This document shows positions 1 to 64,000 of a DNA stretch of 64,000 bases, one piece after another; the first letter of the stretch is position 1; each line of letters begins with the position of its first letter. Position numbers and translations under genes: made by a program. The notes under the pieces are model-generated. The model worked only from the letters and a program-made list of their open reading frames with translations, searched no databases and was not told the origin of the DNA. Source of the stretch: Paragordius varius (lineage: Eukaryota > Animalia > Nematomorpha); NCBI GenBank assembly GCA_964247055.1, contig OZ176053.1:7874001-7938000 (forward strand), in the 5' to 3' direction.

Positions 1-387
1 TTATTTGAGATAATTGAAGGTGACTTATTTATACTATTTTCTATATTTTGTTTTGGATTAATAGTATTGTGATGTAATCGCATTTTACGCAATATTTCGG
101 GATTAGGGTGAATAAAGTGAAAATTAGGCAGTAACATTTGAATTGTTTTCTAGAAATTGGTTAAAAATGTTTTTACTAATATTCAGGATTATTATTGATT
201 ATGAAATGCAAAACTCAACAAATGGGTTGTTATGTGTTATTTTGCATTATAGGTGATTTTTTAAGGTCATAAAATATTATTATATTATTCTATATTTGGT
301 TTATATTTTTTGTTAAAAACGGAATTAGGTAAAAATCAAAAGCCAATATGTGGAGTTGTTAATAATTGTTAAATATGAAAAATATAC

Positions 388-9990
<9,603 letters not shown>

Positions 9991-10992
9991 TGCTTTACTC
10001 AACTTTTAACATATGGTCCTCCAGTATTTGAAAAGCTGGGAAAAGTTTATCACCATTTACTATTAGGTTTCTGATTTCAATGGGTAGAAGAAATATATCT
10101 ATTTAATAATTTTGAACCTTATAATAATTTATCTCATTATAAGTTTTATTTACATAAAGTATTTAATACCACTGGGTTTTTTTTTGTCTTGAGGAATAGA
10201 CCTTAGAGGAGGGGTGTTCTACATGCGGCCTCCCAAAATTTCTTTATAGCACTCGAAAAATTACCATATAATTACCAAAAATAAACTGAAAAATTATTTT
10301 AAATTAAAAATTTTAACTGCAAATACAAGTTTGCTTTTTTATTAAAGATATTAACTTCCTGCGCTTTCGGTTCACTATTTTCTAATTTAATTTTTGGGTG
10401 AAATTTTGTAAATAAACTACTGATTTGAAAGTTATTTTAGATAAAGTCGTAAACACTCTAATGCATTACATTTTCTAACCATAATATACATTTATTTAAC
10501 TGTGGTATTAGCGATTTAAAAAATTTATAGAAAAAATAGCAAAAAAAGTTTGAAATAAGGATTTTTTACAATTTTACATTTAATTTTTGGGTATAATGCG
10601 CCTAAAGGCTAAAGAAAGCATTTTTTAAATTCGGAAAAGCTTAAATAATTTTTAAATTATTTAAATTATCGCTCAAGGATATAAAACTAATTTAAAAGGT
10701 AATGGAATGTTAAAAATGTAGTCAGATTAAAATATATCTTTCCATTGCAACATTAACAAAAATTGAAATATTTAATAGATAAATAGTGCCCGTAATTTTC
10801 TTTACAGTGCCATAATTAAAATATAAATATATATTCAGCTGCAGTTCGCGGCTCAGCTCCTTTTTTTTTAAAAAAATTTATTTTTATCTTATCTGCTCCT
10901 TAGCAGTTGAAGGCCAGGAAGTACATCCGCTCTGTAAAAAATAGTGTAATTTATCCTACAATACATAAATTACTTATCCATACTTTTAACTA

Positions 10993-13900
10993 ATGAACTA
11001 CCCTTCTAAATTTCGCATCGGCAGCTGGAACATTAATTCGCTAACATTTAAAGGCTTGGAGATTGCTGACGTGCTTAAGGAAAGAAATATTCCAATTTGC
11101 GCTATTCAAGAATGTAGATGGCTAAATTCCGGAACCAAATCCATTCTTGATTTTAAATTAATTTGGAACGGCAACAATAAAGTTAAAACAGCTGGTGTGG
11201 GTTTCTTCATCCACAACTCATTATATGACAATATTAAGGCAGTTAATTATGTAAACGAACGCATTATATCCATTACAATCCTTATTAATAATATAACATA
11301 CAATTTATTTTCGATCTACACGCCTCACAACGGCCATTCACTAAAAGATAAAGAAGCTTTTTGGTCTCAATTACATGAGCAAATAATAAATGTACCCGAT
11401 CATCATCAACTGATAATTTCTGGGGATTTTAATTCACATATATCCACAAATCCTATTCAATCTGTACATGGAGGTTGGGGATTAAACGAGACAAATGAAA
11501 ATGGTGAATTTTTATTGGACTTATCCAACAGCTGTCAACTAAGCATAATAAATACTTTCTTTAAAAAATCCCTCAAACAACGTTACACTTATTCCTCAGG
11601 AAATAACAATTCCATGATTGATTACTTCTTATGCAAACAAACTCAAAGGAAAAATTATTTTAATATCAAAGGAATACCTTGCTTGAATCTAAACCATAAA
11701 CTAATGATTTTAGAACTTGTAATAAGAAACACCCATACTATTACTCACCCCCCCACAAAGAAACAACCTATCAGATACCGGAAACTTAAAGATGATAATA
11801 TAAAAAATTCCTACGCTTCCACAGTTGATAAACTACTATCGACAAAGGAAACATTATCTAACCCAAATGAAATATGGAATAATATAAAAACTATATGCGT
11901 CAATACTCTTGATTCCTTGGTTGGACGTTCAAAGCATAATCGGCGGATTCCTTCGACCCACAATTGGTGGTGGAATGAAGATATCCGTAAATTGACTCAA
12001 CTTAAACGCAAAACCAGCCTAAACTACAGGAAAAATCCATCGATTGAAAATAAAAACATCTACCTACTGCAAAACGAAACTGCCAAAAAGAAATACGTAA
12101 AGCTATAAACATTAAAGCCCTTGAAGTTGCAGAAAATATTGACGAACATACAGAAAATAACACAATATACAAATACCTCAAACATTCAAACCCAACCAAC
12201 ACCACCACATATATAAAATCGGTGAAAACAGACAATAACAACATCTGTCAAATTCCTACCATAGTTAATAAAACCTTTGCAAACTACTTTGAAAATACTT
12301 TAAATCAAGAAAATAACACAATCCTACCCCATGTACCGCCAACATTAGGGTGCCCCGAATTCATTGATGCAAATTGCATTCAATCGGCGATTCTAAAATT
12401 AAAGAACGGTAAAACACCAGGATTGTCGGAAGTTACTGTCGACATTCTTAAACCCATTGCTACAATAAGTGATCATTTATCTAACCTCTTTAACCTCATC
12501 ATACAAATGGAAGTCATCCCTGAAGACTGGCAAAACAGCATCATCATACCCATCTACAAGGGAAAAGGTGATTCACTCCTACCTAGCTCTTTTAGGCCCA
12601 TTAAAATCTTGGAACACACCTTTAAAATTTTTGAGCTCATTCTATACAATAAGATTAAACTTAAAGTTCATCTAGACGACATTCAATTTGGCTTCCAATC
12701 TGGCAAAAGCACAATTGATGCGATTTTCATACTCCGCCAAATGCAAGCAGCCCATCTCAGAAATACACCCCTCTATTATGCCTTCTTCGACCTAGAAAAG
12801 GCTTTTGACTCTATCCCAAGATCGATGATAACATGGGCCCTAAGAAGTAAGGGAATCGAAGAATGGATTATCCAAAGCATAATGTTGCTATATTCCGGCT
12901 CCAAAGCCCAAATCAAAACTTTCTATGGCCTATCAGAATCCATCAATATACACTCAGGGCTGCACCAAGGTTCTGTCCTGAGTCCCTTACTATTCATTAT
13001 AATAATTGATGAGATTACAAAGAACATTCGCAGGGGCTTACCCTGGGAACTGCTCTTTGCAGATGATCTGGTAATAATGGGCTCATCTGAAGACGATCTC
13101 ATCTTATCTATTGACAAATGGAAAAATTGCTTGGAAAGTCATGGCCTTAAAATCAATCCCAGCAAAACAAAACTAATGCACGACAATATAATAAAGCCCA
13201 TTAAGTACCCATGTAGAATTTGCAGCCTAGCTGTAAAGGCAAATTCTATATTGTGTACTAAATGTAATTACTGGATACATAAAAAATGCTCAAACCTAAA
13301 ATCACTTAAGGTTGATGCCTTTACTTGCCCAAGTTGCATCGACAACCTACCCATACCAGAACATAATTTAAACTCAATCCCTAATACCTACAATTACGAA
13401 ACTGTTACTCACTTTAAATATCTGGGTGACGAAATATCCGCAAAAGGAGGTATCAGTTATGGCCTCAAACACAGATCATCTGAAGCATGGAAAAAATACC
13501 ATGCACTAAAACACATAATAAATACATAAAGCTTGAAACAAAATCGCAACTATATTCTACCATTATCCGTCCCGCACTAACCTACGGCACGGAATGTTGG
13601 CCCATGACAAAGTCAAACCTTGGTAAATTCCAAAGATCAGAATCCAAAATACTCAATACAATACTTTTTGTACATAATCCTAAACTCTTTAACTTTAATA
13701 ATCAATTTGACCCTTATAAAATCCTTAATATCACTGCTCTTGACCGCTTTCTAAGAGCTAAAAGACTGAGATGGGCTGGTCACATCCATCGTAGACCACC
13801 AGATAATTATATACATATAATGATGTCCTACTCCACACCTAGCTCAAAGCCTGGCAGACCCTTCAAAAGCTGGATCAGTACTATATATGATGATCTTACT

Positions 13901-14020
13901 GAGACCAAATTAAAAATAGAAGATGCGGAAAATAGAAACAATTGGAAAACAGCAATAAAAACTTATCTCAAATCAGCTACCTTCAACTCTGAAGAACAAC
14001 AGCTTTGATGATATTGATAT
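10993..14020 (+). mobile_element. RTE-clade LINE, family A copy 1 (APE endonuclease + RT + Cys/His finger), broken by two frameshifts
   Basis: Motifs [50 protein letters not shown]. Relative to copy 2 there is a 1-nt deletion near 12068 and a 7-nt deletion near 13520. The stop codon runs into a TGATGATAT tail. Confidence 0.95.
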
Positions 14021-14310
14021 TTGATTTCGTTTGTTATATCTATTTTTTTAACCGCCCCGCTAAACTTTCGAGTTGAAAATGCTGTCCCTGAGATCAATTG
14101 TCTTGAATACCCCTGTTGACCAATATACTTTAATACAGATCATCTCTATAAATCTTCGATGCGAATCGGGGGAGGCGCCTGTTTCAAAAAATTTTAATCT
14201 TTAGAACCATTTCTAAATTTTGTACTTTTGATGCATCGCAATTAAAAAAATATTAATTACTGACTTGCTATTATATATGATTATTATTTGGATACAACCC
14301 ATTTATTTCA

Positions 14311-16169
14311 GTTCTTCAATTCAAATTGGGGTAGTTATATACCCCAGGCTTGTTTAAAATTAAATATTTCAAAAATATGGAATAAATTAAAACCATAGCA
14401 AAGGTTTGCACCTATATAACATTATAAACCAAAGTAAAAAATTTATTCATAAATATTTGATATTACTTATTAAGGGTTAGAACCGAGAGGTAAAAATTTA
14501 GCCAACGTGACATGTGTGCAGCTTACTCTAAAAAATGCAAAAGATACCACTATTTTTGTTTATCTCAATGTTTAATGTGATTTTTTTAAAAATGTAAACT
14601 TAATTTTAGGCTTAAAGTAAATAAACACGATATTTGGCAAAAATGTTGTAAAATAAAAATGGCGTCGAAGTAATTTGATATGGAACTTTTTTTTCAAAAC
14701 TAAATTTATTTAGACAATTTTACTAATTTATATAATTTTTATTAGTATAGAAGCATATATTTAAGTTTGGACCGTTTTTTTCAGTAGTTTTTTTCAAATA
14801 TTAATTTAAATATAGTCTGGGGTATTATACTCCAATTTAAATCGAAGTGTTAACCTGCGATAAAATAGGGACGGCAATGCATGAGTATTTCAGCTAAATT
14901 CAAAAATAATGTTATTAAACCATTTATCTGTCAATATTTTTAAATGTGATTTTAAAATAAAATTAGTTTTTTAGCATTAGATTATAAAAATACCATCAGT
15001 GAAAAGTTGTTAAATAAAAATGGCGTCGAAGTAAATAAAATAAATTTATTTTTCGCTTGTTTAAATTATTTCAAGAGAGGACCAATTTAAATGGTACAAC
15101 ACGCTTTGCTGTTTTATTATCCATTTAAAGTTAGCCTGGGGCCATTTATCCCAATACCGATGTATCAACTATAAATCGTTAGAATAAAAATATTAAAATA
15201 ATTTTTTGTTATATATTGTAATTAATAATAAATATTTAAAGACATACAAAAAAATGGTAGATAAGTTGTTAAGCGTTTAGAACCGCGATTACGATTGAAA
15301 CGGTTGTAAATTTTCCATATAAGCAACATACGTTTAAATTTATTTTATTTATTTATTGTTTGTAATTTAAGTTTTGATCAATTTTCTGCATTTTTTTAAT
15401 ATTTCACCCTTATTTTATTATTTAACATTTTGCTTATTTCATGTATAAAAACTATCATTCCGTATTGCCAATAAAATAGGGGAAATAACTAAAATTTTAT
15501 GATTACTTTAATATGGCATATTCAACACTTGGATGCCACACATTCATTTCAGTCCTTCGATTCAAATTGGGGTAGTGGATACCCCAAACCTGTTTAAAAC
15601 TAATTAATTCAAAATATATGGAATGAATTGAAACCATGGCACATAATAAACAGAAAATACTTGATATAATAATTAATTTGGCAAACGTATGAATATATTA
15701 TTAACAAATAAAAAATTTATTAATAATATATTCATACGTTTGCCAAATTAATTATTATATTGTCATTCACGTATGGAATCCTTAAATTTTAAGAAAATAC
15801 TTGATATTTATTTAAGGTAAAATCCAAAGGTAAAAATTTAGTCAACATGACATGTTTGCATTATAAATAATACAGAAACCACTTTTTCTGTTTCTATCAA
15901 TGTTGCATATTTAATGATATTAGCTTTAAGCTGATTTAATGAAATTAGCTTTAAGCTTTAAAAATTAAATTAACACGATATTTTGCAAAAATGTCAAAAA
16001 TAAAAATGGAGTCATAGTAGTATGATAATTCAAAATTAAATTTTATTTGGATTCGGCTTATTTATAAAATTTTTATTAGGATGGAAGCATAAATTTAAAT
16101 TGGGACTAAAAATATCAATTTAAAAATAGTCTGGGGTATTAGACACTCCAATTTGATTCGAAGTGTTAA
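14311..16169. mobile_element. Cluster of related non-autonomous TIR elements in direct orientation (14311-14853, 15552-16169, and a more diverged relative between them)
   Basis: Shared left end CTTCRATTCAAATTGGGGTAG..ATACCCCA and right end TGGGGTATT..ACTCCAATTT.ATCGAAGTGTTAA, which are mutually inverted. The TTAA at the right end hints at piggyBac, but the left TTAA is absent. Confidence 0.6.
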
Positions 16170-16329
16170 TAAAACATTACGAAGCGCAAATCTTATTTAT
16201 ATTATTACACAAATTATTCAAAAATGTTTGCAAGCCGTATTGACATCCTGGATTAGATTGTTTTAGCACAGTTTTAAAGCTAGGTAGAGGGAATATTATT
16301 ATTGAAAGTTACTATCAAAAGTTTATATT

Positions 16330-19300
16330 TATTGACATTGATGTCCTAAAAATTAATAATATGTACCTTTCGCTATAATATTTTTATCATTCTCCTATCG
16401 AGCATTTATCCTATGATTTGTTTGTTTTTTTTATATTTATCTCACTCTAGTTTCCTTGTCCCCTTACTTCATTTATATTTTTGTGTCCATTTATTAAGCA
16501 AAAACATGTTTTTCTATTTACCCCTTTTACATAATTGGCGATTGCCCTTTCATCAAGACGTTTTTACCCAAAAAAATTTTTTTGGATTTATCTAAAAATC
16601 TCCCATTTTCTTAAAAATTAAATAAAAATACTTATTTTTCCACCAAACTATTCACAATTTCATTTTTATATAATTTCAAAATATTACTATGAAATATTTT
16701 CCTAAATTTTCGAAACAGCGTCCTCAAAATAATTATAAATTATCCTTTTTTCGTCTAATGTTTACACTTTAATATATTCCTTTCATTAATTTAAAATATC
16801 TATTTCGATAAAAATGCCCTGAACATTAAATAAATGTTATACCTTTGAATTTAGGTTTTTGATCATAGGCTAATCTAGCAATTTAAAGCAAATAAATTTA
16901 TTTATTTTTAGTATTTATCATAACTCCACGAATTTATTCAGTAATTAATTTTAACTATACCCGCTCTTAATATTTTTGGCGCTCCTTTCATCATATTCTC
17001 AAATTATTTTTCAGACAATTATTATCTTAAAACCTCAAAATATTCCAATTATATATAAATTATACATTTGCTATATATTTTTAGCGCATCTCCATACTGT
17101 TTCTGAAAAGTTAAATTATCCGGCATTCATCAATCAAATTTTTTTTCCCTTATATATATTAATTGTTTTATTAAAAAGTGCTTCGATAACTAATTATAAA
17201 TTAGTTTTTTCTTTAATAATTTGACCAAGCTCAATTTATCAACCAGATTATACCCAGATATTTTGGTTTTAATATTTATCTGAAAATCTATTTTTTTATA
17301 AAAGGTTTCTTTATATTGTAATTATACTAGCATGTTATTGATCAACCAATTTAATACCCAAATTTTTTTTACTTTCATTATTAATCTCAAATTCCAAAAA
17401 TCCTAAAAATTAATTAAAACTCAACCTTTATTGAATATTTTTGGCGAATCTACTACCTTTTATATTTACCAGACCCATTATATAAAAATACATAAAATTA
17501 ATTATTAATTATACCTTCTCTTAAATAATTTTTGTAAGCAGTCTGCTAAAATTTATTTAGTAATAATTTGAATTCAATCTATTTATTTATAAATTATTCC
17601 TTAAAATATATTATAAATTATACATTTTCATTCATAAAATGGTTTATATCACGAATGCCATAAAAATGTTCTGAAAATTAACTAAAATTTTATATTTTAT
17701 TTTTCATTTTTGGTTATCCATTAATCAATTAGTGTCCTAAAAGTATTTTCAAAATTATACCCTTTATTTTACCTTTCGTTTAATTTATATTGTTTTATTT
17801 TTCGGAGCTCTATTCATACAATGGCCTAAATTTATTTTTCTTTTAATCGCTATAAATGTCTTGATATTGTATAATTCCTACCATTTCATTATGGATTTTG
17901 ACGATTTTCTATATATTAATTGGTTTATACTCTTAAATTTTTATTTTTATAATAGAATAATGTATACCTTTTTAGAGCTTTGGGCTCTCAATTTACCAAT
18001 TATCTGATGCATTATTTGATATTTAATATTTTTTCTTATATCTAACTCCATAAAAATGCAAATAATTATAAATATTAATACCTTTCCATCATAATTTATG
18101 GTGATTCTATATTCATCAGCACATCAAAATTATTTATTTGGATTTTTATGTCAAAATCTTGTGATATAAATTGTCTATTAAAATCATACCGTTCCCTTTA
18201 TTCTCTTTGGGAAATGCCATTCATCAAACAGTTACTTACCTATCAAATTTTACGCCTATAAATTGGAAGATCTGATTTCAAAACATATTTTAATTAATTC
18301 ATTTTCATTCTAATTTGGCCAATCTTAATTATATTTTATATTGTTTCACAATATTTTCTTAGAAATTAATAAATATTATACCTCTTTTACAAATCTGTTA
18401 GCCATTATCCATTGATCAAGCAGTTATATTTTAAAATTTTCATATTACCAAAAATTTATTTCCCAAATTTCCAATTAATATATGTTCCCTAAAAATGTCC
18501 TGAAAATCGAATATAAATAAAAATATTGGTAAACATTATTTAAGCAATTTTTACCAGAAATATTACTTTAATATTATACCATAATATAATTCCGTAAAAA
18601 TGGTCTGAAAATAATATTGCCTTTCTCAATATTTTTGGTAATTCTTTATTCACAGATTAAACCTTAAATTTGATTTGGATTTTAGAATTTCCTAAAATCC
18701 TACAAAACATATCCTGATAATTATATATGATGAATCATACCTTTTCATTAATATTTTGGGAGATTCTCCATTTATGTGGTTTATGATTTTAAATTCAAAC
18801 ATCTAGTTTTATTAAATTATATTTTATCAATATATTTCGCCATCCCCTCTTCATCAAAAACTTCATTATACCAACAAACTACTTTAAATTTAAATTATAA
18901 TTTCAAGATACAATTTCATAAATATGTCTTGTGAAGAAATTACTTTAAAATTTTGGCAAATATCCATTCATCAAGCAGTTTATACCTTGAATTAGTTTTA
19001 TAATATTCTCAAAATTTCTCACCATAAAAATATTCTAAAAATTAAATGTAACTTTTATATTACCTTTATAACTTTTGGCGCATCTCCATTAATCTGCTTC
19101 TTCTGCTAAATATTTTTATAACCTATTAAAAATTTTGTTGACTTAATTCCTCAAACAGTTTCATAACCCAAAATTATTTTATTTTTATATTTTGCAAAAA
19201 AACTCATGAAAATCAAATTTGGCGACATCCTTATATGTTGGAATTCATCAGGGAAATATTTTTTCTTTCTACTTCAAAAAAATCTTATTCCAAAAAAAAT

Positions 19301-19400
19301 TCTGAAAATTCGTATTGGGTTCTTATATCGTTCAGTTTACACCATAAAGATGTCCTAAATTTTGGCATTTTTCTAAAGGATGTATGCTATAATTCATTTT
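16330..19400. repeat. Degenerate modular satellite-like array (left part)
   Basis: Recurring modules CCATAAAAATGTCCTGAAAAT, TATACCTTT and TTTTGGCGAATCTCCATTCATCAAGCAGTT, all in one orientation (e.g. near 16810, 17660, 18050, 18490, 18590, 18950, 19020). Confidence 0.65.
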
Positions 19401-19403
19401 TTA

Positions 19404-19404
<1 letters not shown>

Positions 19405-19447
<43 letters not shown>

Positions 19448-22400
19448 ATTACATGTTTTCACTCGTGAGAGCGGTCATGTTATACAACCTGTCTCGCCAT
19501 AAAACTCTATCTATGGCGTCCTCTGCATTAAACTCGTATTCTGTTAGCTCTCTTTTTACTGTATCTATCCATTTTGTTTTAAATCGCCCACCTCCTCGTT
19601 TTCCCTCAACTATATAACCATCTATTATTTTTGCAATATAATTAGAATCTCTCCTTTCAATGTGCCCGAACCAACGTAGCCTATTTTTTGACATTCTTTC
19701 CACTATTGGTTTAATATCTGTGCTCCCACGAATAAATCTATTCTCGATTCTGTCCTTTCTAGTTACCCCACACATCATTCTGAGCATTTTCATTTCAGTC
19801 ACGTTAAATTGTCTTTCTTCGGATTTTTTGACACCCCATGTCTGTGAATTATACATCATTACTGGACAACTGAACTGTAAATCTTACCTTTCACTCTAAC
19901 ATCAATATTTCGATCGCATAATACGCTCGAAATTTTCTTCCAATTTACCCAGCTGCTCTTTATTCTTAAATTAATATCGTCAGTTAACGAACCATCTGCA
20001 CTTAACATAGCTCCCAGATATTTGCAACTTTCTTTACCCTTCAGAACCCAACTATCATCAACTACCATTTCATGTTGTGGACCCCCAAAAGTAATAAGTT
20101 CGGTTTTTGCTTTGTTTACTTTCTGACCATATTGATCCAGCATAACAACCCATCTGTTTACCGTTCGCTTTAACTCAATTAATGAATCAGACATAATAAT
20201 TATGTCATCTGCATACATTAAGTACCATCCTGAACTCACATTTACAACCTTGGCTACCTCGTCCATACAAATTATAAACAATAAGGGACTGAGTGATGAG
20301 CCTTGGTAGACTCCATGCTTTATTGAAAAGGGCTCTGATAAACCTTGTGGAGTTTTAATCCTGGAGGTGTGTGATTCGTACATTATTTGTAACAACTTAA
20401 TATAACTTTCTGGCACCTTTTTACGACGGAGACTCCACCAAATAGTTTCTCTAGGAATCCTGTCAAACGCCTTCTCTATATCAATCAAAACCCCGTGTAA
20501 TTCTTTCTTTTTTTCAATGTGTTTTTCAATCAACCTCCTAACCGCATGTATAGGATCTACTGTTGACTTTCCTGGCATGAAACCAAATTGATTTCCTTCT
20601 ATGGATATCATTTTCCTGATTCGCTTTTCAATTATTTTTTCAAACAATTTCATAGTGTGCGACATAAGTTTTATCCCTCTATAGTTACTACATTCATTTA
20701 TATCACCTTTTCCTTTAAATAAAGGCACAGTTAAACTTTCCTTCCATTCAACCGGAATTTCAAACGTTGAAACAACTTTATTAAATACACGCTCCAAAAA
20801 ATTTAATCCAGAATTTCCAAGCACTTTCCAACAATTTATACTTATGTCGTCCGATCCTACAGCTTTGTTGTTTGGCATTTCTAACAAATTAGATTCTACT
20901 TCCTTTTGTGTAATTGCTTCTATTGGTCTATCAGTAGCTTCAACTTTATTTGGCAAAAATATCTCGCCTACCCCTTCATCTAAACTCACAAAGTACTCTT
21001 TCCATCTTTTTAATATTTCTACATTTTCGCACAGCAAGCTTCCATCTTTTCCTTTTATTGCAGTCGCATAACCTGGCAAATCCATCCTGCGTTTATTCCT
21101 TTGCTGCGCAACTTTATACACTTTGTTTAAACCTTGCTTACTATTTAACTCATCATAAAATAAATTCATTTTTTCTTTCTTAACCTGACCGACTAATTTT
21201 TTCAATTCCTTATTTAAACTTTTATACTTATCTCTATCATTATCATTCCTTGTATGTCTCCATTTGTCAAAAGCCTTACCTTTTTCTCGTGACATCAATA
21301 TTATTCTTTCATCGTAAAGCCAAGCCTCTCTGTATACTTGAGATTTTCCGCCTTTTAATCCACAAACTAGAGTTCCTGCCTTTTTGATTAACTGACTTAC
21401 TTTATCCCAATCACCATTTAACCCTCCATCCTCGGATAACCGTATTTCTTTTATAAAAGCCTGCCTTTTTTCGGATAATTTCTCCCACTTAATACTTTTT
21501 AATCTCTTTGAATAAGAACCACTTTGTTTAGACTTTTCTTTCACGAAAAATTTAGAAATAAGTAAATTATGTTGCGAACTAACCTCTAAGTTTGGCACGA
21601 CCTTACAATCTATTACAAGCTTCAATAAATCTCTTGGAACAAGTATAAAATCTATTTGAGATTTGTTTATGCCGCTCTTAAAAGTTAGTAGATGACTCTC
21701 TCTTTTTTCGAAAAACGTGTTCGCTATCGCCAAATTGTGAGATTGTGCAAATCTGAGCAAATTAATTCCTTCCTCGTTTCTTTCTCCATAAGAATGTCCC
21801 CCGTGCCATATTTCAAAAGATCTTTTTGAACCAAGATGACCATTAAAATCCCCACATAAAAACTTGACTCTAAGCTGAGGGAGAGCGACTATTTTTTCAT
21901 CTAGAGCAGTGGTACTCACCAAAAAAATTTGACGGGCCAAATAAAATATATTATTTTTTTGAGGGCCATGAACCAATGGCAAATATTCCAGTTATTTGAC
22001 ACATATTCACATATTTATACTCTAAATCAGCATAATGAATTTTATGCGAATCGCATGTAAATCCAGCTAAAAACTCGTTTTGCACCATTCAAAAAATTAA
22101 AATATTACGTTAACATTTATTTTGATATTAACCAATAATTTTTGACGAATTTGGTTTCGCCTCATGACAGGCCAATCTTAATACGTCGTCCATATGATCA
22201 TCGGTTAAGCAATTTCTGTATGTATTCTTGGCATACTTCAATTTTGAATATGCCGCCTCACATGTATAAGTTGAAGGAAAAACAGATAAGATAACTTGAG
22301 CACATTTTCTTATATTCTCACATTTATTTGGCACATCTTGCCAAAACTCTACATATCTTTCTTCCCCACGATTCTCCTTGAATATTGCCCTCTGAAATCA

Positions 22401-24154
22401 TTTTTAAGATCTACTAATTCTTCAATGATAGCCTGTCAAAACCGAAATGCTCAAGTTGCTTAATATTGGATGTATCCATATGCCATGGATTTTCAAAGAG
22501 TTTTAAGCATTTTTTAATATTTCTTATGATAACCTACGCGGTAATGTCGCAAAGGTAGGCTAATAAAACCCACTGTTTGTCGCTATTAATTTGCCGTCAA
22601 ACTTTCTGTTATCTTTTATAAATAATAGAATTTCATGCCTTAAAGCTAAAAATCTATTTAATACATTGGTAAGCGGTGTACAAATATGGTCAAATTCCCT
22701 GTGGATATCTTTCGGAAGGTTTTTGAATTTACGGCCGTTGAATTCTTTACCACGAATGTGGTTGACTATATCCACAACGGTCTTAATTACTTAATTGAGT
22801 GATTTCATCTTTTATACGCGAAACCAAGTTGCTGATGAATAAAGCAGTAAACGGATAAAATATTTTGCAAATTATATTTGTTTTTCAAAAGAGGAATAAA
22901 TCCTTTGTTTATTCCAATCATAGAGGGACAGCCATCTGTGCAGATCACCAATTTCATAATCCATTATTATCGAAAAAGGTGCTAATTATTTTGAGAAAAC
23001 TTCCTTTCGTGGTATTATTCATTGGTAAAAATAAATACTCGTTGATTATGTTTCGTTGCAAAATCTCACGAAGAGCGCACATTGAGATGTCTTTCCATAT
23101 TGTATTTTTTTATAATTATGTGGTCCTTACGTATAAGGCAGGTAACAACATTTTTTAAAAACGACAAAAAAATTTTTTCCTATTCTTTTATAAAGGAGCG
23201 ATTTTCATCGGATAATTTACGTTTTTTAGCATTAGATGTCATCCTTTTAATTTATGTTTAAATATTATGTAATTTTTTCAGAAAATTGGAATATAATTTG
23301 AATATAGAAAATGATGTAAGATAGCAATGAAAAGAATATGCAAGTTTGGGTGAAAGGATTGTTTTACAAAAAAGGAATGCAATAAAAATTTTAAAATAGA
23401 AAAGAAAATAAAATATAGAAACATAAACAAAAACAAAAACAAAAACAACGTGTACCAAAATTTTAAAATCATTTTAATGTAGGAAAATTTTTCTACATTT
23501 CAAATTGGGTAAAAATAAAAATCACCAAAATTAAATTTAAAGAAAATAAATTAATATTAAAATACGTCGCTTATGTGTATTTTAAAAATTCAAAAAAATA
23601 ATTTCAGTATCTATTTGGTCATAGGGCAATTTTAAAGTATTCTTAGGGCCGCATGCGGCCCGCGGGCCGCGGTTTGAGTATCACTGATCTAGAGTCTCGT
23701 AAAATTGCTCCTTTTCTTGTTTCGGTAAACCTATTTGCGGGGCATATATACTAAATACCGTTATGACCTCGTTACCTACCAAAATATCTAAATTCATGAT
23801 TCGGCTGTTATAGCGTCTTACTTCTTTAACCTGATTGGACAATTTGGGATTAATGATAATTGCCACTCCATTTCGTCCGCCACTTTCACCTGAGTAATAT
23901 AGTCGATAATTCTCTTCCAAAGTCCTTGCTCCGTTTCCGCGGTAACGAGTCTCTTGTAATGCCAAAATATCAATATGTTTAACTTTCATTATTCTCACAA
24001 TATCATTTAACTTACTTTTCAATGAACCAACATTTAAACTAGCAAAATACAAGCATCTCGTATTCCTTTGCATTCTCTTTGTATTATTGGCCACAACACC
24101 AAAACCGCGGCTGGCCAGGCCTGACCGGTTATTACTATACACATCAATATTCAT
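19405..24154 (-). mobile_element. RTE-clade LINE, family B, near full length; interrupted by a hAT insertion and one frameshift at about 19859
   Basis: Endonuclease N-terminus 23681-24154 (LNVGSL, LQETR, YAPQ) joins FLCGDFNG once the hAT and one TSD copy are removed (FYETLDEKIVAL). RT motifs QFGFMPG, DIEKAFD, YADD, RLRWFGH. (TAA)14 tail at 19405-19446 just after the stop codon. Confidence 0.95.
21907..23686 (-). mobile_element. hAT DNA transposon (Buster/Charlie, GTF2IRD2-like), copy A, decayed transposase
   Basis: TIRs CAGTGGTACTCA / CAGTGATACTCA; perfect 8-bp TSD ATCTAGAG (21899-21906, 23687-23694); remnants STYTCEAAYSKLK and IVNHIRGK. Confidence 0.95.
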
Positions 24155-24399
24155 TTGACAGCTTTAAACAAACAAAAATAAAAATAATAAAATTGAAGTG
24201 TCGAACTAATTATGACAAATTGATAGATGTTAAAAAAAAAACCTAGGCTATAGGTAAAAACGGAAATTATATTTCGCAATAAAAAAAAAACAAAATTTAT
24301 GTATAACACAATATAAATCAAGGGTTATTTTATGTGTCATAGTAAAAAATAAAATAAATAGTGCTACAATACTTATCCAAGAATACAATCTATATTTCT

Positions 24400-25470
24400 A
24401 TCTTTTATCACTTATCCTATACTTTTAAATTTTGTTATAACATACCTATTCCCATTTTTGTTTTTGGACGTAGGACTTACCGTTGGCCTTTTCCTATAAT
24501 TTGCCTATTAATATTCACTTAAATATATAGATTTTTTAATATTAATCTTAAAATCTAATTGCATAAAATATCGTGAATATTAATTAAAAAAAATTTTCTT
24601 TAATATTTATGACTATTCCCTATTAAGCATATTCCGAAAATTTTAGTTTTTAACACAATTTTAAAATATCTAATAATTTTATAATTATACCTTTATAAAT
24701 GTGTGATATTTTTGAGATGATCTTTTCATCAGTCAGATAAATTTTAAAAATATTCTTACAATCTCCCAGAAATTAATAATAAAATATACTTTTTCATTTT
24801 GGCAAATCTTTATTTTGTATCTTTTAATTATTTTCCATATTCATTTTAAAACATCTTTTCATCCTGTATCTGAATAAAATGATATCTTTTCATTAATTTC
24901 CGGATTTATTAAATATATATATATAAATATAATATATATATCCGAATATTTTTTTTCATAAATATCCTGAAATAAAATTTCGCGACATCTCATTGACCAA
25001 GCACATAAACTTTAAAGACACTATTTCGTTTTAATATTGTCTTATATAATTTAATAAAGATTTGACGTCTCTATTTTTGATTTAAAACCCTAATATTCCT
25101 TTTCTTTGATATAAATATTTCAAAATCTTATTTTATAGAAATACCGTGAAAAATAGTACCTACAATATTTTACCTTAATATAATATGAAAATCTTATCAT
25201 AAAATGTTCGGAAAATTACTAATATATACCTTTCGTGTTGGCGGTTTTCCTTTGTATCAGAATAAAATTTGTTTATATTTGATATTTTATTATCTCAATA
25301 CATTCCATAAAAATGTCTTGTCAATTAAAAAGTAATTATGTTTCTTTAAAATATTAGCGATTTTTCATTAAAATCTGCTAACATCCTTTCAAATATAATT
25401 TTATTTAACGATATATTTTTAGTTAATATTTCTGCTGGATATTCTATGTTAATATAATTAGCGACAAACT
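24400..25470. repeat. Degenerate modular satellite-like array (right part)
   Basis: Same modules and orientation as 16330-19400 (e.g. CATAAAATGTTCGGAAAATTACTAATATATACCTTT near 25200; CCATAAAAATGTCTTG near 25306). Confidence 0.55.
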
Positions 25471-27291
25471 ACCAATGTATATTTAATCCATAATTGTAAA
25501 AAAAATATACTCACGTTTTTATAAGGATGACATCCGATCATATTTCTTTATTTGCTTTGATATTAACTGAATTTATAAATACTAAAAAGCAAGTCATGGG
25601 CAGTAATTAAATTTAACATTCTTTTGGTAAACGATAAGGTTTCAAATTAAAATTTATCAATACGTAACCAATAAAACGAAACGTTAGCAAGATAAAAAGG
25701 TTTAGGGCTAGAACGGTTATTTAAGCGGTTAGAAAAAGTTGAAATTATATGCATAAAACTAAAGTGGCTTCAAATAAATCCATTTTTTCTATCTCAAAAT
25801 GTGTTAAAAAGTCAATCGTTTCAATTAACTCTTAAATTTTGTAAGTAAAGCACAGGGTCATTAAATTCATTATAACAACGTCTTTTAAGTATTAGGAATG
25901 CGCTTGATGACATATATAATTCGGGGAATTAGTTTTGTCTAAATGCTAAGACAACAATTGGTCAGCAATTAATATATCGATATATAATTGTTAAGTTAGG
26001 ATAAAAAAATGATTGAGAGCATTATAGCAAAATAGCTTATTGCCGCCTCGTACAACCGGTTTGGGCGGTTATTCAAGGCACTATCTAATCCGATGTTTTT
26101 ATGCACCTTAGATAAATGTATTATTCAAATATATATATATATATATATATCAATTTTAAAATGGAAACGGTGCTATAATAAATAAGATACATTTACTCGC
26201 TCTTTTGAATGTGCAAAATTGAATTAAATCGGCGATTATGTGACTGGTTAGATCAAATAACACAAACATCATTTGTATATCAAATTATAATATTAAAGAA
26301 ATGATTGTTGATTGCGTTCACATAATTTTCTAAATGAAAAATATGTAAGAAATGCGAAAATTAATTACCATTAAATTACATATCATTTTATTATGTGATA
26401 TCAAGTAATTAATAACAGATTAAATCCGTTTTTCGGATGTTTTGACGGCATAAGTATAATTAACCACAGGCAAAGCATTTAATTTTTTTAATAAATTGGC
26501 TAAACTTTTTTCATTGTCTAATATCAATTTTCCTTTTGCGACATAACGTATTTTTTTGTTTACAATGTATAGTAGTGTTTCCTTACCAAAAAATTTAAAA
26601 TGTCGCAAAAAAATTTATCTTGTCTCAAGGGCACTGCACGATATCATACAGATAAAATATAGCTGTTTGACACATTTGCAGAAACATATATACTCAAAAT
26701 AAACAGATCAAGAAATTTAATAAATTAAGGGCCAAAAGTGATGTATACTGCCCGTGGGCGGCGGTTTTAGTCCCATTGATGTATAAAGTATGTGCGTTAA
26801 TATTGAAAAATATATTAAAATAATTTATAAATTATTTCTTTATAACAGTTTCTCAAGTAGCCAATTACAGCAAATATTTTAACTTGCTGATAAAATCAAA
26901 GACTGAATAGTATAAAAATGGAATGAAATTCATTGATGATGAAAAAATTTCTTAAATATAAATATTTTTCCATTTTAACTGAAAAATAATTGGCCTAATA
27001 ATAGTGATTCTCAGTGATTTTAACGTCTAATACTCAAAAATTTATCCACACAAAATGACTTAATTATATTTCGTTTATTCTGTTGCAGCACAACAAAAAA
27101 TATTAAATAAGGGAGTTAAAAGTCGACCTTAACGAATATTACAAAAGAGTTTAGCCTGCTAAATAAAAATTTAGTTGGTTATGTTAAAGAATTAAAAGTA
27201 CATAAAATTATCTAGTATAGATTTAACGAGCTATGATGTTTAAATAATTTTATGAGTATAAAATTGATATCATATTTTTTTATTTTATCGT

Positions 27292-27577
27292 TCATAATAA
27301 GATATGGCTCAATTTTTTTAATATTTTTTTCTGTGCATCTATGTGTGTTATGGTATCGTTTATCTAAATTATAACCAGGTATACTTTTTGATTTATATCC
27401 TTTATCGACATATTAAGAGACTCGTTATCCAAAAGCTTAAAATAATTCTTCATTTCATTTTCAATTGTATGAATTGAATCCGATATAGATTCTTTTTTCG
27501 CATATCTTTAAATAAATATTTGGATTTTACTTTTTTAATAAATCAAACAATTTACTTGAAACATCGATTTTTTCCAT
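27292..27577 (-). CDS. Small (79 aa) predicted coiled-coil protein; exons 27577-27531, 27505-27385, 27363-27292
   Basis: GT-AG introns of 25 and 21 nt join an ATG-to-TGA frame: MEKIDVSSKLFDLLKKYAKKESISDSIHTIENEMKNYFKLLDNESLNMSIKDINQKINDTITHIDAQKKILKKLSHILL. Weak resemblance, from memory, to BORCS7. Confidence 0.55.
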
Positions 27578-27609
27578 ATGAAATAATTTTCATTCACTAG
27601 ATACGTAAA

Positions 27610-27905
27610 ATGTGGAATATTTTTGAGCGCATTCCCTTTTATATGGTATCATTCCTTAAATAAATTTAGGATTATGAAGGACAAATGCTCGCAGAAAAAA
27701 TTTATCAGACAGTAATTACTGTTTGTGGAGTATTATTTTATTATAATAAAAGGTAATAGGTTTCGTTATAGGATATATTTTCCAAAGATATTCTTACACT
27801 GTCTATTCTCTTGGCATTGGGATCGCAATATCTTTATTGGCTACAATACCTTGGCCAATATATCGTAAACGCCCTCTAAAATGGCAAAAGCCAAAAGAAC
27901 AATAA
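27610..27905 (+). CDS. SPCS1: Signal peptidase complex subunit 1 (SPC12), 82 aa; exons 27610-27645, 27670-27729, 27753-27905
   Basis: Spliced product MWNIFERIPFYM|DYEGQMLAEKIYQTVITVCG|VIGFVIGY...IPWPIYRKRPLKWQKP matches the SPC12 signature (MDYKGQKLAE...PPWPIYRRHPLKW). Introns are 24 and 23 nt. Absent from the ORF track. Confidence 0.95.
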
Positions 27906-28508
27906 TTTGAATGTAAATACAATGTCTATTAATTATATTGTCAATAAACCGCGCTGTGGACATTAATATTAGGTTATAATTTAATAAATACCGATAATAC
28001 CAATGGATGTTTCCAAAGTCGATAATAATTGTTAAATTATAAAAGCCAAATAAATAAATTTTTATATAATTTTTTATTCAAAGTCCATAACATCGGGATT
28101 TTGAAATTATCCCGATTTTATATATGTACAATATATTAATAAAATTATCATTGTGGATTAAAATTAGGAAGCATTTGTCAATATATATTACAAGTTACTA
28201 GTTCAAAAATTAAATTATGCAAGGTTGTTAAACATTATATTAAATTCAGGGTTTTGACCGGGTGAAAAAATGGAATGGGGTCCTCAGCATTAAATTGGTT
28301 TATTAAAAATATTAAAATACCCATGAACAATGTTAAATATCAAGAACTGTAAATTAAAAATGGCCAAGGTTATAATTTCAAGGGTAAATAGGTGTATGTT
28401 TATTAACAATCCCAATTATGGAGAAAAAGTTAATTAACTCTTAATTAATAATTAAACCTAGTGATTTGGTTATTGGTTGTCAGAATACTTAGATCTGAAA
28501 CTTTAGAA

Positions 28509-29337
28509 CAGTGGTACTCACCAAAATAAATTGACGGGCCAAATAAAATATATTATTTTTTCGAGGGCCATGAACCTTATAATGGCAAATATTCCATAGC
28601 TATTTGACACATATACACATATTTATACTCTAAATCAGCACAATGATTTTTTGCGGATCGCATGTAAATCCAGCTAAAAACTCGTTTTGCACCATTTAAA
28701 AAAATAAAATATTTCGTTTTATTTTGATATTAACCAATAATTTTTGACAAGTTTCGCCTCATGACAGGCCAATCTTAATACGTCGTCCATATGATCATCG
28801 GATAATTTACGTTTTTTAGCATTAGATGTCATCCTTTTAATTTATGTTTAAATATTATGTAAATTTTTTTTAAAAAAATAGGAACATAATTTGAATATGC
28901 TATAAAAAAAACAGGACGAAATTTAATGATGTTGATTTGGTAAATATTTTATGGTAATGAGTATCAGAAAATGATAAAAGATAGCAATGAAAAGAATATG
29001 CAAGTTTGGGTGAAAGGCTTGCCTTACAAAAAAGGAATACAATAAAAATTTTAAAATAGAAAAGAAAAGAAAATACAGAAACGGAAACAACATGTGCCAA
29101 AATTTTGAAATCATCTTAATGTAGGAAAATTTTTCTACTTTTCAAATTGGGTAAAAAATAAAAATTACCAAAATTAACTTTAAAGAAAATAAATTAATAT
29201 TAAAATACGCGAAAATTCGCTTAGTGTATTTAAAAATTCATCAAAAAAATAATTTATGTATCAATTTGGTCATAGCGCAATTTTAAAGCACTCTTAGGGC
29301 CGCATGCGGCCCGCGGGCCGCTGTTTGAGTATCACTG
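28509..29337 (-). mobile_element. hAT Buster-type copy B, internally deleted (829 bp)
   Basis: Same TIRs as copy A; perfect TSD CTTTAGAA (28501-28508, 29338-29345); the deletion junction falls on the 7-nt microhomology TCATCGG (copy A 22198-22204 and 23205-23211). Confidence 0.95.
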
Positions 29338-29435
29338 CTTTAGAATTTAGCGTGGATAAGCTTCTTTTCACAAATACCTATCTTGACTAATATTTTATAT
29401 TAGGCGCTTAGTTTTAGGTTTCAATCAGATATTAG

Positions 29436-29467
<32 letters not shown>

Positions 29468-30078
29468 GCAGTGGTATTCTTTTAAAAATTTTTCAGGCCT
29501 CTTTATAATATTTTTTGGCGTAAGAGCTACAATGTGTGTAATTAATACCGAATACTTGGCTTTTAAATATATTAAAATATGTCAATAACTATGGCCAGAA
29601 AAATCAATTTAAGGGGCTCATGCGGGCTATGGGCCCCGGATTACCGCACATATAAAGTGTCGTTCGTTTTTTCCCTAAGAAATTGAATTAGGCACGAAAT
29701 ATAGTGATTGCACAATTATTTAAAATATACTTTAAAATTTAAAAAATGTAAGAAGGCATAACCTGGATAATTTTATCGTATCCCTTGTTCTAAACTATGA
29801 GACTCCGATATATACTATATGGTTTTTGACCAGGCTCAAATTAATAAGACAAATGTAACTTATATAGAGATTAAAAATTCTACATACATAATTACTGTTA
29901 TTCTCTTCAAGTATTAAAGGTCGATATTAAAAAAGATTGCCGTGGTATTATTTTAATCGGATACCTGAAATTATATCAATCCAAAAAATAAAGTTTAAAT
30001 AACAATTTTCCAAAAGTTTAATGGTCATTCTATTTGGATGGGAAATGAGTAAAAATGTTATTATACCAAATTTAAATG

Positions 30079-31933
30079 CAGTGGCGTACCGAGCATTTGC
30101 GGCGCCCGGGGCATAAAACTCTTATGGCGCCCCCTTCCCCTCGTTTTGAAAGCCAATAAAGCAATTTAGTAAAAAAATATTAACGTCCTTAAATGCTTCT
30201 TTAAAATTAATTTTAGGATCTTGCAATCTATGTTGAACCCAATCCATTCTTATAAGTATTTGATGCCAGAAAAAAATTAATGAACACTCTTAAGTAAAAT
30301 GGATGCCTCACTTCTTGTTTCACTATAGTATTTGAAGTATTCTTGCTTAAATCTTTTAATAGCTCTATCATATCATCTATTCCCTCAATAATGGCATTAA
30401 GTGCTTGAATTCTAGCACTCTATCGGGCTTATGACTCACTCATAACAGTTTTTTAGCTTATTTTTTAATAGGTCCCATCTAATAGTTGAAAAAAAAGTTG
30501 ATATTTTTAATTATTCCGAAACAGGCCACAACAATAACATCTTGTCTTGCTACATTAACTCCTACTAAATTCAAGGAATGATTGTCACAATTGACAAATA
30601 TTGCTCTATTATTATTGCCAGAATTCTTTTTCGAACGCCTGAAATGTGAACCGACATCACAGCTGCATTATCATAGGATTGGAGATATACTTGATAACTG
30701 AATATTACCCATATTTAAATTTTCTAAAATTTTCAATTGACATTGCATATTTGTTGGATAACTGAAAAAAAACCCAAAAAGGATTCCTTTATGATAACTT
30801 TCTTTTTCTCATAATCAATTAACATCTACCTGGCAACTTGAGAAACTTGTTCTTGGTGCGCTATATCTGGCGTTGAATCAGTTATAAGTCCATAATTACT
30901 TTTTTTATGTCATCGATCAATTTAGTGAAGCTAAAAGTATATACTCGTTTTGGATTTTGTATTAAACATAGGATAAAGTGTTAGGGGATTCAACGTTTCT
31001 CATCTCTTATTATTGGGTTAAACCAAACTACAAGTTTTAGTAAAGATAAGAGATTACCAGGATTTGGTGCTGAGCCATCTAGTTAAACTATTAACATGTC
31101 CTCGAAAAGGGAGATTTTTTAGAATTTCATGCAGGTCAATATTCGATGTAACAAGATTGATCAAAAAGTAGGTATTAATAACAATACTCAGATCTGTTCT
31201 TCGGTGAATATAAAAACCTAGACCTCTCAACTTCTATCCTTCTTTTTTATCGACACGTTAAAAAAACCAAGATTGAGGCATTGAACGATGATTTTTTGTT
31301 TCAAAGAGATGGAATTTATACTTGAGATCCACGAATAATCATTTCTGTGAGAAGCTGATTAGATATTACGGGAGGAACAATATTATTAGAAAAAGGCGAC
31401 ATCATTAAACTCTATAGGTTAGCGCTTGGAATTACTAGTGGTATATTTGTAGTTTTCTCATCCCTATATTATGGATCAATAACTAGGGTTTCATGTGCAT
31501 TAAAGTTATTTTTAAGGGGTGCAGTTATGTTTGTGTAGCATACAGTTTTTCAATGTTGTCAGATGTTTTCGTTAAATAAGATTTCATACTCATTCGCATT
31601 TTATTTGTTTTATCCTCTTCCTGGATTTCCGTTTCCTATTTGCGTAACTGCTGAGTTTAGGCATTGATAAATGATGAAAATGAAAGTAAATATAAGAAAA
31701 ACAAGGCTATATTGGTAAACCTTGTTAGAGATGGAATGATCTTGGTGATTTAAATAAATAAAATTGGGTTATGAAATTGAATATGTTGATGGATTACCTA
31801 AGTTGGTGAAAAATCTTACTTGAAAGTTGTTATTATTTTTCAGAATTTAAATTAAAAAAATCATTTAGGCGCCCCTAAATAAGGGCGCCCGGGGCATGAT
31901 GCAACCCCTTGCCCCCCCATCGGTACGCCACGG
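30079..31933 (-). mobile_element. hAT DNA transposon, Tip100/ZMYM1-like family, decayed
   Basis: TIR CAGTGGCGTACCGA / CCGTGGCGTACCGA; subterminal GGCGCCCGGGGCA motifs; perfect TSD TTTAAATG (30071-30078, 31934-31941); frameshifted minus-strand remnant YDNAAVMS..SGVRKRIL..IFVNCDNHSLNLVGV. Confidence 0.9.
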
Positions 31934-32446
31934 TTTAAATGATAACTTAAACAAATAGAATCTATTTAATTGACATATTTTCCATGATATTCCAATTAAA
32001 ATATTTGCCTGTCGTATTTCTTTTTTTGTCCACAGAATTCCTCCAATAACCGTGCCCCAGGCTTAATTATCGAATCAGTTAAGGCATTAGGCGTCTGCTT
32101 AAACACTCCGATTGTGATATAAGTATAATTGTATTATGCCAGATAGCATTGAAAGCAAACGTAATATAATTATTAAGTTATTTTCGCTTTGTATTACTAT
32201 TATCTACAATATTTAATATTAAATTAGAAAGTAATTTGATCATATTATATGTGCTTTTAAAATTTAAGTTTAAAATAATAATTGAAATAGACGGTAAAAA
32301 TGATTTCCCGTTCCTGAAATAGAGAAAAGAAAGCCATAGACTTGGCAAAATGTATTATAATATTTGAAAAAATTAAGATTATTATTATTTTTGAAGTTCG
32401 AGTTTTTCATGATTTAATACATTATCTTTTCATATTTTATAGAAGA

Positions 32447-33887
32447 CTAGCGTATTTCTCGTGCTGCTACGCAGCCCGAGGAAGTCCTTCGGACTTATGG
32501 AGGGGGGGTTTCGAAGTTTGGATTTGAATGGGTCTACCGGTCTTCCGGTCTTCCGGTACCAGATCACAAAGTTACATGAGAAATCAGTTTTTAGCGGGTA
32601 GCTCCTTACCCAGCAGCTATCATCAAAGAAACGCCTGACTAAAATTTTTGCCTTTTAACAGGGAATACGTGGAATCCATATTAAATTTTTACCGTCTCAT
32701 AACTAGGGCGAAAAATAGATTTAAGAAATTATTTTTGTGGACTATGTTTTTTTAAAAAATGGCATTTTACGGGGGGAGCGGGTAAAAAGAGGGCCTAAAT
32801 CAAAAAAGTGACTCGACTATGTTCGGCGCAATCGAAAATAAGTAAACAAAAATCATATTTGAAATAGAATAGACCAACACGTTCTCCAGAAAATTGTCTC
32901 AAAGACACGATGTTTGTGGACTTCTGTTTTCAAAAAAAACCGTTTTTCACACGGGGTGGGCCCCAACTGGGGGCCTATTTCAAAAAAAGGGCCAAGCTAT
33001 TGTTGGGGCATTCATTAATGATTATATTTTTTCTAAGTTTGGATTTGAATGGGTCTACCGGTTTTCCTGTACCAGATCACAAAGCCAGCATTTTCCATTT
33101 TTATAAATATATAGATTATATCAGAGATTGAATTTACGCCCTGTTTTAAAGTAGTTTTGCAATTTCATTATCAAACATTCTTTATTAGATAAAAAATGCT
33201 TATATTATTCACAGTTTTTAACTTCCAGAGTTATAAATGGCTCCAGAATTTTAAAAAACCCCACGACCTGAATTTTTGGCATGTTACGGGTTATAATTAA
33301 GCACCTGTTGAACTCATAAACCCTGATAAATTTTCTGAAATTTAGCCCCAAACGCACGCTATCTTGATATGATGGGACAGTTTTAGCGGGTATCTGCTTA
33401 CCCAGCAGCAAATATAAAAAAATGCACGACTAAAATTTTTGCCTTTTAACAGGGAATACTTGGAATCCTCATTGAATTTTGGTTTCATACCTTGAGCTAA
33501 AAATAGAAAAATCATTTTTGTGGACTTATTTTTTTTGAAAAAAATGGCATTTTAAGGGAGCGACTAAAAAGAGGGCTTAAATTAAAAAGGCGAGCCGACT
33601 ATTTTCGGCTCAATTGAAAAAAACTAAAAAAAATTGCATATAAAATCAAATGGTCCAACATTTTTTCCGGAAAATTGTCTCAAAGACACGATTTTCGTGG
33701 ACTTCTGTTTTCAAAAGAAACCGTTTTTTCACTGGATGGGCCCGAACCGGCTGTCTAAAATAAAAAAAGGGCGAAGCTACATTCATTAATGATTATATTT
33801 TTTCGACATTTGGATTCGAATGCGTCTACCGGGTTTTCCGGAAACAAATCACAAAGCCAGCATTTATTATTTTTATAAATATATAGA
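32447..33887 (-). mobile_element. Composite non-autonomous Helitron: complete unit 32447-33115 plus a second, 3'-truncated unit 33375-33887
   Basis: On the minus strand there are two A|TCTATATATTTATAAAAA 5' ends (33887, 33115) and one 3' end with the hairpin CTCGGGCTGC-GTA-GCAGCACGAG upstream of CTAG|T (32447). The roughly 500-bp bodies are clearly homologous. Confidence 0.8.
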
Positions 33888-34227
33888 TTTCATGATTATG
33901 AACTAAATAACCTTATTATACATTTTTAAATTATTCAATACGACTTTAGGATTATGATTCATGTTTAGGGCTTAACACATAAAATTTGACGGTATTGTCA
34001 TAATGATAAGTAGTGTGATAAAAATTCTCCGCTATAATACTTATTTGCACGGTGCTATTAATAGCATATTTAAATTATTTTAAATGCGTTTTAGTATAAA
34101 ATAGAGAAAAAATAATCATAATGCAAAAATAATTTAAATAACCTGCACTTTATTAATTCAACATGCTGTATTTGGCGGTAAACCCAACATCTTAAGGTTG
34201 ACGCTTGAAAAATTGCAAAATACTTTA

Positions 34228-36699
34228 ATGTCTTCTGGCCCGACTGTAAGATATCTTGTATCTTTTGCATATAATGGGTTGCCTTTTAAGTATGTATATT
34301 TTTTATCATAGGGGTCTACAGCAACAATTGGTTGATGGAGTGGATATATGCAGAACCGTATATGGTGTTTTTAAAGTATTTTTATATATATTCAAGAGTG
34401 CATTAATTTGTATTAGTCCCAATTCTTTCTTGAATTTAAGAGTAGTCGGTAGGACAGATGTAGGTGTCCATGCCTTGAATTCTGCTCTTAATTGTAATCT
34501 AAATCATCCTCAAAGTAATAAGTTGTATACGACTCAATATTTGAAGAAAAAATTAAATAACATCTTTATGGCAGCTAATGAGTTTATTCGGTAAATTCAT
34601 TTTAAAAATAGAGTAAATAATGTTCAAATAGTTCCCTTAACATTTAATTGTCGCAACCATTGTGTATCCAAAACTTATCTCTACAGAATTGCTACACCTA
34701 AAAGTTTTTTAGATATATAATGTAGATTCTGATAACATATTTAGAAATTCTGTGAACACACCTTTATGGCAATACAAGAATATTTACTATATACCGTAAA
34801 GAAATTTATTTTTTGGGTTCAGATTCATTCGATTTTTGTAAAACAGTATTTAAAAAGATATTTTTTAAATTAAATTTAAATGGTCTTTACAAAGACTGAT
34901 TGGTTGAAATTAATATGGTTTCTTAAATCCATAGTTTTAAAAAATTTATTATTCAATGGTAAGTCTAATCAATAGTAAAAACGACCTTATATATTTGATT
35001 AGGTTCTACCGGTACACACTTGGTCGCTCATAACTTATTATTTAATTTTATTATTGAAAAATTTATTTATGTATTTAGATATACCGACGTCAACATTAAA
35101 ACAATGGAGCAAGCCATTTCACTATTTAAGGGAACTCATGATTTTGAAGCATTTAGAAGCTTTGGTGCATCTAATGATGAAAGAGAAATCAGAACAAAAC
35201 GAAACATTCAGAAAGCAAATGTTAAAGAAATTAAACCAATAGTTGTGGAAGATGGATCCAATTATTTGAATGATATCATGCGTTTTGATCAATACAAATA
35301 CTATGAAATTGAATTTGCCAGCCGTGGTTTTTTATATCATCAGGTTTTGTAACACTGACATTTAATTTTTCAAAAACTTTATATGACACGATTTTTTGAA
35401 TGTTATATTTGCTATATAAAACAACTATTTTTTCACTAAAATACGCTTCCATTTTTTTATTTTACTTTTTTATTAATAAAATACGCTAAATTAATTTTTA
35501 CATTTTGATTATACTTTTATTATAGTGATAAAAACATTTGTAATAAACTGAAAAAATGCAGTTATATAAATTATAATTATAATGATGGACTTTATATATA
35601 AAAATCGGTAATATAGTACATGATAAATTTAATTTGACATTTGTCTCAAATTGGCATTTCTCCTGGAAAAACTAAAATATATTTTTACTATATTAATAGT
35701 TAATCTAACTAAATAGTTGAAATGAATTTTTATATTATTAATTGATGAAGATATCATAAATCAGGGGTGTCAAACACGCGGGTCGCATGCGGCTCGTAAA
35801 TTTAAATATCCACAAAAATAATGCCCACAAAATCTTACTAAAATTGATATTTCCCAAACAAATTTTCAGAAAACAAGAAAAAATTGTATTTGTTTGCATT
35901 TTCTAACGCTACAAATCAAATAAAATGCTTAACAATGTTCATATATATATATATATCGAATTCGGCCCACCAACATTTTCAAAAATGAAGCCCACAAAGC
36001 CATTTATGTTGGACACTCCTGATTTAAATGTTCAATTGTAGTGAGAATTTTTATAGGTAAAACAATAGTATGAGGAATCTTAATAAAAAGATGTAAAATT
36101 TCTGTTTAACATAACATAAGTCAACCATTATTCAACTACAAGACCACATACCGAAACTTATATAACTAATTATTCCAATTTTATTTTGTACTAATTACTT
36201 AGGTTCGTAGGATGATTGGAGCATCGATAGCTGCATCTCGTGGAATCATTTCTTTGTCAGACATTGAACAAATGTTACAAAAGCCAAACGAATTCAAATT
36301 TAACCCAAAAATATTAATTGCTCCACCCTATGGTCTTTACTTGGCAAAAGTTGATTTCGAATTAAAAGGTAACGATTATCGTTAAATCATTCAGATGTAA
36401 TTTAATTTATTATATCAAAATAAGAGATCCTTATCTTATAAATTATATTGTTTATCAAAATTTATGGATACTGGTTGATGTACATGTAATATTAATTTTT
36501 TGGAATGACCGATAAAATATATCTAACTTGAGAGATTAGCGTATCTTACATTTGGTTTTTTATTTTACCAATTACATTTTATTATTTCTGGTTGTTAGAT
36601 TTAATGGCATTTGATGAGGAATCGCCATTATATACTCATGAACCAGATGGAACCATATACCAGCTAACAGAGAATCAGCAAACATCTCAAAATTTATAG
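34228..36699 (+). CDS. PUSL1: TruA-family tRNA pseudouridine synthase-like 1; exons 34228-34289, 34312-34375, 34397-34590, 34612-34703, 34726-34795, 35079-35343, 36203-36368, 36599-36699
   Basis: Motifs RYLVSFAYNG, GRTDVGVHAL (catalytic Asp), KTYLYRI, GTHDFEAF, RGFLYHQ|VRRMIG, APPYGLYL. The first four introns are 22, 21, 21 and 22 nt. Confidence 0.93.
35762..36021. mobile_element. hAT-derived MITE in PUSL1 intron 6
   Basis: Ends CAGGGGTGTCAAAC ... GTTGGACACTCCTG; TSD imperfect (TCATAAAT vs ATTTAAAT). Confidence 0.7.
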
Positions 36700-37427
36700 A
36701 TAAATTTTGTGCACATTTTAATTTATATGTATGTTTTCGTTAACAGCACCATGCTTCTTTAATTAATAAAATTTTTCACATGGATTTTATTTTACTCTTG
36801 GTAGATAAAAAATTAATTTTTATTACATATATATAATAAATTTTTATCTATCTCATGATGTTTATTAGTCCTTTATAAATATCATCCAATGGTAAGAGTC
36901 TTACAGAGAAACAATTTTATTTTTATATATGTACGAGTCAATTACTTTATATGAAATAAATTAACTATCATGCTAACATGGCCTTGAAGTGATAAAAAGA
37001 GAGAAAGAGTCATAATATAGGATATATTTTTGATATTGCATTTATTTTTATCATTGGCTAACGATATATCCATTTTTTATTGTTTTGTCGTTTAACAGTT
37101 CCTTGCCTTTATGTAAAGTAATGAACAGACAGTATTTGAGGATTACTTTTTATGTAAATATAGATATTTTTTATTAAATTTAACGCATTTATTTACAAAA
37201 TGATAGCTAGCATTGTTACGAATACTAATAATATCTGCAAACAAATAAAATAAAAATATAAAATTTGAATTGCACATACAATCATGGAAATATTTATATA
37301 TTATCTATCGCCTGATACAAAATAAATATATATATATATATCTCATAGTAAAAATATTTGATAAATGAATCATAAATATTCATATTTAATGTCATGTACA
37401 AAATATAACTTTACAATTCTTATACAT

Positions 37428-38801
37428 TTAAAAAAGGTTGTCAGCAGGTGTCAAATAGCAAGCTAAGGCAAAAAATACGGATGTCTCAAAATTTAATTTT
37501 GCATTCTTGTATGACAAATTTTTGAATTGCAAGCTATTTTCATAATAGGTTTGACACGTACTGTTAGAAAGATATATATCTTTGTCAACACTAAATGGAT
37601 TATTTTCTGATTTATTACTAATGCTATAATTATTATAATTAATTTCCTTTTCCGAGGCTTTATCGGTCTTTTTGTAATTTATCACTGGATTTTTGTGCAA
37701 ACGATGTTTACAGAACAATATAAACATATTACCATAATTTCGCAATCGAAAAATTATATCGCTTGTTAAATTAAGTTTATAATTGGGAGAATTTTCTATG
37801 TCCTGTTTAAATTTCAGTGCTAGTTTAAAAGCCTTGGCACAAGTTAAAAACGGTAGAAGAAACCAAAAACCCTTCATAATTGCAAAGGTTAAGTATATGA
37901 AATATGGCAGAAATAATAAAATCCAATAGAACACAATTGAAGACACTGGGCCGATAATGTGTGCGAATGTTAAAACCAAAATATTATCTAACTTAATATT
38001 TTGTGAATTCTTTGTAATTTGGTCACCTTGATTGATCTTACCTTTTCCATTCATATGATTGTACGAATTTGGTTTATTATTGATGAATTCAGTATCCTTT
38101 GTGGGGCATAAAAATGCATCGAAAGTATTGTTACTATGTAAAACACATTCAGTATTGAAAAATAGAGGTAGGGAATACAATATTATGGCATATGAGGTGT
38201 GATCCCATGATATTTTACCCGTTTGTGCCAAAAAACTGAATAAAACACACACAGGCCCAAAAATGAGCATTGCAACTAAATCTCCCAATCCAGCAAAATA
38301 TTTTAATCCGATACCACCGCCTGTGTATAAAAATGAGCCTGACATACCACCAAAGTACACTAACGCCAATAATTCCAAAGGGGATGGAGATATTATGGAA
38401 AGCAATAAAAGGCAAATAAATGCAAAGATGTAAAGTGCACCTGCTAAATTGACGACTTCGGATGGACTTAATATTTTGTCAATAAGTATTCTATCCCTTG
38501 CGTTGACGCCTTTAAACGTATCCACACCAGTGTAATAATCATAATATGAATTCACCAAATTACCTGCCCCATGTATTGAGAGTGATATAATGAGCGTTAA
38601 AAGAAGAACTAGGGGATCAAAAAATGTTCGGCATTCGTTGTCAGCTTCCCCACAACTATCCTGAGTTTGAATATATTCTCCATATTTCAAAGCCAGAATT
38701 GCTCCCAAAATAATAGGTGCTGCGGATGCACTAAATGTCCATGGTCGTAATGCAAATAAATAATTTAGGTAGTGCTGAATCGCTGCTTTAAAATTTATCA
38801 T
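37428..38801 (-). CDS. UBIAD1: UbiA prenyltransferase domain-containing protein 1 (heix-like), single ORF of 457 aa with long insertions
   Basis: ALRPWTFSAS, HGAGNLVNSYYDYYTGVD, DRILIDKIL, GSFLYTGGGIGLKYFAGLGD, HSNNTFD, AKLN. Confidence 0.95.
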   Translation of the reverse strand: MINFKAAIQHYLNYLFALRPWTFSASAAPIILGAILALKYGEYIQTQDSCGEADNECRTFFDPLVLLLTLIISLSIHGAGNLVNSYYDYYTGVDTFKGVNARDRILIDKILSPSEVVNLAGALYIFAFICLLLLSIISPSPLELLALVYFGGMSGSFLYTGGGIGLKYFAGLGDLVAMLIFGPVCVLFSFLAQTGKISWDHTSYAIILYSLPLFFNTECVLHSNNTFDAFLCPTKDTEFINNKPNSYNHMNGKGKINQGDQITKNSQNIKLDNILVLTFAHIIGPVSSIVFYWILLFLPYFIYLTFAIMKGFWFLLPFLTCAKAFKLALKFKQDIENSPNYKLNLTSDIIFRLRNYGNMFILFCKHRLHKNPVINYKKTDKASEKEINYNNYSISNKSENNPFSVDKDIYLSNSTCQTYYENSLQFKNLSYKNAKLNFETSVFFALACYLTPADNLF

Positions 38802-39054
38802 CCAAAGGTGAAAATTTAAAACTAAAAAATACTACAACCATCTGGAGTTTCAAAAACATTTCCATATGAGAAATAGTAGTAAAAAAATAGATTTTATTCT
38901 ATTGTAAAAATCTCAACACTATTAAAGTATTTGTGATTTTGTTATCAAAACACGCACGTTATATGAAACATGTACATAAAAGTATTGTTATTTTAGTTTT
39001 GGAGATTTCCAGTTATGAAACAGGTGATTACCTTAGTTTTATAAGCATTTAAGG

Positions 39055-41492
39055 CAGTGATACTCAAACCGCGGCCCGCGGGCCCCATGCGGCCCTAAGA
39101 GTGCTTTAAAATTGCCCTATGACCATATTGATACTTAAATTATTTTTTTTATGGATGAATTTTTAAAATACACATACTCGGCTTATTTTAATATTAATTT
39201 ATTTTATTTAGTTTTAATTTTGGTAAATATTTTTTTACCATTTTGAAATGTGGAAAAATCTCCCTACATCAAAAAGATTTTATAAATTTGGCACATGTTG
39301 TTTCTGTTTCTGTATTCTATATTCTTTTCTATTTTGAATTTTATTGCATTTTTGTATTTAAGCAAGCCTTTTACTCAAACTTGCTACGTATTTTCATTGC
39401 TATCCTGCATTATATTTATAACTCATTCCCATAAATATTTCAAATCAACATCATTTAATTTCGACCTGTTTTTTTTATAGCATAATACAATTTATACTCC
39501 TATATTTTTGAAAAAATACATAATATATAAACATATCAAGGGATGACAGCTAATGCTAAAAAACGTAAATTATGCGATAAAAATCATTCCTTTAAAAAGA
39601 ATGGGAAGAAAAATCCTTTGTCGTTTTAAATAAAAATGTTGTTACCTGCATATGTAAGGAAAACATAAGAAATACAATATTGAAACATTATACAATACAT
39701 CATTCTCATAAATTACCAGAAAATCATGAAGAAAGAAACGAAAATATAAAAAGATTAAGTACCAGAAATGAAAATCTATTGTGTCCATAGCTTTCTACCA
39801 CAAAAAAGCTGTAACATTAGCTTCGTATGAAATTTATACTTAGGAAAAAATATGGACCCGTTACTGATTCCCAAGTTTTACTTTTTTATTTAGTAAATTC
39901 CATGATAAAGATTAAATCATGAGGCAAATTAAAATAACTTCAACTTTATGATTCAACAATCGACGCATTGAAGATATGTCTTACATTATTGGCTCTGAAA
40001 AACTGCAAAGATAGTATTGCTATTGATTCTAGCACTGATATTAGTTCAACACCATTTTTCAACGACAATATAATCAACGAGGAATATTTAAAATTTTTAC
40101 CAATGAAGAATACCAGGAAAGGAAGTGAGTTTCTTGAAATAATTAGCACTTTTTTCCCATAATAATAATATATCTATAAAAAATTGGTTTCGATCTGCAC
40201 AGATAGCTGTCCCTCTATGATTGGAATAAACAGAGAATTTATTCCTCTTTTAAAAAAACAATTATAAATTGCAAAATATTTTATCCTTTTACTGCTTTAT
40301 TCATCAGCAAATCTTGGTTGCGCATTTAAAAGATGAATCACTCAATTCAGTAATTAAAACGGTTGTGTATATAGTTAACCACATCCGTGGCAGAGAATTC
40401 AACCGCCGTAAATTTAAAAACCTTCTGAACGATTTCCGTAGTGAGTTTGATCATATTCTTTTGTACACCGCTGTGAGATGCCTAAGCCTTAGCAAAGTAT
40501 TAAATAGATTTTTTGTTTTAAGACACAAAAGTCTATTATTTATAAAAGAAAACAGAAAATTTGACTAGGAAATTAATAGTGACAAATGGTGGGTTTTGCC
40601 TACCTTTGCGACATTAGTTATAAAATAAGTATTTTTAATACACGTTTTCAAGGGAGCAAAATAATAACCCAATTTGCTAATCAAATATTTGCTTTTGAAG
40701 AAAAATTAATAATATAGAAACAAGATTTTAATAAAACACTTCTATATTTTCCAATATTTATAACGATTCAAATATGGAATTTACGCGGGGATTTATTTAA
40801 TAATAAACAATCATTTACCATTTTTATCTAATAAAATGAAATTCAGATTTCAAGAATAAAGAAATATTAAAAATTGCTTAAAAATTGTTGAAAATCCATG
40901 GCATATAGATATATCCAATTTAAGCAACTTGAGCATTTCCGTTTTGATCAGGCACATATCATTGAAGAATTCGTAGATTTAAAAAATGATTCCAATTTGG
41001 AGGCTTTATTTAAGGAGGTCGTGTCAAAGAAAGATATGTAGAGTATTGGCAAGATATGCCAAATAAATATGAGAATATAAAAAGGTGCTGAAGTAATCCT
41101 AACTGTTTTTCCCTCAACTTACATGTGTGAGAAGGGATATTTAAAAATGAAATATGGCAAGAATACATACAGCAATCGCTTAACCGATGATCAAATGGAC
41201 GACGGATTAAGATTGGCTTGTCATCAGGTGAAACCAAATTTGTCAAAAATTATTGGTTTATATCAAAATAAATGTTGTTATCAAATTACCTTAATTTTGT
41301 AAACTAAATTGTGTAAAACCAGTTTTTAGCTGGATTTACATGCGATCCGCGAAAATTCATTGTGCTGATTTAGAGTATAAATATATGCATATGTGTAAAA
41401 TAGCTATGGAATATTTGCCATTATCAGATTCATGGCCCTTGAAAAAAATATATATTATTTGGCCCGTCAAATTTTTTCGGTGAGTACCACTG
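39055..41492 (+). mobile_element. hAT Buster-type copy C (2438 bp, opposite orientation), decayed transposase
   Basis: Same TIRs; perfect TSD ATTTAAGG (39047-39054, 41493-41500); remnants SIAIDSSTDIS, TDSCPSMIG, CFIHQQIL, LLYTAVRCLS. Confidence 0.95.
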
Positions 41493-43112
41493 ATTTAAGG
41501 GAATATATATATCCCAAAGTTATAAGGAAAGATATTACAATATTTTTTAAGATCTTATTTGAGTGGCCCTGTCAAAATGGAGAAGTTTTTTTCTTGGCTA
41601 AATTTTGACATCAATCAGAATAATTAGTTATTTTGCTACACTAATTTTTTAGCAAAATTTCGGTCAAATGAGAATTAATATATTTAAAGCCGAAAACATT
41701 ATAAGACCACTTTAAGATGTTACAATAACACTATTTTTCTAATACTCGATGATAAGGAACATATCTCAGATTCTTGATTTAAACTTGTTTGTTATCCTTT
41801 TACAATGTGTTTTTAATGAAGATATTTAGAATAGTCAAATATTTCTAAAAGATCTGAAACTCTGCGAATTAGTATGACATATATAGCTTTTTTATAATTT
41901 TTGGTATTCTGTTGGAAAATTCTTCCATTTTCTGATCTGAACTAATTACCTTAAAAGTGGTAATAATTTTCTTATATAACTCGTGAGGCCCAAAACCAAA
42001 ATCAGTAAGATAATCCTTATACATTATTCTATAAGAATATGCATGCATCATCAATATTTTTTATACACCCCGATTTTGTGCACAGTGTATACCAAATGCC
42101 AAAATCGAAATAATTAATTATTTTAAATACTTAGGCGATGTCATGCATTCTGATTGAATAAACTATGCAATTCAGAATAGATTACAACAGTCATGGGTAC
42201 ATTATCAACTAAAAGTACCGTTTAAACGCATATCAGCAGGAAACAAAAGTCTGATATACAAAGCCGTTGCTTTTTTATGGCAGCAAGACTTGGGTTATGA
42301 CTGTTTCTGATAAACAACTGATGGATATAGAAATTGAATGTTAATTATTCAACACCAACACCTTTAATTTCCCACACCAACTCTATGAACGCTAAAATTT
42401 ATTCGGACAAGATTTTAACATAAAAAAAAGCCACCCAGTTCGACTACATTAAACCGGAATAATGGATTTAACATTTTTTATACTCCTACAGGTAAGAATT
42501 GTAGAGGTAGACTAACTTTAAGCTGTGAAACACAATAAACAATGACCTAAATGTTGCCAATATTGATGGTAACCTGTTATGGCAAACACATAGCTTATGG
42601 ATACAATGGCTAGCCTTTCCATAAAAAATTACATCTCAAAAATTATATCCCTTATATTAATGTAAATTATTTACTGCCTTTCGTGAGATTTGGTTAGCTC
42701 TTATAACATAAATTATTTGGTTAGCAAAACTTATATTTTTAAAAATAATTTCGTTCAGCAAGGATCGTTTCCAAATAAAGCATTTAAAATCTTATGTTAG
42801 AGCCTATTCCTTTTTTTGTACTTAAACGAAAAAATAGGACCATATAAAAAATTCGATGTCTATCTAGGCTAATTGCAATTTTAAATGTCCGTTGGACCTC
42901 GTTGGTTTCTAATATATTTTAAAACAAATATAATGATTATTATTTATTATGAGGATATACACAAACATCATCTATAATAATCGCGAATTGTATGTATTGG
43001 TATCAATTAATATTTTTTATTGGTTTAAACACATAAATATCTATATAGTGAGTGTATCTATCCATCAACAATAAAAAATCAATGTAATACAATACAGCAA
43101 ATCATTAAACAT

Positions 43113-46100
43113 TTAATGTCTACGCACACTTTGCGCAGTAGTTGAATCAGAATTACCATAATAATTATTATTGTTGGCGTTATAGTTATCGTAAGGGGCA
43201 TTGGAAGGTTGATTGCTTCCACCTGTCCCTGAACGCATTTCATTAGATATATCAGATCGGTCCAAAGAACGTTCACCACCTCTTCGACGGCTACGACTCC
43301 GAACACGGCTATTGTTGGCTGAGCTTTTGTTACCTAATCCTAACACCAACAAAGATTATGGCTTATTGTTCAATTTTAATATCATTTAAGCATAAGCGTA
43401 TCATATAAACAGCCACAAAAAATAACCTGATGAAATATATATCTTCTGATAGGGAAATGTATCAGAATTATCATGGTGCTTTAGGTTTTGGCCACTGATA
43501 TAAGAAAGAAATTATTTGCACTTTTGGTAGCTGCTCCATATCAGCTCACACTTTTTTAAATAATTTTTTGGTGAGGCTTTATTAAAAATATCACTAAAAT
43601 TTATTAGAAACTACATATAAAAAGTATATATTTTTAAATGTGGGCTCCGAAAGTCTTAAATTTTTTCTCTCTCCTAAAATGGGCTAGATTTCTAACAATA
43701 AACGCAATAATGTCAAGATTGCGATACAAAAATATATGCTAAGTTTGATATCAGATAAAAATATTTTTAAATGCATACTTTTTTCAAAAATTTAATTTTC
43801 ATGTTGAAGCGTACTTCATACTTTTTTTAAGCATGATGGAAAGGGTATATTATAACGCTTTAAGATCTTATAAAAATATACAATTTGACTTGGCTGAACA
43901 TTTCAATCATCTGTGAATTTTGATTAAATATTAGTTTGTGTTCAAATTTATGTTACATATAAATTGTGTTTTATTTTTACAAAATTTTGAAACAAACCTT
44001 TCAATTAATATTCTCAAGCAATAGCATCATTCAATTATAAAGTAAAAATGTTTAGTAATATTTAAAGCGTTTTTACCGTTCCCTCATGCCTTAAAATAGT
44101 GTGAAGTATGATTCAAGAAAATTTTGCTAGAGGTCATATTTTTTTAAAAAATGTGCATTTTTTAAAAATATTAAGTTGATATCAAAATTTAGCATATATT
44201 TTATATTTATATAGCGTTTAAGGTTAGTTAAAAACTAGCCCAATTTTAAAGGCGAAAAAATTTGGGACTTTTGGAAAGTTAAAAATAATTTGTTTTATGC
44301 TTTTTGTATGTAGGGTATGATGTATTTTAGTGATATTGTTTGGAATGAATTATTTAAATTTCACCAAAAAATTTCAATAACAAAATGTTCGCAAATTTTG
44401 CCATTTTTTGATATGGAACGATACCACAAGGATAAATAACTTTCTTACAATGACCAAAACCAAAAGCACCACAATATCCTGATACATTCATTGCCCTATC
44501 AATATATATATATTTCATTAGGAAATTTTTTATACCTCCAGATTTTGGAGGTTTATATGAACAGCATCTACATATTTTACTCTGTGGATAATATAGCATA
44601 ACACACAACATACAAATATAGATTTGACTTATGACACGATGCGCAGTAAAAATATTAATAAATCATATATACAGTCATGTATGTTTAGAAATGTCAGATA
44701 TACGTTTTTAATTGATTTTACTTTGTTTTTAATTGTTTACAATAAATAAGCTATCATTATTTTAATGCTTAAAAATGCGCATGTTGAAAGTTGACATATC
44801 AAACATTAAAACAATTAAAAACAAATTATAATCATTTAAAAACAAATTTCTGTCAATTCTACATATACATGACTGTAATTCGATAGCTAAAAGCTTCAGT
44901 ATAATGAATATTGAAATATATGCGGTTAAAATACTAAAAAAGTTATTTTAATTTTTCTGTTATAAAGCCAAAATCCGAAAATCGCATTTTTATCGCACTA
45001 CGGAAAAGGTGTTTATAATATATTATATATTGGATGTTTTGTAAAAATTATAGGCAGTTTCCACTTTTATGCAAATTATAGGAATATTTTCTCTTTTAGA
45101 TAGTGTTTAAATTTTTTAAAGGCAATATAAAGAATAATATATAGAAAGTTAATATATGATTGTTTAAATAAAAATTAAAATCTTTTACCGCATATTAACA
45201 TGTTTTTCTGACTCAAATTTGACGCAGTTAATTTTTAACTTTATATTATTGTAAATTTTTCTAGGACCCTCCGAAAAAAATGTATAATCTTTATTGATAT
45301 AATTTTGCTTTTATGCTATATTTAAACAAGTAATTTAGTAAACACATATTAATCTAATTATATTTAATTTTATTTGACCTAATGTGCGATAAAAATAAAT
45401 ATTTTGATTTTTTAATAAAAGAAAAATTAAAATAACTTTATTTCTAGTATTTTAATCGCACAAATTATTTAGATATTCATTATCCTGAAGCTTTTAGCTA
45501 TCAAACTATATATGATTGAACCTTTATTCTTAGATCCCCATTTTTAACGCACAGTGTAATACAACTTTATGGAAAAAATTAATTAAAAAGGAGTTTCTTT
45601 TCGGCCAATCACTCCAATAAATTAATTATGACGGTAAACAATGTAATGGTTGATGAAATAAATACAATAAATAAGTAGCTAAAATGACAATTAGTATTTT
45701 ATGCTTAAAGTGTCATTAAATATGTTTACCATACTATAGAAAAATATATCAATGATACCATTAATTGTTGTATCTAGTCTTGCAAATTGGAAATTAAAAA
45801 AATGGCATTTTACTTTATAATTCAAGCATATAAATTGTTTCTATTAAAATATGGTCAATAAACTAAAGGATTTCGTCTGTAATTCCGAATAAAATGGATT
45901 TGATTAACGTATATATTTTGATTATTATAACGAATAAAATATTAATTTTAATTTCGATCATCATGGCATGATCTTGATCATAGTGGAAGAGATTGAAAAG
46001 CCCCTTAATTATATATATACTAGTTTATCTCCAGTATTTTTAATCCGTTTATTGTTTTTACTCATTTTCCAAATTAGTACCTCATTTTGCCACTGTGATC

Positions 46101-49100
46101 AAGATCATGCTATTATGATCGAAATATAAGCTTTATAATCAAAATTTTTACGATGTGTGTAATTACTTTCACGAACGCTACCCTTATTATCTCTACTATC
46201 ATCACGGCGGTCAGCATGGGAAGGAGGAGGGGATTGACCAGATGGCGCATGTTTACGGCTCTGATTATGCTGATGGTGATGATGATATCGTTCCCGAGAC
46301 GGGCTTCGTCTTCGTGATGAATAAGTGCTGTTGTGATGATGGTAATAATCACGGTCTCGATCGCGGTCATCTCTGTTTCTGTCTCGATCTCGGTCCCGCG
46401 ATCCAACGTTTCGGTAATTATCTCCGCCATAGCTGCTATCTTTATCTCGATCACTGCGTCTAACATTTAATACACGGTAAAAATTTTGGAGGATCGATCG
46501 TTTGGAAAAAGAATTAATTATACATTATTCCATCCAAGTTGAATATACCTAAATTATAAACCGGCACCAAATACTTAATTTCAATCCTATAAACAATGCG
46601 ATTACAATGTGTAGTTATTTTTAAAAAACAAGAAGATATACATGATAAAAAACCATGAAAAATAATTCAATAGAATTACCATCTGAACGGGTAAGCCCTA
46701 TAGTGCATAATTTAAAACAATAAATGATCAAATCTAAAAATCGAAGAAATGCCCTCAAAGGCGTACCGTACTTCGATTATTTGCAGTTATAATCCTTTTA
46801 TTCGAACATTATTATCATCAGTCACAAGGTTATTCAACCAAAAATGACAAATAACATATTTTGGGTATACAGAACTTACTGTTGTTAAAATCCGTAATAT
46901 AATGATAAAGGATAATTAAATACAATTAAATGAAATCATAAATAGAAATTTAAACGATATATGAAACCCTTCGTCAATAGTAATCAATATCATCTTTATC
47001 TTATGTTTCTTATCATAATAGAGTGCTTCTTAGTTATTAAATTGATTTCTATGAAATCCCTAAGTAGCTATACTCTAAATCTAGGCTCACCCCTAGAGTT
47101 AATTTTCAGTTTATTTTCAAATTTTCAGTTTAATTTTCATAAATTACATTAAATTTAATTTAAATTTGTATAACCAACTGCATTTATACCAAAATTGCAA
47201 AGTTGGATATATATACGAAATCGATATGTGAAAACTCCAAGTCAAATAGTTGTGTCGTACTGATGAGTGCTAACAAGCACGAAACTAGTCTGCGATTACT
47301 ATTGATGAAGGGTTTCATATATCGTTTAAATTTCTATTTATGATTTCATTTAATTGTATTTAATTATCCTTTATCATTATATTACGGATTTTAACAACTG
47401 TTAATACAGAACTTACGTCAAATCTTAATGTTATAAATTAGATTAGGTATAACGCACTAATGATTCGGGCTCAGTTAAGGGTATATCTTTCGAAACAATA
47501 AGAAAATAAAAATACCTAGATCCAATGTGTGAGGGCATCCCTCCACCACTGTATGATTTAGTTTCTATTCCATGCAATGTGTCTTCAAGCGATTCAATCA
47601 ATATCTTACATCGTTCATCCTGAGCAATTTTGGTTTGTTTGATAAGAGATATGGCTGTAACGAGTGTTTCTATGGCAACACCAAACTCTCCAACACTCGC
47701 ATCCGCTACGGCTCTTGAAATGGCTGTACTTGAAATAGTTTTATTGCGATTCATGATATCTTCGAATTCTTCCTCAGACACGCCTAAATTTCTGCAATGA
47801 TATGGAGCGTACATTAATTTATAAATGATAAAATTCCGATTCTGCAATACTAGTTTAATACGGAAACAAAAAAATTTTATGGAGAGCACAAATGTGATTT
47901 GCTTAAAATTTATAAAGTCCAAATGACTCCAAATACCATTAACACTACTAATATGACATAATTAGAATTTTTAATTTACCATTTACCATAATAACCATAC
48001 TTTTTATAAGAGTATATAAACTCGCATTCTTTTGAACTTAAAATAAAGAAAAGACTAGGTATTATCACCAGTTAAAACCATTTTGATTTTGTAACGATTA
48101 AATTTTATGAGCATGGTTAGTTTATAATGATATAAAATATTCCACAAATTTATCCAAAATTAAAACATGATTTTATTTCTAAAAAATTGCAATTTACGCA
48201 TATCGATCGCCACGCGAATTCCCATCTCCCAAACGATGGTTATATGAACGAGGGGGAGAACGGTTGTAAGAAGAATTGTAAGAGCGATATTGATCTAATA
48301 TGTATACAATGAATATTAGTAGCCATATGTTATATATATAAAATGGCGGGAGAAAACGCAGATTACCACAATCAACTAAATAAGACTATGACTAACTTTA
48401 ATGCGGTATACAATATCATTATAAAATATCATACATATATATTAATCCCAGGTAGAAAATCAACGTTTGAAACCTTGTTTTAGCAACTATGTCATTGTAC
48501 AGTATACTGTACTTCATAATATATAAACATTTTTTCCCCTTTTTCCCAATTTTCACCCATAGCTTAATATAAAATTATCATTAAAAGCTCTTTCTTTCAA
48601 ACTAAACTCGATAATAATATAATCTAATTGCTACCTTCTCCGTCTCTGTCTCCGCGGTGAGAATGTGAATGTGGGGGAGATCTCCCACGTGGACTCATTC
48701 GTCTAGCTGCATATTCATCATCCCTTCTTCTCCGATCCATATCACGGTCATCATGCTTATTAGAGTCAAAATTATAATTATAAATACATAACGTCGTAAA
48801 AAAATTAAAAAAGACAACCACATTGTCGTAAATTGTTTTTAAATGAGATTCAAGTTGGCAACACACACACACTCTATTATATTTTTTATATTGTAGCTAT
48901 AATGCGCTCGATCGCACCCCTAAAGGATAATGCCATACGAACTTAATTCAAACTGATGAGCGTCTATAACCATAGTATAAAGGTTATATCGAAAAAAAAG
49001 AAGATTTGAAATAATAGTATAGTATGACGTACTGTCTTTATAACCACAAAAAAATAATTTAGCGTTTATGTTTTTGTCTGCATAAAATTTGCAAAAATTC

Positions 49101-52100
49101 AAATACTGATGCTCTTACAAGATTATCAGGTCTTGTTTGTGTGGTGTTGTCAGGAGGCATGTTGAGAGCACTAGCAGCAGCAGCGGCAGCCGCGGCGGCT
49201 GCAGCCGCATCTACTGAGGGAGGACCGCCGACATTGCTTGTATTAGAGGCCAAGAAGGCTGGATTGATGTGAGGTATGGGCAAAGGTGGTGGTGGTAAAC
49301 CAAGTGAGGACGGTGGTGGTAAAGAGGGGAAATTCATACGCATTTCATCTGTTGTTTCGTCAAAATATTATACCATTTACAGTTCAAATTCACCCTTAAA
49401 CAATTCAAATTCACCTTCGAACATTTCAAATTTACCCTCAAATAAATTAGGTGTTTTTTAAGATTAAATATTGACTATATTTTTTTATATTTTTAAAAAA
49501 AGAAATTTTGTATGTAATCAAAAAAATACATAAAAAATAATAAACTTTACAATAAAAATATGTTTAATTTTAATGATGAGTAATATTAGACCGAAATTTC
49601 ATAATAGGGTGAATTTGAATTGTTCAAGGGTGAATTTGAATTGTAAATGGTATATATAAAAGATAGTTTTCGACAAAATGAAAAAACATGGGGTAACATG
49701 CAACGGTAATGAAGGTAAAAAATTTATTGGGATCAAATGTATATATATATATATATATATATATAAGATCTTAAATATACAAGATATTCTAAGCAAAAGC
49801 ATGGAGTGAAAATTTGTAATGGTAAAAAGTGGCAAATATTCATAAATATATCATTTATTACCATATATAGGTGTATATTCCCTATAAGGCCCCATTCGTA
49901 TAGAGCTTTTACAGCTAACTAATTAGCTCAAGCTGATAATCATTTTTCCGATTTTCGAATAAGGGCTAATTTCTTAATTATAATCATTTTAAGTTAAATA
50001 TACTGTACTTGGATGTAATTGGATTCATATTGCAAAATAATTGCAAAAAAAATTATTATTTATAATTAACAAGCTTTGCAATTATTTAATTAAATATATT
50101 TTATTTCTCAAAAAAAGTCTTGATGCGTTATATGTATTTTACATAACAATCGGGTCCGTTAGTTATGTGGAAGGGGAGATTTTAAATATAAACTTTAAGT
50201 AAAAGTAGGTGAAATTTCGAAAAAATATAAATGGTATTTTATAATAATCCATATTATAGGAAAATCGGAATGTTTAATGAGAAAAAGCGAGTTTGTAATA
50301 TAAGAAAAAGACAGAATATAATTTATATATATATATAAACTTTAACAGAGTGAGTCCAACACGCGGCCCTCCAAAATATTTTTGAAGCCCGCGAGAAATC
50401 TAAATACAAATTTTTACGTCTATATAAAATTAATTTTTTTAAACAATATTTTCGAAGTTTTTCCAATATTAGACAATGTTATAAGAAAAAAATGTTAAAA
50501 TAAATAGTAGTTTTTACAGTCTTGTATAAAATCTAATAAAATATTTGTTACGTTAGATTTTTCGATCAAAAAACGCGGCCCGTGAGCCATTTGTGTTGGA
50601 CACCTATGCTTTAAAAGATTTAAAGATTATATATATGTTAAATATATATTTCAAATAATGATTATTCTAAATTTCGCATCGGCAGCTGGAACATTAATTC
50701 GCTAACATCTAAAGGCTTGGAGATTGCTGACGTGCTTAAGGAAAGAAATATTCCAATTTGCGCTATTCAAGAATGTAGATGGCTAAATTCCGGAACCAAA
50801 TCCATTCTTGATTTTAAATTAATTTGGAACGGCAACAAGAAGGTTAAAACAGCTGGTGTGGGTTTCTTCATCCACAACTCATTATATGACAATATTAAGG
50901 CAGTTAATTATGTAAACGAACGCATTATATCCATTACAATCCTTATTAATAATATAACATACAATTTATTTTCGATCTACGCGCCTCACAACGGCCATTC
51001 ACTAAAAGATAAAGAAGCTTTTTGGTCTCAATTACATGAGCAAATAATAAATGTACCCGATCATCATCAACTGATAATTTCTGGGGATTTTAATTCACAT
51101 ATATCCACAAATCCTATTCAATCTGTACATGGAGGTTGGGGATTAAACGAGACAAATGAAAATGGTGAATTTTTATTGGACTTATCCAACAGCTGTCAAC
51201 TAAGCATAATAAACACTTTCTTTAAAAAATCCCTCAAACAACGTTACACTTACTCCTCAGGAAATAACAATTCCATGATTGATTACTTCTTATGCAAACA
51301 AACTCAAAGGAAAAATTATTTTAATATCAAAGGAATACCTTGCTTGAATTTAAACCATAAACTAATGATTTTAGAACTTGTAATAAGGAACACCCATACT
51401 ATTCACCCCCCCACAAAGAAACAACCTATCAGATACCGGAAACTTAAAGATGATAAAATAAAAAATTCCTACGCTTCCACAGTTGATAAACTACTATCGA
51501 CAAAGGAAACATTATCTAACCCAAATGAAATATGGAATAATATAAAAACTATATGCGTCAGTACTCTTGATTCCTTGGTTGGACGTTCAAAGCATAATCG
51601 GCGGATTCCTTCGACCCACAATTGGTGGTGGAATGAAGACATCCGTAAATTGACTCAACTTAAACGCAAAACCAGCCTAAACTACAGGAAAAATCCATCG
51701 ATTGAAAATAAAAACATCTACCTATCCGCAAAACGAAACTGCCAAAAAGAAATACGTAAAGCTATAAACATTAAAGCCCTTGAAGTTGCAGAAAATATTG
51801 ACGAACATACAGAAAATAACACAATATACAAATACATCAAACATTCAAACCCAACCAACACCACCACATATATAAAATCGGTGAAAACAGACAATAACAA
51901 CATCTGTCAAATTCCTACCATAGTTAATAAAACCTTTGCAAACTACTTTGAAAATACTTTAAATCAAGAAAATAACACAATCCTACCCCATGTACCGCCA
52001 ACATTAGGGTGCCCCGAATTCATTGATGCAAATTGCATTCAATCGGCGATTCTAAAATTAAAGAACGGTAAAACACCAGGATTGTCGGAAGTTACTGTCG

Positions 52101-55100
52101 ACATTCTTAAACCCATGGCTACAATAAGTGATCATTTATCAAAGCTCTTTAACCTCATCATACAAATGGAAGTTATCCCTGAAGACTGGCAAAACAGCAT
52201 CATCATACCCATCTACAAGGGAAAAGGTGATTCACTCCTACCTAGCTCTTTTAGGCCCATTAAAATCTTGGAACACACCTTTAAAATTTTTGAGCTCATT
52301 CTATACAATAAGATTAAACTTAAAGTTCATCTAGACGACATTCAATTTGGCTTCCAATCTGGCAAAAGCACAATTGATGCGATTTTCATACTCCGCCAAA
52401 TGCAAGCAGCCCATCTCAGAAATACACCCCTCTATTATGCCTTCTTCGACCTAGAAAAGGCTTTTGACTCTATCCCAAGATCGATGATAACATGGGCCCT
52501 AAGAAGTAAGGGAATCGAAGAATGGATTATCCAAAGCATAATGTTGCTATATTCCGGCTCCAAAGCCCAAATCAAAACTTTCTATGGCCTATCAGAATCT
52601 ATCAATATACACTCAGGGCTGCACCAAGGTTCTGTCCTGAGTCCCTTGCTATTCATCATAATAATTGATGAGATTACAAAGAACATTCGCAGGGGCTTAC
52701 CCTGGGAACTGCTCTTTGCAGATGATCTGGTAATAATGGGCTCATCTGAAGACGATCTTATCTTATCTATTGACAAATGGAAAAATTGCTTGGAAAGTCA
52801 TGGCCTTAAAATCAATCCCAGCAAAACAAAACTAATGCACGACAATATAATAAAGCCCATTAAGTACCCATGTAGAATTTGCAGCCTAGCTGTAAAGGCA
52901 AATTCTATATTGTGTACTAAATGTAATTATTGGATACATAAAAAATGCTCAAACCAAAAATCACTTAAGGTTGATGCCTTTACTTGCCCAAGTTGCATCG
53001 ACAACCTACCCATACCAGAACAAATTTTAAACTCAATCCCTAATACCTACAATTACGAAACTGTTACTCACTTTAAATACCTGGGTGACGAAATATCCGC
53101 AAAAGGAGGTATCAGTGATGGCCTCAAACACAGATCATCTGAAGCATGGAAAAAATACCATGCACTAAAACACATAATAAATAATAAATACATAAAACTT
53201 GAAACAAAATCGCAACTATATTCTACCATTATCCGTCCCGCACTAACCTACGGCACGGAATGTTGGCCCATGACAAAGTCAAACCTTGGTAAATTCCAAA
53301 GATCAGAATCCAAAATACTCAATACAATACTTTTTGTACATAATCCTAAACTCTTTAACTTTAATAATCACTTTGACCCTTATAAAATCCTTAATATCAC
53401 TGCTCTTGATCGCTTTCTAAGAGCTAAAAGACTGAGATGGGCTGGTCACATCCATCGTAGACCACCAGATAATTATATACATATAATGATGTCCTACTCC
53501 ACACCTAGCTCAAAGCCTGGCAGACCCTTCAAAAGCTGGATCAGTACTATATATGATGATCTTACTGAGACCAAATTAAAAATAGAAGATGCGGAAAATA
53601 GAAACAATTGGAAAACAGCAATAAAAACTTATCTCAAATCAGCTACCTTCAACTCTGAAGAACAACAGCTTTGATGATATATAATGATTACATAAATTGT
53701 GGTGAAATATAATATTCAACTAGGATGATAATTTAGGCATAAATCGATAAAATATAATCAATAAAAAGTGAAAAATTATATTACTATTTAAAGCCTAAAA
53801 AGGCTAAATTTTGAATATAAGAAGGAAATTGGTATGCTAATATTATGACTAAATAAACAGATATTATGAAATAAAAAAAAAATTTGGGTATACTTATGGT
53901 TTGTGAAGTGTGTACTATATTTGTGCTAATGATTTAAGCTTATACTTAAACGATAAATTTTAACCTAAAATTATTTGTACTATATATATATATATATATA
54001 TTAATATCAACATTTATATATGAATATTTTGCAAAATATTTGGTATATAGTAGAAGAATAAAACGAAAATGATAAATCGCCCTTAAAATTAATAATCCTT
54101 ATTAATATTATCGATTGATAATAATCTTATAACTAGTAATCTTATAATAATACTTAAAATTAATAGTCAAATTAAAAATTACCATTTATATTTTAATTAT
54201 TTTTTATATTTATACAATTTTTAAATAAAATGTTTAAGCAACGAGAGCCATTTCAGAAAAAATAAAGGATATTTAACTGATTTTTATTTAATATATGCTA
54301 ATTTAAAAAGTTGTTTACTTTTATCGTAATTTTACAGCTCCATATTTTAGATTTACCCCTCATTAAATAAAAACCTTAGTCAAATAATTGAAATATTATT
54401 TGGACAAAATCTAAAGCCTAGGTTTACTTTTTTATGGAATATATTTAGAGAACTTGGCGTTACAAATATACTTTGGCAAAGACTTATGATGTTCATTTTT
54501 ATCAAAGTAGGAATAACATAAAATTGATATATTTACATGGCACTATTATTGGATTCTTTATGTAGTCATAAATTATTTTGTTTGTCTAAATTGACTCTAA
54601 TAGGCGACGTAATTTATGCCAAATAAATTTAAGAGATTCCGAAACGTTATTAAAATTAGAAGGAAATTTATTATCAAATCATATGAGCATTCCTAACTTA
54701 TGGCGGTTGGCAAAGGACAAAAACAAACATTACAAATTATTGAAGGATGTATGTACTATGACAAATGATGTTATATTTTGATCCTCCAATATATCTCTTA
54801 GTATATTTATATTTGGTATAAGAAACATCACAGAGGAGTTGAAGATGTTTGTACACCGTTATCTTTAAACACGAGTAATATTTTATCGTTTACGGTTCTG
54901 AGATCATTTACTTCATCATAGTAAGCGGCAACACTAGATGAATATGTAACTTTTGGGTAATTATCTGCCTATTCCGGGAGTGGTATATACTCTATTTTGG
55001 ATATCTACAGGAAGTTTAGGATACTTTAGTCCAGACCCCAATGTGATTCCTAGAGAAAGAGAAACTACAGCCTGGTATGATAGTATGTTCGATAATCCAG

Positions 55101-58100
55101 GACCTAATTCCAGAGAACCGTTGGGGCAACCAACAAATAAAGAGAGTATATACAACTCCCGAAAAAGGCAGATAAATACCCTAAAGTTACATATTCATCA
55201 AGTGTTGCGGCTCACTATGAAGAAGTATATGATTTCAGAACCGTCAACGATAGAATACTCAATGAGTTAAAAGATAATGGTGTACAAACATCTTCAACTC
55301 CTCTGTGATGTTTCTTATACCAAATATAAATATACTAAGAGATACATTGGATGAACAAAATATAACATCATTTGTCATAGTACATTCATTCTCCGGTTTC
55401 GATTCATAGTCTTGTTTCAAAGCTTTGGTATTTTTTTCCTCATCACTTTATGGCTTCAATATAATCTTCTTCGTCTTGATGTCTGTGTTTGATAATTTTT
55501 TTATCAGCAGTCAAATAATCAAAAGGAATATCCCTAGAAAAGGGAAAAACATCTCTACATATTTTAAAATACTTTTTAATTGTGCCCACTATCATTTTAA
55601 TTTCCTCCCCCCCCCCGCCCCCATTTTTTTGATATTTGATTGCAGTGTGATACTTTAGATTAATACCAATACAAAGAAATCTTTCTCAGTATCAAGTGAA
55701 ACACTTCTTAGAGAGCATATAAAGATACGTGAACAATTAGCGATAGCTCTGTTTAACCATTTTTAAACCTACTTCCAAGTAGATGAAATTTGACATTCAA
55801 AACAATCGCATAAACTATCAAATCAATCAAATTGTTTTGCTGTTGTACTTCAAAAATGTAAAACCGGCATCAAATCTTTATCGCTGACCTCTATTCTTAC
55901 TTGAAAGCCAAAAGATTGAGTTTGGCAGGTCTAATACAACTGATAATCACATACTAATAAAGCATAATAGTGCCTTACAAGCTCTAAAAGAGCATTTAAA
56001 ACCTGGTCTTTCACGATCATTCACGATTTCGTTATGCTGTATATCTTATAGTGCGGCACGTAGAGCTTACTAGAAATGCAAAAATAGAATCATCAAAGAT
56101 CACCTTCAATTTCTAAAACCAATGTCATAAAATATAAAACCCTATCTTATAACCTCAAAAAAATGGTAAGCCATGTTCATCGGATTAAAAAATTAAAAAC
56201 AAATTTTCAGAAACAGCAATTAAAAGATTTGAAATTCATAGTGAACAAATAATTGTGAAGCGTATTGGTTACATATAGTGATATATAAATATCGAACGAT
56301 GAAAATTAAATGGATCACCGTTAATAGCGTTCGAAATGTGATGTTGATGATGATAGTGATAAAGTGGAAAATAAATGAATCAAACAAGGAATTAATAGAT
56401 CAAATCCTACAAAAGTGAAATAAAAAGATAAAGTAATTATTTTGGTATTTTATAAAAAAAAGAATTTATCAAATTATAATAGGAAAAACATGGGATATAT
56501 ATATATATATATATAAGTAAAAAAAACTATTTGCGTTACTATACAAAGTTTTTTTCCAACTAAAAATCAACTCACCGAAACAACTTATAAAAGGCACATG
56601 ATCTTAGAACATCATTATTTAACTATTAAAAGGGGTATCTCAAGCTTTTTGCATATGTTTTATAAAATCTTTCTATAATTCATCACCTTTTGGGGCAGTT
56701 TTACATTCCAGAGCAATATGAAATTTCAATATTTTAAAAGATATTAAGCCGAAATTCGCCCCACCATTTTTTTCTTAAAATTTTTTAAATCACAGGGTTA
56801 GAAAATGTGGATAATCAATTTTAGTAAGCTTTCAGGTTGCATTTCACCAGCAAATTTATTTGCAAAATTCAGCTCTGGGATATAAAACTGCTCCAATATG
56901 TCACGAAGTGTTAAACCGATTGAGTAGACAGATATGTTTTTCTGCATTGAATATGCAAAAGTTTTTATGTTTTTATTAAATAGATGCAAAATGCCTAATA
57001 ACGGCTTGACACTGTAATAATGTTCATTGGATGCTGTGTGTGTGAGGATTTTACTATAACTTATTTTAGGCGTCACACTGCTAAATAATCGATTTGGCAA
57101 TTTGAACTATATTAATCTAAATTAAATTTTTAGAAAATTTCATTTTGCTCTTAAAATTAAATAAATATCAAAAAAGTTTAATTTTTTTAGATGACAATAA
57201 CCATTTTTGACCATATATAAAAATGAACAATTTTCTCCATAGAACTTTCAATTTTTATATAAGTTGTGGCTCAAGTATTGGATTGGTATGTAAAACTGGC
57301 CCAAATTTTGTAAATTTAAAATAAACTTTTAATATTTAAAAGGAAAAAACAAAAGTTCTCGTTTTTCAAAAATAAAATTTTTTACGGAAAAAAAAATAAT
57401 TTCTATCTCTTTTTTCAAATTTTAATAAGTCACATTTCGAATTTTTACTTATTTTGTGCACACCGTGCAATATAACTTCTTAACTTTAATAATTAATTTT
57501 TTATAGTTTTTATTTAATAAAAATACGAAAATTTATTGAAAAAATAAAATTCAAATCAATCGTTTTATATCACATTTTTTTCAAGTTAGGCATTTAGTGC
57601 AAATGTTTCATTATCTGATACAATAAAATAAAATTATCTTCTTATAATTATAAAATTTAGAATTTATTATATGAAATTCCAATTCCATTGCGATAATATA
57701 TTTATGGAATAATTTCATTCATTTTGAAAAATGTCAAAAAATGTTCAATTTTATAATTAAACAAGCATCATTTCAAACCTCAAATTCTGGTTACAATCAA
57801 ATATAAATTTTTTACCCATATATATTATACATTTTTATTTATAAATATATATATATATATATATATATAATGAAATATGATGAGATCAAATCTTTCAAAT
57901 ACATATATTGAATATATGTTTATACTTTTGCTGCATTTCTATTCTGATACCCATAAAGGTTTTTTAAAAAGACATAGATTTAAGAATTATAATAACATAT
58001 AACATAATTAGTTTTGCACATTTTTAATATAGGAATATAAATAATCAATATCACAGGTTAAAATATACCAAATTACCAGTATCCATATTGCACCAAAATA

Positions 58101-60738
58101 ATTAATTTATAATGTATGAGCCAATAATATAAAAAAATATTCTCGAATAAAATGTAAAAATATAATTGATGACCATACATATATAACCGATAGTCTTTGA
58201 TAAATTTAACACCATGTTAACATAATGTGAACAATATATTGTAAACTCGTGTTTAAAACTTAAATATAAAATATATCCATACATAACAATGGCTTAATGA
58301 ATGTTACATAATATAATAGAAAATAAACTTGAAATGTTTCTCCCCATGTTTGATCCGAACGAAGGGGGTGGTCCATTGAAATGCTAAAAACAACAAATAA
58401 CGGATATTTGGTATTTTTTCATTTTTTTTCCATTCGTTTATTAGGGTGTTGTAATCCATAAAGTGAGCATCAAATTATTTCAACAAACATATCATATGAT
58501 TGAACACAATAGAAGTTAAAAATGTTAAGAAATACAGTAAAATACTTTAAATATAAATATACATAGTTTGCAAACATGTCACAAAAATTATACATTTCTC
58601 ATGATAATTATACATAAAAAAGACTAGGTTTAGTTATTATTAATAAAAAATGCGTAATTATTAAAAAAGATATTGTAATTTGTTGTTAAATGCCAAGAAG
58701 AAAATAATTACAAAATCCTTTTTGTCTGGCAAACCAAAGCGTTCACCCATTAAAGGTGGGAATCCCAAAGGTGGTGGAGGCATATCTATAATAATTTGAA
58801 ATGAGGTTTATCTCCTATATTCATGATATATTTGCTCGAAAATTACGTCAAAATTAAAGAAAAAAATGATAATTAGCGAATAAAATGAGTAAAAAATTAG
58901 ATAGAATAGGCAAATAAAATCGAATTAAATAGGAAAATTATATTTTAAGTAGGCACCTTTTTAACAGTTAATTTCAATTGGGGAGAGATACAATTACCAG
59001 CTTTTTTATCTTAACGAAAGTGTGCTAATTTAAAATTAGACGTGAAAAACTGCTAATCAACCTTTAAACGCTTAAAAACTGCTGAATAATATTGATCCTG
59101 AATGCTAGGTTAAATATTAATAGAATAAATATATTAATAAAACATATATTAATCAATTTAAGTTATGGGCATCCATGTTCAACACACTTAAAATATCTAA
59201 AGACCAAATTTTGTTTAAAAAACGCATAAAATCAATCAAAATTTTTGTTTCGTTTTCCTAATAAGTTCTGTTCACTAAGGGGAGCCGAAGGAAACTGGGA
59301 TATATTCTAACAGTAGGTTTGATATCAATTAATAAATATAATTTTGGAATTTAATATTTTTAGTGAAATACAAGTATTGAACTATGTACATTCGCTGTAA
59401 AAATTACTAAAAATCTAAATTTGCGTCTATAAAAAGATAATTAAATAGCTTACTACTAAGCATTTAAGTCAATTCATAAAAACTTTAGCCCTCAAAACAA
59501 AAACACCATATTGATAAAAAGCAAGTATTCAATATATATATTATTTCGTTATAAAATCTGGTCCTCTAAAGTAAAATCAACTAATTATTTGCTGTACTTA
59601 CTAGGCGGTAGCGTTAAAGGAAATGGGGAATTTATCCCTGTGGCTCCACCAGGTGCCATTAAGTGCAGGGGTGGAGGCAAGCTACCTGGATTAAAAGATG
59701 GTGTAGCACTCGATTGATGGAGTTGATGCTGAGGTGGAGGCCCAAAATTTGGATTTGGATTAGGTGTTGGTTGTTGTCCAGATGTCCCACCAACGTTACC
59801 GCTAGTTCGTTTAGGTCTCTCTAAACAGGTTTACGCAGTAAACAAAATTGAAAATAAAACAGAGCAATTTTTTATGAACGCTCAATTTGAATAAAAATAT
59901 AATGAAATTCACTAAGCTATTGGAGAACGGCAATCAAAGGTGTACGGCCATTCAATAGCAAATCCCCTGACATATGATGAACATAAAATCAATCATACTG
60001 TTTTATACCTTGTTTTTTTTATATAACTACTTTAAAATATTTGAGTGTTACCAATCCAATTTATATATCTGTTTAGGTTGTTTTAAAAAGGTTTTAAATT
60101 AATACTTTTAAAAAATATTTGTTCGTTAGTTATTGATTCGTTTGAATTATTATATTGGTATTAGCCTTTGAATAAAAATAAAGTACTATTGTCTGTATTT
60201 GTACCTCCAGTTACTGCCTTCGATTGATTTTCAAGGTGAATCAATGAAGTTTTTGTAAACGCAAATAATACTGGTCTCTGTCCATTTATTTCAAAATTTT
60301 CCAACTTTTCTTGTAATACTCGACTAGAAGCTTCAGATGCAAAATGTATTGCTGCAAATCCCTTTGATTGCCCGTTTGTTCTATTCTCGTAAAATTTAAT
60401 TTCTACACAATCGGTTACTCCTACATTGTAAAAAGCATTCAACAAATCTTCATCAGTGGTCCACTTTAAAAAATTAGATGATTGATACCCAGCATAAATT
60501 TCCGATATAAAATGAATATCTTTTCCCCAAATGTTTAACCAGTGACACCTGAGTTTTATTTGATAAAGAATCCGTAGATTGAGTATTTGGTGTCAATACG
60601 TCATTGTATAAGTCCATATCATTATTTTCATTATCATATTCATTCTGCAATAACGAAATATAAACATTAAAAAACCTGGTTGGCAAATTCTTGCTCGATA
60701 TCGTCGGCATACAAATCAATAGCCACTTCATCCGACAT
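43113..60738 (-). CDS. CPSF6: Cleavage and polyadenylation specificity factor 6 (CFIm68); exons 60738-60676, 60644-60489, 60463-60187, 59820-59602, 58785-58712, 58383-58329, 49348-49119, 48755-48635, ~48294-48197, 47791-47516, 46459-~46170, 43339-43113
   Basis: [18 protein letters not shown]; RRM YIGNLCW|WTTDEDL...[15 protein letters not shown]; Pro-rich exons with HINPAF; [28 protein letters not shown]...[20 protein letters not shown]; RS/RD-rich tail. Splice phases are consistent throughout. The donor of the penultimate exon is ambiguous. Confidence 0.93.
43440..44520. mobile_element. Old fold-back/MITE with long degenerate inverted arms in the last CPSF6 intron
   Basis: 43455-43830 aligns loosely to the reverse complement of 44130-44500 (e.g. 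GGTGCTTTAGGTTTTGGCCA vs GGTGCTTTTGGTTTTGGTCA; AAAATATATGCTAA.TTTGATATC). A further relative lies near 41900-42030. Confidence 0.5.
44672..44875. mobile_element. Tc1/mariner-type MITE (204 bp) with TA target duplication
   Basis: TA|CAGTCATGTATGTTTAGAAATGTCAGA ... TCTGTCAATTCTACATATACATGACTG|TA. Confidence 0.75.
44882..45502. repeat. Inverted-repeat element with 30-bp arms (44882-44911 / 45473-45502)
   Basis: GATAGCTAAAAGCTTCAG(T/G)ATAATGAATAT, one mismatch. Confidence 0.65.
45951..46125. repeat. 36-bp inverted repeat (45951-45986 / 46090-46125)
   Basis: ATTTCGATCATCATGGCATGATCTTGATCATAGTGG vs the reverse complement of the right arm ATTTCGATCATAATAGCATGATCTTGATCACAGTGG; 3 mismatches. Confidence 0.8.
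46880..47403 (+). mobile_element. Penelope-like element remnant: hammerhead-bearing pLTR preceded by an inverted partial copy
   Basis: 105-bp inverted repeat (46881-46985 / 47294-47398, one mismatch), hammerhead at 47254-47296, flanking 13-bp direct repeat ATACAGAACTTAC (46867-46879, 47404-47416). No RT or GIY-YIG ORF remains, so the PLE assignment is an inference. Confidence 0.65.
47254..47296 (+). ncRNA. Minimal type I hammerhead ribozyme
   Basis: GTCGTA-CTGATGA-GTGC(TAACAA)GCAC-GAAA-C(TA)G-TC-TGCGAT: full catalytic core, 4-bp stem II, 6-bp stem I with two G.U pairs, palindromic stub stem III; predicted cleavage after GUC at 47290. Confidence 0.85.
49369..49654. mobile_element. MITE, same family as 6968-7258, about 19 nt from a CPSF6 3' splice site
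   Basis: About 50-bp inverted arms TATACCATTTACAGTTCAAATTCACCCTTAAACAATTCAAATTCACC / reverse complement at 49606-49654. Confidence 0.75.
50346..50608. mobile_element. Degenerate hAT-derived MITE
   Basis: Ends CAGAGTGAGTCCAACACGCGGCCC ... GTGTTGGACACCTATG; flanks share CTTTAA. Confidence 0.6.
50665..53680 (+). mobile_element. RTE-clade LINE, family A copy 2: uninterrupted ORF, truncated by 11 nt at the ATG, antisense within a CPSF6 intron
   Basis: 985-aa open frame (50717-53674) nearly identical to copy 1; perfect 10-bp TSD ATAATGATTA (50655-50664, 53681-53690); short TGATGATAT tail. Confidence 0.97.
54751..55385. repeat. Long fold-back: 243-bp arms (54751-54993 / 55143-55385), 149-nt loop
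   Basis: Hand alignment gives roughly 90% arm identity with equal arm length. Confidence 0.92.
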
Positions 60739-60930
60739 GTTAGAAAAACAGATGCTATAATAGACCAATGTTGGATTCGGCCTTTTTTATTTCAAAATTT
60801 CTTCAATATAAATTTACAAATATTTGCCTTTTAATTACACTTTCAAATATATTTTGTTTTTTTATCGTTTGGAAAATTTTTCATCCCATACACCATAATA
60901 TTAGAAATCATTTCCATACCGATTGATCCC
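60739..60930. promoter_or_regulatory. Probable bidirectional promoter region for CPSF6 and UBXN6
   Basis: 192 bp between divergent start codons; no specific motif recognised. Confidence 0.6.
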
Positions 60931-62214
60931 ATGAAAAAGATTAAAGAGCTTTTAAATGAACAGAAGATGAGTACAAAGTTTGCTAATGCCGGACGTGGTC
61001 AACGATTAAATGAGCCAAATAAAAAGTATATTATTTTTTATTTAAGGTATGTATTTAATGAGCCACAAACCTCCTCTGAATATTTTGATCGAAATTTATA
61101 TTTTGAAAGTCCGTATATAGAAGGAGAACCGATGTTATACAATGAACTTTTAAATAAAATCAGGGAATTTTCATTAACCAACTTAAGTACTAGCCCATTG
61201 TACTATTCTTGCCTTATCCTCAAAACATTCAATGAAAAATCCAATCAGGAAGAATGTTCTAAACTTTTTCAAAAATATATAAACAACATATTATCTGATC
61301 CTGAAAATTACAAATTTCGTGCCTTAAGGTGCAATAATACTGTGTTTAAAGATAAAGTATTGAAAACAACTGGGGCAAACGAATTTTTGGAAGCTTTTGG
61401 TTTTGTGCCCAAGATGTTACCATTAGATTTTTACAACCTAACGCCTCAAGAACAAGGGATGATATTGGATTCCGATACGACTTTTTCAGAAGATAAATCG
61501 GAGACTTTTTACGTCTTTTGCGAAAATTTACCTGTGGACGTTTTGACTGAGAAAATATCATTTGCCTGTGATTTATTAGAACGTACCAAACCCCTTCACT
61601 TAAATATATGTCGTGATGTTAGAGTTTATCATATTAAAAACATTTCTCCCAAATTCGAACCTCCAGATCAATTTTTTACCCATGGTATTGATGATTTGAA
61701 AAAAATATACGCCCATATGAAGCAAAAAAGGGATGATGATTTAATACTTAAGACCAAAGCTATGAGATTAGCGGAACAAAATAATAGTAACGAACCTACC
61801 AACAGCCAAACAAAAGATAAAAAAGTGTTGCAGTATACATTTATTCGCGTAAAATTCCCACAAAATCTAATTTTGCAAGCCACGTTTTCAAGCAATGATA
61901 AATTTGCGTCCGTTGTGCAATTTATACGAGAATCAACAAATGTTCCTACCATAATGCTAGATGATAAAAATAGTCCTGCATTCTCTATACTTACCACATG
62001 GGGCCAAAAATTATTTCCATATACGAATACCATTCCCTCAAAATCAAAAGATTCCCTACCTAAAAACCCAATAAATCAAACTCTTACCCAACTCAATTTG
62101 GTTCCAACTGCACAATTGATATTTCATCCCCATGTTGAATATTACAATAAAAACATTGATGAATATTATAGATATTTGAAACCAGAACTTCTAAGTCGTG
62201 TGCACGTTATATAA
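60931..62214 (+). CDS. UBXN6: UBX domain-containing protein 6 (UBXD1): PUB + UBX, 427-aa ORF
   Basis: N-terminal MKK...KFANAGRGQRL, PUB motif YINNILSDPENYKFRALRCNNTVF...GANEFLEAFGF, PDQFF, ILKTKAMR, UBX FIRVKFPQNLILQATF, LNLVPTA. Confidence 0.92.
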   Translation: MKKIKELLNEQKMSTKFANAGRGQRLNEPNKKYIIFYLRYVFNEPQTSSEYFDRNLYFESPYIEGEPMLYNELLNKIREFSLTNLSTSPLYYSCLILKTFNEKSNQEECSKLFQKYINNILSDPENYKFRALRCNNTVFKDKVLKTTGANEFLEAFGFVPKMLPLDFYNLTPQEQGMILDSDTTFSEDKSETFYVFCENLPVDVLTEKISFACDLLERTKPLHLNICRDVRVYHIKNISPKFEPPDQFFTHGIDDLKKIYAHMKQKRDDDLILKTKAMRLAEQNNSNEPTNSQTKDKKVLQYTFIRVKFPQNLILQATFSSNDKFASVVQFIRESTNVPTIMLDDKNSPAFSILTTWGQKLFPYTNTIPSKSKDSLPKNPINQTLTQLNLVPTAQLIFHPHVEYYNKNIDEYYRYLKPELLSRVHVI

Positions 62215-62333
62215 AAAATTTAATAGCATTTTGACTATATTTATGTAATTTATTTGTATAAATTATATTAACAAATGATGCTTTTTATCTTTAGTGCTGT
62301 AATAAATTCTATTCTAATTTATAATGAAACTTA

Positions 62334-63126
62334 TTATTTAGATAAATCGACTCCAAGCCATAAAGCTAGCTCTTCTTTCTGAAAAATTCCATCATGGTTT
62401 TTGTCGCACATTTTGAGCATGAGATTGCGGAATTTCTCTATTTCTTCCGATTTTTCAGATGCATCCACCTAATAATTTTATATTGAATATTTACATCAAC
62501 AGTTTTGAGCACATCCCTAATAAAAGCTAGCAGTTCGTTTTCTTCCAACAAACCATCGCCATTCTAATATAAAATAAAAGCAACAATTTACTTTTTATAT
62601 ATGTAGGAAAACTCTGATTTATATAAAAAATGATAGTATAATGATTGGAATTTTTAACACATTTTAAATTGTTTAACATAAAAACAATAAAACCCCTAGA
62701 TTTAAAAAAAATAATACAGTAAAGATGGATATTATACAAGCAATTAATATATATATATATATGGCTCATCTGCATCATTGGTTTTTTTAAAATATTTTTT
62801 AGCGAATGTAATTTTTGATACACTATCAAAAAAAATTTCAATAATACCCACAAGTACACGCAACTTTTAACGGTTTATTTTCAAAATTGAAAAATGGAAT
62901 ATTTAAAAAAGTTGATTATGATTAATGGGCATATTGTGGTACAAAAAATATTTACTATCAATTTAATTTGTGAAATTTAAAAGTGGTTAATTTGTTATGT
63001 ATTTGGGCAAACTGTTATGCGAAACCATGTTCATAAAAATTTCAATGCAAATATAACATTCAATGAAACCTTATCGTAATGATGAAAGATTGAGCAGAAG
63101 GTGTCAAATTTTAGGTCATAGTTATT
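62334..63126 (-). CDS. 3' end of a secretagogin/calbindin-like EF-hand protein; exons 63126-63070, 62563-62495, 62468-62334; the upstream part is unresolved or outside the window
   Basis: FHHYDK|NGDGLLEENELLAFIRDVLKTVD|VDASEKSEEIEKFRNLMLKMCDKNHDGIFQKEELALWLG: two EF-hands with a secretagogin-like C-terminus; last intron 26 nt. Absent from the ORF track. Confidence 0.85.
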
Positions 63127-63187
63127 CTTGTGTTTTCATAGGTGGATTCGGTAAAAACATTGTAAGAAAAATTTTGTTGATACATAC

Positions 63188-63226
<39 letters not shown>

Positions 63227-64000
63227 TTTTAAACATAGTAAGTATGTTGGGCAATTAAAGTAATAAATAACGAGAGCTATTACAGACCATTTCGGTATTT
63301 AAATTGGCTAATCCGATTTTTATTTAAATGTCTGTTGGTGTATATTTGATTTTCATTTTTATTAGTGACATCAAAATTATTTTCAATATGCGCGATATTG
63401 TATTTTTTATCCACAATTTTAATGTCTATAACCAAAAAAATGAAAATCATACATACCAACCAATACCTCCTTTACCCAATAAACCGAAATATTGAGCAAG
63501 TATTTATTTTTAATTAGAAATATAAATTAAATTATATTAATTCGGAAACCATCTTAAATTCTTATTAGGGTTGTGCTGGGGTCATGACTTGGTCAGTGAC
63601 TATTTATTTTTTGACCATTGTCATTTTAAAAAAAACAGCTGTTTTTGAAAAATTAGTGGAAATTTTTTGTAAAGTAAGATTTAATTGTTTTTTATATTTT
63701 TTAAAAATAAAAATTTATTTAAATATGCTTATTTAACAAAAAATTGTTAAACATGCTTTGTTATAACATTATCATATAAGAATATCTAGTTATTTCGAAA
63801 AACAAAACTATCAAGCACTTTGCAAAATATGCAATTATTCCATATATGTGAACCAATATTTTAAATAAACATTTTATAATTGGAAATTTAAATAATGAAA
63901 GAAATTTTAAAACAAACTAGGTAAAATTTTATTGGATATATCCAGTATTAAAAACTATGTTTGAAGATTCAGAAGGCCACAAACATGTGGCAAATTTATT

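Follow-up and report, generated by a model that had tools for sequence, protein, structure and literature searches.

Short segments of 21–26 nt with GT..AG ends interrupt several animal genes in the window (the whole 64,000-nt stretch of DNA that was analyzed), and they are very probably genuine spliceosomal-type introns that lie beside long introns of the same genes. An initial annotation had listed 13 such segments in genes for PUSL1, SPCS1, CPSF6, an LRP-like protein, an EF-hand protein, and a small protein. When we checked the sequence, all 13 began with GT and ended with AG on the coding strand, and a further intron of 26 nt that we identified in PUSL1 has the same ends. The lengths are narrowly distributed, with 12 segments at 21–26 nt and outliers of 31 and 34 nt. 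The 5′ signal is GTA in 10 of the 13 and GTT in the other 3, and G occupies position +5 in just 1 and position −3 in none, the latter being T, A, or C. The interiors are 88% A+T (50% T and 38% A) with 4% G, while the exons have 33% G+C, and no separate polypyrimidine tract is present, which bears out the earlier description of an A/T-rich body lacking such a tract. At position −7, 8 of the 13 introns have an A, and A residues are plentiful from −13 to −4, to be read against a background of 88% A+T and in only 13 sequences; no branch motif was distinguishable from the background in these 13 A/T-rich sequences. Retention would produce a premature stop in 12 of the 13 candidates, the exception being PUSL1 intron 2.

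The gene for the PUSL1/TruA-like pseudouridine synthase (34228..36405, + strand) encodes 307 aa with 43% identity over the whole length to its ortholog from Gordionus (XP_065321656/CAK9292838). Its exons 1–4 are at 34228–34289, 34312–34375, 34397–34590, and 34612–34703, and exons 5–8 at 34726–34795, 35079–35343, 36203–36368, and 36395–36405. A stop-ridden region becomes a single open frame once four short segments are removed, and the spliced product gives an end-to-end TruA-family alignment with the Gordionus ortholog that is gapless at junctions 1–3. Intron 1 (34290..34311, 22 nt, phase 2) coincides in codon and phase with intron 1 of Gordionus, which is 43 nt long; its own retention leads to a stop within the intron. 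Intron 2 (34376..34396, 21 nt, phase 0) and intron 3 (34591..34611, 21 nt, phase 2) share position and phase with Gordionus introns 2 and 3, which measure 41 and 10,569 nt; retention of intron 3 gives an immediate stop. Intron 4 (34704..34725, 22 nt, phase 1) was placed by spliced alignment and contains an unused AG at intron bases 8–9. The nearest Gordionus intron, also of phase 1 and 2,928 nt long, lies about 11 residues further on, in an indel-rich stretch where the alignment is ambiguous.

The same gene contains long introns, as the initial annotation had stated. Intron 5 (34796..35078, 283 nt, phase 2) has the junction YYIP/YTDV, which corresponds in phase to HFFP/YPDF at a 101-nt intron of Gordionus, and intron 6 (35344..36202, 859 nt, phase 0) splits YHQ/VRR at the place and phase of a Gordionus intron of about 417 nt. 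The structure around intron 5 is less certain, and an aligner with flat gap costs chose another path with a micro-exon there, an overfit in a variable region; we retained the 283-nt intron as the model, since the junction agrees with Gordionus both in position and in phase. A probable intron 7 (36369..36394, 26 nt, phase 1, GT..AG), which was not in the earlier list, has the position and phase of Gordionus intron 7 (K/D, about 182 nt). If it were retained the protein would end 5 codons later, so that homology alone leaves retention or splicing undecided. The short PUSL1 exons gave no match in Pfam.

Comparable segments are found in four genes with recognizable relatives and in one without. The gene for signal peptidase complex subunit 1 (SPCS1; 27610..27905, + strand, 82 aa) has two phase 0 introns, at 27646–27669 (24 nt) and 27730–27752 (23 nt), which are supported by continuity of the Pfam profile SPC12: positions 2–20 match exon 2 and positions 22–71 match exon 3. 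Exon 3 also aligns with human SPCS1, and keeping either intron leads to a stop; a protein search with exon 3 returned no ortholog within the length range that it covered. In CPSF6, on the − strand, the 5′ exons (60164..60738) encode the N-terminus and an RRM found with the RRM_1 profile, and two phase 0 segments of 31 nt (60645–60675) and 25 nt (60464–60488) interrupt them. The RRM_1 match begins at profile position 10 downstream of the 25-nt intron, and the first strand, which this match lacks, is FYIGNLCW at the end of the upstream exon; for the 31-nt segment, the evidence is continuity of the frame from the ATG. The rest of CPSF6 (47443..60163, − strand) includes a Pro-rich exon near 49059–49343 and an RSLD exon within 47443–47922 (Pfam RSLD_CPSF6, E = 7e-37). 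Between CPSF6 exons, on the opposite (+) strand, lies a LINE (50717–53674) with a 2,958-nt ORF for 985 aa with reverse transcriptase and endonuclease. CPSF6 has at least one multi-kb intron, which bears this LINE.

On the − strand, an LRP4/5/6-like YWTD propeller is interrupted by a 26-nt, phase 2 intron (9683..9708), and the flanking pieces align with residues 455–499 and 502–563 of LRP4 and with residues 9–61 and 67–128 of LRP6. A second, tentative LRP intron (9929..9962, − strand, 34 nt, GT..AG) has a convincing acceptor only; the exon before it would comprise just about 14 codons, for which no match is recognizable, and the real donor may be located further upstream. A secretagogin-like EF-hand gene has a 26-nt, phase 0 intron before its last exon (62469..62494, − strand). 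The exon downstream corresponds to EF-hand 6 of secretagogin (residues 240–274 of 276) and the exon upstream matches EF-hand 5 of calbindin weakly; retention would shift the frame and lead to a stop. Finally, a small coiled-coil-like gene (27292..27577, − strand, 79 aa) was recognized from GT..AG ends and a restored frame, with introns at 27506–27530 (25 nt) and 27364–27384 (21 nt) placed by frame restoration; it had no family match in Pfam and no homolog was found. On removal of the segments, a continuous conserved frame results in PUSL1, SPCS1, CPSF6 (25 nt), LRP (26 nt), and the EF-hand gene (26 nt), with products collinear with orthologs, profiles, or solved structures, while for the 34-nt LRP segment, the 31-nt CPSF6 segment, and both segments of the small gene what is restored is the frame only.

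These differences between the segments bear on an alternative that we consider possible though rather unlikely, namely that not every listed segment is an intron, and that the four just named and the in-frame 21-nt segment of PUSL1 are coding or parts of longer introns. The four have no homology support across the junction, the short exon upstream of LRP 9929–9962 adds to the doubt, and PUSL1 intron 2 is the only short intron of that gene that reads through in frame: it is stop-free, its length is a multiple of three, and by sequence alone it could be translated. However, intron 2 sits exactly at a Gordionus intron position, where its translation would create a 7-residue insertion that is absent from the Gordionus ortholog, and its G+C content is 14%, well below that of the exons. 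The doubtful segments also have the same GT..AG ends, length class, and extreme A+T content as the well-supported ones.

A different reading is that splicing removes conventional introns of at least 30 nt by way of other splice sites or exon skipping, and that the tiny GT..AG pairs are coincidental. The A/T-rich DNA leaves ample room for such solutions, with more than 200,000 stop-free GT-AG paths through the 5′ region of PUSL1. We compared these paths by spliced alignment with a purpose-written vectorised dynamic programme, using the Gordionus ortholog as guide and a flat cost per gap. For every minimum intron length set between 14 and 21 nt, the alignment returned exactly the four short PUSL1 introns at the annotated coordinates, with a score of 305. 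Raising the minimum to 23, 30, and 40 nt lowered the score to 190, 190, and 170, a loss of 115 already at 23 nt, and the best paths with these longer introns deleted conserved residues. For the whole gene, the scores were 545 and, with longer introns, 412. GT..AG also outscored ten control pairs of boundary dinucleotides. When length was unlimited, a 13-nt alternative to intron 1 (34278–34290) gained 2 points, and this alternative is off the conserved intron position. We regard longer introns in place of the tiny ones as very improbable.

We also asked what the sequencing runs say about these loci. The runs that contain the PUSL1 locus (X1, X3, X4, and X5) are all genomic, and the SPCS1 stretch was absent at ≥90% likeness from the possible-RNA runs X8–X10, which carry the same species label, and from run X7. 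Both results would fit decaying pseudogenes in which the short segments are chance frame-breaking insertions. Against this, every break is a GT..AG segment of 21–26 nt, in at least five genes removal yields conserved proteins of full length, and the positions in PUSL1 coincide with introns of the ortholog. Moreover, among the listed PUSL1 coding differences between individuals, a partial sample of at least 14, 9 were synonymous and 5 were not (P = 0.0005 against an expected 79% non-synonymous), and the PUSL1 exons show signs consistent with purifying selection. Pseudogene decay therefore appears extremely improbable. Hardly any weight can be given to the idea that the segments are cut from the DNA, like the internal eliminated sequences of ciliates that they resemble in size, or are assembly artefacts: the four PUSL1 segments are passed straight through by contigs of DNA runs X1, X3, X4, and X5 from three samples (intron 1 being present in those of X3 and X5) and are found in every DNA run examined, no joint that skips 21–22 nt at these segments is among the joints listed from the DNA runs, the ends are GT..AG and not TA..TA, and the positions are those of ancestral introns.

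The source of the DNA is almost certainly a nematomorph, judging from two best matches and one gene neighborhood. A search with PUSL1 exon 6 in 1.84 billion representative proteins returned a sole match, from the nematomorph Gordionus. The neighboring UBIAD1 ortholog (37428..38801, − strand), a single intronless ORF of 457 aa that gave no hit in an exact look-up, also has its best match in Gordionus, with 291 bits and 97% coverage, while insect sequences reach at most 224 bits, a gap of 67 bits. PUSL1 and UBIAD1 are arranged tail to tail both here and on Gordionus chromosome OX940783.2, where they are 31 kb apart and UBIAD1 is interrupted by introns of about 5.6 kb and 385 nt. The G+C content is 27% both here and in Gordionus. 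These matches and the common gene order speak against a dicyemid, the one origin for which the initial annotation had not considered such introns novel. LINE copies, at least three of them, and extended non-coding regions also lie in the window. A compact genome in which short introns neighbor each other is not what we observed, as the same genes have introns that measure 283 nt, 859 nt, or several kb.

We consider it highly probable, from the sequence evidence above, that these are genuine spliceosomal introns of the U2 type, with GT-AG ends, and that their length was reduced to 21–26 nt in a nematomorph lineage. Minimal introns would have gone from a size class of about 42 nt, the one seen in Gordionus, down to one of about 22–25 nt, while a tail of long introns from 0.3 kb to several kb, some with LINEs, would have persisted. 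Intron lengths in animals usually form a peak of short introns followed by a long tail; what is unusual here is the place of the short-intron peak, not the shape of the distribution. In such introns the 5′ site may be cut down to GTA or GTT, and the branch adenosine may lie in an A/T-rich stretch about 4–9 nt before the AG, giving a lariat loop of roughly 12–17 nt. There would be no room for a polypyrimidine tract, and the 3′ site would be the first AG past the branch point. This rule would account for the AG at bases 8–9 of PUSL1 intron 4 being ignored. In ordinary splicing, an AG upstream of the branch point is unused, and this AG is followed by an A-rich stretch in which the branch point could lie; the length floor that the initial annotation had deduced from it is therefore not needed. 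Since 12 of 13 candidates give a premature stop if retained, unspliced mRNAs are probably removed by nonsense-mediated decay. The initial annotation had also proposed a spliceosome remodelled for very small lariats, an idea that finds no support here: the window contains no spliceosome components, snRNAs included, and the Rfam scan was empty.

As to how this came about, we tentatively propose, at somewhat less than even confidence, that within Nematomorpha, once the Gordionus lineage had split off, the workable intron minimum was cut by roughly half, from about 42 nt to about 22 nt, and that the genome in which this took place was large, rich in transposons, and retained its multi-kb introns. 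In that case the shrinkage would not be a side effect of genome compaction, and its cause would be a lineage-specific change, either in the spacing needs of the spliceosome or in deletion bias. Tiny introns in a repeat-rich genome with long introns would weaken the view that intron shrinkage simply follows compaction, and Gordionus, as a sister lineage with short introns of 41–43 nt and one intron of 10.6 kb, offers a natural comparison for what sets the minimal length. There may also be practical consequences. Gene predictors and read aligners that bar introns below 30–40 nt would probably break many genes here, and broken gene models could distort estimates of gene loss and BUSCO completeness for Nematomorpha. 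If our reading is true, such introns would have been hidden by minimum-intron cut-offs, and published figures of gene loss in the phylum may be too high as a result.

To our knowledge, introns shorter than 30 nt were long believed to be absent from animals. A survey of 51 animal genomes, dated September 2026, found introns of <30 bp only in myxobolids and Dicyema, which are tiny, highly reduced parasites (PMC13644364). The initial annotation had correctly named dicyemids among the lineages with very short introns and had left out the myxobolid cnidarians (PMC13644364). If the introns described here are genuine, they represent a third, independent animal lineage with introns below 30 nt and the first ecdysozoan case, and, as far as we know, the first in a large-bodied animal with muscles, a nervous system, and a repeat-rich genome that keeps long introns.

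The myxobolid introns have a median of 27 bp in Henneguya salminicola and of 22 bp in Thelohanellus kitauei and Myxobolus rasmusseni (PMC13644364). Like them, the introns in the window are animal GT-AG introns of 20–27 nt at conserved positions in a parasitic host, with little 3′ signal beyond the AG, no polypyrimidine tract, and weak A residues before the AG. Myxobolids and Dicyema likewise have signals reduced to GTa ... AG, and U2 snRNA and U2AF are conventional in both lineages (PMC13644364). The two situations differ in that myxobolids are cnidarians with compact genomes of 20–200 Mb, in which most introns are short and short ones adjoin each other, whereas the genome here is bilaterian and LINE-rich, and its tiny introns lie beside others that measure 283 nt, 859 nt, or several kb. 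Their introns are also backed by Iso-Seq RNA, while ours are known from DNA. Dicyema japonicum, for which introns of about 26 bp are quoted in PMC13644364 from Lu et al. 2019 and Zverkov et al. 2019, is similar in length class, in reduced splice signals, and in being an animal and a parasite; dicyemids, however, belong to the spiralians, are extremely simplified, and have a small genome whose introns are almost all tiny.

Outside animals, introns measure about 25 nt in Paramecium and 18–21 nt in the Bigelowiella nucleomorph. These introns resemble those described here in length and A/T content, in their GTA...TAG-like ends, and in tending to produce a stop when they are retained, but ciliates and the nucleomorph are unicellular or reduced systems without multi-kb introns in the same genes, and there is no evolutionary link. 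The introns of Stentor are even shorter, at 15–16 nt (PMC13644364). The closest comparison is with Gordionus, which has the same genes and, for PUSL1, the same intron positions and phases, and in which a short class likewise coexists with introns of many kb. In nematodes, the minimal class is about 40–50 nt. Unlike the short introns of Gordionus (41–43 nt) and nematodes, those of the window are about half as long and fall under the 30-nt limit that is usually assumed for animals.

Each of the four PUSL1 segments that the initial annotation read as tiny introns starts with GT and ends with AG: intron 1 (34290-34311, 22 nt), intron 2 (34376-34396, 21 nt), intron 3 (34591-34611, 21 nt) and intron 4 (34704-34725, 22 nt), all on the + strand of a window with a G+C content of 27%. 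Once they are deleted, a continuous frame runs from the ATG at 34228 and the spliced product has 307 amino acids; when they are retained, stops and frame changes disrupt the region in all frames. The proposal that long introns stand beside tiny ones in one gene is borne out by PUSL1, which also has an intron 5 of ordinary length (34796-35078, +, 283 nt) and an intron 6 of 859 nt (35344-36202, +). Following the gene downstream, we found a probable tiny intron 7 (36369-36394, +, 26 nt).

We searched 1.84 billion representative proteins with PUSL1 exon 6 and obtained one relative, a "tRNA pseudouridine synthase A-like" protein of the nematomorph Gordionus sp. m RMFG-2023. The spliced PUSL1 protein aligns with it end to end at 43% identity (46% over residues 1-137), and junctions 1-3 are gapless in this alignment. 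Independently of the visual reading, we used a purpose-written protein-to-genome spliced aligner guided by the Gordionus ortholog. With GT..AG boundaries and a minimum intron length of 14 to 21 nt, the optimum was exactly these four introns (score 305), and the best scores with a minimum of 23, 30, and 40 nt were 190, 190, and 170. The whole gene scored 545 with tiny introns allowed versus 412 with them barred. Ten control pairs of boundary dinucleotides all scored below GT..AG, the top control reaching 287. When length was unlimited, intron 1 had a GT..AG alternative of 13 nt (34278-34290) that scored 307; we rejected it in favour of the 22-nt reading, as it misses the conserved intron position and is, to our knowledge, shorter than any known intron.

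We placed the exons of the Gordionus gene in its locus, L001, using identical peptides and GT-AG splice junctions, giving introns of 43, 41, 10,569, 2,928, 101, ∼417, and ∼182 nt in order. Introns 1, 2, 3, 5, 6, and 7 of the window gene are identical to these in codon and phase. Intron 4 equals its counterpart in phase, but the local alignment is rich in insertions and deletions and homology is ambiguous. The shared codon and phase imply that the 22-nt intron 1 corresponds to the 43-nt Gordionus intron, the 21-nt intron 2 to the 41-nt intron, and the 21-nt intron 3 to the 10.6-kb intron. At this last position (L001 5411-15979), 10,569 versus 21 nt amounts to a 500-fold difference at one orthologous site.

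Contigs from four DNA runs (three samples) cross all four PUSL1 segments uninterrupted; hence, the segments are genomic in several individuals and not an artefact. We also rejected the reading of PUSL1 as a pseudogene, because synonymous changes are in excess among the coding differences between individuals: 9 of the 14 listed, a partial sample, are synonymous (P=0.0005), while random change would make 79% non-synonymous. Retention of the tiny introns would introduce a premature stop in 12 of 13 cases, the exception being PUSL1 intron 2, whose 21 nt are in frame and stop-free. All runs that contain the PUSL1 locus are genomic. The 5.9-kb stretch around SPCS1 (24900-30800) was found at a likeness of at least 90% neither in three possible-RNA runs, X8-X10, which carry the species label of the best DNA run, nor in one further run. 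The DNA runs that contain parts of the window carry three organism labels (A, B, and C), and this mismatch hints at mislabelled or cryptic species in the public data.

Several short introns listed for other genes held up against protein families. In SPCS1 (+, 82 amino acids), exon 2, of exactly 20 codons, matches positions 2-20 of Pfam SPC12, and exon 3, which can be aligned to human SPCS1, matches positions 22-71. Because the match continues over both exons, the 23-nt intron (27730-27752) is well supported; the 24-nt intron (27646-27669) is required, since the conserved start of exon 2, DYEGQ, would otherwise lack an initiation codon. The start codons of SPCS1 (27610, +) and a small coiled-coil gene (27577, -) are divergent and only 32 nt apart, so close that a promoter and a 5' untranslated region for each gene would hardly fit between them. 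In CPSF6 (-), the RRM_1 match begins at profile position 10 in the exon 3' of the 25-nt intron (60464-60488), and the absent first RRM strand was found at the end of the exon 5' of it. The flanks of the 26-nt intron of the LRP4/5/6-like gene (9683-9708) match LRP4 residues 455-499 and 502-563. In the EF-hand gene, the exon 3' of the 26-nt intron (62469-62494) corresponds to EF-hand 6 of secretagogin, and the exon 5' of it matches weakly. The 31-nt intron of CPSF6 (60645-60675) is a weaker candidate, suggested by frame continuity from the ATG, and the 34-nt LRP segment (9929-9962) is tentative, with a convincing acceptor and an unconvincing donor. A family search with the small 79-amino-acid gene gave no recognisable match, so that the restored frame is the sole support for its two introns (27506-27530 and 27364-27384).

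As a class, 12 segments measure 21-26 nt and the two weaker ones 31 and 34 nt. The 5' end is GTA in 10 of 13 and GTT in the other 3, with G nearly absent from position +5; the base preceding the 3' AG is T, A, or C and never G. The interior is 50% T, 38% A, and 4% G, and the exons have a G+C content of 33%. In agreement with the initial annotation, no branch motif could be distinguished from the A/T background, although A is frequent 4-13 nt before the AG. The length floor proposed from the skipped AG in PUSL1 intron 4 is not needed: this AG (bases 8-9) precedes an A-rich stretch, and ordinary selection of the first AG downstream of the branch point would suffice.

The best UBIAD1 match is also from Gordionus (291 bits, 97% coverage, versus at most 224 bits for insects). 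In both genomes PUSL1 and UBIAD1 share a chromosome in tail-to-tail orientation, 1 kb apart in the window (34228-38801) versus ∼31 kb in Gordionus, where the pair is at 68.00-68.05 Mb of OX940783.2 (L001 and L002). UBIAD1 is intronless in the window and carries introns of ∼5.6 kb and 385 nt in the Gordionus genome, which likewise has ∼27% G+C. The sole PUSL1 relative, the top UBIAD1 match and the common gene neighbourhood show that the animal is not a dicyemid, the proviso attached to the initial claim of novelty; by protein comparison it is a nematomorph well diverged from Gordionus (∼40% identity in PUSL1 and UBIAD1). Below Gordionus, the next best matches of UBIAD1 (37428-38801, -) are nearly all from insects, the hosts of hairworms, a pattern that may stem from ecdysozoan ancestry, database sampling or gene transfer; the window protein is 90-130 residues longer than the insect ones. 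At 33800-33996 and 38922-39700, DNA-run depth is 100-400 times that of the surroundings, which indicates that repeats of very high copy number lie on either side of the PUSL1-UBIAD1 pair. LINE copies (10993-14008, +; 19859-21982, -; 23681-24154, -; 50717-53674, +) encode an endonuclease, a reverse transcriptase and, after these, a PHD/RING-like zinc finger; the last copy has an intact 985-amino-acid ORF and sits in antisense orientation within an intron of CPSF6.

Overall, the tiny segments are confirmed as described and are very probably real introns of a non-dicyemid animal, and to this extent the initial reading stands; the remodelled spliceosome that it proposed is a hypothesis. Animal intron lengths normally form a short-intron peak followed by a long tail. 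We found no report on introns of nematomorphs, hairworms or Nectonema in the full-text literature, where subscription journals are thinly covered and a brief earlier mention is possible; the word "intron" is absent from the Gordionus genome report and from a preprint that compares four nematomorph genomes. Among 51 animal genomes, introns below 30 bp occurred only in myxobolid Myxozoa, a precedent missing from the initial list of animal cases, and in Dicyema japonicum; their splice signals have dwindled to "GTa ... AG", and both U2 snRNA and U2AF are conventional (PMC13644364, Mol Biol Evol, September 2026). Nematomorpha are unmentioned there. The novelty lies in a peak at ∼22-25 nt in a repeat-rich ecdysozoan genome, against 41-43 nt for the same introns in a sister lineage.
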